A DNA stretch of 64,000 nt. It comes from Dehalococcoidia bacterium (GTDB lineage: Bacteria > Chloroflexota > Dehalococcoidia > Lucifugimonadales > UBA3495). Shown in pieces: positions 1 through 64,000 of the stretch. The first letter of the stretch is position 1, and each line of letters begins with the position of its first letter. The notes beneath the pieces are model-generated. The model saw only the letters and a list, made by a program, of their open reading frames with translations. It was not told the origin of the DNA and did not search any database. A program made the translations under genes and the position numbers. Location: assembly GCA_965262865.1 (NCBI GenBank), contig CBDHFZ010000003.1, positions 27,294-91,293 on the forward strand, written 5' to 3'.

Positions 1-1
1 C

Positions 2-2020
2 GATCTGCCCACAGACGGCGTGGCGATTGCGTTCTACGGAGCGGGAGCGATCATCAGCGGGCTGGATCCGGAAGCTTCACTCTGGTTCCGGGTGCGGGCG
101 GCGAACGGGCACGGCGTCTCGGATTGGTCCGCGATGCTGTACATGAACTCGACCAGTCAGTTCAGGTCGGGCCGGCAGGCCAGGCCGGGCAACGAGCCGG
201 CCAGCGGGGCGCCGGCCGTCCACGGCACGGCGCAGGTCGGCGAGAGCCTCTGGGCCGACGCCTCGGGCATCGAGGACGGGAACGGGCTGGACCGGGTGCA
301 GTTCCGTTATCAATGGGTCTCCGGCGATGGGAACGCGGACACGGACATCGCGGGCGCGACGGACTCCGGCTACACCCTTGTGTCTGCCGACGTGGGCCGG
401 ACCATCAAGGTACGGGTTGCCTTCACCGATAGGGGAGGGTACTCCGAGACCCGGACCGGCGCTGCTACGGGAGCGGTCGCGGCGGCGCCCAACAATCCCG
501 CCACCGGGAAGCCGGCCATCAGCGGCACGGCCCAGGTGGGGGAGACCCTCACCGTGGCCACCTCGGGCATCGCTGACGCTGACGGATTGGACAACGCGAC
601 CTTCAGCTACCAGTGGATGGCGGGTGGGACGGAAATTCCGGGGGCCACCGGGCCCAGCTACACCCTGGTGTCCGACGACGAGGGCAAAACCATCCAGGTG
701 TGGGTGGGCTTCATCGACGACGCGAGGAACGAGGAAGCGCTGGCCAGTGCGGCCACGGAGGCGGTTGGCTTTGCTGTCCAGCAGCGGGGGGCTTCCAACA
801 CGCCCACAACCGGCCTGCCTACCATCAGCGGCACGGCCCAGGTGGGTGAGATGCTGACGGCGGACACCTCGGGCATCGCCGACGCTGACGGGTTGGTCAA
901 CGCGACCTACAGCTACCAGTGGCTGGGCGACGATACGGACATCTCCGGCGCGACGGATGCCACCTACACCCTGGCGGCCGACGACGCGGGCCGGACCATC
1001 AAGGTGCGGGTGATCGTCACCGACGATCTTGGTAACGAGACAACGCTGACCAGCGCCGCCACGGATACGGTTGGCTTTGCTGTCCAGCAGCAGGGGGCTT
1101 CCAACACGCCCGCAACCGGAGAACCGACCATCAGCGGCACGGCCCGGGTGGGTGAGATGCTGACGGCGAACACCGCCGGCATCGTCGACGCTGACGGGCT
1201 GAGCAACGCGACCTACACCTACCAGTGGGTTGCCAACGACGGAACCTCGGACACGGACATCTCCGGCGCGACGGATGCCACCTACACCCTGGTGGCCGAC
1301 GATGAGGGCCGGACCATCAAGGTGCGGGTGATCGTCACCGACGACGCAGTGAACGAGACAACGCTGACCAGCGCCGCCACGGAGGCGGTGGAGGCAGCGC
1401 CTGAGCCGCCAGCCAAGCCCACGGGCCTGTCCGCCGCCGTCTCCCACGACACCGTGACCCTCACCTGGGACGACCCGCAGGACAGCTCCATCACCGGCTA
1501 CGTCATCCTGCGCCGAGACCGGGCGATCCACCTGGTGGGGACCTTCGTCACCATCACAGATGACACCGGCTCGACGGACACCACCTACACCGACGATACG
1601 GTCGAGCCGGACAAGGAGTACGTGTACCGCATCAAGGCCAGCAACGAGCACGGGGAGGTGAGCGAGGAATCCCACTGGGTCCGGGGCTTCACCCCGGCGG
1701 TCCCCGTCCCCGACAAGCCCACGGGCCTGTCTGCCGCCGTCTCATACAACACCGTGACCCTCACCTGGGACAACCCGCAGGACGACTCCATCACCGGCTA
1801 CGTCATCCTGCGGCGCGATCGGGAAATCCACCTGGTGGGGACCTTCATCACCATCACAGATGACACCGGCTCGACGGACACCACCTACACCGACGAAACG
1901 GTCGAGCCGGATAAGGAATACGTGTACCGCATCAAGGCCATCAACGAGCACGGGGAGGTGAGCGAGGAATCCCACTGGGTCAGGGGCTTCACCCCGGCAG
2001 CGCCGGCCCCGGCGGGTTAG
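2..2020 (+). CDS. giant repeat surface protein, C-terminal part (5' end outside window): FN3, four ~98-aa Ig-like units, two FN3 units
   Basis: The frame is open from the window edge. The translation is co-linear with the C-terminal ~770 aa of the 13243..18252 product (units PATGxPTISGTAQVGE..YSYQW..TIKVRV, then two PTGLSAAVSHD..YVYRIKA FN3 units, ending PAAPAPAG). Stop TAG is at 2018-2020. Confidence 0.85.
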   Translation, partial: DLPTDGVAIAFYGAGAIISGLDPEASLWFRVRAANGHGVSDWSAMLYMNSTSQFRSGRQARPGNEPASGAPAVHGTAQVGESLWADASGIEDGNGLDRVQFRYQWVSGDGNADTDIAGATDSGYTLVSADVGRTIKVRVAFTDRGGYSETRTGAATGAVAAAPNNPATGKPAISGTAQVGETLTVATSGIADADGLDNATFSYQWMAGGTEIPGATGPSYTLVSDDEGKTIQVWVGFIDDARNEEALASAATEAVGFAVQQRGASNTPTTGLPTISGTAQVGEMLTADTSGIADADGLVNATYSYQWLGDDTDISGATDATYTLAADDAGRTIKVRVIVTDDLGNETTLTSAATDTVGFAVQQQGASNTPATGEPTISGTARVGEMLTANTAGIVDADGLSNATYTYQWVANDGTSDTDISGATDATYTLVADDEGRTIKVRVIVTDDAVNETTLTSAATEAVEAAPEPPAKPTGLSAAVSHDTVTLTWDDPQDSSITGYVILRRDRAIHLVGTFVTITDDTGSTDTTYTDDTVEPDKEYVYRIKASNEHGEVSEESHWVRGFTPAVPVPDKPTGLSAAVSYNTVTLTWDNPQDDSITGYVILRRDREIHLVGTFITITDDTGSTDTTYTDETVEPDKEYVYRIKAINEHGEVSEESHWVRGFTPAAPAPAG

Positions 2021-2165
2021 CCGGCGCAGCAACGGTGGGTGGGACCGCTCGAAAGGCCGGCTTTCCGGGCAAACGAAAAAAGCAAACACGGATGTATGGA
2101 CGGGTGAGGCAGGCGTATCGAACCGAATTCGGAGCGGTCGAGGCCCTGGGGCCGACCGGAGGGCG

Positions 2166-2351
2166 ATGCCTGCGCTCGCACTTGAGACGGGAAGCGACGC
2201 GACCTCGTTCACCGATACGGGCGTGGCTGCCGGCACCAAGTACGTGTGCCGGGTCAGAGCCATCAACGAAGCGGCAGTGGGAGCCAGGTCGGTCCGGGTA
2301 ATGATACCCACCGCCTCTATCCCTGCCAATCCTGATTTGGTCCAGTACTAG
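2166..2351 (+). pseudogene. FN3-domain remnant (second half of one FN3 unit only)
   Basis: The 61-aa ORF reads ..TSFTDTGVAAGTKYVCRVRAINEAAVGARS and resembles the second half of the FN3 units in flanking genes (..TTYTDDTVEPDKEYVYRIKAINEHGEVS). There is no first half and no signal peptide. Confidence 0.3.
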
Positions 2352-2444
2352 AACGTCGAGAGGAACGCGCTGCAAGTTGCGGCTCCGGCCCTTGGGGTCC
2401 ACCTCAGAGTGGGGCAGCATCAACAATCAGCAGAGGGAATATCC

Positions 2445-5400
2445 ATGAGGTTTGTTCTAAGTCAGTCGGGATTGAAGAGTGTGATCACTGCGGGCATTTT
2501 CTCACTGGTGGCTATTGGGATTCTCTTTAACTGGGCCGTGCCGGTTTCGGCACAAAATGCCGTCCCCACCAAACCTGACGCGCCCACACTTCTGGCATTG
2601 GCCAAGGGAATGGTGGAAGTTGACTGGAACGATGTGTCTGGTGCGAACGGATATGAAGTCCAATTCTATACGTCTTCGGGCTGGATAGACCTGCCGAATG
2701 CTGGGCTTGGGATCGAAATAGTCTTTTATGGATCTCGAGCGGTGGCGACCAGCCTACCTGAAGATATGGGTTACGACTCTTTCCGCGTCAGGGCGGGCAA
2801 CAGCGTTGGGTGGTCCGAGTGGTCCGAGTATGCCTGGCAGATGACGACCCATAATATGCAGTGGGAGAGCATACCAGCAACCGGCGCGCCGGCGATCAGC
2901 GGCACCGCCCAGGTGGGGGAGACGCTGACGGCGTCCACCTCGGGCATCGCGGACGCTGACGGGTTGACCAACGTCTCCTACAGATACCAGTGGATACGGA
3001 ACGACGTGAGTTCTGACAGGAACATTCGGTACGCCACGGGAACGACCTACACGCTGGTTGCAGCCGATGAGGGGCAGACAATCAAGGTGAAGGTCAGGTT
3101 TGACGACGACGAGGGGAACAAGGAGACGCTGACCAGCGCAGAAACGGACGCGGTTGCGCCGGTGCCGTGTCCCGGAGCCAGCTATAACCCAACGCCGACA
3201 GATGTGGAGGTTGACTCCGTGCCCATCGTGGTGGCATCCACCACTGACGACTACTTCGTGCTCTACGTGAGGGGCACGACGGTGGACCTGCCGGTCCTGG
3301 TGAAGAGGGGCGAAGCGGGCACTACGACCCTTGCTGAGAACGTGCAGGCGCTCACCAAGGAGCGCTACCGGGTGGAGAAGTACCTCATCGCAGACCCGGC
3401 CGACGTGGACGGCGACTGCATCGACGACATCACCGAACTTGACGACGTGGGGACCAACAACCCGGTGAATGCTGCGCGCTCTCTCGATCCCAACGACGGC
3501 GCCGTTAGCGTTCCTGACCGGGCAACGTTCGAGGCCCTCGCCCACGTCTACCCGCCCTGGAGCGCTGAACTCGATATGAAATTCGTTGTGTTTGGCCTAC
3601 ACACCAAAAGCCCTCGCATGTACTTCCATAACGCCAACAGGTACCCATCTCACAACACCTTTGTCAACTTACTCGTTGACGAGGGCATCGAGCAGAATAC
3701 GGCACAGACGACCAGAGGCAACCTGCATTATTTTCCCAGCCTCGAAGCTCCTGACGGCAGTCTGGGAGTCTATGCCGCTTGGTATCAGTCGACGCATTCC
3801 TTCACAGAAGCTGATCGTCTCTTTACGCTGATCGCCGCCAACATGCCACTGCTTGAGCAAGACTTGGCTTATCGCTTCCGCAACTATCAACTTCTGACTA
3901 TCCAGGACGATATTCCACTCTACGAGGATTCCCGAATCCCTCTCGTATTTGAGGATGATTTTGCGACCGAAAGGGACTTCATCCCGTTGAACGAGGCGGA
4001 AGGCTTCGGCTTACTGCGGGTCTTGGAACCGGACGAGCGTCCCAGTCTCCGGGACGTGGTGATCTACGAGGCGCTGCCCAACAATCTGCCCCGTGTCGCC
4101 GGCATCATCTCCACGGTGCCTCAAACGCCGCTCTCGCACGTCAACCTGCGTGCCATCCAGGACGGCATCCCGAACGCTTACATACGCGACGCCCTTGACA
4201 ATAACAACATCGAGTCCCTCATCGGTAGCTTCGTCCGCTACAACGTATCTGAGATCGGGTATTCGATCCGCGCCGCTACCCGCGAGGAGGTCGATGCGCA
4301 CTACGAATCGTCCCGCCCTGCCACCTCCCAGACGCCGCAGCGAGACCTCTCCGTCACCGGAATCAGGCCGCTGAGCGAAATTGGTTTCGATGACTGGGAC
4401 GCGTTCGGCGTCAAGGCGGCCAACGTGGCCGTGCTGGGGACCTTCGGTTTTCCGGAGGGGACGGTCCCCGACGGGTTCGCGATCCCGTTCTACTTCTACG
4501 ACGAGTTCATGAAGCACAACGACTTCTACACCCGCATCGAAACCATGTTGGCCGACGCCGATTTCCAGGAGAACTTCGACACGCAGGACGAGGAGCTGAA
4601 GGACCTGCGCGACGCCATCGAGGACGGAGAGACTCCGGCGTGGATACTCACGGCGCTGGCAGACATGAATACCGGGTTTCCCCAGGGGACCACCAACCGC
4701 AAGTACCGGTCCAGCACCAACAACGAGGACCTGCCCGGGTTCAACGGCGCGGGACTCTACGACTCCAAAAGTCAGAAACCGGATGAGGACGAGGAAGACG
4801 GCCTCGACAAGTCTCTGAAGGAGGTGTATGCCAGCCTCTGGACCTTCCGTGCCTTCACCGAACGCGACTTCCATCGGATCGACCACCTGACGGCAGCGAT
4901 GGGGATCCTGGTCCATCCCAGCTACCAGGACGAACTGGTCAACGGCGTGGCCGTCAGCTTCGACCCCACCGGGTCCGCCAGGCCGGGGGCCTACTACGTC
5001 AACAGTCAGGTGGGCGAGGACCTGGTCACCAACCCCGAAGCCCACTCGGTGCCGGAGGAACTCCTGTTGTACAACGATGGAAGCTACAGGATCGTTGCCA
5101 CCTCCAATCAGGTAGCGCCGGGGGAACTCCTCATGAGCAGTGGCCAAATCGGCCAGCTGCGCCGGCACCTTCAGGAGATCCATAACCACTTCAAGGGGCT
5201 GTACAACCCCGCAGCCGGTGAACCGTTTGCCATGGAGATCGAGTTCAAGATCACCAGCGAGAACAAACTGGCGATCAAGCAGGCCCGGCCATGGGTCTTC
5301 AGCGGCGTTGCGACGGCTCCACCGGGAAAGACACTGCCATCGGCTCCCATCAACCTTGCGGTCGCACCGGGTGACACTTCCCTGACAGTGGTGTGGGACC

Positions 5401-8375
5401 TTCCGGCCAACACCGGGGGCGAAAACCCCACCGCCTACGATGTGCGCTACATCAAGACCAGTGAGGATGAGACCGACGATGCCAACTGGACAGAGCAGTT
5501 GAGGGCCTGGATCGAGAGCAGTGGCGTAATGAGTTACCCCATCACCGACCTGGAAACAGGCGAGCAGTACGACGTGCAGGTGCGGGCTGAGAACTCGGTC
5601 GGCAAAGGCTCTTGGTCTGCCTCTGAAACGGGTACGCCCACGGTGAGCCTGGAGCTTCCTTCCACCAACACGGCGGGCGTGTCGTTGTCAAAGACGGCGC
5701 TGACGGTGATGGAAGAGGACACGGCCGGGGAGACCTACACGGTGGTTCTCGATAGCCAGCCGATGACGGATGTCGAGGTGACGGTGGCCGGACACGCGGG
5801 CACGGAGGTGACCCCGAACCCGACCACCCTGACTTTCACCGGGTCGAACTGGGAAACGGTCCAGACGGTGACGGTTAGCGCGGGTGCCGATGCGGACACG
5901 ATGAACGATACGGTTACGCTGACCCACAGCGCGGGGAGCACGGACAGCGCCTACAGCGGGATCACGATCGCTGGCGTGACGGTGACGGTGAACGACAACG
6001 ACACGACCAACACCCCGGCCACGGGAGCGCCGACGATCAGCGGGACGGCCCAGGTGGGGGAGATGCTGACGGCGGACACCTCGGGCATCACCGACACCGA
6101 CGGGTTGACCAACGTCACCTACAGCTATCAGTGGCTGGGCGACGATACGGACATCGCGGGGGCTACGAGCTCCACTTATACCCTGGTGGCCGACGACGAG
6201 GGCCAGACCATCAAGGTGAGGGTCATCGTCACCGACGACGCGGAGAACGAGACAACGCTGACCAGCACGGCCACGGCAGTAGTGGCGGCTCCCGAGCCGC
6301 CAGCCATGCCCACGGGCCTGTCCCCCAGCGTCTCCCACGACGACGTGACCCTCACCTGGGATGACCCGCAGGACGACTCCATCACCGGCTACGTCATCCT
6401 GCGGCGCGACCGGGCGATCCATCCCACAGGGACCTTCGTCACCATCACAGATGACACCGGCTCGACGGACACCACCTACACCGACGATACGGTCGAGCCG
6501 GACAAGGAGTACGTGTACCGCATCAAGGCCATCAACGAGCACGGGGAGGTGAGCGAGGAATCCGACTGGGTCCGGGGCTTCACCCCGGCCATCCCCGTCC
6601 CCGACAAGCCCACGGGCCTGTCTGCCGCCGTCTCCCACGACGACGTGACCCTCACCTGGGACAACCCGCAGGACGACTCCATCACCGGCTACGTCATCCT
6701 GCGGCGCGATCGGGAAATCCACCCGGAAGGGACCTTCGTCACCATCACCGGCGACACCGGCTCGACGGACACCACCTACATCGACGAAACGGTGGAGCCG
6801 GACAAGGAGTACGTGTACCGCATCAAGGCCATCAACGAGTACGGGAAGGTGAGCGAGAGGTCCGACTGGGTCCGGGGCTTCACCCCGGCAGCGCCGCAGC
6901 CCGACAGTCCGGCCACCGGGCAACCGACCATCAGCGGCACGGCCCGGGTGGGTGAGATGCTGACGGCGGAGACCTCCGGCATCACCGACACCGACGGGTT
7001 GACCAACGTCACCTACAGCTATCAGTGGCTGGGCGACGATACGGACATCGCGGGCGCTACGAGCTCCACCTACACCCTGGTTGACGACGACGAGGGCCGG
7101 ACCATCAAGGTGCGGGTCATCGTCACCGACGACGCGGAGAACGAGACAACGCTGACCAGCGAGGCTACGGACGCAGTGGAGGCAGCGCCGCAGCCCGACA
7201 GTCCGGCCACCGGGCAACCGACCATCAGCGGCACGGCCCGGGTGGGTGAGATGCTGACGGCGGAGACCTCCGGCATCACCGACACCGACGGGTTGACCAA
7301 CGTCACCTACAGCTATCAGTGGCTGGGCGACGATACGGACATCGCGGGCGCTACGAGCTCCACCTACACCCTGGTTGACGACGACGAGGGCCGGACCATC
7401 AAGGTGCGGGTCATCGTCACCGACGACGCGGAGAACGAGACAACGCTGACCAGCGAGGCTACGGACGCAGTGGAGGCAGCGCCGCAGCCCGACAGTCCGG
7501 CCACCGGGCAACCGACCATCAGCGGCACGGCCCGGGTGGGTGAGATGCTGACGGCGGAGACCTCCGGCATCACCGACACCGACGGGTTGACCAACGTCAC
7601 CTACAGCTATCAGTGGCTGGGCGACGATACGGACATCGCGGGCGCTACGAGCTCCACCTACACCCTGGTTGACGACGACGAGGGCCGGACCATCAAGGTG
7701 CGGGTCATCGTCACCGACGACGCGGAGAACGAGACAACGCTGACCAGCGAGGCTACGGACGCAGTGGAGGCAGCGCCGCAGCCCGACAGTCCGGCCACCG
7801 GGCAACCGACCATCAGCGGCACGGCCCGGGTGGGTGAGATGCTGACGGCGGAGACCTCCGGCATCACCGACACCGACGGGTTGACCAACGTCACCTACAG
7901 CTATCAGTGGCTGGGCGACGATACGGACATCGCGGGAGCTACGAGCTCCACTTATACCCTGGTGGCCGACGACGAGGGCCAGACCATCAAGGTGAGGGTC
8001 ATCGTCACCGACGATCTCGGGAACGAGACAACGCTGACCAGCGCGGCCACGGAGGCGGTTGACGCCAAGCGGAACACTGCCGCCACGGGGCGACCGACCA
8101 TCAGCGGGACTGTTCGGGTGGGGGAGACGCTGACGGCAGACACCACAGGCATAGGCGACGCCGACGGTTTGGCCAACGTCTCCTACAGCTACCAGTGGGT
8201 GGTGACTGACGGTGGTGCGTATATCGACATCTCCGGCGAGACGGGAGCGGCCTACACCCTGGTGTCTGCCGACCGTGGTTTGCGCATCCTGGTGCGGGTG
8301 TCCTTCACCGACGATGCTGGCAAACGGGAGAGGCTGGCCAGCGCGGAGACTGAGGTGGTGGCGGCCGCGGCCTAG
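2445..8375 (+). CDS. giant secreted multidomain protein (1976 aa): FN3 + Ig-like units + PEP-utiliser/PPDK_N-like module + FN3 + beta-sandwich + 2 FN3 + 5 Ig-like units
   Basis: ATG 2445 is preceded by GAGGG, whereas the ORF track starts at the upstream GTG 2409. The N-terminus is signal-like (MRFVLSQSGLKSVITAGIFSLVAIGILFNWAVPVSAQN). Motifs VAGIISTVPQTPLSHVNLRA and GVKAANVAVLG..VPDGFAIPF..RSSTNNEDLPGFNGAG..AIKQARPW are present. Repeat units are shared with the neighbouring giant genes. Stop TAG is at 8373-8375. Confidence 0.9.
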   Translation: MRFVLSQSGLKSVITAGIFSLVAIGILFNWAVPVSAQNAVPTKPDAPTLLALAKGMVEVDWNDVSGANGYEVQFYTSSGWIDLPNAGLGIEIVFYGSRAVATSLPEDMGYDSFRVRAGNSVGWSEWSEYAWQMTTHNMQWESIPATGAPAISGTAQVGETLTASTSGIADADGLTNVSYRYQWIRNDVSSDRNIRYATGTTYTLVAADEGQTIKVKVRFDDDEGNKETLTSAETDAVAPVPCPGASYNPTPTDVEVDSVPIVVASTTDDYFVLYVRGTTVDLPVLVKRGEAGTTTLAENVQALTKERYRVEKYLIADPADVDGDCIDDITELDDVGTNNPVNAARSLDPNDGAVSVPDRATFEALAHVYPPWSAELDMKFVVFGLHTKSPRMYFHNANRYPSHNTFVNLLVDEGIEQNTAQTTRGNLHYFPSLEAPDGSLGVYAAWYQSTHSFTEADRLFTLIAANMPLLEQDLAYRFRNYQLLTIQDDIPLYEDSRIPLVFEDDFATERDFIPLNEAEGFGLLRVLEPDERPSLRDVVIYEALPNNLPRVAGIISTVPQTPLSHVNLRAIQDGIPNAYIRDALDNNNIESLIGSFVRYNVSEIGYSIRAATREEVDAHYESSRPATSQTPQRDLSVTGIRPLSEIGFDDWDAFGVKAANVAVLGTFGFPEGTVPDGFAIPFYFYDEFMKHNDFYTRIETMLADADFQENFDTQDEELKDLRDAIEDGETPAWILTALADMNTGFPQGTTNRKYRSSTNNEDLPGFNGAGLYDSKSQKPDEDEEDGLDKSLKEVYASLWTFRAFTERDFHRIDHLTAAMGILVHPSYQDELVNGVAVSFDPTGSARPGAYYVNSQVGEDLVTNPEAHSVPEELLLYNDGSYRIVATSNQVAPGELLMSSGQIGQLRRHLQEIHNHFKGLYNPAAGEPFAMEIEFKITSENKLAIKQARPWVFSGVATAPPGKTLPSAPINLAVAPGDTSLTVVWDLPANTGGENPTAYDVRYIKTSEDETDDANWTEQLRAWIESSGVMSYPITDLETGEQYDVQVRAENSVGKGSWSASETGTPTVSLELPSTNTAGVSLSKTALTVMEEDTAGETYTVVLDSQPMTDVEVTVAGHAGTEVTPNPTTLTFTGSNWETVQTVTVSAGADADTMNDTVTLTHSAGSTDSAYSGITIAGVTVTVNDNDTTNTPATGAPTISGTAQVGEMLTADTSGITDTDGLTNVTYSYQWLGDDTDIAGATSSTYTLVADDEGQTIKVRVIVTDDAENETTLTSTATAVVAAPEPPAMPTGLSPSVSHDDVTLTWDDPQDDSITGYVILRRDRAIHPTGTFVTITDDTGSTDTTYTDDTVEPDKEYVYRIKAINEHGEVSEESDWVRGFTPAIPVPDKPTGLSAAVSHDDVTLTWDNPQDDSITGYVILRRDREIHPEGTFVTITGDTGSTDTTYIDETVEPDKEYVYRIKAINEYGKVSERSDWVRGFTPAAPQPDSPATGQPTISGTARVGEMLTAETSGITDTDGLTNVTYSYQWLGDDTDIAGATSSTYTLVDDDEGRTIKVRVIVTDDAENETTLTSEATDAVEAAPQPDSPATGQPTISGTARVGEMLTAETSGITDTDGLTNVTYSYQWLGDDTDIAGATSSTYTLVDDDEGRTIKVRVIVTDDAENETTLTSEATDAVEAAPQPDSPATGQPTISGTARVGEMLTAETSGITDTDGLTNVTYSYQWLGDDTDIAGATSSTYTLVDDDEGRTIKVRVIVTDDAENETTLTSEATDAVEAAPQPDSPATGQPTISGTARVGEMLTAETSGITDTDGLTNVTYSYQWLGDDTDIAGATSSTYTLVADDEGQTIKVRVIVTDDLGNETTLTSAATEAVDAKRNTAATGRPTISGTVRVGETLTADTTGIGDADGLANVSYSYQWVVTDGGAYIDISGETGAAYTLVSADRGLRILVRVSFTDDAGKRERLASAETEVVAAAA
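6888..8063 (+). repeat. 4 x 294-bp in-frame tandem repeat (98-aa Ig-like unit), first three copies identical
   Basis: The unit start GCAGCGCCGCAGCCCGACAGTCCGGCC recurs at 6888, 7182, 7476 and 7770. Antisense ORFs 7070..7306, 7364..7600 and 7658..7894 give identical 78-aa translations spaced 294 nt apart. The protein shows AAPQPDSPATGQPTISGTARVGEMLTAETSGITDTDGL...EATDAVE three times verbatim. Confidence 0.95.
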
Positions 8376-9035
8376 CCAAACAATCCGGCCACCGGGCCAC
8401 CGGGCAACCGGGCAACCGGGCAACCGGGCAACCGGCCATCACCGGCACGGTCCGGGTGGGTGAGGAGTTGACCGTGGACACCTAGGGCATCGCCGACGCC
8501 GAGGGCATGGAGAATGCCGTCTTCACCTACCGGTGGATGGCCGGCGGGACGGACATCTCGAACGCCACCGGGGCCAGCCACACCCTGACGGAGGACGACG
8601 AGGGGCTGACGATCCAGGTGTGGGTGAGTTTCACCGACGACTGCAACCCGGAGGTCCTGACCAGCGCGGCCACGGACGCGGTGGCGCCGCCGCCACCGCC
8701 ACTGACCGTCAGCCTGAGGGGAGCCGCCCCGGCGATCCACGATGGATCTACGGAATTCACCTTCGAAATCGAGTTCAGCGAGGAGTTCCCGCTGAGCTAC
8801 AAGAAGCTGAAGCTGCACGCCTTTGACTTGACGGACGGGGAAGTGCTGAAAGCGAAGCGGGTGCTCAAGTCCAGCAACATCCCCTGGCGGATTACGGTGC
8901 GGCCCGGCTCCAACGCCGATGTGGCCGTCGTGCTGCCGGTCACCACGCGCTGCTGGCCCAGGGGGCCATCTGCACCCGGGACGGCAGGAAACCTGTCCAA
9001 CTCCCTGAACTTCACCGTCTCCAGTCCAGGCCAAT
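8376..9035 (+). pseudogene. decayed 3' continuation of the 2445..8375 gene (one more Ig-like unit + HDG...C...C module)
   Basis: After TAG 8373 the sequence still reads PNNPATG..ITGTVRVGEELTVDT*GIADAEGMENAVFTYRWMAGGTDISNATGASHTLTEDDEGLTIQVWVSFTDD. It then reads ..HDGSTEFTFEIEFSE..WRITVRPG... The expected AQGAICTRDGRK / LSNSLNFTVS segment is split over two frames (8940-9030). Confidence 0.6.
8391..8437 (+). repeat. 8-bp microsatellite ACCGGGC(C/A) x5 plus a partial unit
   Basis: Units start at 8391, 8399, 8407, 8415 and 8423, with a partial unit at 8431. Intact Ig-like units carry a single ACCGGGCA at the equivalent position (GCCACCGGGCAACCGACC). Confidence 0.9.
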
Positions 9036-9178
9036 CGAGGGCCGAACATTTGGATATGCAGAGGAGGGGTTCCGCCGCCCCGAGCCGACGAGGGTCTCCC
9101 GGCCCGCGCTGCCGCCGGAGGCCCCGGGGGGCAACCAACACGTCCCGGCGGCCCTCGCCGGGGGAGGAAGCAGGCGGG

Positions 9179-9439
9179 ATGAAACGCACGCGTCCCGCGC
9201 CCCCCAGGGTGAGGCCGAACCGGGACGCGGTGTGGGAACTGCTTGAGGATCTGGGCATGTCGAAGAACGAGCTGACGCGCCGGTGCGGGCTATCGCCGGC
9301 CCACCTCTCCCAGCTGATGGCCGGCAGGCGCAGTCCATCGCCGCGTACCCGGCGGAGGCAGCAGCAGGTGCTTGGGGTGAGCGACTACGACTCCCTGTTC
9401 ATCCTGGAAACCGGGGGAGATCAGCGTCGGCGTACCTGA
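9179..9439 (+). CDS. small XRE-type helix-turn-helix protein (86 aa)
   Basis: This is an internal ATG of track ORF 8507..9439. MKRTRPAPP..VWELLEDLGMSKNELTRRCGLSPAHLSQLMAGRRSPS is a typical HTH_3 pattern. The upstream part of the long ORF is pseudogene tail. Confidence 0.55.
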   Translation: MKRTRPAPPRVRPNRDAVWELLEDLGMSKNELTRRCGLSPAHLSQLMAGRRSPSPRTRRRQQQVLGVSDYDSLFILETGGDQRRRT

Positions 9440-9979
9440 ATAAACCCGCATGAGCGGAGGTCCGGAAACGCCGGGAAGCCCCATACATGCCACGGCGTCT
9501 CTGCGGTCCTGATTGCGGTTGCCGGTGATGTCGCCGCGGCGGTTGCGGTCGAAACCCGGTCCTGGTGGTTGTTCATATTTCTCATCGCGGGCCTCATCCC
9601 GGCGGTCTTGGCGTTCGGCTTCGTCCTCCGGTGCCCGTTCGAGGAATCCCGCTGGGCCCATTCCCCTTGGCTGCTGGCGGTGGGCCCGATCTGGGTGGGG
9701 GTCCATCTGACCAGCACCGGACTGGGCACATCGTTTTTCATAGTTGTGGGGAACTCAACCGTCGTTGATGCCGTTATTGCTCTGATGGCCGCAGAATTTG
9801 TATCCAGGTTTTGTAACCGGGTTTTGTATCAGGGGTTGCCGGCACGGTTTGACACCGGTTGAACGGAAAGGGATTGGTCGCCCGGCCAACGGGTCCGGCC
9901 GGCGGACCCTGCAGCTGGGCAGGCGGGGTTCGCTGTTAATAACGGGCCGTGCCGGCCCCGGCGTATCCTGCGCCCCTGT

Positions 9980-11752
9980 CTACCGGCAGTGCAGCGCCGC
10001 CGGGATCCCGTCCCTGCTCCACACCGTGACCGCCCCGGTAATCGGACCGGACAGCGCCTGCTCCAGCGTGGTGGTCAGCATGGGCAGGGTGCCAGCGGCG
10101 GCCCGGAAGTTGTTCCGGCCCCGCGCCGTCTCGCAGACCACCAGCAGGGGCAGGGCGCGGCCCGCCGCCGCCATCCGGCGGTAGGGTTCCAGCTTCTCCG
10201 CCACCCTGCCGGGACGGACGGCGGCCCGCTCGAACTCGATGCAGTGGGTCCCGGCGCCCAGGGTACCCCCGTTGACCTGCAGCAGCAGGTCGGGCCGCAC
10301 CTGGGTCAGGTTGGGCACGTTGACCTCGCCCCGCCAGCCGGCGACGGCGTCCACTCCCTCGCGGGCGAAGCGCACCACCAGGCGGTTCACCCCGTCGTTG
10401 TGGTGCTGCTCGTGCTCCCGGTACCAGCGGTCCAGGTAGGCCCGGTGGCGGCTGCGGATCACCTCGGGCCGCAGCCGGCTCATGTTGGCCGCCCGCCTCA
10501 TGCCCAGCTCCGAGAGGTAGTGGCGCCCGTCGAACACCGCCACCAGGCCGGTCTGGACGAACCGTCCCAGGTGGCGGGAGACCTCGCCGGAGGAGCCGCC
10601 GACGATCTCCCTGAGCCAGGAGGCCCGCATGGCGGGGAACTGGCAGATGGTCATGAACAGCCGGTGGGCGGTTCTGCCGTCGATGGCCTCCATGTCGGGG
10701 TTGTCTCTCAGCCACAGGCCCACCTGCTCCGGCCGGCCCACGGTGGGATGTCCGGCGGGATCCGACACCAGGTCCCGGGAGGGACGGAGTTCCACCGCCT
10801 CGCTGCACCGCCCGTCGGGGGTGCAGAACAGCGTGGGCGTGGAGCTGGGCAGGGTGTTGCGGGCCAGCTCCCTGGCCCAGGCGTCATGGGCCACCACGAT
10901 CTGGGCCGAGGGTTCCACCTGCTGGTCCGGGTCCTCGTAGAAGACCCGGTTGCCGATGCGGATATTCCGGTCCTCCCCGTGGGAATAGCAGTCGACGCCC
11001 CAGAAGCGGTGCTGCTCCTTGCGCCGGAGCGCCCGCTGGGTGGCGTGGAGACCGGCGTAGGTGAATGGCGTCCAGAGGTCGGCTCCGTACCTTGCCACGG
11101 CGTGGTAGAAGCCGCCGTGGCGGAGCAGCCGGAAGTCGGTCATCCTGGTCTCCCTGGAGGCCGCCGTGTCGCCTGGGGGCCGGCTCACCCTGCCGCTGCG
11201 CAGCAGGTCGGGGGCCAGGCGGTAGACCGGCTCCAGCATGGCCAGCCTTCGCAGCGATGTCTCGATGCCCCGCGACGTGGCGGTCCAGGGCGGGTGCTCG
11301 TGGCCGGGGCCGCCGCCGTCTGCCTCATGCGAATCACCGGGCGAATCACCGGGAGCGAAGGGGGAGTCGTCCTGACTCTCCAGGTGGGCGGGATGGTCGT
11401 GGTCCAGGGCAAACCGCTCCCGGTGGTCCTCGGGCAGTTCGCCCTCCGGGCGGAGGGCGGCCAGCCCCGAGGCCCGGGCCTCCTCCCTGGGCGTGGGATG
11501 CTGGTGGTCGGTGACGTAGAGCAGGTCCACTGCCCGCCGGGTGAGGAACCAGCGGTGCTGCCTGCGCTCGGTCATGCCCCGCACCACCGAGGCGACCCAG
11601 CCGCCCCGGCGCAGGGCGCCCAGCGTCCTCCTTACTTTCTCCTCGTCCAGTCCCAGGACCGGGGCCAGGTTGGCCACGCTGGCCAGGGGCATCCTGGCGG
11701 CGATCTTCAACAGTCGTCTCTGCTCGTTGGTGAGTGGGTCCCGCCGTGCCAT
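9980..11752 (-). CDS. hypothetical protein with winged-helix DNA-binding regions (possible replication-relaxation-like / mobile-element protein)
   Basis: Track ORF is 9980..11872(-). ATG 11750-11752 is preceded by GGAGGAGGAGG. The wHTH-like LTNEQRRLLKIAARMPLASVANLAPVLGLDEEKVRRTLGALRRGGWV is followed by a second similar region. The opposite-strand ORF 9989..11956 is Arg/Gly/Pro-rich shadow. Confidence 0.65.
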   Translation of the reverse strand: MARRDPLTNEQRRLLKIAARMPLASVANLAPVLGLDEEKVRRTLGALRRGGWVASVVRGMTERRQHRWFLTRRAVDLLYVTDHQHPTPREEARASGLAALRPEGELPEDHRERFALDHDHPAHLESQDDSPFAPGDSPGDSHEADGGGPGHEHPPWTATSRGIETSLRRLAMLEPVYRLAPDLLRSGRVSRPPGDTAASRETRMTDFRLLRHGGFYHAVARYGADLWTPFTYAGLHATQRALRRKEQHRFWGVDCYSHGEDRNIRIGNRVFYEDPDQQVEPSAQIVVAHDAWARELARNTLPSSTPTLFCTPDGRCSEAVELRPSRDLVSDPAGHPTVGRPEQVGLWLRDNPDMEAIDGRTAHRLFMTICQFPAMRASWLREIVGGSSGEVSRHLGRFVQTGLVAVFDGRHYLSELGMRRAANMSRLRPEVIRSRHRAYLDRWYREHEQHHNDGVNRLVVRFAREGVDAVAGWRGEVNVPNLTQVRPDLLLQVNGGTLGAGTHCIEFERAAVRPGRVAEKLEPYRRMAAAGRALPLLVVCETARGRNNFRAAAGTLPMLTTTLEQALSGPITGAVTVWSRDGIPAALHCR

Positions 11753-12411
11753 CGCAGTGCCTCCTCCTCCCCGTACCCCTCCCGTTGCGCCGGGGCCGAC
11801 CGGCCCCACCCGCTGCGTGATGGTTGCTCCGGCGGGTTCGGCCCTCCCTGCCGGCAGAGTCGGGGCAGGCATTATTGCTATTACAGATACTTCATATACG
11901 TACAGACACAGTTAGCAGATCGCCTGTATCGTCGTCAGGTGTCAGGAAACGGTTGATTGAGGGCCGTGCGACGGTGTCCTCAGGCTCGCTGGCGGTGGAG
12001 GATTCCCGGATGACACGGAGGGAGAGGGGGAGCGCAGGGCGGGGAATGCAATTGGGGAGAGGCCGCCTGCCCGAGGGAGGCCGGGGCGGCCCTGACCGCC
12101 AGCACAGGTGCTTCGGGTTGTCCACCGCACCGGGCAGAAGGGAGTGAAACCCATCGCACCATCCCGAACAGGACATCGGAACCGGCGCCTTCAGGTGCAC
12201 CGGCAGGTACGTTGCCAAGCGTCTGCTGTGTCTGGGCGTCAGGGCAGGGGCTCTGACCCGAACCCCAGGCCGGGATGATCCTCCCGGTGACCGGGTGGGG
12301 TTGCTCCCCTGGCATTTCTCCTGCCCGGAGAGGCTGGGCCGGTCGATGAAAGGGGCCTGCGTCCCCTGCAACACCTGCTGGATGCAGTTCGGGCGGCGGC
12401 GGACCACCTCC

Positions 12412-12610
12412 GAGCAGGCGGCGGACAATTCCCGGCTGCTGTTTGAGGCGGCGGCTCAGGCGGGTGTAGGAGGGATTGTCCACTTCTCGGTTGCAAGCGC
12501 GCCGGTGGAATCCGGGCTGCTTTACTTCCGGGGCAAGTGGCGAGTGGAGAAGCTCCTGAGGAACACCGGGATACCCTGCGACCTCATCACCCCGACCCTG
12601 GTGTTTGTAA
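12412..12610 (+). pseudogene. NmrA/SDR-like NAD(P)-binding protein fragment
   Basis: ..EQAADNSRLLFEAAAQAGVGGIVHFSVASAPVESGLLYFRGKWRVEKLLRNTGIPCDLITPTLVF resembles the middle of NmrA-like/atypical SDR proteins. There is no N-terminal Rossmann GxxGxxG and no C-terminus. Confidence 0.3.
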
Positions 12611-12635
12611 AAGGCGGCGGCAAAAAGGAGGGTGA

Positions 12636-12861
12636 ACACGCCGTAGCGGGCCAAGGTGAGGACACTTGCCGAGTCCAGCACCTCACGCAGCACGGTGTCC
12701 AGGTCCAGGCTCTCGTCGATGCGCAGGCCGGCCTCGCTCAGCCTGGACAGCCGTTCCCTCAGGGCCCCGGTCTGTCGCAGCAGGTCGTCATTCCGGGCCC
12801 CTCTCCAGCCTTCAATGGGGCAGGGGATGGCCGGTGTTCCCGTCCCTCCCGCCCGGCTCAA
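12636..12861 (-). pseudogene. N-terminal fragment of a GAF-domain sensor-like gene
   Basis: ..LRERLSRLSEAGLRIDESLDLDTVLREVLDSASVLTLARYGVFTL is a typical GAF-domain start. The rest of ORF 11980..12861(-) is low-complexity read-through. Confidence 0.35.
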
Positions 12862-12963
12862 TGAGTCCCGGATCGCGGGCTGACCGGTACAATCACACCA
12901 ACGTTACACAGACCTCACAATAATTCGACCAAAACAGCCGAAATCTTCACGACCAGTTTACAT
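12816..12963 (+). repeat. conserved ~130-150-bp upstream module, copy A (5' of the 13243 gene)
   Basis: TGGGGCAGGGGATGGCCGgTGTTCCCGTCCC..GCCCG...GTTACAC..ACCTCACAATAATTC..AAAACAGCCG...CCAGTTTACAT is shared with copies at 18516 and 29015. Confidence 0.8.
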
Positions 12964-13215
12964 CAGTCTAGTACAATTCCTTAGGCTCTCGACCCATGCT
13001 CTGGCAAACTGCAGAACACCCTGGAACACCACGGAGTGCCGAGCCGTAGTCAGGTACAACGTCCGGCAGATCACCGCCTTAAGGTGCCAGTTACACAATA
13101 TCTGAGACCGCGCCGGCCACCGCATAACGGCGCAGAGAGGACCATGATGACCATGATGAACAAGGATTTCCGCCGCCCCAATGGCTGGAATTTCCGCCTG
13201 CGGGCTGCAAAAGTC

Positions 13216-13237
13216 GGGGGGGGGGGGGGGGGGGGGG
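13216..13237 (+). repeat. homopolymeric G22 tract
   Basis: I counted 22 consecutive G from 13216 to 13237. The tract lies 5 nt upstream of ATG 13243 and is in frame (Gly7) with upstream candidate starts at 13144 and 13036. Confidence 0.95.
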
Positions 13238-13242
13238 TGAGT

Positions 13243-16200
13243 ATGCGCGTCCGCTTGTTTGCGGGACTGGGCCTGGCGGTGGCGCTAGTCGCGTTCCTGG
13301 CAACCCTGGTGGCGCTTCAGGCCCCGCCCCTGCAGGCACAGTCGCTCACCACCTTCGTCAGCAACACGACCCGGGATATTTCTAACTTTCCCTCCTCACT
13401 CAGGAGTGCTCAAGCGTTTACCACGGGCTCCGACACTGGTGGTTACGTAATCTCCGAGGTTGGGATCTACGTACGTGTTGGCGCTGGAAGGACGACCACG
13501 GTCAAGATCCGTGAAAATGACAGTTCTAATCAACCGGGCGTCTTGGTGGATACGCTCACGAATCCGCTGACCCCTACAGACGACGACGTCAATACGTTCA
13601 CGGCGCCGTCCAATCTCAGGCTTATGGCGAACACGAAATATTGGATTTCCGTGAACGAGGGCATCTCAGTAGCCGACTCAATGAATTTTGACACAACAAC
13701 GAGCGATGCCCAGACTGGAGAGCCGGATTGGCAGATCGCTAACAACCGTCTATCGAGAATTAACGACAGTGCCAGTTGGACTTCACCCATACATTCGCTT
13801 CTGATCGAAGTCCGTGGCACTGTACTCACACTATCCACCGACGCCACGCTGAGCGACCTGGCGCTGGAGGACGCGAGCAACGGCAGCGCCATCACGCTGA
13901 GCCCGGGCTTCTCCTCCGGTGAGTTCGATTACAGCGCGTCGGTGGAGTTCCCGGTCTCGGAGATCACGGTGATACCGACCACGAACGACGCGGGCGCGTC
14001 AATCAGATACCTGAACGACGTCGACGAGGAGCTCGGTGTCGGTGACAGATTTCAGCTCTTCCTGGCGGAGGGCGCGGAGCACTTGATCAAGGTTGAGGTG
14101 ACGGCGGAGGACGGCACTGCGACGCAAACCTACACGTTGACGGTGGCTCGGGCCGGTGAACCGGGGCAGGTGTTGGTTTCGGAGAAGCTTCTGTCGCTGA
14201 CGGAAGGTAACGGAGGCGCCTATAGAGTGAGTCTCAACCGACGACCGGCGGCGGATGTGACTGTGACGATCGGCGGGCATGCGGGCACGAATGTGTCCCC
14301 GAATACGAACAGCCTGACCTTCACCACGTCTAACTGGAGCCAGGCCAAGAGGGTGTTTGTGTCGACGGTCTCGGATACGAACACGACGAACGAATCGGTC
14401 ACGCTGACCCATACGGCCACCAGCTCGGACAGCTTCTTTGACGACATCACGATTCCCAGCGTGATCGTGAATGTGGATGAGGATGAGGAAACCGCCCCTG
14501 ACCACCACATCCATACAATCAGGCCGCAGGGGTCGTACGAATCGCTGCCTGGGGACAAGCCGCTGCCCGAAGAGGAATTTGAGGTATATGCCGGCCCCCG
14601 TTTCGGGACCATTGAGGGGGTGGCCGAAGGCCATTTATGGAGGCCGAGCGGGCTCTGGGGCGACCCCGACACAGACACCGTCTGGGTCGTTGACCCCAGC
14701 CACTTCGGCATCCACGCGCTCGACCTGTCGGAGCTGAAGCAGGGCCGGATCGAGCGGCACGTCGCGGCTGATACGTCAGAACTCGACTATAGGCTCAACT
14801 ACCGGTGCCACTTCAATGGAAGCCGGGCCAGCGGCTATGGAAACCCGTCGCTTACCGTGATGTGGGGAACAGAGACCAATTTATGGATCGCAAACGAAAT
14901 CAGCAGTACGCTCGATGCGTACAGCCGGAATTCCGCCGTAACCTCCGGATGCTTTACCAGAAACGTCACTTCATGGGACGCTGACGGTCAAGGCTACGAA
15001 TGGGCGGACGAGGATTTCAGATCACCATTCGAATTCCTTGGAGGGATTGACGTGTCCCGTGGCCCGCTGACGGTCGGGGGCATCTGGTCGGACGGCAATT
15101 GGGTGTGGCTCAGCGGGCCGAGCGGCGGCTTGGGCGACCCCGACGTTTACAGCTTCCGCTTGGGGGGCGTCATCGGGATAGCCGAGGCGCCGGGCTACGA
15201 CGGTCACACCGGCAGCAGCCACGGCCTCTGGTCGGACGGCACGACGATGTGGGTGGCCACCTGGTCTGGGTGGCTCCGGGCCTATGAGCTGCGTTCCGGC
15301 ATCCGCAGCGCGGAGTTCGACATCCGGATACAAACCTACGGCATGCCGCCGGGCGACATGTGGTCCGACGGCGAGACCATCTGGGTCACCAACCGGATGG
15401 GCAAGATCGATGCCTACCACCTGCCCGATCGGCCCTATGCCAGCAGCGGGGCCAGGACGCCTAGAGCGACGGAGGCGGAGCCCCTCACGGCGAGCTTCGC
15501 CCTGGCGCCGGAGGCGCATGACGGGGAGAACGGGTTCAAACTGCGGATCGCCTTCAGCGACGCTGTGGAAATAACGCCCGAGGACATGCGGGATCATGCG
15601 CTGCAGGTGAGTGGCGGCACGGTGACCGGTGCCGCGACGGTGAAGGGCCGCAGCGACCTGTGGGAGCTGACGGTGCAGCCGGCCGGGCCGGGTCCGGTGT
15701 CGATCCTGGCGCCGCTGGGCCGGGCCTGCACCGACCAGGGAGCGCTGTGCACCGCGGACGGGCGGTCGCTGACCGCTGGGCCCGCCCTCGTGGTGCCCGG
15801 TCCGCCGGCCGCCGGCCCTCCGGAGGTCCCGGACCAGCCGGAGGGGACCGCGGTGTTCGTTGGCGGCGTGGACCTGGAGTGGAACGATGTCCCCGGCGCC
15901 GGTTCCTACGATGTGCAGCAGTACCGGGGCGGCCAGTGGACCGGTCTGCCCGCCGACGGCGTGGCCATCGCGTTCTACGGAGCGGGAGCCATCATCAGCG
16001 GGCTGGACCCGCAATCGTCGCTCTGGTTCCGCGTGCGGGCGGCCAACGGGCACGGCGTCTCGGACTGGTCCGCGATGCTGTACATGAACTCGACCAGTCA
16101 GTTCAGGTCGGGCCGGCAGGCCAGGCCGGACAACGAGCCGGCCAGCGGGGCGCCGGCCGTCCACGGCACGGCGCAGGTCGGCGAGAGCCTCTGGGCCGAC

Positions 16201-18252
16201 GCCTCGGGCATCGAGGACGGGAACGGGCTGGACCGGGTGCAGTTCCGTTATCAATGGGTCTCCGGCGATGGGAACGCGGACACGGACATCGCGGGCGCGA
16301 CGGACTCCGGCTACACCCTTGTGTCTGCCGACGTGGGCCGGACCATCAAGGTACGGGTTGCCTTCACCGATAGGGGAGGGTACTCCGAGACCCGGACCGG
16401 CGCTGCTACGGGAGCGGTCGCGGCGGCGCCCAACAATCCCGCCACCGGGAAGCCGGCCATCAGCGGCACGGCCCAGGTGGGGGAGACCCTCACCGTGGCC
16501 ACCTCGGGCATCGCTGACGCTGACGGATTGGACAACGCGACCTTCAGCTACCAGTGGATGGCGGGTGGGACGGAAATTCCGGGGGCCACCGGGCCCAGCT
16601 ACACCCTGGTGTCCGACGACGAGGGCAAAACCATCCAGGTGTGGGTGGGCTTCATCGACGACGCGAGGAACGAGGAAGCGCTGGCCAGTGCGGCCACGGA
16701 GGCGGTTGGCTTTGCTGTCCAGCAGCGGGGGGCTTCCAACACGCCCGCAACCGGGCAGCCGACCATCAGCGGCACGGCCCAGGTGGGCGAGATGCTGACG
16801 GCGGACACCTCGGGCATCGCCGACGTTGACGGGTTGGTCAACGCGACCTACAGCTACCAGTGGCTGGGCGACGATACGGACATCGCCGGGGCTACGAGCT
16901 CCACTTACACCCTGGTGGACGACGATGAGGGCCGGACCATCAAGGTGAGGGTCATCGTCACCGACGACGAGGGGAACGAGACAACGCTGACCAGCACGGC
17001 CACGGACGCAGTGGAGGCAGCGGCCCAGCCCGACAGTCCAGCCACCGGGCAACCGACCATCACCGGCACTGTCCAGGTGGGTGAGATGCTGACGGCGGTC
17101 ACTACCGGCATCGCCGACGCGGACGGGTTGGTCAAAGCGACTTACAGCTACCAATGGGTCGCCAATGACGGAATCACCGATACGGACATCTCCGGCGCGA
17201 CGGATGCCACCTACACCCTGGCGGCCGACGACGCGGGCCGGACCATCAAGGTGCGGGTGATCGTCACCGACGATCTTGGTAACGAGACAACGCTGACCAG
17301 CACGGCCACGGATGAGGTTGGCTTTGCCGTCCAGCAGCAGACAACCAACACGCCCGCCACCGGGGAGCCGACGATCATCGGCACGGCCCAGGTGGGGGAG
17401 ATGCTGACGGCGGACACCTCGGGCATCGCCGACGTTGACGGGTTGGTCAACGCGACCTACAGCTACCAGTGGCTGGGCGACGATACGGACATCGCCGGGG
17501 CTACGAGCTCCACTTACACCCTGTTGGCCGGCGATGAGGGCCGGACCATCAAGGTGAGGGTCATCGTCACCGACGACGAGGGGAACGAGACAACGCTGAC
17601 CAGCACGGCAACTGCCGCGGTGGCGGCCCCCCAGCCGCCAGCCAAGCCCACGGGCCTGTCTGCCGCCGTCGTCTCCCACGACGCCGTGACCCTTACCTGG
17701 GACGACCCGCAGGACGACTCCATCACCGGCTACGTCATCCTGCGGCGCGACCGGGCGATCCATCCCACAGGGACCTTCGTCACCATCACAGATGACACCG
17801 GCTCGACGGACACCACCTACACCGACGATACGGTCGAGCCGGACAAGGAGTACGTGTACCGCATCAAGGCCAGCAACGAGCACGGGGAGGTGAGCGAGGA
17901 ATCCCACTGGGTCCGGGGCTTCACCCCGGCGGTCCCCGTCCCCGACAAGCCCACGGGCCTGTCTGCCGCCGTCTCCCACGACGCCGTGGCCCTCACCTGG
18001 GACGACCCGCAGGACGACTCCATCACCGGCTACGTCATTCTGCGGCGCGACCGGGAAATCCACCTGGTGGGGACCTTCATCACCATCACAGATGACACCG
18101 GCTCGGCGGACACCACCTACACCGACGAAACGGTCGAGCCGGATAAGGAATACGTGTACCGCATCAAGGCCATCAACGAGCACGGGGAGGTGAGCGAGGA
18201 ATCCCACTGGGTCAGGGGCTTCACCCCGGCAGCGCCGGCCCCGGCGGGCTAG
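13243..18252 (+). CDS. giant secreted repeat protein (1669 aa from ATG 13243): N-domain, cadherin-like beta-sandwich, beta-sandwich, propeller-type repeats, HDG...C...C module, FN3, 5 Ig-like units, 2 FN3
   Basis: A signal peptide MRVRLFAGLGLAVALVAFLATLVALQAPPLQAQS follows ATG 13243. The track ORF extends upstream to 13036 through the G tract. Domain units are shared with the 2445 and 18754 genes. Stop TAG is at 18250-18252. Confidence 0.9.
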   Translation: MRVRLFAGLGLAVALVAFLATLVALQAPPLQAQSLTTFVSNTTRDISNFPSSLRSAQAFTTGSDTGGYVISEVGIYVRVGAGRTTTVKIRENDSSNQPGVLVDTLTNPLTPTDDDVNTFTAPSNLRLMANTKYWISVNEGISVADSMNFDTTTSDAQTGEPDWQIANNRLSRINDSASWTSPIHSLLIEVRGTVLTLSTDATLSDLALEDASNGSAITLSPGFSSGEFDYSASVEFPVSEITVIPTTNDAGASIRYLNDVDEELGVGDRFQLFLAEGAEHLIKVEVTAEDGTATQTYTLTVARAGEPGQVLVSEKLLSLTEGNGGAYRVSLNRRPAADVTVTIGGHAGTNVSPNTNSLTFTTSNWSQAKRVFVSTVSDTNTTNESVTLTHTATSSDSFFDDITIPSVIVNVDEDEETAPDHHIHTIRPQGSYESLPGDKPLPEEEFEVYAGPRFGTIEGVAEGHLWRPSGLWGDPDTDTVWVVDPSHFGIHALDLSELKQGRIERHVAADTSELDYRLNYRCHFNGSRASGYGNPSLTVMWGTETNLWIANEISSTLDAYSRNSAVTSGCFTRNVTSWDADGQGYEWADEDFRSPFEFLGGIDVSRGPLTVGGIWSDGNWVWLSGPSGGLGDPDVYSFRLGGVIGIAEAPGYDGHTGSSHGLWSDGTTMWVATWSGWLRAYELRSGIRSAEFDIRIQTYGMPPGDMWSDGETIWVTNRMGKIDAYHLPDRPYASSGARTPRATEAEPLTASFALAPEAHDGENGFKLRIAFSDAVEITPEDMRDHALQVSGGTVTGAATVKGRSDLWELTVQPAGPGPVSILAPLGRACTDQGALCTADGRSLTAGPALVVPGPPAAGPPEVPDQPEGTAVFVGGVDLEWNDVPGAGSYDVQQYRGGQWTGLPADGVAIAFYGAGAIISGLDPQSSLWFRVRAANGHGVSDWSAMLYMNSTSQFRSGRQARPDNEPASGAPAVHGTAQVGESLWADASGIEDGNGLDRVQFRYQWVSGDGNADTDIAGATDSGYTLVSADVGRTIKVRVAFTDRGGYSETRTGAATGAVAAAPNNPATGKPAISGTAQVGETLTVATSGIADADGLDNATFSYQWMAGGTEIPGATGPSYTLVSDDEGKTIQVWVGFIDDARNEEALASAATEAVGFAVQQRGASNTPATGQPTISGTAQVGEMLTADTSGIADVDGLVNATYSYQWLGDDTDIAGATSSTYTLVDDDEGRTIKVRVIVTDDEGNETTLTSTATDAVEAAAQPDSPATGQPTITGTVQVGEMLTAVTTGIADADGLVKATYSYQWVANDGITDTDISGATDATYTLAADDAGRTIKVRVIVTDDLGNETTLTSTATDEVGFAVQQQTTNTPATGEPTIIGTAQVGEMLTADTSGIADVDGLVNATYSYQWLGDDTDIAGATSSTYTLLAGDEGRTIKVRVIVTDDEGNETTLTSTATAAVAAPQPPAKPTGLSAAVVSHDAVTLTWDDPQDDSITGYVILRRDRAIHPTGTFVTITDDTGSTDTTYTDDTVEPDKEYVYRIKASNEHGEVSEESHWVRGFTPAVPVPDKPTGLSAAVSHDAVALTWDDPQDDSITGYVILRRDREIHLVGTFITITDDTGSADTTYTDETVEPDKEYVYRIKAINEHGEVSEESHWVRGFTPAAPAPAG

Positions 18253-18515
18253 CCGGCGCGCAGTAACGTTGTAGGTTCTTACCGAGCAGGTTCTTACCGA
18301 GACACGTTTGCCATTGACCGTTTACGCCGGCGCGGACGCCGGCGTTCCGGTTTGGGACGAACCGGTTTCAGGAGAGGGACGAGAGTGGCGGGGCTGGCAG
18401 CCAGCGTGCCGGGAGGTGGATTGGAGGGATTGGCTCGGACGATCACTGCGATGGGGTGATTGGGATCGTCTAGGTGGTGGGCATGGAGTCGTTTTCGTTG
18501 CGGAGACCGTTGCCG

Positions 18516-18667
18516 GGCAGTGGGGCAGGGGATGGCCGTTGTTCCCGTCCCGCCCGTCCTGCTGAACGGACCCCGACAGCGGGTCAGCCGGCGTAATTAC
18601 GCCGATGTTACACCAACCTCACGCCAATGCGCTGAAAACAGCGGTTATTCTCACGGCCAGTTTACAT
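18516..18667 (+). repeat. conserved upstream module, copy B (5' of the 18754 gene), contains palindrome GGCGTAATTACGCC (18590-18603)
   Basis: This copy is near-identical to copy C (29015..29143) over GGCAGTGGGGCAGGGGATGGCCGTTGTT.CCGTCCCGCCCG.CCTGCTGA..GGACCCCGACAGCGGGTCAGCCGGCGTAATTACGCCGATGTTACACCAACCTCAC. Like copy A, it ends CCAGTTTACAT. Confidence 0.85.
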
Positions 18668-18753
18668 AAGCCTGATATAGTGTTTTGCTGATAATCCCGT
18701 GCTACGGCAGCGCTGCCGAGCATACCTGAACACCACGTCTGAGGATTGCACCC

Positions 18754-21700
18754 ATGCCCCGTCTTTATCTCCGGCTCAGCTTGGCAGCGATTGTCGTCGG
18801 TCTTCTCACGATCTCAACCGGCGCCGCATTGGCCGCGCCCTCGCAGCAGACCAGCGGTATCTGCGGGCGCACGGCTGCGGTGCAAACGGCGATCCTTGGC
18901 GAAATCTCCGGCGCCACTGACTGCGCCCTTGTCACCGACGCCCATCTCGCCGCCATCACCGGCGCGCTGGATCTGGAGTTCAAAAACATCACCGCTCTCG
19001 CGGCGGGGGATTTGGACGGGCTGACCGCGCTGACGACGCTGTATCTGCACAACAACTCTCTGACCACGCTTCCCGCCGGGGTGTTCGACGAACTGACCGC
19101 GCTGGAGTATCTGCAGCTGCAAGACAATCCCGGGGCGCCCTTCTCGCCCACCGCGGATGCCCTGCCCGATGACGGGACGGTTCCCGCCGCCGGTGGCACG
19201 GTGGCGCTCGACGGCAGTAGCAGCGATGGCGGGCCATGGGACGCGAATGTGGACTATAGCTGGAGCCAGACCTCAGGTCCGACGAGCGGGGTGACGTTCG
19301 ACGCCGCCGCGGGCGCCACGCCGGTGGTAACGATCCCGGCTCTGACGGCGGGCACCGAGCTTATCTTCACCCTCACCGTGACCGGGCGCGCCACCGCCAC
19401 CTCATCCGGCACCGCCCCCGGCACCGGCACCGCCCCCGGCACCGACACCGCCAAGGTGACGGTGACGGCCAGCAACTCCGCGCCGACGTTCGACGAGGGC
19501 GCCGACACCACCCGCGCCGTGCCGGAGAACAGTGCAGCGGGGACGGACGTCGGGGCAGCGGTGTCGGCAACGGACGGCGAAGGCGACACGCTGACCTACT
19601 CGCTGGGCGGCATGGACGCAGGCTCCTTTGACCTCGATACCACGACCGGCCAGATCAGGACCAAGGCCAACGTCGCCTACAACTACGAGGTGAAGAGCTC
19701 TTATACAGTCACCGTGAGCGTGCATGACGGCAAGGACGCCGCGGGCGACACCGACACCACCATTGACGCCACCATCGACGTAACCATCAATCTCACAAAC
19801 GTCGCTGTGGGCGGGCGTCCCGAGCCGGTCGCCAACGTGGCGGCGGTGCCGGGCGACAGCCCCGGTGAGATAGTGGTCACTTGGGATCCGCACCCCGACG
19901 GCCACGAAGATTACCGGGTGGCGTTCAAGCCGGTGGATGGCAGGTTCCAGCCGGTGAGCGACACCGCGTGGAATGTGTTCCCGCTCGACAACACGGCGAC
20001 GCTCGCGGGCCTTGTGTCCGGCGCTGAGTACCGGATACTGGTGCGGGCCCGGTTCGCTGACGGCACGATCAGCAAATGGGCCCGACCTGTCAGCGGGCTC
20101 GCCGCCGAAGAAGCCCCGCCCGAGCTCGCCGCCGAAGAAGCCCCGCCTGAGTTTGAGGAGGTTTGGTCTTCGGTGCTGACGGTGGGGTCCCTTCCCGCGG
20201 GGGTACTGGGCTTCCAGAGCTACCAGGGCCCGTCGTTTGCCCAGGGTTCGCTGTCACCCGATGAGTTCCTGGTCGACGGCGAGCCGGTTCGGGTGATCGC
20301 GTTGTTCAACTACACGGGGTTGGTGCTGGGGCTCTCCGAGGAGCTGCCCCGCGACTTCGTGCTGCTCTCAGGCAGCCAGGAGTTCGCCGCGCGCGACAGC
20401 TTCGTGCAGTCGATGGGGACCGCCCGGGGACGCTATTGGTGGCCGACCGCGCCGGTGGGATGGGCCGAGGGCGACGAGGTGGAGCTGTCCATCGCGATAA
20501 GCGATTCGGGCTCCATGCCCCAAAGGCCGCCCGCGCCGCCGTCGGGGGTGTTCGACGACACCCCGACATCTCATGACGGCGTGTCCCCCTTCGAGGTGCG
20601 CCTGGTGTTCGACGAATCCAACCTGTCCATCGACTCGCAAACCCTCAAAGACCACGCCCTCGCTGCGGCCGGCGCCGACATCGCCGCGGTCCGCAAGTAC
20701 TCGCGGGCGTCGCAAAACAGCTGGATCGTGACCCTCCAGCCGACCGGGCCGGGCGCGATCACCCTCACGCTGCCCGCCACCACCGACTGCGCACAACCCG
20801 ACGCCGTATGCGCAACCGACGGCAGAAAACTGCGCGCCCGTATCGAGACCACCATCCCCGGCAGCGCCGACGCGTCGCTGAGCACACTCGACACCGTCGG
20901 CGCTGTGATCGATCCGGCGTTCGACCCCGCCGAGATGCTCTACACCGCCGACGCCGCCCCCGGCGTTTCACAACTCACCGTCGCCGCCGAAGCGGCCGCA
21001 GCCGCGCACGGCGCGACGGTGTCGATCACACCCGCCGACACCGACGCGGCCACAGCAGGTCATCAGGTCGACCTCACCGCGGGGGCCGACACCGCGCTCC
21101 ACATCACCGTCACCGCCCCCGACGCGACCACCACACAGAGCTACTGGGTCGTCATCAGCGACACATCGACCCCCGCCGACACGGCCTCCGCGCTCAACAG
21201 CATGCAGTTCACAGGCCTCGAAACGCTGACTTTCGACGACCACCAGAACCGCTACGAGCTCACCGCTCCCGCGGACGTGTCCCACACCACCGTGGTGACC
21301 AGCCGCGCCGACACCGGCGCGACCGTCGAGACCATCACCGTGCGCGCCGGCTCCCGCACCCTGCACGCCGACCACCACGACGCCGACACCAGCGAACCCG
21401 GCCACCAAGTCCAACTCGCCGGAACCGGCGACACCCTGGTGATCGTGCGAGTCACCACCAACGACGGACTCAACCAAAGCGTCTACCTCACACTCATCAC
21501 CCGAACCACCGACACGGGCACTGCCCCCAAGGCCGTGAGGGCAGCGTCGCCCAAAGACACCGCCGACAGCGCCTTGCCCGAGCTGAGTTCGCTGACCCTG
21601 ACCGGCGCCGACCTCTCACCAGTGTTCGCACCCGACACCTTCGAATACCGCGCTGACGCCGCAGCAGCAGTCGAAGAAATCACCATCGACGCTGAAGCAG

Positions 21701-24700
21701 CCGACACCGACGCGTCGGTGCTGACCGTGCCCGCCGACGCCGACCCCAACACCGACGGCTGGCAAATCACACTGGGAGCACCCGGCAGCGAAACCGTGAT
21801 CGCGGTCATCGTGAACTCAAACGGACAGCTCAGCAGCTATCTGGTCACCGTGTCGCGCGAGGCGGTCCAGACAGCGACCACGCTTCAGTCCCTCAGCATC
21901 GACGACCACGAACTCACACCGGTGTTCGACGCCGCGACGCACCTCTACGCGGCCGAAGCGCCAGCAGAGGTCTCCGAAGTCACCATCCGCGCGGTGGCGA
22001 CCGATCCCGGCGCAACAGTCCAGGCAGTCCCCGTCGACGCGGACCCGAACCAGCCCGGACACCAACTCAACCTCGGCGCGCCGGGTACCCAGAGCACCAC
22101 CTCGGTGGCGTTCGCCACGGCACACAACACCTACGTCGTCATCGTAACCCGCGCCGCGCCCGACCCCGCCGACGCCTCGCTGCGCTCGCTCGCCGTCGAC
22201 GGATACAACCTGACCCCAGCGTTCGCCAGCGACACGTACCCATACCGAGTCGACGTCCCCGCGCATGTGGACTCGGTCACCGTCGACGCGATCGCCAGCA
22301 GCCTGGCCGCGACCGTGACCGTCACCCCAACAGAGGCCGACCCGCTTCAACCCGGCCACCAGGTCAATCTCGCCGAGGACTCCACGGTCATCGTAACCGT
22401 GGAGTCCTCCGACGGCACCCAACAGCAGACCTACACCGTGGTCGTCACAGTCGCCCGGCCCGTCGACTTTGACAGGAGCCCGCGGCGCGACCTGGACGTA
22501 GTGGATGCAGTGGATCGTCAATGGCATCTGTATCCCTACGGCCTGTGGTCGGACGGCGACACCATGTGGGTCGCCGCCAACTGGGACGCCAAGATTTACG
22601 CGTATGACTTGGCCAGCGGCGACCGCCGGGCCGCCAGCGACATCGACAGCCTCGACGCTGCGGGCAACAGCTGCCCAGGGGGCATCTGGTCCGACGGCAA
22701 CACCATGTGGGTCCTCGACGAGATCGACGACAAGATCTATGCGTATGACTTGGCCAGCGGCGACCGCCGGGCCGCCAGCGACATCGACACACTCGTGCCG
22801 TATTACAACCAATGGCACATGGACCTCTGGTCCGACGGCACCAAGGTGTGGGTCGCGGACTCCTTCACGTCGTGGGTCTTCGCGTATGACTTGGCCAGCG
22901 GCGCCCGCCGGACCGCCAGCGACATCGGCACCCTCAACGCTGCGGGCAACAGCAACCCAGGGGGCATCTGGTCCGACGGCAATACCATGTGGGTCCTCGA
23001 CGAGACCGACGACAAGATCTACGCATACGACCTCGCCAGCGGCGCCCGTCAGGCCAAGTTTGACTTCAACACCCTGAGCGGCGCCGGCAACAATTCCCCC
23101 AGCTCCATCTGGTCCGACGGCGACACCATGTGGGTCCTCGACAGCTATGACCGCAAGGTCTACGCCTACAACATGCCCGCCAGCTTGCCGCTGAAGTCTC
23201 TGGAGCTCACCGGCGTCGAGTTCGCGTTCACCCCGGAGCGTCACTTCTATGCCGTGGAGGCGCCTGCCGCTGTCGCTGCCACGACGGTGTCGGCCGTGGC
23301 GGCTGACGACAGCGCCGACGTCACCGTGACGATCTTGCCCGCTGACGCAGATATCAATACCGCGGGCCACCAGATTGACCTCGCCACTGGTGTCAACACC
23401 GTTACCGTTACCGTTACTGCTGCTGGCACCGCCACTGTCACTGCCTATACCGTCGTCGTCACCCGGAACCACGTTGACGTTTCGGGCGACTCTACGACTG
23501 CCGGTGTGCTGGACCTCGGCGTCAGAGTCGACAACATCAACCGCTCCGCCAGCGTTCGAGGGGTCGTCGACGACGACGACGACCGGGACTGGTACAAGGT
23601 TGAGCTGCAGAGCAAGCACCGCTATTACATCGATATGAAACAGACTGGGACGCCAGACTCGCTCGGGGATCCGATGATCATGGGCGTCCATGACAGCAAC
23701 GGCGATTTGGTGGCGGGGACCACTAACGACTGGGGAGGCGACACACGTTGGCGCGATCTTGGGGAGTACTTGGTCGAAGAGATAGAGTGGTCCGAAGAGG
23801 TAGACTATCTTGGGTGGCCGTTTTGGATACCTCCTGAATTCGGACCCAACGATGTCGGCGGACGCGACGCCTTCGTGAAGTTCTCGCCGCGCCAGACCGG
23901 CACGTATTTCGTCTCGGTGGGGCGCGGCGCGGCGCATTCGTCGAATTACCAGAACGGCGTGTACGACTTGGAGATAGTCGAGAGGCTCCACGAGATCGGC
24001 GACACACCCGCGACGTCGCAGAGAGTCGTTGTCGGCGAGCCCGCCGTGAGCGAGATCGACATCGACCCGCGGGAGGTGTTCTTCGCGACAGGAGACAGCA
24101 CTTGGGAATGGTGGTCGGGCGATCATGACTGGTGGCGCGCCACGCTTGAGCGCAACAAGATCTATGTGATCGACATGCAAGGTGCCGACACAGGTCATGG
24201 CACGCTGAGACAACCTCACCTTGCGGTGAGGCCCCGCGACGGCGGCCGGACCCCGATCAACACGGTGCGGATCATGGAGGACGTCGACGGCACCGAAAAC
24301 GACCGCCAAGTTTTCTCGCCGACCGCCACCGGCGACTACTACATGCTCGCGATGGGCGGCGACTACGAGTCCATTAGCGCGCCCGAGGAGCTTGGCACCT
24401 ACACATTGTCGGTGACCGTATTGCCCGAGAGGGCCGACGTGCCCGCCGCCACGACGACGACCGCGAGCGTTGTCGTCGACGCCAGCCCGTACTACGGGCG
24501 GATCGACCATAGCTACGACCGCGACTGGATCGGGGTGCAACTCCAAGGGGGCAGGTCCTACCGGGTCACGATGGGAACAGACCCTGCGAGCATTGCTCCC
24601 ATCTCAGATGACCCCCGGGAAATCCCCTACGAGGTAGAAGGAGTCTTTATGGGCACTCGAGTGATTGGCGGCAGATACCGAGATGTGGCCGGCGTGTTCG

Positions 24701-26049
24701 ACGGGGCGGGGAATCTGGTGCGCGGCAGCGGCGAGTTCGGAAACCACGGCGGCGTCCCCAATTACCCCGACGAGATCATCATCGAACCGGAGGAAGACGA
24801 CATCTACTACATCGAAGCCCGCGGTTTTGACTTCCACGTCGGCGATTACACCATCACCGTCGAAGAATCGTTCGGGCCGCCGATCGACATTTGGACACCG
24901 GGCCTCCAGTCCAATCCGTACTTCGTATATCTGGAAGCGCTCGGCAGCACCACGATCGAGGTCGACACGCTCACTGAGGGCTATGCCTACACCGATTCGA
25001 GCATCTACCCGCTCGACGGGCAGGTCCCGACCTGGTTCAGCGTCGAGCTAGTGGCCGGCGACACGTACATCGTGAACGTCGAATCCGTCGGCGGCGTCAC
25101 CTCCGGCTATCCCTTCAACGCGTACATCCGCGGCATTTTCGATGACTCCGGGCGCTACGAATACTTCCATCGGGGCGATCACGGTGCGGCCACAAGGAGC
25201 CAGCTGGCGGTCACGGCCCGCTCCAGCGGCCTGTACCACATCGCCGTGGAGCGCCGACCTTCAGGCAATTTCACGATCATCGTCAACAGCACCTCGACAG
25301 ACTCGACAACGACCCAGACGCCGCCGCCGCAAGATGACGCGTCTTTGAGCTCGCTCGGAGTCGCCGGCGATGACGTGACCCCTGAGTTCGCGAGCGGTGT
25401 GTACGACTATTCGGTGACGGTCGCCCCGGACGTGTCCGAGGCGACCGTGGACGCGGTGGGGACATACCCTGAAACGGTGGTCGTGGCGTCCGTGGAGGAT
25501 CTCGACCTGGCGCCGGGCTGGCAGGTGGATCTCGGCCCACCGGGAACCGAGACGGTGACCGAAATCCGGTTTACCTCAGTGGCGCCAGACGGCAGGAGGT
25601 GGCTGGCATACACAGTCACGATCACTCGCCCTGCGCCCGATGTCAGTGCAGGCACGAGCACCGACAGCGACGTCGAAATCGGCGTGGGCGTAGTCAGCAG
25701 AATCCACTCTGTCGGCGACAGGGACTGGCACCGGGTCGAGCTCCAAGCAGGCGTCACCTACCAAGTCGACATGGAAGGCCAGTGGACCGGATCGTTCTCG
25801 ACGTCGGAACCAGGGGTATGGATATCCGACTACACGCTCGTCGACCCGGTCCTCAGCGGCGTCTACGACTCACTCGGAGCGCTGGTACCCGGCACCGGGG
25901 ACCTCACCGATTCCGGCAACAGCGGAACGGGCCAAAACAGCCGATTCACCTTCAGCCCCACCGTCGACGGGACCTACTACATAGAAGCCGCCGCCACCGC
26001 CGCTTGGGTCGGCACCTATCTGCTGACCGTGTCCAGGATTCCCGACTAA
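18754..26049 (+). CDS. giant secreted adhesin-like protein (2431 aa): signal peptide, LRR, cadherin repeat, FN3, HDG...C...C module, multiple cadherin-like beta-sandwich units, six WxSDGxTMWV repeats, multiple PPC-type (DRDWY) domains
   Basis: The signal peptide is MPRLYLRLSLAAIVVGLLTISTGAALAAPS. The LRR reads LTALTTLYLHNNSLTTLPAGVFDELTALEYLQL and the cadherin repeat NSAPTFDEG..VPENSAAGTDVG..TDGEGDTLTYSL. Repeats read GLWSDGDTMWV..KIYAYDLASG. PPC-like motifs are DRDWYKVEL, DHDWWRATL, DRDWIGVQL and DRDWHRVEL. Confidence 0.9.
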   Translation: MPRLYLRLSLAAIVVGLLTISTGAALAAPSQQTSGICGRTAAVQTAILGEISGATDCALVTDAHLAAITGALDLEFKNITALAAGDLDGLTALTTLYLHNNSLTTLPAGVFDELTALEYLQLQDNPGAPFSPTADALPDDGTVPAAGGTVALDGSSSDGGPWDANVDYSWSQTSGPTSGVTFDAAAGATPVVTIPALTAGTELIFTLTVTGRATATSSGTAPGTGTAPGTDTAKVTVTASNSAPTFDEGADTTRAVPENSAAGTDVGAAVSATDGEGDTLTYSLGGMDAGSFDLDTTTGQIRTKANVAYNYEVKSSYTVTVSVHDGKDAAGDTDTTIDATIDVTINLTNVAVGGRPEPVANVAAVPGDSPGEIVVTWDPHPDGHEDYRVAFKPVDGRFQPVSDTAWNVFPLDNTATLAGLVSGAEYRILVRARFADGTISKWARPVSGLAAEEAPPELAAEEAPPEFEEVWSSVLTVGSLPAGVLGFQSYQGPSFAQGSLSPDEFLVDGEPVRVIALFNYTGLVLGLSEELPRDFVLLSGSQEFAARDSFVQSMGTARGRYWWPTAPVGWAEGDEVELSIAISDSGSMPQRPPAPPSGVFDDTPTSHDGVSPFEVRLVFDESNLSIDSQTLKDHALAAAGADIAAVRKYSRASQNSWIVTLQPTGPGAITLTLPATTDCAQPDAVCATDGRKLRARIETTIPGSADASLSTLDTVGAVIDPAFDPAEMLYTADAAPGVSQLTVAAEAAAAAHGATVSITPADTDAATAGHQVDLTAGADTALHITVTAPDATTTQSYWVVISDTSTPADTASALNSMQFTGLETLTFDDHQNRYELTAPADVSHTTVVTSRADTGATVETITVRAGSRTLHADHHDADTSEPGHQVQLAGTGDTLVIVRVTTNDGLNQSVYLTLITRTTDTGTAPKAVRAASPKDTADSALPELSSLTLTGADLSPVFAPDTFEYRADAAAAVEEITIDAEAADTDASVLTVPADADPNTDGWQITLGAPGSETVIAVIVNSNGQLSSYLVTVSREAVQTATTLQSLSIDDHELTPVFDAATHLYAAEAPAEVSEVTIRAVATDPGATVQAVPVDADPNQPGHQLNLGAPGTQSTTSVAFATAHNTYVVIVTRAAPDPADASLRSLAVDGYNLTPAFASDTYPYRVDVPAHVDSVTVDAIASSLAATVTVTPTEADPLQPGHQVNLAEDSTVIVTVESSDGTQQQTYTVVVTVARPVDFDRSPRRDLDVVDAVDRQWHLYPYGLWSDGDTMWVAANWDAKIYAYDLASGDRRAASDIDSLDAAGNSCPGGIWSDGNTMWVLDEIDDKIYAYDLASGDRRAASDIDTLVPYYNQWHMDLWSDGTKVWVADSFTSWVFAYDLASGARRTASDIGTLNAAGNSNPGGIWSDGNTMWVLDETDDKIYAYDLASGARQAKFDFNTLSGAGNNSPSSIWSDGDTMWVLDSYDRKVYAYNMPASLPLKSLELTGVEFAFTPERHFYAVEAPAAVAATTVSAVAADDSADVTVTILPADADINTAGHQIDLATGVNTVTVTVTAAGTATVTAYTVVVTRNHVDVSGDSTTAGVLDLGVRVDNINRSASVRGVVDDDDDRDWYKVELQSKHRYYIDMKQTGTPDSLGDPMIMGVHDSNGDLVAGTTNDWGGDTRWRDLGEYLVEEIEWSEEVDYLGWPFWIPPEFGPNDVGGRDAFVKFSPRQTGTYFVSVGRGAAHSSNYQNGVYDLEIVERLHEIGDTPATSQRVVVGEPAVSEIDIDPREVFFATGDSTWEWWSGDHDWWRATLERNKIYVIDMQGADTGHGTLRQPHLAVRPRDGGRTPINTVRIMEDVDGTENDRQVFSPTATGDYYMLAMGGDYESISAPEELGTYTLSVTVLPERADVPAATTTTASVVVDASPYYGRIDHSYDRDWIGVQLQGGRSYRVTMGTDPASIAPISDDPREIPYEVEGVFMGTRVIGGRYRDVAGVFDGAGNLVRGSGEFGNHGGVPNYPDEIIIEPEEDDIYYIEARGFDFHVGDYTITVEESFGPPIDIWTPGLQSNPYFVYLEALGSTTIEVDTLTEGYAYTDSSIYPLDGQVPTWFSVELVAGDTYIVNVESVGGVTSGYPFNAYIRGIFDDSGRYEYFHRGDHGAATRSQLAVTARSSGLYHIAVERRPSGNFTIIVNSTSTDSTTTQTPPPQDDASLSSLGVAGDDVTPEFASGVYDYSVTVAPDVSEATVDAVGTYPETVVVASVEDLDLAPGWQVDLGPPGTETVTEIRFTSVAPDGRRWLAYTVTITRPAPDVSAGTSTDSDVEIGVGVVSRIHSVGDRDWHRVELQAGVTYQVDMEGQWTGSFSTSEPGVWISDYTLVDPVLSGVYDSLGALVPGTGDLTDSGNSGTGQNSRFTFSPTVDGTYYIEAAATAAWVGTYLLTVSRIPD

Positions 26050-26296
26050 CTTAAGATGTCACGCCGTGACCGCTGGGCGGACTCACCGGTTAGTCGCCTC
26101 TGCACGGGCCGGATACGGGCATAACTCTGCTACCCAATGGAAGGAATCTCCGATGCGGGAGCTAGCGAGGCCATCGGCACAGATCCTGTCGTCACCAACG
26201 CGCGTCTGGCCGGCGGCGGGGACCTGGGTGCTGGGGTGATCTTGTTCTCGTTCTGACCGGTCCGGCGGTCGGGTCCTTCGCAGGCGGGGTGTCTGT

Positions 26297-26500
26297 TTAC
26301 GGCGGATAGATCGGGTATCTGCTCACGAGGCTCGAGACGCCGTGGCGCACGTCGCGGATCGTGTACAGGGCGTCGCCGTTAGCGAGGTCGCGCAGGATGC
26401 GTGAGATCCAGTCCCCGATGCGTGTGAAATCTTCCACGTTGAAGCCCCTGGCAGTGCCTGCCGATGTCCCGAGCCTGACGTCCTCGTCGGCGCCGCTTAT
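26297..26500 (-). pseudogene. glyA: serine hydroxymethyltransferase C-terminal remnant, cut by the IS701-family insertion
   Basis: ..VRLGTSAGTARGFNVEDFTRIGDWISRILRD...VRHGVSSLVSRYPIYPP matches the SHMT C-terminus pattern (GTPA.TTRGF ... FPLY). Upstream residues of the ORF are encoded by the IS terminus that starts at 26501. Confidence 0.5.
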
Positions 26501-27918
26501 TAGTACTACAGCCGCAGATAGCTGGCGAGGCGTCGTTTGTAATGGCAGCGGCGTGCTCGTGCTTGGTGGCGCCGTCTCCACCACGACCAGTACAGGATGA
26601 AATCCGGAGGATGGCTTTCCGTCCATACCAGTCGGGTGAGCAACCTTCGCACCTCAGGAACTGTTATTGGAATCAGCTCCTCATCGAGGCCGTAACAGCC
26701 CCCTTTTTCCCCTTTCCCAACGCCTGATTCCGAACCACCGCCAGATAGGCATGGGCCAGCATCGCCAGGGTGATGTGGCGGTACCAGCCATCCCATTTCC
26801 GCACCTCGTACTGGTCCAGCCCCACCTGTCCCTTGGCCTCCTCAAAGCATTCCTCTATGCTCCAGCGGGTTCCCGCGACCCTCACCAGTTCCTCCAAGGC
26901 CGTCTCCGCTGGGCCGAAACAGACGTAGTAGGCCAACTCCTCAGGCTTGGCCACGCTGCGCCGGACCAAAAGCCAGTGGCCCTTGCCAGGCTCCCTCAGC
27001 GGTCGTATGTCCACGGCGGTCCACTCATATACCCTGGGCCCTTTGGCCCCGTCGCCAGCGCTGCACCGGATCCATCCCGGTTCCTCAACCTGCGATGCCA
27101 GCCGGTCTGCTCTCACCTGAAGGGCCCCTTTGTCCGTCCAAGCCCACAGCTTCTCATTGGTCTTGACCGCCAGCACATGAGGAATTTCCTCCCGCTCCAG
27201 CCACAGCCGCAGCTTGCGGTCGTTGCCGTACACCTCGTCCCCGGTGAACCAGCCGAAAGGAACTCCCGATTCCACTGCCCGCTCCAGCATCACCCGCGCC
27301 ATTTGCCCTTTGGTCCGAAATACAGTGTCCTCCGGCACTCCGGCCTCCCTACGCCGCTCCCGGTCCTCCGCCCACACCTGCGGCAGGTACAGCTCCCGGT
27401 CCAGCAGCGCCTTGCCTCCGGAGCCGGCGTAGGCCAGGAACACCCCAACCTGGCAGTTCTCGATCCGGCCCGCCGTGCCGCTGTACTGACGCTGCACCCC
27501 CACCGACTTGTCGCCCTTCTTCAGGAACCCGGTCTCATCCACCACCAGAACCCCGTCTGCGTAGCCCAGATGCTCCACCACATAGGCTCTCAGATCGTCG
27601 CGCACCAGATGGGCATCCCACCGGTAGGTGGACAGCAGACGCTGCACTCCGTCAGGGGTGGCGTCGCCCGCACGCTCCGCCAACTGCCACCCGTTCTTGC
27701 GCTCCACCGGACAAATCAGTCCCTCCAGATACTCCAACACCCGCCGGCGAGGTTCCGACCGGTGAAACCGCCCCGCAATGCACCCATGAACTCCCTCAAT
27801 CCCCTCGGCCCACCGGGCCACCTCCAAAACCTCGTCCCTCTCCGTTGCCATCGCTTCACCTCACCCACTCCCGAAAGTGCCTCCATTCTACCAAGACCTA
27901 TCTGCGGCTGTAGTATTA
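26501..27918 (-). mobile_element. IS701-family insertion sequence (~1.42 kb)
   Basis: Terminal inverted repeats are TAGTACTACAGCCGCAGATAG (26501-26521) and the reverse complement of 27898-27918 (TAATACTACAGCCGCAGATAG), matching 20/21. A single DDE transposase gene lies inside. Confidence 0.8.
26673..27851 (-). CDS. IS701-family DDE transposase (392 aa)
   Basis: ..RFHRSEPRRRVLEYLEGLICPVERKNGWQLAERAGDATPDGVQRLLSTYRWDA..VLVVDETGFLKKGDKSVGVQRQYSGTAGRIENCQVGVFLAY.. is the hallmark N-terminal/DDE region of IS701/IS4-like transposases. The + strand ORF 26667..27929 is a shadow. Confidence 0.9.
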   Translation of the reverse strand: MATERDEVLEVARWAEGIEGVHGCIAGRFHRSEPRRRVLEYLEGLICPVERKNGWQLAERAGDATPDGVQRLLSTYRWDAHLVRDDLRAYVVEHLGYADGVLVVDETGFLKKGDKSVGVQRQYSGTAGRIENCQVGVFLAYAGSGGKALLDRELYLPQVWAEDRERRREAGVPEDTVFRTKGQMARVMLERAVESGVPFGWFTGDEVYGNDRKLRLWLEREEIPHVLAVKTNEKLWAWTDKGALQVRADRLASQVEEPGWIRCSAGDGAKGPRVYEWTAVDIRPLREPGKGHWLLVRRSVAKPEELAYYVCFGPAETALEELVRVAGTRWSIEECFEEAKGQVGLDQYEVRKWDGWYRHITLAMLAHAYLAVVRNQALGKGKKGAVTASMRS

Positions 27919-28080
27919 GGTTCTGTTGACATTTCGCTGTTGCGGGTCATTCCGGGGAAATAGCGACGAAGAATCCTGGACTTATCACTCCGATTCAAGG
28001 CCATTAGTGCTTTCCTGCACTTGGAATGACATGAAATGGGCCTGCACATCGGTTACAAATGCAAATGTCAACAGAACCTA
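27917..28080. mobile_element. 164-bp MITE-like element with perfect 18-bp terminal inverted repeats
   Basis: TAGGTTCTGTTGACATTT (27917-27934) faces AAATGTCAACAGAACCTA (28063-28080). The element has no coding capacity. Its outermost TA dinucleotides are compatible with a Tc1/IS630-type TA target, and it abuts the IS701 right end. Confidence 0.55.
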
Positions 28081-28183
28081 GCTAAGGGCGATCAACGACT
28101 CGGCGACTTTGCATCCTCCCAGTTGTAACGGGCGTCCTGGTGCCCCTCGCCGCCACGAAGACAGTTGGTTCGCCAGCGCCCGC

Positions 28184-28350
28184 CTACGGCCGCTCCAGGA
28201 ACTCGGCCCATTCCTGCATGAGTTGGCGGCGCTGGTCGAACAGGTCGGAGCGGACGTAGCCGGCCTCGACGCTGTTGCCTACGACGTGCGCGAGGGCTGC
28301 CTCGCCGACGGCCCAGGGGGTGGCGCTCAGTTCGATGCACCAGGTCTTGA
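28184..28350 (-). pseudogene. C-terminal remnant of a tyrosine site-specific integrase
   Basis: The minus-strand translation is FKTWCIELSATPWAVGEAALAHVVGNSVEAGYVRSDLFDQRRQLMQEWAEFLERP*. The pattern (..ALAH...N.VE.AY.R.DLF..RR.LM..WA.) is typical of phage-type integrase C-termini and includes the catalytic-Tyr region. Only ~55 codons remain. Confidence 0.5.
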
Positions 28351-29014
28351 ACGCTGACAGGCAACAACAGTCCCACCGGCATCTGGTCCCGTGGCGCCAC
28401 CATGTGGGTGGCCGACGACGTCGACGACAAGATCTACGCCTACAACATGCCCGCCCACGCCTTGCTGCAATCGCTGGAGCTCACCGGCATCTACTTCGGC
28501 TTCTCGCCCGGGCGCCTGGACTACGCGATCTGGGTGCCCACTACGACCGCATCGACCACCACCGCCGCCGACACCGTTTCTGCCGGCGCAACCGTGGCCA
28601 TCGACCCAGCCGCCGCCGACACCCAAACCGCAGGCCACCAAATCGACTTGACCACCGGCAAGAACAGCATTGCAGTCACTGTCAACGACGGCACACACAC
28701 CACCACCTATACCGCGGTCATCACCCGGACCACCGCGACGACCCTGTCCGACAATGCCGACCTTTCGGCACTGTCCATCGCGAACAGCGACCTTGACGTG
28801 TTCAACAGCGCAGTAACCGAATACACCGCCCACGCCGCCAATGCCGTGGCAACCACCACCGTCACCGCTGTCAGCGACGATTCCCACGCAACGATCACCA
28901 TCGACCCCCTCGCCGCGATCATCGGCACGCTGAATCTGGAGTTCAAAAACATCACCGCCCTCGCAGCGGGGGATTTCGACGGGCTGACCGCGCTGGAGAC
29001 TCTGTCGACAGCGG
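28351..29014 (+). pseudogene. chimeric remnant of a paralogue of the 18754 gene (last propeller repeat + cadherin-like units fused to an LRR N-terminal piece)
   Basis: TLTGNNSPTGIWSRGATMWVADDVDDKIYAYNMPAHALLQSLELTG..TAGHQIDLTTGKNSIAVTV.. parallels residues around SIWSDGDTMWVLDSYDRKVYAYNMPASLPLKSLELTG of the 18754 product. It then switches to LNLEFKNITALAAGDFDGLTALETL, which matches the N-terminal LRR region LDLEFKNITALAAGDLDGLTALTTL. Confidence 0.7.
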
Positions 29015-29143
29015 GGCAGTGGGGCAGGGGATGGCCGTTGTTACCGTCCCGCCCGCCCTGCTGAGTGGACCCCGACAGCGGGTCAGCCGGCGTAATTACG
29101 CCGATGTTACACCAACCTCACAATAATTCTCCGAAAACAGCCG
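29015..29143 (+). repeat. conserved upstream module, copy C, contains palindrome GGCGTAATTACGCC (29089-29102)
   Basis: See copies A and B. Here the module directly follows the chimeric remnant and is not followed by an adhesin gene. Confidence 0.85.
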
Positions 29144-29398
29144 TTTGTTGAGCGGAGAAGAACGCTTTGCACGTCTACCTGCAGCCGCCTGCCCCCAGTG
29201 CCGCAGCACGACGATGGTGGTCGCCAACCAGGACGACGTTTGGGGAAAGGACCACGCCATCAACTGCGGTGTCTGCGGCGGCCGGGTGACCGCGGCAGGG
29301 CTCAGCGGGAGGGGACTGCAGTGGCACGGCTCGATAGACCCGGAGGTGTGGGGCAACAGCTGTGGGACTTCGCTTCGGAAGGGGTCGATTCCTTCACC

Positions 29399-29704
29399 AT
29401 GGCAGAGGGTGACCGCAGACGCGAGGAGAGCAGAGTTGTCGCCGCAGCCCCTGTGGTCCACTACGCCCCGGGAGACTCCCCGCTGTGTGGCATCGAGAAG
29501 AGTCCCGAACCGATGACCCCCGACCCGGAGCTGGTGCGGGGATGCGGAGACTGTCTTGAGCTGGTGGCCGAGGACCTGTCCGACCAGAACACATACATGG
29601 GCCGCTGCCTCCACTGCAATCGGGAAATCCATGCCAAGGGCGGAGTCGCCTGGCGTCGTGCGGTCCGGAATCCCTGCCCGCACTGCGGCAAACCGGGGTG
29701 GTGA
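29399..29704 (+). CDS. small Cys-rich zinc-ribbon protein (101 aa)
   Basis: Three CxxC pairs are present (CGDC, CLHC, CPHC). The stop is 4 nt before the serine recombinase ATG. The start choice (ATG 29399) within track ORF 29198..29704 is uncertain. Confidence 0.45.
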   Translation: MAEGDRRREESRVVAAAPVVHYAPGDSPLCGIEKSPEPMTPDPELVRGCGDCLELVAEDLSDQNTYMGRCLHCNREIHAKGGVAWRRAVRNPCPHCGKPGW

Positions 29705-29708
29705 AGCG

Positions 29709-30341
29709 ATGATGATCCCCGTCACCTATGGATACGCGCGGGTCAGCAAGAGCGACCGGGACGACCGGAACCTCGAGACCCAGCTCCGCGAGCTGTCCAA
29801 CCACGGCATCCGGGAGGAGCTCATATTTTCCGACGTGATGACCGGCCGTTTGATGTCGCGGCCCGGATGGGACGAGCTCATGGCCCGGATCCAGCCGAAC
29901 GACACCATCGTGGTGGTATGGCTGGACCGTTTCAGCCGCAACTTCGAGGAGGGCGTGAGGATCCAGGCGGACCTGACCAACCGGAACATCGGCATCGTGG
30001 CCATCAAGGAAGGGATCGACACCACCGACGACAGCGCCGCGGCCAAGTACTTCCGCCGGATGATGATGGCCAACGGTGCCTACCAGGCTGATTCCACCAG
30101 CGAGCGGATAAAGGTGGGCCAAGAGCGTGCCAAGGCCGAGGGGAGGCCGCCTGGACGGCCGCCTGCGCTTTCACCCGACCAGGTGAACGAGTGCAAGCGT
30201 ATGTTCGCGGAGAACCCGTCGGTGAGCCGTGTGGCCAGGATCATGAAGATCTCGTGGAGCACGGCCAACAAGGCAATCTTCGATGGAAGCTCAGCACTAA
30301 ACCAAATCCAAGGTGGGATGTGCATTTGTCGGGAGTTGTGA
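29709..30341 (+). CDS. small serine recombinase (resolvase/invertase family), C-terminal tail replaced by IS sequence
   Basis: MMIPVTYGYARVSKSDRDDRNLETQ.. contains the catalytic Ser motif. ..VVVWLDRFSRN.. and the C-terminal HTH PSVSRVARIMKISWSTANKAI are present. The last ~15 codons (30296 onward) lie inside the IS630-like terminal repeat. Confidence 0.85.
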   Translation: MMIPVTYGYARVSKSDRDDRNLETQLRELSNHGIREELIFSDVMTGRLMSRPGWDELMARIQPNDTIVVVWLDRFSRNFEEGVRIQADLTNRNIGIVAIKEGIDTTDDSAAAKYFRRMMMANGAYQADSTSERIKVGQERAKAEGRPPGRPPALSPDQVNECKRMFAENPSVSRVARIMKISWSTANKAIFDGSSALNQIQGGMCICREL

Positions 30342-31198
30342 ATCAGGCCGGAAGTCTGACAGGATTGCCTCGGCCCTTGACTGGAGGATCGTCCGGCAGC
30401 GCCGTCTCACCTCTTCTTTCCGGTGGGTCAATCTTGCCAGGAACCGGCCGACCCTCTCCTGCGCCGCTTCCTTGCTCCCCAGGCACAGATTGCCTGTAGC
30501 TTCTTCCCTAGCCCACCCCCAGATGGCTTCATCAGCGTTGAAGTCCAGTCTGTACCCCAGGAGATTCACCAGTTGCAGTTTCAGATTCGGTGTCCGCAGG
30601 CATTCCCGCATCGCCTCCCCACGATGGGCTAGCACATTGTCCCAAATCACCTTCAAGGGCCCAGGATGCTTTTCTTTCAGTTGCTTCAGGAAGGCAACCG
30701 AGGTGCTCGAGTTGCTGTTGCCATCCTGCTGAGCCTGTCGAAGGGACCAGTTGACCAATTCCAAGCCCGACGCCGCTGGCGATTGTTGCACCGCCGTCTT
30801 CAACTCCTCCTGTTTCGCCTTGGTCAAGGGCGGGGGGAATCACCAGTCTGCTCGAAAATCAATGTCCTGGAACCTCCCTCACCGAAGGCCGATGCCCACC
30901 GTCCTATGGCGTGAGGGTCTCGGTCCAGTGCCTCTGCCGTGGCCGCCGCTGTCCACCCTTGGGCTAGCAGCAGCATGGCCTACCAACTCCTGAGCCTGCC
31001 GAAGGGCCCGCTCCCGGGGCGTGGGCGCCAGAATCATCCGGCGCTGCAAGTCCTTCACTCCCAACTCCCACCGCTCCAGCGACCGCTCTATCTCCCTGAC
31101 TCCCATCATCCCCCCATCACAACACGATTATCTGTCCCGTCTCTTGCTCTCCACTTTACCCTGTCTATCTGCGCTTTTCACCTTGGCTTTGGTTTAGT
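30296..31198 (-). mobile_element. degenerate IS630-family element (~0.9 kb)
   Basis: Terminal inverted repeats are ACTAAACCAAATCCAAGGTG (30296-30315) and the reverse complement of 31179-31198 (ACTAAACCAAAGCCAAGGTG), matching 19/20. The internal transposase is frameshifted and shortened. Confidence 0.65.
30297..31109 (-). pseudogene. IS630-family transposase, frameshifted and internally deleted
   Basis: ORF 30297..30827(-) carries ..VIWDNVLAHRGEAMRECL..LQLVNLLGYRLDFNADEAIWGW.., which is the DDE C-terminal pattern DN...H...LP.YSP.LN..E..W. The N-terminal HTH part is in a separate ORF/frame (30879..31109). Confidence 0.6.
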
Positions 31199-31550
31199 AT
31201 ACAGTCATGTTTGGAATCAAAGGGTTCAGAGTCCCCTGCAATGCCGGTTGGGCAACCACTCTGGGGTCGTAATGTTTCAAGGATACTTCGATTTCATGGT
31301 TGACTGACTACTAGCGCTTCACCGCCAAAGATGCCAGAACTAAACTACGCCGCCTCTACCCCTGCCATTCTTGATTTGACTCAGCATTAGGAGCGGGTTG
31401 TTTTGGGCCTTGTCCGGCTTTCTGGCGGAGCAGATGCAGGTCAATTCTGGCCCCAGAGTTAATTCCGTATTCATCTTTTCTTGCGTTTGCCCTTCTGGTC
31501 GGCCTTTTGGTAACGTAGAATCAAGAGTCATAGTGGCTTAGAGGGACTCC

Positions 31551-31820
31551 ATGGAAGATTACGCCCAGCCAATGAGACAAGACCAGATAGATCTTCTTAT
31601 CATGGGAGCAAAAAGTGGCAACATGTGGAACAAAGTTCCAAGCGGTTACAGTTCCCTGTTTAGCGAATTGTCACCGGTTATGCTCAAGATAACCGACGGG
31701 ATTGCTGTGGTTGACATAAGACACCGCAACGGCGAAATATACCAGACCACCAGCAATGGCCCATTGGGATATTTAGTTGATGAGTTGGTCGAGTTGGTTC
31801 GCTCGGTAGCTATCGGCTAG
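31551..31820 (+). CDS. hypothetical protein (89 aa)
   Basis: This is an ATG-initiated ORF in the lower-G+C region. I recognised no motif. Confidence 0.3.
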   Translation: MEDYAQPMRQDQIDLLIMGAKSGNMWNKVPSGYSSLFSELSPVMLKITDGIAVVDIRHRNGEIYQTTSNGPLGYLVDELVELVRSVAIG

Positions 31821-31917
31821 CCCCAAAGTCAGACGGAGTCGCCATGATAGAGCAGTACTCAGAACCGACATCGCCGCGGGCCTTTAGTTTCCTATCGAGG
31901 TTTGCCTACTGGTAGCT

Positions 31918-32241
31918 TTGCGGCACTATGTAAGCAAGGGACTGACCGAGGCCGGTATGCGGCTGGTGTCAGGCGGCACTGACAACCTACTCATCTTGGG
32001 TGACTTAACTCCGCTGGGCGTCACTGGGCGGCAGGCAGAGCAGGTGCTGGAGGGCGTAGGAATTATCGCCAACAAGAACGCCATTCCATGCGCCCCTCGC
32101 CCGCCCTGCGTCCCCAGCGGTCTGCGCCTGGGCACCCCGGCCATTATCAGCCGTGCTACGGGCACCGCTGAAACAACCCGCGTGGGCTCTGAGGTACGCG
32201 TGTTAACCGCAGGGTTCCCGGTGGCTGGGATCGATGATTAA
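31918..32241 (+). pseudogene. glyA: serine hydroxymethyltransferase internal/C-terminal fragment, degenerate
   Basis: ..GMRLVSGGTDNLLILGDLTPLGVTGRQAEQVLEGVGIIANKNAIPCAPRPPCVPSGLRLGTPAIISR.. matches the SHMT pattern LVSGGTDNH..VDL...G.TG..AE..L....I..NKN.IP.D.RSP.VTSG.R.GTPA. The conserved His of TDNH and Asp of DPR are substituted. The N-terminal ~2/3 of the gene is absent. Confidence 0.6.
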
Positions 32242-32265
32242 GATGTCCCACAACGAGAGCTAACG

Positions 32266-34233
32266 ATGACCACGCCGGAACGGAACGAACCCGAACACTT
32301 GGAAGCCGAAGGCTACCTCAACCGAGCGTTGCGTCGCTTAGGTGAGGGGCTAGGCCCTTTTATGTATGGGAAAATCCAAGACAAGGAGTTGTTGATAGAC
32401 GAGGAGAAGTCAGTCGTTACCAGAGACCTCTCGGTTATCTTTGGCAAAATGGAGCAGAATTGGACTAGGCTTGGATTAGGTTATGACGAGTGGAACTACA
32501 TGGGTTTGCTCATCGGTTTCCGCAATGGCCCTTGGGCGCATCTAATTGGGTACAGCGACGATGATGTTTTCCAGCGTCTTGGGGAAATCAGCCGGTTGCT
32601 CAAGGCTGTTTCAGCCGAAGAGCAGGCTCGAGCTGTGGAACACATGTACGCCGAGCTTGGTAAGCTGCTTTTCAGCCGGTCCGAGCCAGAACTCCAAAGC
32701 GACAGCGAAATTGCTGAATTGCGTCAGCAGTTATTTGCTATGCAAAGTCAGCTATCAAGGATAAGCGGGCAATCTGAGGAAAGCCGGTTCTCTACTTCCT
32801 CAATTTCCGGAGATCACTTCGTGTCTGACGTTGCTCCGAGCGAAGAACCCCCCGATTTGGGTGCATCTGCTCATGCCATTTCTGATATGACCGAAATCGT
32901 TGACCAGGCGAGTGATATCGTAGTAAAAGGCACAGAGAATTATCACAAGGGCGAGTATGACAGCGCCATTGCCAATTTCAGTAAGTCCTTGCAACTCGAC
33001 CCGCATCGCGTGGATGCATATGTTCTCCGGGGCATCGCCTGTGCCGAACAGGGGGATTACGACCGGGCTATTGCCGATTACGAATCTGTCCTGCGACTTG
33101 CCCCAGACTTTGCCGATGCGTACATCCTGCGTGGCATAGCCTACCAAGAGAAAGGGCAGCATGACTTAGCGATTGTCGATTTCGACAAAGGGCTTCAACT
33201 CACCCCAGAAGAAGCAGAGGCTTACCATCATCGGGGCATTTCTTACGCCGAAAAAGGGGAGTACGACCAAGGCATTGCCGATTATGAAGCTGCCTTACAG
33301 ATCAACCCAGACCATGTTATCGTCTTCCACAACCGGGGCCTCGCTTACTTTGATAAAGGGGATTATGACCGGGCTATCGCTGATTTTAACGAAGTTCTGC
33401 GGCTGAACCCAGACTATGAATCTGCCTACGGTAATCGAGGCAATGCTTTCTATGAAAAGGAGGAATATGACCGGGCCATTGCCGATTACGGAGCTGCCAT
33501 GCAATTTTCCCCAGACTTTTCATATGCTTACAACAAGCGAGGTCTTGCCTACACTTGCATTGGGGAATTTGACCGCGCCATTGCCGACTTTGACGAAGCC
33601 CTGCGGCTGGACCCGGACTATGCGGGTGCCTACAACAATCGGGGCCTAGCCTGTGTCCTAATAGGGGAATATGACCAAGCGATTGCCGACATCGAGAGCG
33701 CCATCGCTCTATATTCAGACGATGAAATGTCTAAGCGCGCTTATGACTTCAGAGAGCTGGCTATCCGCTTGCGAGATAAAACTACCGAGTATGATAGGCA
33801 CATTCAGGAAAACCCGGATGACCCGCACGGCTGGCACCTGCGCGGCATCTACCACTTGGATTCTGGAGATGAGGACAGCGCAATTGCCGATTTCAGCCGT
33901 GCTATAACGTTGGCGCCCGGCGATGCGGCTGTCTGGAACGACCGTGGGCTGGCGCGGTGGCAGAAGGGCGAAATTGACCAATCCTATGAGGATTACAGCC
34001 AGGCCATCGTTCTCAATCCGGATTTCGCCAATGCCTACTACAACCGGGCTTGGGTGTGGCGGCGCTGGGGCGAACACGGAAACGCAATCATAGATTTTAG
34101 CCAGGCTATCACCCTCGACCCTGATTACGCGGCGGCCTATGAACACCGGGGGCAATCCTACTTTTTCGTGGACAAACCTGAGTTGGGGCAAGCCGACCGC
34201 GATAAGGCGCGGGATCTAGGGTTCGGTCCGTAG
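32266..34233 (+). CDS. Swt1-like HEPN domain fused to a long TPR array (655 aa)
   Basis: The N-terminal ~130 aa carry an Rx5H motif, FRNGPWAH (32521-32541), in a helical context. A spacer follows, then at least 12 tandem 34-aa TPR units (..YDRAIADYESVLRLAPDFADAYILRGIAY..). Confidence 0.85.
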   Translation: MTTPERNEPEHLEAEGYLNRALRRLGEGLGPFMYGKIQDKELLIDEEKSVVTRDLSVIFGKMEQNWTRLGLGYDEWNYMGLLIGFRNGPWAHLIGYSDDDVFQRLGEISRLLKAVSAEEQARAVEHMYAELGKLLFSRSEPELQSDSEIAELRQQLFAMQSQLSRISGQSEESRFSTSSISGDHFVSDVAPSEEPPDLGASAHAISDMTEIVDQASDIVVKGTENYHKGEYDSAIANFSKSLQLDPHRVDAYVLRGIACAEQGDYDRAIADYESVLRLAPDFADAYILRGIAYQEKGQHDLAIVDFDKGLQLTPEEAEAYHHRGISYAEKGEYDQGIADYEAALQINPDHVIVFHNRGLAYFDKGDYDRAIADFNEVLRLNPDYESAYGNRGNAFYEKEEYDRAIADYGAAMQFSPDFSYAYNKRGLAYTCIGEFDRAIADFDEALRLDPDYAGAYNNRGLACVLIGEYDQAIADIESAIALYSDDEMSKRAYDFRELAIRLRDKTTEYDRHIQENPDDPHGWHLRGIYHLDSGDEDSAIADFSRAITLAPGDAAVWNDRGLARWQKGEIDQSYEDYSQAIVLNPDFANAYYNRAWVWRRWGEHGNAIIDFSQAITLDPDYAAAYEHRGQSYFFVDKPELGQADRDKARDLGFGP

Positions 34234-34515
34234 GCGGCGGGGGATGCCGGGGATGAGACGAAGTGACAGCCGGTTGCCCCTACATCTTCCCGCTACTCTC
34301 GGTTCTCCTTGGGCACACGGCGGCAGCGGTGGGGAGGACAGCAACAGAATTCAACTGCTGGACTGGCAGAGGCCTGGTCGTGATTCCAAGACTTGGCGCA
34401 AGGTCTGTCCCGCCGCTCGGCGGCTGACCCTCGCCGATGGGGTTGGACTCGGGCTCGAATGCGGCTTCAGAACGAACCGTAAGGAGGAGATTCTATATTC
34501 TGTCCAGTTTCACGG

Positions 34516-34745
34516 GCCTACCTGAATGGGGTGAACCTGGACTTCAGCCAGCGAGGCAAGCCCATGGGTAACTCCTTTATCGAGACCCTTAATGGGCGTT
34601 TCAGGCCGGAGTGTCCGAACGAGAACTGGGTTCCTTTCCTGGCAGGATGCCAAGGAGAAGGTGGAATCATGGCGAAATTACTACAACAGCGAAAGACCCC
34701 ACAGTGCCTTGTGAAACCTGTCACATCGGGAGTACCGTGCCGGCG
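34516..34745 (+). pseudogene. IS3-family transposase (OrfB) C-terminal remnant, frameshifted
   Basis: LDFSQRGKPMGNSFIETLNGRFRPECPNENW is in one frame and FLSWQDAKEKVESWRNYYNSERPHSAL* in the next. Together they form the conserved end of IS3 integrase-core proteins. Confidence 0.6.
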
Positions 34746-34941
34746 GAAATAGCTGATAGACCCGCAAGACTCTCACTATAGCTGGTACAGGAAATGGAGC
34801 GAGACCAGTATAAGCTATAAGGACCGAAAGCTGGTCGAATCCGAGATTGTGTCTAGATAGGGGTATTGCTAAACTGACATCTAGCGAACAAACAGTTAGG
34901 GGCGCCACGCTGCGGTTACCCGCGGCAAAGGACGGCTGACC

Positions 34942-36078
34942 ATGTCTGCAGCGATATACGACAGGAATCTTCACCTTCCCAGCTTGTCAATCAAGGGATT
35001 TCGTGGCATCGCCGATCTCACGATTCCTAGATTAGGCCGCGTAACGCTAATTACCGGCATGAACAATACGGGCAAAACGTCGATTCTTGAGGGGGTGCGC
35101 CTCCTCATGGAAGGCGCAACGCCTGAAGTGATACGCGAAATTCTCCAGTTTCGCGAGGAAAATGAACAAGGTATGTCAAATATTGGGCAAAATCCCAGCG
35201 GTGAGAGTTTCCTTGTCTCCGCACTTTTCCATGGATTCCCGCAAGTCTCCGAGAGTTCATTACCGATTATCATTTCATCCTGTGAAAACACTCGGAAACT
35301 GCATATGGAAGTGGGCTGGGTTTGGGAAACATTTGACGACGATGGAAACAGTAGATTAGTTCAGGAGGAACGTGCCTTCGTCGGTGAACACGATACCATT
35401 CCCGCGTTAGTGGTTCACACAGAGAACAGGAGGAGGGTCTATCCTATAGATCGCATAAATAGACTGACCTCCAACCGTCGTAGCTCCGCTCGTAATGATC
35501 CTACCCTGACAGAGTCTATATTTGTCAGTTCCTCTGGCGCAGAACGAACGGAAATGCTGGGACCGTTGTGGGATAACATCTCACTTACCGAAAGAGAACA
35601 GTATGTTGTGGAAGCGTTGCAGATTATAGACCCAAAGATTTCCGCCGTTTCGATGGTAGGTGAGCGTTCTGCTCGCACTTCCAGGACCGCAGTAGTTCGG
35701 TCAGAGAGCTTCCCACGACGGGTACCGCTCCGCTCTTTCGGGGACGGAATGAATCGCCTATTCGGCATAGTCTTATCCTTGGTAAACGTCCATGGTGGGA
35801 TGCTTCTGATTGATGAGTTTGAGAATGGAATGCACTTCTCCGTGCAAGTAGATGCATGGCGCACGATTTTTCGGTTAGCACAAATCCTAAACGTGCAGGT
35901 CTTAGCCACGACTCACAGTTTTGATTGCGTAGCAGGTTTTAGGCAGGCTGCGGTTGAACAAGAAGAGACGGATTGCCTTTTGGTTCGCATCGACAGACTT
36001 GGCGAGAAGATGCGCGTCGTAGAGTACACGGAAGAGGACCTCCAGGTCGCGATTAGTCAGAGAATAGAGGTCCGGTAA
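34942..36078 (+). CDS. ABC/AAA_21-type ATPase (378 aa), AriA/AbiLi-like
   Basis: LSIKGFRGIADLTIP.LGRVTLITGMNNTGKTSILEGV contains the Walker A motif. A long insert follows, then LLIDEFENGMH (Walker B) and ATTHS. The stop overlaps the next start (TAATG at 36076-36080). Confidence 0.85.
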   Translation: MSAAIYDRNLHLPSLSIKGFRGIADLTIPRLGRVTLITGMNNTGKTSILEGVRLLMEGATPEVIREILQFREENEQGMSNIGQNPSGESFLVSALFHGFPQVSESSLPIIISSCENTRKLHMEVGWVWETFDDDGNSRLVQEERAFVGEHDTIPALVVHTENRRRVYPIDRINRLTSNRRSSARNDPTLTESIFVSSSGAERTEMLGPLWDNISLTEREQYVVEALQIIDPKISAVSMVGERSARTSRTAVVRSESFPRRVPLRSFGDGMNRLFGIVLSLVNVHGGMLLIDEFENGMHFSVQVDAWRTIFRLAQILNVQVLATTHSFDCVAGFRQAAVEQEETDCLLVRIDRLGEKMRVVEYTEEDLQVAISQRIEVR

Positions 36079-36767
36079 TGGTAGCATCCGGTGCGAATCC
36101 GTTGCCTACTAACGGTGTCCTCATGGTTGAAGGACAGGATGACAAGCATATGGTCTGGCAGCTTTGTCGTCGAGATAGCTCGTCTTTCTCCGTTTCGAGG
36201 TCTGGTTACGAAATGAGTGTAACTCCCCTAACACAATCGACAGCATTTCTTATTGCGGAACAAGGGAGCCGACCCGATCTGCTGAAAGCCATCCGCCAGC
36301 AGATCGTAAGTTCCAGAACCCAGGCGGTTGGGGTCTTGGTGGACGCCGATGATGACTTGAACAAGTGCTGGGAGGATTTAGCAAGGGAGTTCTTGCGGGC
36401 AGACGTTCAATTGCCTGTTCAACCCGACCTAGTGGGTACGATAATACCCGAACAAGGATTCTTCCCCCGCATTGGTATCTGGTTGATGCCTGACAATAGG
36501 ACCGGGGGAGAACTCGAAAATTTTGTATTGGGGATGATTCCCGATGATGACCCAGAATGGCCCTTGGCGCAGGATTTCATCGAGAAAATCCCATGTGGGG
36601 ACAGGAAATTTGCACCGGAGAAGATCGATAAAGCCAAAGTCTATGCTTGGCTGGCAGCTAGAAAGGAACCTGGGCGAATAGGTGCTGCAATAGGAGCCAA
36701 TGACTTATACGTTGGTAACCCGCTTTGTCGGGACTTCCTTAGTTGGCTGACTAAGCTGTTCGGGTAG
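36078..36767 (+). CDS. TOPRIM-like DUF3226/DUF4435-type partner protein (229 aa), AriB/AbiLii/RloB-like
   Basis: LMVEGQDDKHMV supplies the Toprim Glu and VGVLVDADDD the DxD motif. ..IGIWLMPDNRTGGELENF.. is also present. The gene is translationally coupled to the upstream ATPase. Confidence 0.75.
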   Translation: MVASGANPLPTNGVLMVEGQDDKHMVWQLCRRDSSSFSVSRSGYEMSVTPLTQSTAFLIAEQGSRPDLLKAIRQQIVSSRTQAVGVLVDADDDLNKCWEDLAREFLRADVQLPVQPDLVGTIIPEQGFFPRIGIWLMPDNRTGGELENFVLGMIPDDDPEWPLAQDFIEKIPCGDRKFAPEKIDKAKVYAWLAARKEPGRIGAAIGANDLYVGNPLCRDFLSWLTKLFG

Positions 36768-37138
36768 TATCTGGGCTTAACTTTCATCGTGGATCAATAA
36801 CGCGAGAGGGGGTCGGTGACCGCGAACGATAGTCCGTGAAACGCATATGGAAGCCGCCGAGGGATAAGACTGGAACAGGATCTGCAGGCGAAATTGACTC
36901 TAAGTGAAGAAGGTCATTCCCAATTCGGCCACGACCATTCGATTTCGGCTCTATATGCTCCTGTTAAACGTAGGTGACACCTACGGAACGCACTACAGAC
37001 CCATCCACATCTCGGAGATGGTGCTAGTTGCTGTACACATTGGCCCACCTAACTGGACAAAATCAAGAACCTTTGTGATGAGGTTTACCTTGGCGTTGTA
37101 GTCAGCTATACACCCAGCCCCACACGAAGGATGAATAG

Positions 37139-37169
37139 AAAAGCCTCTGCCGTGTTTGCAGAGGCTTTT
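37139..37169. terminator. bidirectional rho-independent terminator hairpin between convergent genes
   Basis: AAAAGCCTCTGC-cgtgttt-GCAGAGGCTTTT forms a 12-bp perfect stem with a 7-nt loop. A/T runs lie on both sides. It sits between 36078..36767(+) and 37467..38342(-). Confidence 0.6.
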
Positions 37170-37466
37170 CAGTTGTGCCACTACGAGTTCTTTGACTTTC
37201 AATCAACAAAAACAGCACGGTTGTCTTGGGCGGTCGATTTGGATGCAACTGAAGTTGAATAGATACCAAAGTCTGCGGGGGCTACAGAACCTCCGGCTTT
37301 GGTAGACCGATAAATAAGTCTACCGACCGACCCAAGGATTCAAGTCTTCGCAGGTGAACCGGACCTTTATCAGGCATTACTGGTTCCCAGTCTTAATATG
37401 AGCACGTCGGTCATACCCACTCGCGAGCAGGCATGACGTGGCTAGTTTCGGACAATGTCTGCCCGC

Positions 37467-38342
37467 CTATAGGGCCCCCGCCTGTTTCAACTGTGCGGTT
37501 ATGTCGTGGCCGGCGCTCTCCCAATCTGTACTTAGAGCTTGTTCTCTCCCAACCATGCCAATGGGGTCTACGCCTTCCACCTTGACGAACACCCGGGGCA
37601 CTCCTCTTTGATATGCGTAGCCGACCTCCTGGTCGGGCCAGCCTCCCCCGTGAAAGTCCTCGGTAACGAAACCGATGAAGATGTCCATCGTGTTCAATGC
37701 GTTGAGTATTTCGTTCTGCCATATCATGCTGGGAGTTACGTCCTCGTGTGCAAGGAAACAACAGAGTCCTTGGTTCTGCAGTTGTTCTCGTACTGTGGAG
37801 ACCTGGTGCCTGTAAACTGCGCGGTGGCTCAGAAACACCAGTTTCCCTCTCTTGTAGCCGTCTCCCCACACTCGGTTCATGTCCTCTACGGAGAGTATAA
37901 CCGGGGCGTTGTCCGCTTCGTATAGAAACCGTGTGGTGACTTCAAACAGGTCAACATCCTTGACCGCCCAGTGAGTTCTGCCCCGCTCGAAAGACCTGTT
38001 CGGCCCCATTCCCAGAGCTTCAAAAACCCTTTCTTCGTTCATCACGATTTTGGGGTAAATGTTGGGCAGGGTGTATATGATCTCGAATCTCCCGCTGCCT
38101 GACCGTACCTCACTGATCCTGCCGATGGAACCCGCAACGTCACGGCCTTCGTAGGTGAAGAGACATGGGTACTTCATCAGTGCATCAAAGTCGGTGCCGT
38201 CGATGCCGGTGAATTGACGCGTGACAGCCTCGTCTGTGTGCTCGAAAACGCGGCCGCTAAGGAAGCTGACCTCGTACAAGCGGCCCTGATTCTGTTCCCA
38301 TTCGTCCTGACTCTGAGAGGACACCTTCAGTAGATTATACAT
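37467..38342 (-). CDS. TIR-like domain protein with unassigned N-terminal domain (291 aa)
   Basis: The C-terminal ~125 aa read KLVFLSHRAVYRHQVSTVREQLQNQGLCCFLAHEDVTPSMIWQNEILNALNTMDIFIGFVTEDFHGGGWPDQEVGYAYQRGVPRVFV. This fits the bacterial TIR/DUF1863 pattern (F.SH....d...L...G...F....i..g..W...i......d.f....t......S.W...E.G.A). I did not recognise the N-terminal ~165 aa. Confidence 0.75.
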   Translation of the reverse strand: MYNLLKVSSQSQDEWEQNQGRLYEVSFLSGRVFEHTDEAVTRQFTGIDGTDFDALMKYPCLFTYEGRDVAGSIGRISEVRSGSGRFEIIYTLPNIYPKIVMNEERVFEALGMGPNRSFERGRTHWAVKDVDLFEVTTRFLYEADNAPVILSVEDMNRVWGDGYKRGKLVFLSHRAVYRHQVSTVREQLQNQGLCCFLAHEDVTPSMIWQNEILNALNTMDIFIGFVTEDFHGGGWPDQEVGYAYQRGVPRVFVKVEGVDPIGMVGREQALSTDWESAGHDITAQLKQAGAL

Positions 38343-38609
38343 TCCAAAGCCTTCTTTCTTCTCTCGCTAAGTGAATAGGCGGGCAAAGGACCGACCTGTG
38401 GGGACCAAGAGACCGCTCGGACTTGCCGGGCTTGAGTGCACGGTTAGGTGGTACCGTCCTCGAGATATGGCTGGGGCACTAATTAGCCAACCAAGACCCT
38501 TGTAAGCGGCGGAGATAAAGTGGGCCGCGTGGGCGGATGATTGCTGAGTATCGGCGACCTAATAGTGTACCGCCTGCCATCATTCATAGGGTTGTAGCCG
38601 ACCCCATGG

Positions 38610-39420
38610 ATGGTGCGACGGATGTACAGAGTGGACGTATATCTGCGGGTCCGAAGGGCGGTAATGGTGGAGGGTAGGAGCATTCGGGAGGTCTCCAGAG
38701 AGTTTGGGCTGCACCGGGACACGGTGCGCAAGATGCTGATCTACTCCGTTCCTCCGGGCTACCGGCGACAGACTCCTCCTCGAAGGCCAACCCTTCGACA
38801 AGCTCAGGAGGAGCCCTACACCGGCGTCATTGACCGGGTCCTGGAGGACGACCTCAGGCGTCCCAGGAAGCAGCGCCACACGGCCAAGCGCATATTCGAG
38901 CGTCTGCGGGACGAGTACGGTTTCGACGGCGGATACACCACGGTCAAGGACTACGTCAGAGAGAATCGCCGTCAGACCAGGGAGATGTTCGTGCCGTTGT
39001 CCCATCCGCCGGGACACGCCCAGTGCGACTTCGGGGAGGCCCTGGTGGCCATCGGCGGCGTGGAGCGCAAGGCCCACTGCTTCGTCATCGACCTGCCCCA
39101 CAGCGACAGCTGCTTCGTGAAGGCTTACCCCGCCGAGACCACCGAGACCTTCCTGGACGGCCATGTATCAGCGTTCTCCTTTCTGGGCGGAGTGCCCCGG
39201 AGCATCCTCTACGGCAATACCAAGCTGGCGGTGGCGAAGATCCTGGGGGATGGCCGGCGTCAACGCACCCGCGTCTTCACCGAGATCCAGTCTCACCACC
39301 TGTTAGAGGACCGGTTCGGCCGCCCCGGCAAGGGCAATGACAAAGGCAAGGTGGAGGGCCTGGTGGGGTACGTGCGCCGCAACTTCCTGGTGCCGGTGCC
39401 GTCCTTCGAGAGCTTCGATG
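38610..39420 (+). pseudogene. istA: IS21-family transposase IstA, 5' portion (disrupted by insertion at 39420/39421)
   Basis: ..MYRVDVYLRVRRAVMVEGRSIREVSREFGLHRDTVRKML..HAQCDFGEA..DLPHSD..NFLVPVPSFESFD then runs into foreign sequence. It is co-linear with the uninterrupted copy at 57327..58872. Confidence 0.85.
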
Positions 39421-39517
39421 TGTCGTTATCCAGGGTCATTAGGACAGTGGTATCCACGATCATTAGGACACCCTGAGCGCGGGTGATTTAGTCTTGTATC
39501 AGGTCATGGCTGCCAGG

Positions 39518-40285
39518 TCAATCACCTCCCCTGTCGCCCAGTAGTTTTCGGTGGGGCGACAGTTTTTCACGGTAGCTGGCCCCCTCGATGACGATCTGGA
39601 AGCTGGCGTTGGCCAGGCGGTCCAGGGCGCTGTTCCCCAGGATGGAATCGTCGAAGAGGCTGAGCCATTCCTCGACGCTGCGATTGCTGGTGATCACGAA
39701 GCTGGATACCCGATGGCGACCGATGATCAGCTCGTATAGGTCGGCGGACTGCTGAGCGGTGAGCCGGTGGAGGCCCAGGTCGTCCAGGATCAGCAGGTCC
39801 GGTGAGAGGAAGGAGCGGAAGGTGCGGTCGACGGAGTTGTCCACCCGGGCCTGGGTCATGCTCCTGAAGAAGTCGTCGGCGTGGCAGAAGCGGACGGTGT
39901 GACCGCCCCTGACCGCGGCATAGCCCAGGGCCTGGGCCAGGAAGGTCTTGCCGACGCCGGCGGGACCCACCAGCAGGACATGTTCATGCCTGGAGAGGAA
40001 CTCCAGGGAGAAGACAGCGTCCAGGAGCCGGCGGTCCAGGGAGATGGCGGCGGACCAGTCGAAGTCTTCCAACCGGCAGGTCTCCTCGAAGCCGGCGGCG
40101 CGCAGCCGCAATTCCAGACGCCGGTCGGCGCGGCGGTTGACCTCGTCGGAAAGGATGATCTCGAGGAAGGAAGCATAGTCCAGCTGGTCCCTTCGAGCCA
40201 GGGCGATGCGTTCGGGCAGGGTGGCGGCCATGGGTCCCAGCTGGAGCCGCTTGAGCAATGGCGTGAGTTCGGTGACTCGGGTCAT
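39518..40285 (-). CDS. istB: IS21-family helper ATPase IstB (255 aa)
   Basis: Walker A is LLVGPAGVGKTFLAQAL and Walker B is LLILDDLG. The gene overlaps the istA stop by 4 nt (40282-40285). Confidence 0.9.
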   Translation of the reverse strand: MTRVTELTPLLKRLQLGPMAATLPERIALARRDQLDYASFLEIILSDEVNRRADRRLELRLRAAGFEETCRLEDFDWSAAISLDRRLLDAVFSLEFLSRHEHVLLVGPAGVGKTFLAQALGYAAVRGGHTVRFCHADDFFRSMTQARVDNSVDRTFRSFLSPDLLILDDLGLHRLTAQQSADLYELIIGRHRVSSFVITSNRSVEEWLSLFDDSILGNSALDRLANASFQIVIEGASYREKLSPHRKLLGDRGGD

Positions 40286-41883
40286 GACTGACCTCCTTCG
40301 GTGGATTCGGTTGACTGATGGCTGTGAGCTTTCCCGTGGGCGAATACCTCGCCTGGGCGGGCGAATCGGCCCGCTGGCAGGGGTGGGGGCTGCTCGGGAG
40401 TCTTAGCCTCTTCCAGGGCTTGGAGCAGGATGCGCTCCACCCGTCCCACGTCGATCAGGTCCACCTCCAGGGCTCGGCGGCAGGCCGAGTCCAGGCGTTC
40501 GGGCGTGTAGCGCTGGCCCAGGCGGATGAGCTTGTGGCCCTGCCGGATTCGGGACCAGGGCAGGGGGCCATCGAAGAGGCGGTCGGCGAACTCGCCCACC
40601 GCGGGGCCCTGCTCGGCGGCGCTGCGCTTGATGCCGTCGGGCGCCCTGAGGGTGTAGGCGCTCAGCTCGGCGGGGTAGTCAGCAGTGTCGGTGGAGCGGC
40701 CGCCCCGGGGCTGACGGGGATGGACCTTGACCAGCTGGCCCCGGTGGTAGATGCGCACCAGCTTCACCCCCAGGCCGACTTCCACCTGCTGCCCGGGAGG
40801 GCACAGGGTGGAAGGCACCGAGTAGAGGGCGTACTGGCAGGCTACGTGATGATCGGGGTGGACTTTGGCAGAGCGCCAATGGGTGACCTCGTATGGCTCG
40901 CCGTTCCAGGGGACCAGGACCGGCTGCTCCTCGTCTAGGAAGACTTGCAGGGGCTGGCGACGAGTGGTTCCGTGGATGCGCATTCCGGCGACGTCGCGGC
41001 ACCAGCGGGCCGCTTCAGAACGGAGGTGGGCCAGGTCCCTGAAATCGCCGCCCTTGAAGAAGCGCTCCCTGGCGTACTGGACGCTCCGCTCCACTATGGG
41101 CTTGTCCTTCGGGTGACGCACCCGGGCCGGATCGGTGATGAAGCCCCGGTGCTGGGAGTATTCCAGGAAGCCGCGGGTCAGGCGGGGGTGCAGGGCGTCA
41201 GCGCCGGCAACCGCGGCGGGGAAGTTGTCGATGACCAGGTATTTGGGAATGCCGCCGAAGAACTTCCAGGCCGCCTCTAGGCCGGCGATGACCTCCTCCA
41301 GCTTCTGGCCGTAGGCGGGCCACACGAAGCAATGCCGGGAGTAGGTCAGCACCACCAGCAGCGCCCATACCGCCTGCCGGCGGCCGGTCTCCCGGTCCTG
41401 GATGAAGCCCAGCCGCCCGAAGTCCAGCTCCGCTACTTCCCCAGGGGCGCTCTCCCCCATGCGCACCGTGTTGGCGCGGCGTCGCCGCCACTGGCGGCGG
41501 TCCACAAAGCGGTGCAGTGAGGTATACGGTACCCGACAGTCCCGCTCCGCCAGCAACTCCTGAATGCGGGTCAGTTGCAGCCGGTCAACGGTAATCCACT
41601 GGTAGATCTGGTCCGCCCACGGGGCCAGCTTCTCCGCAGTGGGCGCTTCCCTCTGCCGCGGACCGGAGCGGCCGATGGCAGCCAGGCTGCTGACTTGCTC
41701 TTCATCCGGCCCTGGGCCGTCTCGGGCTATCCCCAGCGCCTCCGCTGCCGAGATGTACCTGCCCACAGTATCTTTCGACAGCCCCGTGCCCGAGGCTATG
41801 TGGCGCCGGCTCTCCCCTGTCTGCCAGCGCCGGATCACTTCAGATATTTCCACTCTGAGTACCTCCTTGTAAGCCATCGCCAC
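40282..41883 (-). CDS. istA: IS21-family transposase IstA (533 aa)
   Basis: The N-terminal HTH reads EVIRRWQTGESRRHIASGTGLSKDTVGRYI. The rve/DDE core reads ..AELDFGRLG..LVVLTYSRHCFVW..KYLVIDNFPAAV... Confidence 0.9.
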   Translation of the reverse strand: MAMAYKEVLRVEISEVIRRWQTGESRRHIASGTGLSKDTVGRYISAAEALGIARDGPGPDEEQVSSLAAIGRSGPRQREAPTAEKLAPWADQIYQWITVDRLQLTRIQELLAERDCRVPYTSLHRFVDRRQWRRRRANTVRMGESAPGEVAELDFGRLGFIQDRETGRRQAVWALLVVLTYSRHCFVWPAYGQKLEEVIAGLEAAWKFFGGIPKYLVIDNFPAAVAGADALHPRLTRGFLEYSQHRGFITDPARVRHPKDKPIVERSVQYARERFFKGGDFRDLAHLRSEAARWCRDVAGMRIHGTTRRQPLQVFLDEEQPVLVPWNGEPYEVTHWRSAKVHPDHHVACQYALYSVPSTLCPPGQQVEVGLGVKLVRIYHRGQLVKVHPRQPRGGRSTDTADYPAELSAYTLRAPDGIKRSAAEQGPAVGEFADRLFDGPLPWSRIRQGHKLIRLGQRYTPERLDSACRRALEVDLIDVGRVERILLQALEEAKTPEQPPPLPAGRFARPGEVFAHGKAHSHQSTESTEGGQS

Positions 41884-42010
41884 ACCTCGCTTTCAGGTGC
41901 GGAAATGGTCTCCGGTCAGGCGCTCAGAGTGTCCTAATGACCCTGGTTTTCTGTCCTAATGATTGTGGTTATTTCGCGGATTTCTGTCCTAAAGATCTTG
42001 GTTATTCACA

Positions 42011-42730
42011 GATGCGCTCAATGCCTGCCTGGAGCGACGATGCCTGGAACGAACGGACGCCCAGCTCAGGGGCCACACGGAGACCATCGGCCAGCGGATG
42101 GAGCGGGACCTGGACGCCCTGTTGCCGCTGCCGCCAGCAGCATACGACGCCTGCGAGAAGCAGGCGGGCCGGGTCAGTTCCCTGTCTCTGGTAAGGTACG
42201 GGACCAACGACTACTCCGTGCCGGTGGCCTACGGATACCGGGACGTCCTGGTAAGGGGCTACGTCGACGCAGTGGTGATCAGCTGCGGGTCCGAGGTCAT
42301 CGCCAGACACATCCGTTCCTATGAACGGGACGATTTTGTCTACGACCCCATCCACTACCTGCCGCTCTTGGAGCGTAAGTCGGGAGCCTTGGATCAGGCC
42401 GCTCCGCTACAGGGCTGGTCTCTACCCGAGGAGTTCGGGACGCTGCGGCGTCTGCTGGAGTCCCGCATGGGACGGCGGGGTAAGCGGGAATACGTGCAGG
42501 TGCTCCGTCTGCTGGAGACCTTCTCCCAGCAGGAGGTGGCTGCAGCGGCAAAGGACGCCTTCCGGCTGGGAGCCATCAGCTTCGACGCAGTGAAACACTT
42601 GGTGCTGTGCCGACTGGAGGGGCGGCCGCCGAGGCTGGACCTGGAGCTGTATCCCTACCTGCCCCGGGTACGGGTAAGCACCACCTCCGCCGAGGACTAC
42701 ATGACCTTGCTGTCGGGGAGGGCGGCATGA
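42011..42730 (+). pseudogene. istA: IS21-family transposase IstA, 3' portion of copy 1
   Basis: In frame from 42011: DALNACLERRCLERTDAQLRGHTETIGQRMERDLDALLPLPP.. is co-linear with copy 2. The stop overlaps the istB start (ATGA 42727-42730). Confidence 0.85.
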
Positions 42731-43509
42731 ACGACCGGTCGACGCTGCTATTGGAACACCACCTGAAGGAACTGAAGCTGCCCAGCTTCCTGAGAGAGTA
42801 CGGGAAGATGGCAGCCCGGTGCGCCGCCGAGGGTGTGAACCATCCCCAGTACCTGCTGCGCCTCGCCGAGCTGGAGCTCATAGATCGCCACCAGCGCATG
42901 GTGGAGCGGCGCATACGGGCCGCCCGATTCCCTGCCGTCAAAAGCCTGGACACCCTCGACTTCCCGGCCATCCCGTCGCTGAACAAGGCCCTGGTGATGG
43001 AACTGGCACGCTGTGAATACATCGGGCGCCGGGAGAACGTCATCGCCGTCGGCAACAGCGGCACCGGCAAGACCCACGTCGCCCTGGGGTTGGGTCTGGC
43101 CGCCTGCCAGCGCGGGATGTCTGTGGGCTTCACCACCGCCGCCGGTCTGGTCCACGAGATGATGGAGGCCAGGGACGAAAGGCGCCTGTTGAACTTGCAG
43201 AAACAACTGTCCCGGCTCAACCTGCTGATCATCGACGAACTGGGCTTCGTCCCACTGTCCAGGACCGGCGCGGAACTGCTCTTCGAGGTCTTCAGCCAGC
43301 GCTACGAGCGGGGCTCCGTCATGGTGACCACCAACCTTCCCTTCGACGAGTGGACCGAGGTCTTCGGCTCGGAACGGCTGACCGGAGCACTGCTGGACCG
43401 GCTCACCCACCACGTCCACATCCTGGAGATGAACGGCGAGAGCTACCGGCTCAAGCGCAGCAGGGAGAACGCCGCCTCGCAAGCTTCAGAAGAAACCGAC
43501 GAAGAATAG
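42727..43509 (+). CDS. istB: IS21-family helper ATPase IstB of copy 1 (260 aa)
   Basis: MNDRSTLLLEHHLKELKLPSFLREY.. is followed by Walker A VGNSGTGKTHVALGL and Walker B LLIIDELG. Confidence 0.85.
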   Translation: MNDRSTLLLEHHLKELKLPSFLREYGKMAARCAAEGVNHPQYLLRLAELELIDRHQRMVERRIRAARFPAVKSLDTLDFPAIPSLNKALVMELARCEYIGRRENVIAVGNSGTGKTHVALGLGLAACQRGMSVGFTTAAGLVHEMMEARDERRLLNLQKQLSRLNLLIIDELGFVPLSRTGAELLFEVFSQRYERGSVMVTTNLPFDEWTEVFGSERLTGALLDRLTHHVHILEMNGESYRLKRSRENAASQASEETDEE

Positions 43510-43884
43510 CCGCACAGCCAACGCCGTCTCCTCCTGTTCTTGTAACGCCTCCACTCCGACCAATTTACTGCCGTCAGCCGTAACGTCAGTGGTACACGAT
43601 CACGCCGCCCCAGTGGCCCAATATGTCGTCGCCCTTGACACTTCGGCTTTTATGTTATCTTTACGTCTCTGACTGAATTAAGATGGGTATTTCTGGGTCT
43701 TGCGAAATCTCGCTCAGAGCGGCCAGAAATACACCATTGACCAGTCAGACGCCTCTCCCCCGTGCCAAGCCGGTCTGATTCACCTGGGAAGGTACTCGTC
43801 CATAGGCCGGTGTTTCAACGGCAGGTTTGTCGAATCGCTATAATTTGAACGACGGCGAGGGTATATGACGCCCTTGCCACGCTA

Positions 43885-46428
43885 TTGCAGGGTATGAACG
43901 AAGCTACAGCACGGCTAAAAATTAACCGACTGCTTGAGAAGGCAGGTTGGCGCTTCTTCCCGGAAGGGGACAAGCCCGCCAATGTTCGGCTTGAGCCAAG
44001 TATTGCCATCAAACAGTCCGACCTTGACGGACTTGGCGACGATTTTGAGAAAACCGAAAGAGGGTTCATAGATTACCTTCTTCTGGACGAACGAGGGTTC
44101 CCGTTCCTCGTTCTGGAGGCCAAGTCGGAAGAGAAGCACCCGGAGGTTGGGAAGGAGCAGGCCAGGAGGTATGCCCGCTCGCAGGGCTGCCGGTTCATAA
44201 TACTTTCCAATGGCAACCTCCACTACTTCTGGGACTTGGAGCGTGGCAACCCTCATATCATCACGTCCTTTCCCACGCCGCAGTCGGTCACTGGCTACAG
44301 CAAGATTCAGCCCGACCCTCAGCGATTGATCGACGAACAGGTCAGGGACGATTACATTGTTCTTACCCAGCGGCCCAACTATGCCACTGAAGCAGCATGG
44401 AAGAACGAGGCTGAGCGGCCCAGCTTCATGCGGGCCAACAATATGCGCTTTTTGCGCACCTACCAACTTAGAGCCATACAAGCGTTGCAACACTCGGTGA
44501 GGGGAGGTAATGACCGTTTTCTGTTCGAAATGGCTACAGGCACCGGGAAGACCCTCATCGCCGCGGCCATCATCAAGCTGTTTCTCCGCTCCGGCAACGC
44601 CTCTCGTGTGCTGTTCCTAGTAGACCGTCTTGAGCTTGAGGAACAAGCCAGAAAGCAATTTACGGCCCTGCTCTCAGCGGACCACACGACTGTGATCTAC
44701 AAAGAAAACCGTGACGATTGGCGTTCGGCGGAGATAGTCGTCACTACTGTCCAGTCCCTCATGTTTAACAACAAGTACCAAACGCTATTCTCGCCTACCG
44801 ATTTCGACCTGGTAGTCTCTGACGAAGCTCACCGGTCCATCAGCGGTAATGCCCGCGCCGTGTTCGACTACTTCGTTGGCTACAAGCTAGGTCTTACCGC
44901 AACCCCACGAGACTACCTGCGAGGATTAAGCAGGACCGGCCCCAACGTTCGCGACCCCCGTGAGGTCGAGCGGAGGCTCCTGCTTGACACCTATCGGACT
45001 TTTGGGTGTGAGAGCGGGGAACCCACGTTCCGTTACTCGCTGATTGATGGCGTGAAAGACGGATTTCTGATCAATCCGACCGTAGTAGACGCCCGTACCG
45101 AAGTGACTACCCAGCTGCTGGCAGACCAGGGCTTCGTCGTCTCCTTCACCGACGACACTGGGGATGAGCATGAAGAGACTTTCAAGCAGCGCCAATTTGA
45201 AACGCGCTTTTTCTCCGACGCAACCAACCAGGTCTTCTGCAAGACCTTCTTGGAAAACGCGCTGCGAGACCCAATCAGCGGAGAAATCGGAAAGTCCATC
45301 ATCTTCGCCGTAAGCCAGAACCACGCGGCTAGGCTGACTCAGACCCTCAATGAAATGGCCCATGTCATGTTCCCTGGTAAGTACCAGTCTGACTTCGCCG
45401 TGCAAGTCACTTCACAAGTGGCGGACGCCCAGCAGTTCACCATTAATTTTGCCAACAATAACCTTCTGGGTTCAAGCAACTTCCTATCCTCCTATCGGAC
45501 CAGCAAGGCCAGAGTATGTGTAACCGTAGGTATGATGACGACCGGCTACGACTGCACCGACATCCTCAACCTCGGCCTGTTCAGGCCCATCTTCTCACCC
45601 ACCGATTTCGTCCAGATAAAAGGCCGGGGCACACGGCTACACGATTTTCGCGAACAGTTATTCGACCCGGACATCGCCGACAGCGTGGCTCAACCGGAGA
45701 AGACCGAGTTCAAGCTCTTTGACTTCTTCGCCAACTGCGAATACTTCGAAACTGAGTTCAACTATGACCAGGTACTCATGGTGCCACGGCCCCAGGCTCG
45801 TCAGGGCAAGAGTGACTGGGAAGACGACGTCCCGTCGCTAGTCTACGGCTACGAGCATCTCGGTACTGACATCCTCTCGACCATGACGGTAGAAACCATC
45901 GGCTACGAGGGGATGAGGATCGACCGAATGTTATTTGACCGGTTCGCAGGCACCTTGCGGAAGAATGACACCGTCACGAAGGCTATCGAGGCCGGGAACT
46001 GGGAACTCGTCATTGACTACGTAAACCGAGAGGTCTTCGACAAGCCCGAGGATTACTACACCTTGGAGAAACTGCGGAAAGCCGCTTCCGTGGACCGCCG
46101 GATTAGCCTTCGGGAGATTCTGGAAAAGGTCTTCGACCTAATACCGGCCTTCAAGTCAAAGGACGACCTATTGGAGGAAGAGTTTAGCAAGTTCGTGGCC
46201 GGACACCAGCCGGAAGAGGTCCAATCCTTACCGGCCATAAAGACCTACTTTAAGGCCTATGTAACGAGTGACCTCACCCGCCACGTAATCGACACGAAGC
46301 AGTTTACCGACTTGGCCACCAATGCCGTGTTCTCGATTGAAGACTACCGAGCCGTACCTGAAAAGTACCGGGCGTTGGTTCCTGAGTACGTCAAGGATTA
46401 CGTCTCCCTTAACCAGTTCGCTGTATAG
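43885..46428 (+). CDS. hsdR: Type I restriction enzyme R subunit (HsdR-like, 847 aa)
   Basis: The N-terminal PD-(D/E)xK reads FIDYLLLDERGFPFLVLEAKS. SF2 helicase motifs are FEMATGTGKT, VVSDEAHR and TATP. The probable true start is ATG 43894. Confidence 0.9.
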   Translation: MQGMNEATARLKINRLLEKAGWRFFPEGDKPANVRLEPSIAIKQSDLDGLGDDFEKTERGFIDYLLLDERGFPFLVLEAKSEEKHPEVGKEQARRYARSQGCRFIILSNGNLHYFWDLERGNPHIITSFPTPQSVTGYSKIQPDPQRLIDEQVRDDYIVLTQRPNYATEAAWKNEAERPSFMRANNMRFLRTYQLRAIQALQHSVRGGNDRFLFEMATGTGKTLIAAAIIKLFLRSGNASRVLFLVDRLELEEQARKQFTALLSADHTTVIYKENRDDWRSAEIVVTTVQSLMFNNKYQTLFSPTDFDLVVSDEAHRSISGNARAVFDYFVGYKLGLTATPRDYLRGLSRTGPNVRDPREVERRLLLDTYRTFGCESGEPTFRYSLIDGVKDGFLINPTVVDARTEVTTQLLADQGFVVSFTDDTGDEHEETFKQRQFETRFFSDATNQVFCKTFLENALRDPISGEIGKSIIFAVSQNHAARLTQTLNEMAHVMFPGKYQSDFAVQVTSQVADAQQFTINFANNNLLGSSNFLSSYRTSKARVCVTVGMMTTGYDCTDILNLGLFRPIFSPTDFVQIKGRGTRLHDFREQLFDPDIADSVAQPEKTEFKLFDFFANCEYFETEFNYDQVLMVPRPQARQGKSDWEDDVPSLVYGYEHLGTDILSTMTVETIGYEGMRIDRMLFDRFAGTLRKNDTVTKAIEAGNWELVIDYVNREVFDKPEDYYTLEKLRKAASVDRRISLREILEKVFDLIPAFKSKDDLLEEEFSKFVAGHQPEEVQSLPAIKTYFKAYVTSDLTRHVIDTKQFTDLATNAVFSIEDYRAVPEKYRALVPEYVKDYVSLNQFAV

Positions 46429-46436
46429 AGGAAACC

Positions 46437-48965
46437 ATGTTGGACATAGATACCAGACGACGAATAGACACCGCCCGAGACATCCTGGTTGGCAAGGTGC
46501 CGGACCCCAAGAGCCAGGTGGAGCAGATTACTATCGCTCTGATTTACAAGTTCATGGATGACCTGGACGCTGAGAGTGAAGAATTAGGCGGAGAGCGAAA
46601 TTTCTTCTCAGGCGACTTTGCAAGGTACGGCTGGGCTAAGCTGATGCATCCGAGCCTCGGCGGGTACGAGACGCTGAGCCTCTACGCCGAGGCAATAACC
46701 AGGATGCCGGAGAATCCGGGCATTCCCCTGTTGTTCAGGGATATATTCAACAATGCTTATTTGCCATATCGAGACCCTGAGACTCTACGGGCGTTCCTAA
46801 AGGTCATTGACGAGTTCACCTACGATCACTCGGAGCGATTGGGCGACGCCTTCGAGTATTTGCTCTCGGTCCTTGGCGCCCAGGGCGATGCCGGGCAGTT
46901 CCGCACTCCACGCCACATCATCGACTTCATCGTGAGCGTCGTGGACCCGAAGAAGAACGACATCGTTCTGGACCCGGCCTGTGGCACCGCCGGCTTCCTT
47001 ATATCGGCCTACAAGCACATTCTGGCGGCCAACGCCGATGGAAACGGGCAAAGCACGTTGACGCCTGACGACCGGGGCCGGTTAGTCAACAACTTCAAGG
47101 GCTACGATATTTCGCCGGACATGGTGCGCCTCTCCCTAGTGAATATGTACCTGCACGGGTTCCGTGAGCCTCACATCTACGAATACGACACTCTCACCAG
47201 TGAGGAGCGGTGGAACGAATACGCCGACGTTGTCCTGGCCAACCCGCCTTTCATGTCGCCCCGTGGCGGCATCCGGCCCCACAACCGCTTTTCCGTCAAG
47301 TCCACTCGGAGCGAGGTTCTGTTCGTGGACTACATGGCGGAGCACCTGAGTCCCGAAGGACGCGCCGGAATAATCGTCCCGGAGGGAATCATCTTCCAAA
47401 GCCAGACAGCGTACAGGCAGCTTCGGAAGATGCTGGTGGAAGACTATCTGGTGGCTGTAATATCCCTCCCCGCCGGGGTGTTTAACCCCTACTCAGGCGT
47501 TAAGACTTCAGTCCTCTTCCTGGACCGGGCGCTGGCAAAGCGAACGGACAGTATTGCCTTCTTCAGACTGGAGAACGATGGCTTTGATTTGGGTGCCCAA
47601 CGCCGTCGCATAGACAAGAACGACTTGCCCCACGCACAGGCCGAGCTTGGCGAATACCTCGACCGCCTGCGGCGGGGCGAGAGCGTGGAGGATTTTCGTT
47701 CCACGTTGAGCATAGTGGCTGAGAAAAAAAAGGTCGGCGAAGGCGGAGAGTACAACCTTAGTGGAGAAAGGTACAGAGAGAATAAAGCAGGGGATTACAA
47801 ATATCCCGTAGCCAAGATAGGTGAAATTTGCACTATCAATCCTCGCAAGAATGAATTAGTCGATCGTAGCCCAGACACACTCGTCTCCTTCGTTCCTATG
47901 GTTGACCTCAACGAAAACCGAATGCTATTTCAACCAATGCAGGAGAAACTGCTGGCCGAAGTCTTAGGCAGCTACACCTATTTCGCGGACGGCGATGTGC
48001 TTCTTGCAAGAGTTACGCCATGTTTTGAGAATGGCAAGGCAGGTATCGCTCAGGGACTTCTAAACGGTATCGGCTTCGGGTCTAGTGAATTCATCGTTCT
48101 GAGATGCGGAGATGGCATTTTGCCAGAATGGATGTATTTTTGCGTCACGCATCCGTTGTTTCGCAATTGGGCTGTTCACCAGATGACGGGAACGGGGGGA
48201 CTCCAACGTGTACCGCGTTCATCCGTAGCAGGCTTTCAGGTCCCTCTTCCGCCGCTGGAGGTCCAACGGGAAATTGTGGCCGAGATAGCAGGCTATCAGA
48301 AGGTGATCGAAGGGGCGCGGGCAGTGGTGGAGAACTACCGGCCTCATATAGTGGTTGACCCGGAATGGCCGTTGGTGGCGTTGAGAGATGTTTGCGAAAT
48401 CAACCCTGAAACCATCAACCCGGCTTTGGCCTATCCAGACCAGACCATCTTTTACATTGATATTTCTTCAGTGGAAAACGAAACAGGGCGATTTTTGGGG
48501 TACAGCGAAGTGGCCTCAACTGACGCGCCGAGTAGGGCTCGACGCGGGATTCAAAGCGGTGATGTTTTACTTTCGACTGTACGCCCTAACTTGAAAGCAT
48601 TTACTCTTCTCGACGAAGTGGAGGACCGTGCAATAGCTTCGACAGGGTTCGCTGTGCTTAGAGTTCGTGCGCCTTCTGTTGAGCCTGCATTTGTGCTGAA
48701 TTCAGTGAGTTCTGAACAAGCGGTCAACCAAATGGTAAGCATGATGGGAAAGGGTGCATACCCAAGCATCAATCAGTCGGATGTTGCGGCCATAAAGATC
48801 GCCCTCCCGCCATTGGATGTCCAACAGAAAATCGTTACCGAGATTGACGGTGAGCGATCCCTTGTCCAAGCAAACCGGGAGCTAATCGAGCGGTTTGAGA
48901 AGAAGATTCAGGCTGCTATTGCGCAAGTGTGGAGGAAGGATGCGTCCGCTCTGGCGGATGCGTAG
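46437..48965 (+). CDS. fused Type I methyltransferase-specificity subunit (HsdM-HsdS fusion, 842 aa)
   Basis: The HsdM_N-like N-terminus is followed by FRTPRHIIDFIV, DPACGTAGFL and the VLANPPF catalytic motif. Two target-recognition domains follow (..IGEICTINPRKNEL..VTPCFENGKAG.. and ..LRDVCEINPETINP..STVRPNLKAF..) with conserved PPL.VQ..IV.EI spacers. Confidence 0.9.
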   Translation: MLDIDTRRRIDTARDILVGKVPDPKSQVEQITIALIYKFMDDLDAESEELGGERNFFSGDFARYGWAKLMHPSLGGYETLSLYAEAITRMPENPGIPLLFRDIFNNAYLPYRDPETLRAFLKVIDEFTYDHSERLGDAFEYLLSVLGAQGDAGQFRTPRHIIDFIVSVVDPKKNDIVLDPACGTAGFLISAYKHILAANADGNGQSTLTPDDRGRLVNNFKGYDISPDMVRLSLVNMYLHGFREPHIYEYDTLTSEERWNEYADVVLANPPFMSPRGGIRPHNRFSVKSTRSEVLFVDYMAEHLSPEGRAGIIVPEGIIFQSQTAYRQLRKMLVEDYLVAVISLPAGVFNPYSGVKTSVLFLDRALAKRTDSIAFFRLENDGFDLGAQRRRIDKNDLPHAQAELGEYLDRLRRGESVEDFRSTLSIVAEKKKVGEGGEYNLSGERYRENKAGDYKYPVAKIGEICTINPRKNELVDRSPDTLVSFVPMVDLNENRMLFQPMQEKLLAEVLGSYTYFADGDVLLARVTPCFENGKAGIAQGLLNGIGFGSSEFIVLRCGDGILPEWMYFCVTHPLFRNWAVHQMTGTGGLQRVPRSSVAGFQVPLPPLEVQREIVAEIAGYQKVIEGARAVVENYRPHIVVDPEWPLVALRDVCEINPETINPALAYPDQTIFYIDISSVENETGRFLGYSEVASTDAPSRARRGIQSGDVLLSTVRPNLKAFTLLDEVEDRAIASTGFAVLRVRAPSVEPAFVLNSVSSEQAVNQMVSMMGKGAYPSINQSDVAAIKIALPPLDVQQKIVTEIDGERSLVQANRELIERFEKKIQAAIAQVWRKDASALADA

Positions 48966-48968
48966 GCT

Positions 48969-49688
48969 ATGGATGAAGCTCTCGATTTGGCCGACTATCT
49001 CCCGGCTTCCTTCAGGACCTCTAGCGATCAGGAATACGTTTCTTTCCTGTGGGAGGCATTTGAGGAAAACTACGCTAGAGCCAAATACCAGTTTGCCCTT
49101 CTTGCCTACCATATGCTCATGATGAGCTTCGTTTACTTCAACCTTTGGCAAATTAAGCAGATTCAGCCCGATGATTTCGCGAAGGGTGTGATTGGCTTTG
49201 CTAGAGAGGAAAGCCAATTGCTCCAGGCGACTTCACCATTCACGTTCAGTGTAGCTAATGAGAGTTCTGCCATGCGACTTCTTAAACTCATCGGGTGTGA
49301 CAACGGCAAGATTGGTCAATATTTGAAGCTTGTCGGAGACCGGAACAACGCTGCTCATACGAACGGTCACATCTCTTTCACGACACAACGTCAGGTTGAC
49401 GAGCAAATCCGCCAAGTGCTCCGGTCGGTTGAGGAAATTCAAACCCTCTCCCATCCCATTATCCAAAGCTGCTATGAAAAGTTTCTACTCGACAGTTACG
49501 ACCCTGACGAACGGGAGTACCAGGATGCAGAAGACCAAATTCGTGAGGTGCTGATTCACGGCAACTATATGTCCCGGAAAGACATCGAGCTGTGCGCCAA
49601 CTTCGACGTTTCGGCTTTGGAGAATGAAAACAAGGGTGCAATCGAAGCCCTGCACAATACCCTATGCGACGCCTACGGACCCGCGTAG
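48969..49688 (+). CDS. HEPN-like (DUF4145/Abi-type) protein embedded in the R-M operon (239 aa)
   Basis: The gene starts 4 nt after the hsdMS stop. The Rx4H motif GDRNNAAH lies at 49341-49358 in an all-helical context. This gene type is commonly found inside Type I R-M loci. Confidence 0.65.
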   Translation: MDEALDLADYLPASFRTSSDQEYVSFLWEAFEENYARAKYQFALLAYHMLMMSFVYFNLWQIKQIQPDDFAKGVIGFAREESQLLQATSPFTFSVANESSAMRLLKLIGCDNGKIGQYLKLVGDRNNAAHTNGHISFTTQRQVDEQIRQVLRSVEEIQTLSHPIIQSCYEKFLLDSYDPDEREYQDAEDQIREVLIHGNYMSRKDIELCANFDVSALENENKGAIEALHNTLCDAYGPA

Positions 49689-49870
49689 GTAAACACGTAA
49701 AACCGGGTTGGGTGAATAAATTTTTCCGGTCGGTGAGAAAAGCATGGGTAGTACTTAATCGGAAGGTTCGTCGACTTTGGGCAACTTTCTGACGGTCGAG
49801 CCTTGCAGCCCGTCCGAGAGTTCCGTTTGCTTATGGGGTATGGGAATTGCCATAAGAAGCAAGGAGGGCC

Positions 49871-50176
49871 ATGACCACTAACAACTCAGGCAAGCTGAAT
49901 ATGGGCGGAGTGAGCGCTATCATAGACATCACTAGCAAGCCGCCCAGCGAGCGAACACCTCAGCAGTCTACTTACCTAGCCGCCTGCCTGACGGCGCTTG
50001 CCCACCAGCCTAGTCGCTGGTACTCGTATCAAGATTGGGGGCCGAGCGGTCCTGTACAGTTCTTGGCGCAGAGGGGGATAGAGTTCACCCCCGTCCTTGG
50101 CAATCGTACTGGAGGCCGGTCCTGGTATAACGGATGCGAGTGCAACGAAAAACACTGGCGGGAAATACAACCATGA
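49871..50176 (+). CDS. hypothetical protein (101 aa)
   Basis: The ATG is preceded by AAGGAGG at ideal spacing. The stop overlaps the next start (ATGA 50173-50176). I recognised no motif. Confidence 0.5.
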   Translation: MTTNNSGKLNMGGVSAIIDITSKPPSERTPQQSTYLAACLTALAHQPSRWYSYQDWGPSGPVQFLAQRGIEFTPVLGNRTGGRSWYNGCECNEKHWREIQP

Positions 50177-50364
50177 CCACGTATAACCCAGCCACACCAG
50201 CGCAAGGGAATACAGCGGATGAGTTGAATGGCACCATATCCAACAAGCAACCGGAACCCGTCCGAGAAATACTTGGTCGAAACGAGAGTCAGTGTATGAG
50301 CGCAATAAGCCCACTTTCCAGCGCAGATAGTGGCGATAGCAATAATTCAATGGAATCTCTTTGA
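50173..50364 (+). CDS. hypothetical small protein (63 aa)
   Basis: This is an internal ATG of track ORF 50134..50364, translationally coupled to the upstream ORF. The product is polar and low-complexity. Confidence 0.35.
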   Translation: MTTYNPATPAQGNTADELNGTISNKQPEPVREILGRNESQCMSAISPLSSADSGDSNNSMESL

Positions 50365-50415
50365 CTATATTATTAGCCAATATTAATTCTCAGAAAGGCT
50401 GGCAGTGCCGGTTGG

Positions 50416-52188
50416 GTGAGCCGCTTGATTATGGACAAAATTAGCTGGCTTCATATCTCTGATTTCCATTTCAGAGCCAAAGGGGATAATTTCAGCCAGG
50501 AGGTGTCATGCGACGCGCTGGTGCGTGACATTCCTTCGCGTCTGTCGGATGAATATCCCTTGCAGTTCATTGTAGCCACTGGCGACATCGCCTTCTCTGG
50601 ACTGTCCAGCGAATATGAGCTTGCTTCAGCCTTTTTTGCTTCGCTTTTAAACAACCTCGGGCTTGACGCTGAGCGTCTTTGTATCGTGGCAGGCAATCAC
50701 GATGTTGACCGCAATAGCCAAGTCTACATGTATGAAGGAGTTCGGTCGCGCCTGACCAACCAAAGGGATATCGATGAGTTTCTGGGTATAGAAGCCGAAC
50801 GCATGCAGTTAATGGAAAGGCAATTGGCGTTTCGTGAGTTCCGAGACCGTTTACTCGTCGACGGTCAAATAAGCGAAACGAACGAGGGATTAGCCAGGAT
50901 TCGCCATTTCGACCTCAGCGGCTTCCGAGTTTGTGTAATGGAACTAAATTCTGCCTGGTTGTCAGGAGATAAGGACCACCCTGGCAGCCTCTTGGTCGGT
51001 GAGAGGCAAATAATCGGTGCTCTGAGGTTGGCTGAGAGTCATACTCCCCACCTAACTGTTGCTTTGACCCACCACCCGACGGACTGGCTAGCAGAGTTCG
51101 ACCGAACAGTTTTCACCAACCGGTTAGTTCCGCAAGTGGACGTTTTCCACAGCGGCCATCTTCATACGCACCAAGCATTCATCATGCTAGTGCCAGGTTC
51201 GCAATGCCTTCACTCAACTGCCGGTTCAAGCCATGAGACTCGCCACTACAAGAACTCGTACAACTTGTTGGAGTACGACATTGGCAACGCGACTTGCAAA
51301 ATTCGCCAGTTCGAATATAAAACCGACTCTGGGGAGTTTCAAGAATTACAAGGGATCGAGTGCGGGCTACCTCCCAGAGGAGAGATACAAGCTACTCAGG
51401 CAGAGCTCGCAGGTGTGCTCCGAGAAAGTATACCGGAGGCCGAACCCTATGCAGGATACATGGCATCTCTCCTAACGGGAGGGCTGGAGGAAGTGCCAAT
51501 ATTGTTGGATGCTGAAACCACGACTTTCGGATCCAAGGGATTCCCGGCTGAGTACCAAATTCCCGAGGTCTGGCATTTCTTGCGCATATCAAATTTCCTC
51601 AAGGTTTTTGATACAGTTCCCTTGCATGAGATGATCTCGAACCAAGCGGAAGCAATTGCCGGCTTCGCGACCTTTCTGAGTAAGACCGCATCGACCGACG
51701 CCGATTTCGCGAATCTGCTTTCTAACCGTGAGCTCCAGGCGCAGAAGCTATCAGGGGTAGGTTTATTCGAGACTTCTACCTTTCAGGAACAGTATCTTGA
51801 CGAATTGGCGAATGGTGGAGAGTTGGCAGAACTAATCGAGACGGCAAGTCGGTATAGTAATTCTTCGGACAAGTTCGTACGGGTTGCCGCTAGGAGGTAC
51901 CTCGCATGGGCCCTTTTGCAACAGGATGATTTAGAGATGAGGAGAGAAGGATCAAGCCTCGCTTCTCAAAATCTTGATGAAGATTGGGCCGAATGTAGAG
52001 ACTACCTCTTGGCATCAGCCGCCGCCGAATCTTCGGGGGACTACAGCCTTTCGGAGAGTATCGCGATGAGAGCTCTGCAGATTTGGCCCGATGATCCTGA
52101 CCTTCGGACGCATTGCCGTTCCTTTGCTATGCAACGAGGAAGTCAAGCCCTCAGGCAACGTTTACACGAAACGGGAGGGACCGTTTAA
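50416..52188 (+). CDS. calcineurin-like metallophosphoesterase with ~270-aa helical (TPR-like) C-terminal extension (590 aa)
   Basis: The full MPE motif series is present in order: HISDFH, GDIAFSG, GNHD, HHP, GHLH. An alternative start is ATG 50431. The stop overlaps the next gene's start. Confidence 0.85.
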   Translation: MSRLIMDKISWLHISDFHFRAKGDNFSQEVSCDALVRDIPSRLSDEYPLQFIVATGDIAFSGLSSEYELASAFFASLLNNLGLDAERLCIVAGNHDVDRNSQVYMYEGVRSRLTNQRDIDEFLGIEAERMQLMERQLAFREFRDRLLVDGQISETNEGLARIRHFDLSGFRVCVMELNSAWLSGDKDHPGSLLVGERQIIGALRLAESHTPHLTVALTHHPTDWLAEFDRTVFTNRLVPQVDVFHSGHLHTHQAFIMLVPGSQCLHSTAGSSHETRHYKNSYNLLEYDIGNATCKIRQFEYKTDSGEFQELQGIECGLPPRGEIQATQAELAGVLRESIPEAEPYAGYMASLLTGGLEEVPILLDAETTTFGSKGFPAEYQIPEVWHFLRISNFLKVFDTVPLHEMISNQAEAIAGFATFLSKTASTDADFANLLSNRELQAQKLSGVGLFETSTFQEQYLDELANGGELAELIETASRYSNSSDKFVRVAARRYLAWALLQQDDLEMRREGSSLASQNLDEDWAECRDYLLASAAAESSGDYSLSESIAMRALQIWPDDPDLRTHCRSFAMQRGSQALRQRLHETGGTV

Positions 52189-54428
52189 TGGCGAACGAAT
52201 CCAGCAGCTTCGAGGTAGGAATCGAATTTAGCAGTGTGCTCTCAGCTATCTCGAAGCAAATTTACGACACTCCTTATGCGTTTCTTCGAGAAAACCTCCA
52301 AAACGCTATCGATGCTTCTCGAATACAAGCCAGACGGAAAACGATTTCTCCAAGCGACCCTTCCTTAAGAATAGACATCAAGGTCCAAGGAGATTCTGTC
52401 CGTATCCGTGACCGCGGCATTGGAATGTCACCAGATGACTTGCGACACCTATACTGGACGATCGGCGCCAGCGGGAAGCGTAACGACGAAGCGAGGGCTG
52501 CCGGATGCGTGGGAATGTTCGGAATAGGAGGATTCGCGAACCTCGGTGTTTGCAACAGGCTTATCGTCACATCACAGGCCGAACAAGTCACAGGGCAGCG
52601 AACCGAACTTAGTCGTGCCGATATTGATAGTGCCGTCGGCTTACCACAAGTTGCCCAAGAGCCATCTGATGAGGCCTCGCCTCGAGGAACGATAGTTGAG
52701 GGCATCCTTGAGGCGCCAACCCCGGAGGATGAGCTTCGCCAGTATATTCAAGAGATAGTAAGGTATTGTCGTGAACCAATCTACTTCAACGGAAACTTGA
52801 TATCAAGTGAGCAGCCTGGCTCACATATCCAGACCCATACGCCGATTGATTCCAACAAATGGTCGCACGCTGGGATCGAGATTACGGGCATGGTTTACAG
52901 AGTTGACGACCAGACGCTAGGTGCCAAACTAGAAGGGTTGGAACGGCAAGGTGAAGCTTCGGAGCTTTTTGCTATGCTTCGGTTTGAGGGAAGCGGCATT
53001 GATGTCCGCAAGCAAGGATTCAGGCTGTGTGGGACCTCTGTTCCTACCAAAATCGGCGTGTCTGGGTTTATCGATTGTAACCTGCTTTCACCTACCGCCG
53101 GGAGAGATTCTCTGAACCCTGAATCGAGCACACTTGTGGCGAAGATTGTTGGTGCAATGGAACGCGTTGCAGTCTTGACTGTGTTGGAGTCGAGCGACCT
53201 CATCGAACAGCACACCAGAATCTTCCGATATGTGAGGGAAAATGCGCTCATTGACAAATTGGGCAAAGTGAAAGTTCAAGCTGCTGGAGGCTCCTGGCAT
53301 TCCTTGGATGAACTTAAGGTTAAAGCCAACAATGGATCACAGATATTTTTCGGGACTGCGGGAAACGCAGCACTTACGAACGTTTTGCATAGCCGCGGGC
53401 ATATCGTGGTGTTCCTCCCGAACGACAGCCATAAGGCAGCGGCAATCCGAGATTACTTGTCCTCGGTGGGGGCGACAGACCTCAGGGGCCAAGTCGAGTG
53501 TTCAGAGCAATATGAGGACTTGAACCGGTTCGAGAAGGCCTTCCTCGCCGAACTATCGGAGACAATCTCCAGCATCTACCAAGTGAGTAGAGTGTCCCTT
53601 ACGCCTGGCAGTTTGACAGAGGACATTCCAATTTACGTGTCTAATGCGTCATCCGGGGCAGCCACACCACTTCGGATATATGTTGACGTGCGTCACGAAG
53701 ATGTGGCTAAACTAGCAAAATTTGGCATCACCGCCCTGTTCCGATCGATGGTCTCGGCTTTCTGCCGTGAGTATCTTGGCCAGACCCTGAGGTCTCGGAG
53801 CCCTAAGTTCTTCGGAAGCGGAGCAGTGAACCTGGACTGGCTTGCAGGACACCGGTCAGAGATTTGGGTTCTCTTGACCGATGATATTGCTGTCGTTGAC
53901 CGGGCTGTACGGCGACAAGTTATAACATCACAAGACATTCGTGTTGTGTCAGCTTCACCAGGAGTAGCAGGTGTCCAGCCGCAGTCCAACGACGAAGAAG
54001 AGCCTAAGCTTGTCAAAATTGTAGGGGCTGGACATGACTTTAGAGATCTAGACGGATACTATCTTAGAATTCCCAACTCAGCTTCCGCTGCATACGGAGA
54101 CTTGATAGTTGCAAGTGATGACCACGGTGCAGTTTGGATGGGTAACAAGATCACACTGTTGGCATCTGACGGTATCAGCACAGCATTTCAATTCGAGGTC
54201 AAGCTAGACCAGTTGCTATTGAATGCTGATGGGAACTCGCTTTCCCAGGGTGCAGTCGAAATTGAAGGTTCAATCCAGGAGTTGTTTGGAGGTCTATATT
54301 TTCCACTCCCAACCGAGCTTGAACGACATCTAGTGCCGGTCAGAGACCAAGAGGTCCGCATCGAGGTCTTGTTTGACTGGCTCGATTTTGTCGGTTCCCG
54401 TAGCTGGACAGCTCGCGACCGGGAATGA
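52188..54428 (+). CDS. GHKL (Hsp90/MORC/sacsin-like) ATPase with large unassigned C-terminal region (746 aa)
   Basis: ATG 52188 overlaps the TAA of the upstream gene (TAATG). Bergerat-fold motifs are LRENLQNAIDA (N box), IRDRGIGMS (G1) and GMFGIGGFANLG (G2). I did not recognise the remaining ~550 aa. Confidence 0.85.
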   Translation: MANESSSFEVGIEFSSVLSAISKQIYDTPYAFLRENLQNAIDASRIQARRKTISPSDPSLRIDIKVQGDSVRIRDRGIGMSPDDLRHLYWTIGASGKRNDEARAAGCVGMFGIGGFANLGVCNRLIVTSQAEQVTGQRTELSRADIDSAVGLPQVAQEPSDEASPRGTIVEGILEAPTPEDELRQYIQEIVRYCREPIYFNGNLISSEQPGSHIQTHTPIDSNKWSHAGIEITGMVYRVDDQTLGAKLEGLERQGEASELFAMLRFEGSGIDVRKQGFRLCGTSVPTKIGVSGFIDCNLLSPTAGRDSLNPESSTLVAKIVGAMERVAVLTVLESSDLIEQHTRIFRYVRENALIDKLGKVKVQAAGGSWHSLDELKVKANNGSQIFFGTAGNAALTNVLHSRGHIVVFLPNDSHKAAAIRDYLSSVGATDLRGQVECSEQYEDLNRFEKAFLAELSETISSIYQVSRVSLTPGSLTEDIPIYVSNASSGAATPLRIYVDVRHEDVAKLAKFGITALFRSMVSAFCREYLGQTLRSRSPKFFGSGAVNLDWLAGHRSEIWVLLTDDIAVVDRAVRRQVITSQDIRVVSASPGVAGVQPQSNDEEEPKLVKIVGAGHDFRDLDGYYLRIPNSASAAYGDLIVASDDHGAVWMGNKITLLASDGISTAFQFEVKLDQLLLNADGNSLSQGAVEIEGSIQELFGGLYFPLPTELERHLVPVRDQEVRIEVLFDWLDFVGSRSWTARDRE

Positions 54429-54556
54429 TTGTGGGAGGCCAGAGCGACTGCTTATATTGGGACCTCCCACCGAAAAGTTCGCAATTCGGTACGCGCAGGC
54501 CCGCGTAGCGGGTCGGAGAGGTTGAATACTCCCGACGAATGCCATGAGGCAACCTG

Positions 54557-54997
54557 ATGACTGCACAGTCAGAGCTAAATCACGATTCCTCCGCCGTTCA
54601 GAAACACCTGGAGATAATGCAGGGCGTGATAAACCGGATGGCGGAGAACAGCCGCTCCTGCAAGGTCTGGAGCGTCCCCCTCGTAGCGGCTATCCTAGTG
54701 CTGGTGGCGCGGACGGGAAAGGCGGACCATGCGCTGATAGCATTAGCTCCGACGGTCCTTTTCTATTTCTTGGATGCCTACTACCTTGCCTTGGAGCGGG
54801 ATTTCCGGCATTCTTATGGTAGCTTCGTCCGCCGACTCCATGAAGGGCAGGTCGTCACCTCAGACCTGTTCGCCGTAATCCCTGCGGGTTCGATATGGCG
54901 GGGAACCCTTTGGGCGATGTTCCTGTCTTTCTCGGTACCGCCTTTCTACACTGTGGTCGTCGCCACGGTGCTGCTGGCCTGGCTGCTGATCCTGTAG
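54557..54997 (+). CDS. small multi-pass membrane protein (146 aa)
   Basis: An amphipathic N-terminus is followed by hydrophobic spans VWSVPLVAAILVLVA, ALIALAPTVLFYFLDAYYLAL and WAMFLSFSVPPFYTVVVATVLLAWLLIL. It is on the same strand as the MPE/GHKL genes. Confidence 0.6.
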   Translation: MTAQSELNHDSSAVQKHLEIMQGVINRMAENSRSCKVWSVPLVAAILVLVARTGKADHALIALAPTVLFYFLDAYYLALERDFRHSYGSFVRRLHEGQVVTSDLFAVIPAGSIWRGTLWAMFLSFSVPPFYTVVVATVLLAWLLIL

Positions 54998-55065
54998 TTG
55001 GGGCAGGAAGCAGAGGGGTTGTTGAGCGGAATCTTGGTCGCCCAGAGACGACAGGCCGGTAGTCA

Positions 55066-55626
55066 GTGCCTACATTGTCTGAACTCCCGAAGCGACTCGA
55101 GGAAAGACAACGGATGAGGGCAATAGCGAAGCCAATAGCACTGAATGCTTTAGCCGGTTTGATTGCCGGTCTATCAGTGTCTGCGTTTTTATGGACTGCG
55201 GACTATCTCAGTGACCGGTCGGCTAATCGCCAGGACGTGAAACACATCTGTGAATTGTTGGCCGAAGGAAGAGCCCACGTAATGGAAGCCAGGGGTACGT
55301 CTTTCGAAGGCATGGGTGCAACGGCGTCAGCAGACAGTATTCGTGCTAGGCAGTACAACAGAATGATAAAGGAACTTGACGTAGCCTTCGAAATGTGGAC
55401 GGTAAATCTGTCCCACACGCAAAGGAAGGAAATATACGATGCCTTGGACTGGTATCACGTTCGGCCAGATGCACAATTTGCTATTAAGAGAGATGGGAAA
55501 GTGGTTTTCCAAGAGGTTCCCGACGGCAAATGGCCCACGGCAGAAATGTCAATGGAAGCGGCTAGCGAGAAGTTCGACAAACTTCAATCCATCGAATGGC
55601 TGAAGCTAAAGTCAGATTGCAGTTGA
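55066..55626 (+). CDS. membrane-anchored protein (186 aa), single N-terminal TM helix
   Basis: IAKPIALNALAGLIAGLSVSAFLW is a TM segment followed by a soluble helical domain. The GTG start is from the ORF track. It is the last gene before the IS debris. Confidence 0.55.
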   Translation: MPTLSELPKRLEERQRMRAIAKPIALNALAGLIAGLSVSAFLWTADYLSDRSANRQDVKHICELLAEGRAHVMEARGTSFEGMGATASADSIRARQYNRMIKELDVAFEMWTVNLSHTQRKEIYDALDWYHVRPDAQFAIKRDGKVVFQEVPDGKWPTAEMSMEAASEKFDKLQSIEWLKLKSDCS

Positions 55627-55676
55627 GTTCTTACCCACATTGTTGGCCCATCATGATGTAATCGGCTGTCGAAGTT

Positions 55677-57300
55677 CAGCGAGAATGTCCGGTTAAGTGT
55701 TCAGCAGAAATGTCCTTTGGTTAGTTTGCGATGGTATCAGATTCTGGTGCCGGAGGAATTGCCGGAGTTCGCCGCGTCGGCGGAGTCTCGGCGTCAATGT
55801 ATCTCCTCACCGTGTCTCTGTGGATTCCCAACTCACTCGCCATCCGCCGAATGGACATCCCCTGAAGCTTGGCCTGCTGCACGGCCTTCCATCTCTCCTG
55901 TTGCAGGAACGTCGGCCTCCGCGGCGATGCGATTACCTGCAATCCGGCTATGTCCGGAACGTCGATTGCTGCAGCGCGAGCATCTTCTTGATATCGCTCT
56001 GCGCCCGGCAGATCGAGGGTTGTAACCAAAGGTTTTGACGCAAGTTCGGGATCGTGGGTTGGGATGGTGGCAGCTGGGGAAGTCGCGTTGCGGCTTCGGA
56101 GATATGCCGGACTGGGCGGTGCTTCCTGGGACGCAATGATGCGTCCCTCATGCTGTAGCGACAGCCGGCCATCCAACCCCTCCAGCACCACAACCACCGC
56201 TCCGGCGTAGCTGCGGCGTTGCTGAGTGGGCAGCAGTTGCAGGGTGTTCCTGTAATACTTCACGGTATTGTCCCGCGCCACTCTCCGGCGGTGCTTGAAA
56301 CACAGGACCTGGCCCAAACGAAGACCCGGCTCCACGGGCCGGAATGCGGACTCGGCGCACTGGGCCGGGACCCCGAAACGCCGGTTGAACCGGGGCAGGA
56401 ACTGCTGCAACACGGCCCTGGCCTGTTCAACGGTGGTTGCTCCCGCAAGCCGTAGCTCCGTGATCAGCCGGTCCTGGAAGGTTCCGGCCGTCCGCTCTAC
56501 CCGTCCCTTTGCCTGAGGAGAGAGGGCGAATATCAGTTGAGTCCCCAGCTCCTCCATGGCCCGGCCGAACTGGGTTGTCGTCCCGGCGGGCTGATATTCC
56601 GAACGGTGTTTGAAGACCGCGTGCCGGTCGGTGTACGGGGCGAGAGGAATGCCGCGGCGGCGTATCAGTCCCTGCATCAGCAGGAAGTAACTGCTGGTAT
56701 TCTCATGATCGCAGAAGAGGGCGTTGACCACGCAGCCTGTGGCATCGTCCACCGCGAACAGGATCGTGAACTGAGGTCCGTTTTCGCCCAGCCACCGGTG
56801 GTAACTGCCATCCAACTGGATAAGCATGCCCTCCCGGGGCATCCGCTGGCGGCGCACCCGGTGCTTGGGCGGGCGCCTGCGCCGCGGACTGCTGAGCCCG
56901 GCGCTTACCAGGATGCGCCGCAGGGTGGTCCGGCCCATGTCGAGACCCTCGCGTTCACTGAGCAGCTCTGAGAGATGGGTGTGGTTGGCTCCCTCATACA
57001 CCGTGCGAGCCAGGCGGACCACCCTGCTCCTGATCGCCTCGGGAATAGCGTTGGCTGGCCTGCGGCCCCGGTGGCCATGGGCAAGGGAAGCGGCTCCGTT
57101 TTCCCGGTAATCCGCCAGTATGCGCCGGGTGTGGCGCGGGCTCACTCCCATCAGGGCGGCGGCTTGGTCCAGCGTCATATGCTCCGCGAGCAGGCTGTTG
57201 AGAACCTGGAGTCTCGCCTGTTCTTTGGGTTTCAAAATCACATTCTCCATAAGGTGAGTGTGACATTTATGCTGGCCAGTTAGCGAGGACGCTTTCGCTG
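55677..57300 (-). mobile_element. ISNCY/ISBst12-like insertion sequence (~1.6 kb)
   Basis: Imperfect terminal inverted repeats are CAGCGAGAATGTCCGGTTAAGTGTTCAGCAGAAATGTC (55677-) and the reverse complement of the right end, CAGCGAAAGCGTCCTCGCTAACTGGCCAGCATAAATGTC (..57300). A single rve-type transposase gene lies inside. Confidence 0.6.
55721..57250 (-). CDS. DDE (rve integrase-core) transposase, ISNCY/ISBst12-like (509 aa)
   Basis: The N-terminal HTH region reads KPKEQARLQVLNSLLAEHMTLDQAAALMGVSPRHTRRIL..HGHRGRRPAN. The core reads ..LIQLDGSYHRW..FAVDDATG..PYTDRHAVF... An extra C-terminal HTH is MSIRRMASELGIHRDTVRRYI. Confidence 0.85.
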   Translation of the reverse strand: MENVILKPKEQARLQVLNSLLAEHMTLDQAAALMGVSPRHTRRILADYRENGAASLAHGHRGRRPANAIPEAIRSRVVRLARTVYEGANHTHLSELLSEREGLDMGRTTLRRILVSAGLSSPRRRRPPKHRVRRQRMPREGMLIQLDGSYHRWLGENGPQFTILFAVDDATGCVVNALFCDHENTSSYFLLMQGLIRRRGIPLAPYTDRHAVFKHRSEYQPAGTTTQFGRAMEELGTQLIFALSPQAKGRVERTAGTFQDRLITELRLAGATTVEQARAVLQQFLPRFNRRFGVPAQCAESAFRPVEPGLRLGQVLCFKHRRRVARDNTVKYYRNTLQLLPTQQRRSYAGAVVVVLEGLDGRLSLQHEGRIIASQEAPPSPAYLRSRNATSPAATIPTHDPELASKPLVTTLDLPGAERYQEDARAAAIDVPDIAGLQVIASPRRPTFLQQERWKAVQQAKLQGMSIRRMASELGIHRDTVRRYIDAETPPTRRTPAIPPAPESDTIAN

Positions 57301-59078
57301 GACGTCAACAAAACGGCGGTTGCAAATTGGACCGTCCGCCGCCATTCATAAGCTTCAAGTCGAGCTTATGGGTGGTGCGATGGATGTACAGAGTGGACGT
57401 ATATCTGCGGGTTCGCCGGGCAGTGATGGTGGAGGGCAAGAGCATTCGGGAGGTCTCCAGAGAATTTGGGCTGCACCGGGACACGGTGCGCAAGATGCTG
57501 GCCCACTCCGTGCCGCCGGGCTACCGGCGACAGACTCCTCCTCGAAGGCCCAACCCTTCGACAAGCTCAGGAGGAGCCTTTCACCGGCGTCATCGACCGG
57601 ATCCTGGAGGATGACCTAGCCCGCCCCAGGAAGCAGCGCCACACTGCCAAGCGCATCTTCGAGCGGCTCAGGGACGAATACGGATTCGGCGGCGAATACA
57701 CCACGGTCAAGGACTACGTCAGAGAGAATCGTCGCCAGACCAGGGAGATGTTTGTCCCGTTGTCCCACCCGCCGGGCCACGCGCAGTGCGACTTTGGCGA
57801 GGCCCTGGTGGTCATTGGCGGCGTGGAGCAGAAGGCCCACTGTTTCGTAAACGACCTGCCCCACAGCGACGGCTGCTACGTCAAGGCCTATCCCGCGGAG
57901 ACCACCGAGGCCTTCCTGGACGGGCACGTAGCAGCGTTCGCCTTTCTGGGCGGAGTGCCCCAGAGCATCCTCTACGACAATACCAGGCTAGCTGTTGCCC
58001 GAATCCTGGGCGACGGCCGACGCCAGCGCACGAGAGCATTCACCGAGTTGCAGTCCCACTACCTGTTCGAGGACCGTTTCGGCCGCCCCGGGAAGGGCAA
58101 CGACAAAGGCAAGGTGGAGGGCCTTGTGGGGTACGTGCGCCGCAACTTTCTGGTGCCGGTGCCGTCCTTCGAAAGCTTCGATGCGCTGAATGCCTACTTG
58201 GAACAACGATGCCTGGAACGGATGGACGCCCAGCTCAGGGGCCACACGGAGACCATCGGTCAAAGGATGGAGCGGGACCTGGACGCCCTGCAGCCGTTGC
58301 CGCCGGTGGCCTACGATGCCTGCGACAAGCAGGCAGGCCGGGTGAGTTCGCTGTCCTTGGTCAGGTACAGGACCAACGACTACTCGGTGCCGGTGGCCTA
58401 CGGATACCGGGACGTCCTGGTACGGGGCTACGTCGACCAGGTGGTGATCAGCTGCGGAACCGAGGTCATCGCCAGGCATCCCAGATCATACGACCGGGAC
58501 GATTTCGTCTATGACCCCATCCACTACCTGCCGCTCTTGGAACGGAAGCCGGGCGCCCTGGACCAGGCCGCGCCGCTGCAGGGTTGGGAACTCCCCGATG
58601 AGTTCGGGACGCTGCGCCGGCTGCTGGAGTCCAGGATGGGACGGCAGGGCAAACGGGAGTACGTGCAGGTGCTGAGGCTGCTGGAGACCTTTAATCAGCA
58701 GGAGGTGCACACAGCGGTGAAAGATGCCATCCACCTGGGAGCCATCAGCTTCGACGCAGTGAAACACTTGGTGCTGTGCCGACTGGAGGGGCGGCCGCCG
58801 AGGCTGGACCTGGAGCTGTATCCCTACCTGCCCCGGGTACGGGTAAGCACCACGTCCACATCCTGGAGATGAACGGCGAGAGCTACCGACTCAAGCGCAG
58901 CCGGGAGAATGCCGCACTCTCGCCAACAGCAGAACCGGACGACGCTTAACTTACACCTGAACTGTCCTCTCTCGCTACCAAACAGTCCCCACTCCATGTG
59001 CCATACGGCCTTCGCTCATCACGCCGGTGGTACACGATTCCTCCGCCGCAGTGGTACGGTTTGTGAACGCCCTTGACA
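57301..59078 (+). mobile_element. IS21-family element, copy 2, defective (istA frameshift, istB almost entirely deleted)
   Basis: It is co-linear with copy 1 and ends ..CGCCCTTGACA at 59078, like copy 1 at 43640. A possible detached 20-bp left tip, TGTAATCGGCTGTCGAAGTT, lies at 55657-55676 on the far side of the ISNCY-like insertion. Confidence 0.7.
57327..58872 (+). pseudogene. istA: IS21-family transposase IstA, frameshifted, fused to the last codons of istB
   Basis: There is an extra C in AAGGCCCAACCC (about 57548-57551) compared with AAGGCCAACCC in copy 1, which splits the gene into ORFs 57327..57614 and 57466..58872. At 58847-58853 (GCACCAC) the sequence jumps from the istA end to the istB end (..HHVHILEMNGESYRLKRS..). 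Confidence 0.8.
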
Positions 59079-59088
59079 GTTCAAGGAG

Positions 59089-59724
59089 TTGGCTCCGGAC
59101 ACTCACCTGTACCGCGCGCGCTGGGAAATGCCAGGTGCGCAACTCGAAACGCCTCAAGAGTTAGGGCCTCCACCGGAGGAAAAGGCAACTCAAGCCAATC
59201 GGATGAGCGCTCCGGGAATCGTGATGTTTTATGCCTGCGATGATATCGACACGGCCTTGTTGGAGGTGGCTCAGGAGCCTGGGGCATTCGCAGTCGGTTG
59301 CTGGAAGATTCTCAGGCCGGCCATCGTGCTGGATCTGACGGATATTCCGGCTATCCCTGGCTTATTCGAGCGCGATCCAGATGTTGGCGAGGACGTTCCT
59401 CGTCGTGCCCTGACGTTCCTACACCATGTCGCTGACCAAATGTCTCGGCCCATTACGCGCGATGACAGAATCCATGTTGAATACGTGCCCACGCAGGTGG
59501 TAACGGAATTCCTACGGGCTCGAGTGAAGTGGCAAGGGAAGCCCATCGACGGAGTGAAATACGCCAGCGCAGCGCGCCTTGGACGCGCATCCTATGTATT
59601 GTTTGCGAACCGAGACCATGTGGTCATCAACAATGCCGACAGTGAGTCGGGAGAATCGCCTTGGCTCGAATTGGTGGATGTCTGGCACCGTTGGGTAGGT
59701 TTATCCGTCCAGCCTCCTGCCTAG
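59089..59724 (+). CDS. RES-domain protein (toxin-like), probably 5'-truncated by the IS21 copy-2 end
   Basis: LYRAR.., ..NRMSAPGIVMFYACDDIDTALLEV.. and ..GVKYASAA.. fit the Arg/Glu/Ser signature order of RES domains. The reading frame opens immediately at the IS end (in-frame TGA at 59074-59076, inside the IS). Confidence 0.6.
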   Translation: MAPDTHLYRARWEMPGAQLETPQELGPPPEEKATQANRMSAPGIVMFYACDDIDTALLEVAQEPGAFAVGCWKILRPAIVLDLTDIPAIPGLFERDPDVGEDVPRRALTFLHHVADQMSRPITRDDRIHVEYVPTQVVTEFLRARVKWQGKPIDGVKYASAARLGRASYVLFANRDHVVINNADSESGESPWLELVDVWHRWVGLSVQPPA

Positions 59725-59998
59725 AGCACGCAACTGCCGTCTTGGATTTCCGCATACTGCAGACGCAGCGGTCTCCGTCGTTGTTTGCCATCAACCACTT
59801 TTACCGGCGTTCAGCCCCAGGCCCTGCCGGCACCGAAGGAAGAGTCGGCAGGGGAGGACCCAGCAGCCACAACTACAATAGAAGCACAAGAATCCAGGCT
59901 CCAACGACGATGGTGGCCTTTCGGCAGGGGATGAGACACCCTGGGCCCAGCACTGCTCGCAGGTCATAGGACCCCCGGCCAAAGGCGAACTCCGCTGC

Positions 59999-61018
59999 TT
60001 GGACACAATTCCCTTTCCCGATGCCACGTGGAACTGTGTCCAGACGGCACCGACCCCCTGGAACGGAGAATATACTTCCGTGATGACCCCGACACTAGGA
60101 GCGACCATGGGCGACAACGCCACCCATGACCCCAAAGCCCTGGAAGTAGCCCAGGCCGTCCACCAGCAGGAAAGGGCGATTGCAACCATACTCTTCGGCT
60201 CCAGAGCCAAGGGGACCCAGGACGAGTTGCTTTCAGACATAGACATCTTGGTGATAACCAGCCGCTCAGCCGCGAACGCAGACTGGAGCTCCAACTCGAC
60301 ATGGGCCAGAAACCTGGCGGCAAGGATCTACGGCCGCCCGGTGGACGTCCAGCTCGTGCCCACCACGCTGGAAGAAGTCGGCGACACCCGCCACCTGGCC
60401 GACTCCACCGAGGGCGTCGCCCTCCGGGACGGGATTATCGCCGGCGGTAACCCGGAGCAGTTCCGGAGCGTCTACAAGGAGCAGGACCCGCCGCCGCCAC
60501 AGTACAATTTTGGGAACTACAACTGGTTCATGCAGAATGCCAAGGTTGCCCTGGAGACGGCCGTCACCTGCCACACCGGCACCCCGCCAAAGGCCGGGTA
60601 CAACCCGATGACAGCAATTGCAAAAAGGGTAACGGAGAACCCGGACATAACCCCTGAGACTCGCTACGACCTCGTGCGGCACTCGGCCGCCTCGGCGATC
60701 AGGCACGCTCTTGACGCCGTCTTCTGGGCTACAGGCAAGGCGTCCCCCAACCGGATCTCCCTTGAGCAGAAAGCCACCCTGATCGCCGAGGCCCTGCCCC
60801 AAGAATCGCTGACAACCAGGCTGCCACTCGCAACCTACCAAGAAACCGGTACGCCCCTGGCCCTATCCCGGGAAGATTTCATCGAGGCGGCCATTGCAGA
60901 CACCGGGATATACCGCGAGGCCGCCATGCGAGCCCGAAGACGGACCGCCAGCCAGTCGAAGAAGGCACTCAGAAAATGGGAGCAGGCCAGGTCGACCAAG
61001 ACAGCCGAATCAGGATGA
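59999..61018 (+). CDS. Pol-beta-type nucleotidyltransferase domain protein with helical C-terminal domain (339 aa; start uncertain)
   Basis: ILFGSRAKGTQDELLSDIDILVITS is the GS-x(n)-DxD minimal NTase motif. The C-terminal ~170 aa are helical. I saw no canonical Rx4-6H. Confidence 0.6.
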   Translation: MDTIPFPDATWNCVQTAPTPWNGEYTSVMTPTLGATMGDNATHDPKALEVAQAVHQQERAIATILFGSRAKGTQDELLSDIDILVITSRSAANADWSSNSTWARNLAARIYGRPVDVQLVPTTLEEVGDTRHLADSTEGVALRDGIIAGGNPEQFRSVYKEQDPPPPQYNFGNYNWFMQNAKVALETAVTCHTGTPPKAGYNPMTAIAKRVTENPDITPETRYDLVRHSAASAIRHALDAVFWATGKASPNRISLEQKATLIAEALPQESLTTRLPLATYQETGTPLALSREDFIEAAIADTGIYREAAMRARRRTASQSKKALRKWEQARSTKTAESG

Positions 61019-61782
61019 ACAGCGAACACCACTCCAGGCCCAAACCGCCAGGAGCCGAGCCCCATCCAGGCAGATGCCCCAAACACCCTGCACTTGTCTC
61101 GAACCCGCGAGCTCTTCGGACGCAGGCTGCTGACCAGCATCTCGGGCCAGAGTTTCGGTCCATCGGGCCGAGCCGTACAAGGATCGGTGGCCACCACCAG
61201 GTACGTCTTCAACAGCACCCTTCGACTGAACCTAGCAATCTGGCAACAACAGCCCCCGCGAACACACCATCAACGATCCTAGATCCTACGGCACGTCGGC
61301 CGTGCAGCGGGTGCTGCCCACGTTGGGCAAGTATATGCGGAGCGTCACCTCCGGGTTGGCATGCTCGATGCCGGCTCGCAGCTCAGCTCGGCACGTGATG
61401 AGCGCCGCTACCCGGGTGCGGCGAAGTTCCAGGGCCGCCAGAGAGTCCAGGAGCCGCTCGACCTGCTGGAGTTCAAGTAGTGCGGAATGTTCATTGAGAA
61501 CTTTTACCTCAAAAGTTCCCATCCAGGCAACCTGACCGCACCCTCCCAGCTACGATGTGAACCTGCAACCGGCACCGCAGAGCTGTCCGACGTGCCTGAA
61601 ATGGGAATTTTCAATCTCAAAGCTCCCTCGCGTCATTGACAGGACTCGCAGCTAAGGAGCTTGGTGTCACTGCTGGCCTTGAGGCGAGCCAACTCAGCGG
61701 ACCACCGTCCCTACTATGGCGAGGGAATGCCCACTCACCTAATTCTGTCACAGATTACCAAACGACAGCGGGAGGAGAACTC

Positions 61783-62571
61783 ATGCCAAGCCTGCCCCCG
61801 GAGGTCGACGAGTCCCTGCTTTCCTCGGCATCGATAGTCCGGGTGGATGTCCAACAGGTCCTGAGGTTCTTCGACGAAAAACCGCCCTGCTCCAGAGGAC
61901 ATGCCACTGCCATCGTTTCACTGCTCGGCGAGGACCTGGCGGCTGCCAGTTTGAGACATTGCTTGCTTGCCAACGGAGCCAACAGTGTCAATGTCAGAAT
62001 CGAGACTGTGGGCACAGGGAATAGATCAGGACCACGTCTTGACCGATGGATTGAGGCCGACCTGAAGTGTGGCCGCCGTATCCTTTTCCAAACCGAAGTC
62101 AAGAGCTGGTCCGCACACGCCATCGGGGGTAAAACGCTCGCCATCAATGCGTCCGCCGAGGAGACCCGCGATTACCGGGACGCCTATTGGAAAGGACAAT
62201 GGGACTCACGCCGCCGCACATTCAAATGGGCCATAGTGGGCAAAGTGCTGGTCCACATGAAGTGTCCGTTCGAGCAAGACGACCGCGAAATATTACCGCT
62301 GGTCATCTACTGGGCGCCGGTGGCTCCCAGGAAGAGCAGGTACAAGAAAAGTCAGTCTACTGGCGGACACCTATTTAGCATCTCCGAACCGACCTGTGAT
62401 TTCCCGTTCGATGTCCCCAGGTCTTGGCCTGCGGAGCAGGGCTTCAGTGAGGTTTGGGTCTTTTCAGTGTCTGGATATCTTCGAAGCCTACGATCCGCCA
62501 CGATAGACCTACCAATGCCGAACGCTGCAGAGCGATTCGCAATACTGGCCCAGATGATGCAATTGCAGTAG
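61783..62571 (+). CDS. hypothetical protein, possible PD-(D/E)xK nuclease fold (262 aa)
   Basis: ATG 61783 is preceded by GGGAGGAG, whereas the track ORF starts at 61636. IEADLKCGRRILFQTEVKSW gives a D-x11-E-x-K arrangement. Confidence 0.5.
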   Translation: MPSLPPEVDESLLSSASIVRVDVQQVLRFFDEKPPCSRGHATAIVSLLGEDLAAASLRHCLLANGANSVNVRIETVGTGNRSGPRLDRWIEADLKCGRRILFQTEVKSWSAHAIGGKTLAINASAEETRDYRDAYWKGQWDSRRRTFKWAIVGKVLVHMKCPFEQDDREILPLVIYWAPVAPRKSRYKKSQSTGGHLFSISEPTCDFPFDVPRSWPAEQGFSEVWVFSVSGYLRSLRSATIDLPMPNAAERFAILAQMMQLQ

Positions 62572-62828
62572 CAAAAACGACAGCCGTACCGGTTATTACG
62601 CCTTTGATTATGAGGTCAATTGACCGGACACGGCGGACAACCGTGGCGCCATGCGCAATCACCACAAGAGCCTCTTCACTCCGGCGAGACGAGAGGAGTG
62701 TGCTGCTCACGCCCGACGCAGGCGCGCTGTTCGAACGGCGGTGATCATCGGGCCTGAGCAGACGAAGTCGCGGGAATCAACTGCGTCATATTCCAGACAG
62801 GTAATATGAGGTGACTAACAACCGCCGT

Positions 62829-63089
62829 TTAGACCTCTGAGTCTCCGGCCGAATAGACTGGGAAGACAACCGCCGACAGGGTGTCGCCCTGACCCAGCCG
62901 GGAGTCCAGGGAGTGCCAGGCCTGCCGGCGGTTGGTGCCGGAAGTCCCGGAGACGCCGACATCCTGATAGATGTGAGAAAGCGCCACACCGGCCGCCAGC
63001 AACTGCTGGCGTTGGGTTTCCGGGTCGCTGCCAGACAGCTCGGAGACTCTCGGGCGGCTGGTGCGGACGTAACCGTAGGTCTCTGGCAT
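62829..63089 (-). pseudogene. serine recombinase N-terminal remnant
   Basis: MPETYGYVRTSRPRVSELSGSDPETQRQQLLAAGVALSHIYQDVGVSGTSGTNRRQAWHSLDSRLGQGDTL.. is the resolvase catalytic-domain start. It then degenerates and stops after ~86 codons. Confidence 0.55.
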
Positions 63090-63276
63090 CGCTCTCGTCC
63101 AACTGGTAGTTATTGCACTATATCTTTGTGACCCATTGCTGAACAAGCTGAAGGGAGTGACTTGTGGCCCAGTGTCACAAACGCGCGTTTGTGAACCACC
63201 CAGCAAGCAGGGCGACTCATCCACATGAACCGCTCCGGAGCTGGCCAGAAGCTAGTCCGAAGACCACCCTGCTTAG

Positions 63277-63852
63277 GTGCCACCTCTGGGGCAGGCTGGC
63301 AGGAATCAACCGCCCAATGTCAGCGAACTTCCTCCCACACGGTCCACTTTAGCGCCGCCCTTTACAGGCAACGCTGACGAAGTCACCGAGGACCGGCGGG
63401 GCATCGCGTATGCGCTTAGCGTGTTGACCCGAGGCACAAGAGTCATCAAGCTTATCGACCTTGATGACCAGTCTCCCCAACAAGTCGCCGACTTAAACAA
63501 AAGCGGTGTCCGTGTTCTGTCCAGGCGCAACCTAGAGTCTTACCTTTTCAGCGATGAGGTGTTTACAGCACTCGTCGAGTGGGTCGGTAAACCAGGCGAG
63601 CTCGTAGAACTATTGGCAAAGAAACAGAGTATTCGAGTTGCCAGACCCAGCGTCCCTCCAGATGACTTGAAACCGGCCAGCGGCGAGATATACCTGGCCT
63701 GCAAACAGCTCTTGGGCCTTACCCAACTTGGGAACGATGCAAAGGCATTCATGCGCGATACGCTGGCCCCGCTTATTAACCCAGGAACGATGGCTTACGA
63801 CGAACTGAAGCGCGACATTTTTGGATCAGATGGTGACTATGCCGGCAAGTGA
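63277..63852 (+). pseudogene. probable 5'-truncated OLD/DUF4435-type TOPRIM C-terminal region
   Basis: ..RVIKLIDLDDQSPQQVADLNKSGVRVLSRRNLESYLFSDEVF.. fits the DUF4435 pattern (iDrD......i..l...gv.vL.rreIENYL...ev). The N-terminal EG..D part and a partner ATPase are missing. Confidence 0.4.
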
Positions 63853-64000
63853 GGGGGTGAAATGATCACTCTTGTTCGGCGTCAACTACTTCCTTAGGGT
63901 AACGATTTGGGTGAGGCAACAGGCCGGCAAGACTAATTGTCGTTGATCATCAGCGTTAAGTGTAGCCGACTTTTTCATCGGGCCCTTATCTACGCCCTGT

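Follow-up and report, generated by a model that had tools for sequence, protein, structure and literature searches.

A phosphoesterase-TPR protein coupled to an Hsp90-type ATPase as a candidate two-gene conflict system in a Dehalococcoidia bacterium

The window analyzed here, a 64,000-nucleotide stretch of DNA from a Dehalococcoidia bacterium, carries six plus-strand ORFs (genes A to F) at the coordinates given by an earlier sequence-only reading, and the overlaps and motifs described there all lie where it had placed them. An AAGGAGG ribosome-binding site stands 6 nt 5′ of the ATG of gene A (position 49871), and genes A and B meet in an ATGA overlap (50173 to 50176). Genes C and D are coupled by a TAATG stop/start overlap on the plus strand (52186 to 52190), with a Shine-Dalgarno-like GGGAGGG run inside the 3′ end of gene C, before the D start. 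The intergenic gaps measure 51, 128, and 68 nt, each one nucleotide less than the 52, 129, and 69 nt reported previously. The first of these, before gene C, becomes 66 nt if translation starts at the ATG at 50431, which is the start of a database protein 100% identical to C; a GTG at 50416 is the alternative start. A plus-strand hairpin directly 3′ of the D stop (54433 to 54468; MFE −21.4 kcal/mol, z-score −1.9), which has no U-tract, gives a weak hint of where the C-D unit may end. The cluster had also been assigned to a low-G+C island, and both signs of it are present: G+C is 0.51 to 0.55 at 44 to 56 kb versus 0.62 to 0.70 in most of the remaining window, and transposases lie downstream of the cluster. 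For C, D, and E, full-length homologues in hundreds to thousands confirm that the ORFs are genuine genes.

Gene C (50431 to 52188, plus strand) encodes a 585-residue metallophosphoesterase-TPR protein, recognized by Pfam Metallophos (3.8e-6) and modelled by AF2 at a pLDDT of 89, with 140 homologues of uniform length (about 585 to 600 residues). Its catalytic calcineurin-like phosphoesterase domain (residues 1 to about 315; 50431 to 51375) carries the motifs HISDFH, GDIAFSG, GNHD, HHP, and GHLH. All five metal-binding/catalytic motifs are invariant among 24 sequences with identities down to 25%, and the conserved residues are D11, H13, D52, N89, H90 (at least 90% conserved), H214, H215, H243, and H245. 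Over the whole model, the best structural match is Bacillus subtilis YydB (Foldseek E 6e-19, 535 columns). Besides the YydB model, the catalytic domain fits best the cyclic-nucleotide phosphodiesterase Rv0805 (TMt 0.66 to 0.69), and the phosphodiesterases/nucleotidases Lmo2642 and UshA also fit well. The C-terminal domain (residues ~323 to 585; 51397 to 52185) is helical almost throughout in the AF2 model and TPR-like from about residue 450, and the family profile matches consensus TPR proteins (1e-11), Fis1, and the TPR region of OGT. The original description of C as a phosphoesterase motif series followed by a helical, TPR-like part is upheld by Pfam, AF2, and the family profile.

Only the N-terminal ~300 residues of C are matched by two defence models, PADLOC PDC-S60 (4e-37) and NCBIfam DS8_antiphage (NF053861; 9e-43, 146 bits), and the DS-9/MisA model NF053862 matches the phosphoesterase domain at 2e-19. 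Judged from these profiles, the domain is already known in defence, as part of the DS-8/Metis/PDC-S60 effector clade, and C is predicted to be the effector of the pair.

Gene D (52188 to 54428, plus strand) encodes a divergent Hsp90-family GHKL ATPase of 746 residues, with more than 700 full-length homologues. Pfam HATPase_c_3 matches it at 3.6e-9, its family profile finds the Hsp90 N-domain in the PDB (7e-20), and its top Foldseek matches are full-length Hsc82, TRAP1, GRP94, and HtpG (E 1e-19, 550 to 690 aligned columns). The protein had been described as Hsp90/MORC-like; both the profile and Foldseek comparisons retain the Hsp90 half of that label and remove the MORC half. Nor is D an ordinary HtpG or MutL orthologue, an identity that would have undone the original proposal; against the HtpG equivalog models its scores fall far short of the cut-offs. 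JGI annotates D homologues as 'molecular chaperone HtpG'. The ATP-binding N-domain (about residues 1 to 215; 52188 to 52832) contains the GHKL motifs ENLQNAIDA, DRGIGMS, and GMFGIGGF, which are invariant across the family. Its invariant elements include E35, N39, and D42 of the RENxQNAxDA motif, D75-x-G-x-G, the TIGASGKR lid signature, and G109-x-F-G-I-G-G-F.

The ~550 residues that follow (52833 to 54428) had been called unassignable. Their alignment with full-length Hsp90s shows them to be at least partly middle-domain-like, and the AF2 pLDDT is 80 to 90 at residues 120 to 470 and low beyond, falling below 60 in the C-terminal ~270 residues. A PTAGRD motif (R306) in this region is invariant in the family and is kept as PTAGR[DE] even in a distant Pseudomonas aeruginosa homologue; a C-terminal tail motif, CDWxD...[KR]xW, is conserved across phyla. 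No defence model in PADLOC v2 or NCBIfam (June 2026) matches D, which is predicted to be an ATP-driven sensor or switch.

A scan of 185,579 species genomes located D in 70 of them, a lower bound as the scan needed exact peptide words. These genomes come from more than 15 phyla and include members of Chloroflexota, Actinomycetota, Acidobacteriota, Planctomycetota, Nitrospirota, Gemmatimonadota, Poribacteria, Spirochaetia, Alpha-, Beta-, and Gammaproteobacteria, and Myxococcota. A C homologue lies directly upstream in about 64 of the 70, so the co-occurrence of phosphoesterase and GHKL genes noticed in the window reflects a genuinely linked pair. Of 58 scorable loci, 49 have overlapping stop and start codons and 8 more a gap of at most 30 nt (57 in total), and the identities of C and D to the window proteins co-vary (Spearman 0.69, n = 46). 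In two loci of a branch only 22 to 24% identical, the upstream partner keeps canonical TPR repeats and a phosphoesterase domain is undetectable in it; the TPR link is constant, this branch included. Neither a recurrent third gene family beside the pair nor conserved synteny around it was found across the more than 15 phyla.

Comparison of these loci indicates that only C and D form a conserved unit. None of the genes A, B, E, and F occurs at any of the 70 loci or in four close metagenomic relatives of the pair (79 to 98% identity), two of which carry transposases right beside it. Gene A is a singleton in a collection of 15 billion proteins, and for B and F we found no record with these starts and no detectable relatives. 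Gene E is the membrane protein PDC-M50A, with many full-length homologues, and by homology it belongs to another candidate system, PDC-M50, which combines a membrane protein with a ThsB-like TIR protein and usually sits inside type I R-M operons. E homologues elsewhere occur in just this pairing, without C or D, and the TIR partner is missing in the window. A comparison with SLATT-like models had been suggested for E; a profile search returned no SLATT model match. The pair thus shares an R-M-linked island with A, B, E, and F, which are not components of the system.

Among the 105 ORFs that flank the pair most closely, the families met most often are DNA methylases, ResIII, HSDR_N, Methylase_S, BrxL, SIR2_2, HNH, and Fic, together with transposases, resolvases, and integrases. 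In at least 27 of 43 long loci, a family labelled as R-M, BREX, Fic, SNF2, or mobile-element lies no farther than 8 kb away, and at four loci, as in the window, the pair lies against or within type I R-M operons. Another locus places it amid MmeI-type R-M, PIN, SMODS, and TIR-TPR genes. A P. aeruginosa megaplasmid carries a distantly homologous pair with a Lamassu/ABC-3C system ~3 kb away; the P. aeruginosa pair of pPUV-9 is WP_193826294/WP_193826295. In the relatives that are 98% and 88% identical, a transposase directly precedes the pair. At some loci the neighbouring genes are metabolic or unlabelled. Altogether, the defence-island association proposed from the window alone is strong, in a qualitative sense. 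Neither PADLOC v2 nor NCBIfam (June 2026) nor the searchable literature contains a named system that the pair matches, which bears out the earlier view that it stands outside them.

Several comparisons concern the effector. Its closest relative is DS-8, from DefensePredictor (DeWeirdt et al., Science 2026, PMC13092281), which requires its phosphoesterase catalytic residues for defence. DS-8 and PDC-S60 share with C the effector clade (first ~300 residues) and the coupling of a phosphoesterase to an NTPase. However, theirs is a single ~1000-residue fusion to a NACHT/STAND NTPase, whereas in the window the phosphoesterase bears a TPR-like domain and the part of the NTPase falls to a second protein, of the Hsp90-type GHKL kind; C scores 146 bits against the DS-8 model, whose equivalog cut-off, 790, is far higher. 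Metis type I (MisA/MisB, the same as DS-9) also consists of two genes with a homologous phosphoesterase domain, and its MisA is an NAD+ diphosphatase yielding NMN and AMP, with catalytic residues essential for defence (Osterman et al., bioRxiv 10.1101/2025.11.05.686725). MisA thus provides a biochemical precedent for the effector. In MisA, however, an N-terminal PUA-like domain serves to sense m6dAMP, and the partner of MisA is a HAD phosphatase; the window pair lacks both, and Metis has no ATPase. C carries neither the NACHT sensor of DS-8 nor the PUA sensor of Metis. GTPase-centric GAP1/GASH conflict systems with a calcineurin-type phosphodiesterase effector likewise join an NTP-dependent regulator to a swappable nucleotide-directed effector, although their regulators are GTPases, MoxR-vWA, or STAND proteins, with no mention of Hsp90/GHKL (Kaur et al., eLife 2020, PMC7159879). 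Relatives of the C phosphoesterase domain occur beside GASH genes on Aeromonas plasmids.

Other comparisons concern the partner. YydB, the best structural match of C, is partnered by YydD, which we take to be an ABC/SMC-like ATPase, and not by a GHKL/Hsp90 protein. The phosphoesterase is modelled in complex with YydD (PDB 9a6c, an integrative model). Known GHKL ATPases of defence (MzaB of Mza, paraMORC/MORC, and BbrUII/HgiDII-type restriction enzymes) share the Bergerat fold and Pfam HATPase_c_3 with D; the matches are weak and N-terminal (MzaB 12.7 bits, cut-off 850; BbrUII 22.5 bits, cut-off 550), and both in sequence and in fold D stands closest to Hsp90 proteins instead. The eukaryotic phosphatase PP5 has a metallophosphoesterase fold, is autoinhibited by its TPR domain, and is activated by the C-terminal tail of Hsp90. 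By analogy only, both cases combine an Hsp90-family ATPase with a partner having a TPR or TPR-like domain and a binuclear-metal phosphoesterase fold, which suggests that TPR-mediated docking may control the enzyme C. Nevertheless, PP5 is a PPP-family protein phosphatase with N-terminal TPRs and C is of phosphodiesterase type with a C-terminal TPR-like domain, and D ends in CDWxD..[KR]xW rather than MEEVD.

On this comparative evidence, we consider it rather probable that C and D are by themselves a complete conflict system, horizontally mobile and made of two genes, whose most likely role is anti-phage defence of the abortive-infection type. Their translational coupling suggests that the two proteins form a complex. 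D would act as an ATP-dependent sensor or clamp that keeps C inactive through the TPR-like domain of the latter. An infection cue reaching D, for example a phage protein bound as a 'client', would release or activate the phosphoesterase, and activated C would destroy an essential nucleotide-type metabolite, thereby stopping phage replication. By analogy with MisA, this metabolite could be NAD+, which would be split into NMN and AMP, or else it could be another nucleotide or a cyclic nucleotide.

The pair could instead target DNA, C being an Mre11/SbcD-like nuclease and D an ATP-gated GHKL clamp (as in MutL, MORC, or Topo VI-B), which would cut foreign DNA in functional likeness to Rad50-Mre11 or paraMORC-nuclease modules. 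The related PADLOC effector model PDLC00736, labelled 'Endonuclease', matches C at 5e-25, a label that keeps a nucleic acid target in consideration; C also has a weak SbcD match (0.0025) and Mre11 structures among its Foldseek matches, and the pair adjoins R-M systems. However, Mre11 structures fit the catalytic domain less well (TMt 0.37 to 0.50) than Rv0805 does, C has no recognizable capping or DNA-binding domain of Mre11, D is of neither MutL nor MORC type, and MisA, the nearest validated relative with known activity, cleaves NAD+ and not DNA. We regard this reading as unlikely.

A selfish addiction or stabilization module, in which D restrains a toxic C and loss of the pair is lethal, with no dedicated anti-phage role, appears quite improbable. 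The toxin-antitoxin-like layout, a potentially toxic enzyme tightly coupled to its partner, and the location beside transposases, integrases, relaxases, and plasmids would fit it, but a 746-residue ATPase with invariant catalytic residues is a costly antitoxin, and the neighbours include R-M, BREX, and Lamassu, as is typical of defence genes, and not mobile-element genes only. Addiction and defence functions are, besides, mutually compatible. Very improbable, in turn, is a housekeeping or stress chaperone pair outside conflict, made of an HtpG paralogue and a TPR co-chaperone/phosphatase like Hsp90-PP5. The Hsp90 fold of D, the TPR-like domain on a metallophosphoesterase-fold enzyme, and the JGI annotation agree with it; against it stand the restriction of the pair to 70 genomes (a lower bound) scattered over more than 15 phyla without conserved synteny, its place in a low-G+C island among R-M, BREX, and mobile-element neighbours, the distance of D from HtpG, and the membership of C in a defence-effector clade rather than among PPP phosphatases. 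Scarcely credible is the six-gene operon originally proposed, in which the pair signals to membrane effectors E and/or F: close same-strand spacing and the conserved, defence-candidate membrane protein E speak for it, and the comparative data (absence of A, B, E, and F beside the pair elsewhere, the TIR partnership of E, the lack of homologues of A, B, and F) largely refute it; the hairpin after D counts weakly against it as well.

For the combination of a phosphoesterase-TPR protein with an Hsp90-type ATPase, the searchable literature holds no name or paper; the membership of its effector domain in a known defence clade somewhat lowers the novelty of the pair. Since C and D are found across more than 15 phyla in the company of restriction and other immunity genes, we infer that this two-gene system, with its active sites intact, is probably an unnamed anti-phage system.

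Among the six consecutive plus-strand ORFs A-F, the phosphoesterase gene C (50416-52188 or 50431-52188, 590 or 585 aa according to the start used) and the gene for the GHKL ATPase D (52188-54428, 746 aa) are near-certain to make up a unit of two genes. A scan of one genome per species, for which 15 aligned D homologues served as the query, yielded 70 loci in more than 15 phyla, and by tblastn a C homologue lies directly upstream of D in about 64 of these 70. The sequence-only reading, in which A-F formed a single defence system, had expected the phosphoesterase-GHKL linkage to recur, and so it does. The stop codon of C overlaps the start of D in 49 of the 58 loci with a complete C gene (by 4 nt in 22 and by 8 nt in 22), and the spacing is at most 30 nt in eight more. 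The sole exception is locus L064, where an ORF of ~270 aa separates the two homologues and a second copy of the same ORF follows D. In the window itself, direct reading confirmed the TAATG junction of C and D, and a GGGAGGG run lies just 5' of it. Clustering of all flanking ORFs gave no third recurrent family beside the pair. The closer a C homologue is to the window protein, the closer its D neighbour tends to be as well (Spearman 0.69, n = 46). Furthermore, a transposase lies directly upstream of the pair in metagenomic relatives of 98% and 88% identity. Linkage, overlaps, lack of a third family, co-varying identity and transposase-flanked relatives thus define C and D as a translationally coupled, cassette-mobile unit in which the coupling of the genes is obligate. 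The phosphoesterase gene is broken in some relatives, by a frameshift-like split in L072 (4544-6329) and by insertions in L034 and L064, which points to occasional decay of the cassette. The pair is absent from phage genomes, where only weak N-domain GHKL matches were obtained, e.g., to rIIA-like proteins.

All phosphoesterase and Bergerat motifs that had been quoted for the two proteins were found, and Pfam confirmed Metallophos and HATPase_c_3 domains. C starts straight at phosphoesterase motif I and its family is uniform in length, with no change at any metal-binding or catalytic position even among members of only 25% identity. In the confident AF2 model of C (pLDDT 89), ~315 aa form the phosphoesterase core, and the remainder is a domain made up of helices only, which a sequence profile describes as TPR-like from about aa 450. 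With its N-terminal ~300 aa, C matches the NCBIfam model DS8_antiphage (NF053861; 9e-43, model positions 1-285 of 994) and the PADLOC model PDC-S60 (4e-37, positions 4-327 of 1027). It also matches the PADLOC effector model PDLC00736 (5e-25, positions 3-286 of 561) and NCBIfam DS9_1 (2e-19, positions 194-397 of 486, i.e., the phosphoesterase part only). The best Foldseek match of the C model is Bacillus subtilis YydB from the YydD-YydB model (E 6e-19), followed by the phosphodiesterases/nucleotidases Lmo2642, UshA, and Rv0805 (TMt 0.66-0.69). Relatives of the phosphoesterase domain also occur beside GASH/GTPase systems, in which a calcineurin-type phosphodiesterase is the commonest effector (Kaur et al. 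2020, PMC7159879); Hsp90 or GHKL proteins are not mentioned in that report.

DS-8 is a validated single-protein defence system of a metallophosphatase and a NACHT domain, and its catalytic residues are essential for defence (PMC13092281). C shares with DS-8 and PDC-S60 the SMPDL3A-like metallophosphatase domain and the invariant catalytic motif residues. However, those proteins carry a C-terminally fused NACHT/STAND NTPase where C has its all-helical TPR-like tail, and no NACHT or P-loop in C was matched with Pfam, PADLOC, or NCBIfam. C is therefore not a DS-8 member, as only the N-terminal third of the DS8_antiphage and PDC-S60 profiles is covered. DS-9, or Metis, comprises MisA, an m6dAMP-activated NAD+ diphosphatase that converts NAD+ to NMN and AMP (bioRxiv 10.1101/2025.11.05.686725). 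In type I Metis, MisA has an N-terminal PUA-like m6dAMP-sensing domain and the HAD-family phosphatase MisB is adjacent, whereas no PUA-like part was matched in C, no HAD family was matched in the six window ORFs (Pfam), and none recurs in the 70 loci. C is thus not MisA, although its domain homology to MisA suggests that it may act as an NAD+ diphosphatase. The YydB fold match prompted a comparison with Lamassu/ABC-3C systems as well; these possess an SMC/ABC ATPase and a middle component, but no such ATPase is present in the cluster or recurs beside the pair.

Full-length homologues of D, some 745-760 aa long, number more than 700, and the family profile retrieved 181 clusters at E ≤ 1e-30 from 1.84 billion cluster representatives. 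D carries the features tested for an N-domain of the Hsp90 type, namely E-x3-N-x2-D, D-x-G-x-G, the lid signature TIAxSGT, and G-x-F-G-x-G-F. The motifs RENLQNAIDA, DRGIGMS, TIGASGKR, and GMFGIGGF show no variation among 15 sequences. In the PDB, the family profile found the Hsp90 N-domain only (7e-20), and its hhalign comparison with a single HtpG (98% probability) was likewise confined to the N-domain, so that the case for Hsp90 middle-domain homology comes from Foldseek alone. The AF2 model of D has a mean pLDDT of 65, being good for aa 30-470 and of low confidence over the C-terminal ~270 aa. Its best 50 Foldseek matches include full-length Hsc82, TRAP1, GRP94, and HtpG at E ~1e-19 over 550-690 aligned columns; the TM of such full-length alignments is only 0.38-0.50, and a TRAP1 N+M fragment gave a TMt of 0.59. 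From this retrieval of full-length Hsp90s, D is predicted to be a diverged paralogue of Hsp90, its N and middle domains at the least being of that family. An invariant PTAGRD motif (R306), which reads PTAGRE in the Pseudomonas aeruginosa homologue, appears on inspection to resemble the catalytic-loop 'SRE' of Hsp90, and a C-terminal tail motif, LVP...E[IL]R[IL]E.C[DE]WxD....[KR]xW, is kept across phyla. Judged by their invariant motifs, the phosphoesterase of C and the Hsp90-type ATPase of D are both intact.

These comparisons bear on a reading of the pair as a nuclease with a DNA clamp. The HATPase_c_3 match of D is generic, and C is a phosphoesterase by fold. Nevertheless, Mre11 is a poorer fit to the C model in Foldseek (TMt 0.37-0.50), and the best 60 PDB sequence matches and best 50 structure matches of D are all of the Hsp90 family, which excludes a GHKL protein of the MORC/MutL type. 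Nuclease and clamp are thus the less well supported reading. D is not MzaB either, scoring 12.7 bits against a cut-off of 850 with the other mza genes absent, and none of the defence GHKL models of PADLOC or NCBIfam was meaningfully matched by it.

The cluster lies in a stretch (44-56 kb) with a G+C of 0.51-0.55 versus 0.62-0.70 for most of the remaining window. A further low-G+C stretch (0.50-0.56) at 31000-38000, upstream, may be another acquired island. Upstream of the cluster, a type I R-M operon consists of HsdR and then an HsdM-HsdS fusion (46437-48965, plus strand, 842 aa; N6_Mtase at aa 133-450, Methylase_S at aa 643-801). A weakly HEPN-like ORF of 239 aa (48969-49688, plus strand) starts 4 nt past the fusion. 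Because its match to RiboL-PSP HEPN is sub-threshold (E 0.042) and it is a singleton at 90% clustering, the label 'HEPN' is not established for this ORF. Downstream of the cluster are two transposase genes and, just past them on the plus strand (59089-61018), two further genes, one for a 211-aa protein with a RES domain (Pfam 2e-13) and one for a 339-aa protein with a nucleotidyltransferase domain. The latter two resemble pieces of toxin-antitoxin-type modules.

A similar setting is found for the pair elsewhere. On either side of the pair, the nearest ORFs that reached 200 aa were taken, and the resulting 105 proteins were matched to Pfam and PADLOC. The commonest Pfam families were N6_N4_Mtase, ResIII, DDE transposases, BrxL, resolvase, and SWI2_SNF2; HSDR_N, Methylase_S, phage integrase, Fic, SIR2_2, and HNH were also common. 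The commonest PADLOC families were mad2, type II and III methyltransferases, BrxL, and PDC-S15. R-M, BREX, Fic, SNF2, or recombinase/transposase/relaxase families lie within 8 kb of the pair in at least 33 of 68 loci and in at least 27 of the 43 loci of 15 kb or more, both being lower bounds since the count was confined to recurrent neighbour families (Pfam-labelled clusters). As in the window, a type I R-M operon lies immediately 5' of the pair or encloses it in four loci (L009, L018, L047, and L057). The metagenomic locus L071, whose pair is 84% identical, is a dense island with MmeI-type R-M, PIN, an SMODS cyclase, and a TIR-TPR protein; a cytosine methylase adjoining a second, unrelated HATPase_c_3 protein is also present there. 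The pair therefore resides in a defence and mobile-element setting, with R-M, BREX, Fic, SIR2_2, and mobile-element families dominating its flanks, and the defence-island association expected by the sequence-only reading holds in a qualitative sense.

In the most distant branch recovered, L066 (6420-10145) and L067 (138-3137), the D homologue is 22-24% identical to D over its full length, and its upstream partner has canonical TPR repeats together with an N-terminal domain of no assignment and a HEYLSH motif, without a detectable phosphoesterase domain. A scan of metagenome contigs gave no relatives of this distant GHKL branch. These two loci suggest that a TPR adaptor and an Hsp90-like ATPase are the constant feature and that the effector domain is swappable. 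A swappable effector on a constant platform is a pattern typical of conflict systems. We consider a defence or conflict function of the pair probable. A reading of the pair as an addiction module is less well supported.

A housekeeping chaperone pair would accord with the Hsp90 matches of D, but is less well supported too. Against the HtpG equivalogs, D scores only 42.5 bits for PRK05218 (cut-off 371) and 76.8 bits for PRK14083 (cut-off 455), far under the curated cut-offs. Its phyletic spread is sporadic and its contexts are those of defence and mobile elements. D is thus no ordinary HtpG or MutL orthologue, its matches being to the Hsp90 family at large. The product names in Table S3 of DefensePredictor include 'molecular chaperone HtpG', an entry from which we draw no conclusion.

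The six-gene model is the one that fares worst, despite the close packing of the ORFs in the window. The plus-strand ORFs A (49871-50176, 101 aa), B (50173-50364, 63 aa), E (54557-54997, 146 aa), and F (55066-55626, 186 aa) were confirmed at their proposed coordinates together with C and D, as were the AAGGAGG site ahead of A and the ATGA overlap of A and B. The intergenic gaps are present, but measure 51, 128, and 68 nt, each 1 nt below the values first given. A promoter scan gave 8 sites versus 4.3 ± 2.1 expected, a terminator scan remained at chance level, and a modest hairpin lies 3' of the D stop codon. When the seven window proteins (A-F and the HEPN-like ORF) were searched by tblastn, none of the 70 loci contained any of them other than C and D, and A, B, E, and F are missing also from the metagenomic relatives of 98%, 88%, 84%, and 79% identity. 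A, B, E, and F are therefore co-residents of the island and not components of the pair, and E and F are rejected as its effectors. Of the earlier interpretation, the linked pair and its defence context stand, and the six-gene system does not.

E is a membrane protein with three hydrophobic segments that matches PADLOC PDC-M50A over its full length (4.4e-29). E has more than 1200 homologues; of the 120 listed, nearly all share its length of ~146 aa. Six contexts of E homologues were examined. Small ThsB-like TIR proteins, which match PDC-M50B (1.4e-13), adjoin them in five, and the setting is a complete type I R-M operon in two and the stretch after an HsdM remnant in four. The window has no such TIR partner, and F matches neither PDC-M50B, TIR, nor any other family; E may therefore be a remnant or may act with another partner. 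A SLATT relationship of E, suggested earlier, was not recovered in Pfam at E ≤ 0.1, where only two unrelated sub-threshold matches appeared. F has an N-terminal hydrophobic anchor, is unrelated to the partner proteins of E homologues, lacks a called-gene entry with this start, and has no relatives in metagenome contigs (scan) or plasmids (tblastn). A, with its strong RBS, is a singleton in a collection of 15 billion proteins. B, coupled to it by ATGA, likewise lacks a called-gene entry with these starts as F does, and may not be a real gene. Neither was found beside a C-D pair elsewhere.

Neither PADLOC v2.0.0 nor NCBIfam release 20 (June 2026), which already includes models for DS-8, DS-9, and MzaB, has a model that covers D or the pair. 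The searchable literature likewise yielded nothing on a defence combination of Hsp90/GHKL with a metallophosphoesterase, in agreement with the initial view that no named system fits, although the pair may carry a name elsewhere. A phosphoesterase effector is already known from DS-8, Metis, and GASH systems, and so is its pairing with an NTPase. What we rate as new is the kind of regulator, in that the known effector comes under a predicted Hsp90 paralogue, to which it would be joined via a TPR-like domain.

Eukaryotic Hsp90 controls the TPR phosphatase PP5, and the pairing of Hsp90 with an enzyme that bears TPRs is characteristic of proteostasis in eukaryotes as well as of the maturation of NLR immune receptors. 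Bacterial HtpG is not known to have a TPR co-chaperone. The likeness of the pair to Hsp90-PP5 is an analogy only, with no homology of the catalytic domains, and D differs in having no MEEVD tail. In the proposed mechanism, C and D would form a complex in which D is an ATP-dependent sensor or switch that controls C via the TPR-like domain of the latter. Activation would lead C to hydrolyse a nucleotide-type metabolite, for which NAD+ is the best precedent from MisA, and the infection would be aborted. We hold this mechanism as a whole to be tentative. In a more general form, a bacterial Hsp90 paralogue would serve immunity as an ATP-driven sensor or switch that docks and gates TPR effectors, much as eukaryotic Hsp90 does with PP5, the trigger 'client' being a phage protein. 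The effector would usually be a DS-8/MisA-type phosphodiesterase, and in distant branches would carry an unrelated N-terminal domain. This too is a possibility on the doubtful side.

A distant relative of the pair is encoded on the P. aeruginosa plasmid pPUV-9 (NZ_MT732187.1, 420627-424396), where the genes for WP_193826294 ('metallophosphoesterase', 483 aa) and WP_193826295 ('ATP-binding protein', 772 aa) overlap. Profile comparison relates these proteins to C and D with E 2e-14 and E 2e-42 (over 567 columns), respectively. The same pair is found on at least two sister plasmids, all IncP megaplasmids. An ABC-three-component/DUF3732 (Lamassu-type) system lies ~3 kb away on the opposite strand with three ORFs between, and is an operon separate from the pair. 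Since its host is cultivable and open to manipulation, the pPUV-9 pair offers a practical experimental model.

If the reading of D as an Hsp90-type switch is true, it would be the first chaperone-fold NTPase shown as a bacterial immune sensor and would provide a prokaryotic precedent for the coupling of Hsp90 to TPR co-chaperones. If a defence function is confirmed, Hsp90-family ATPases would join the STAND, ABC/SMC, GTPase, MoxR, and MORC-type proteins as regulators of immune effectors. The phosphoesterase effector of DS-8 and Metis would gain a third regulatory architecture, which would help in defining the substrates of this clade. Furthermore, with a widespread bacterial Hsp90-TPR module at hand, the origin of eukaryotic Hsp90-TPR coupling would become testable.
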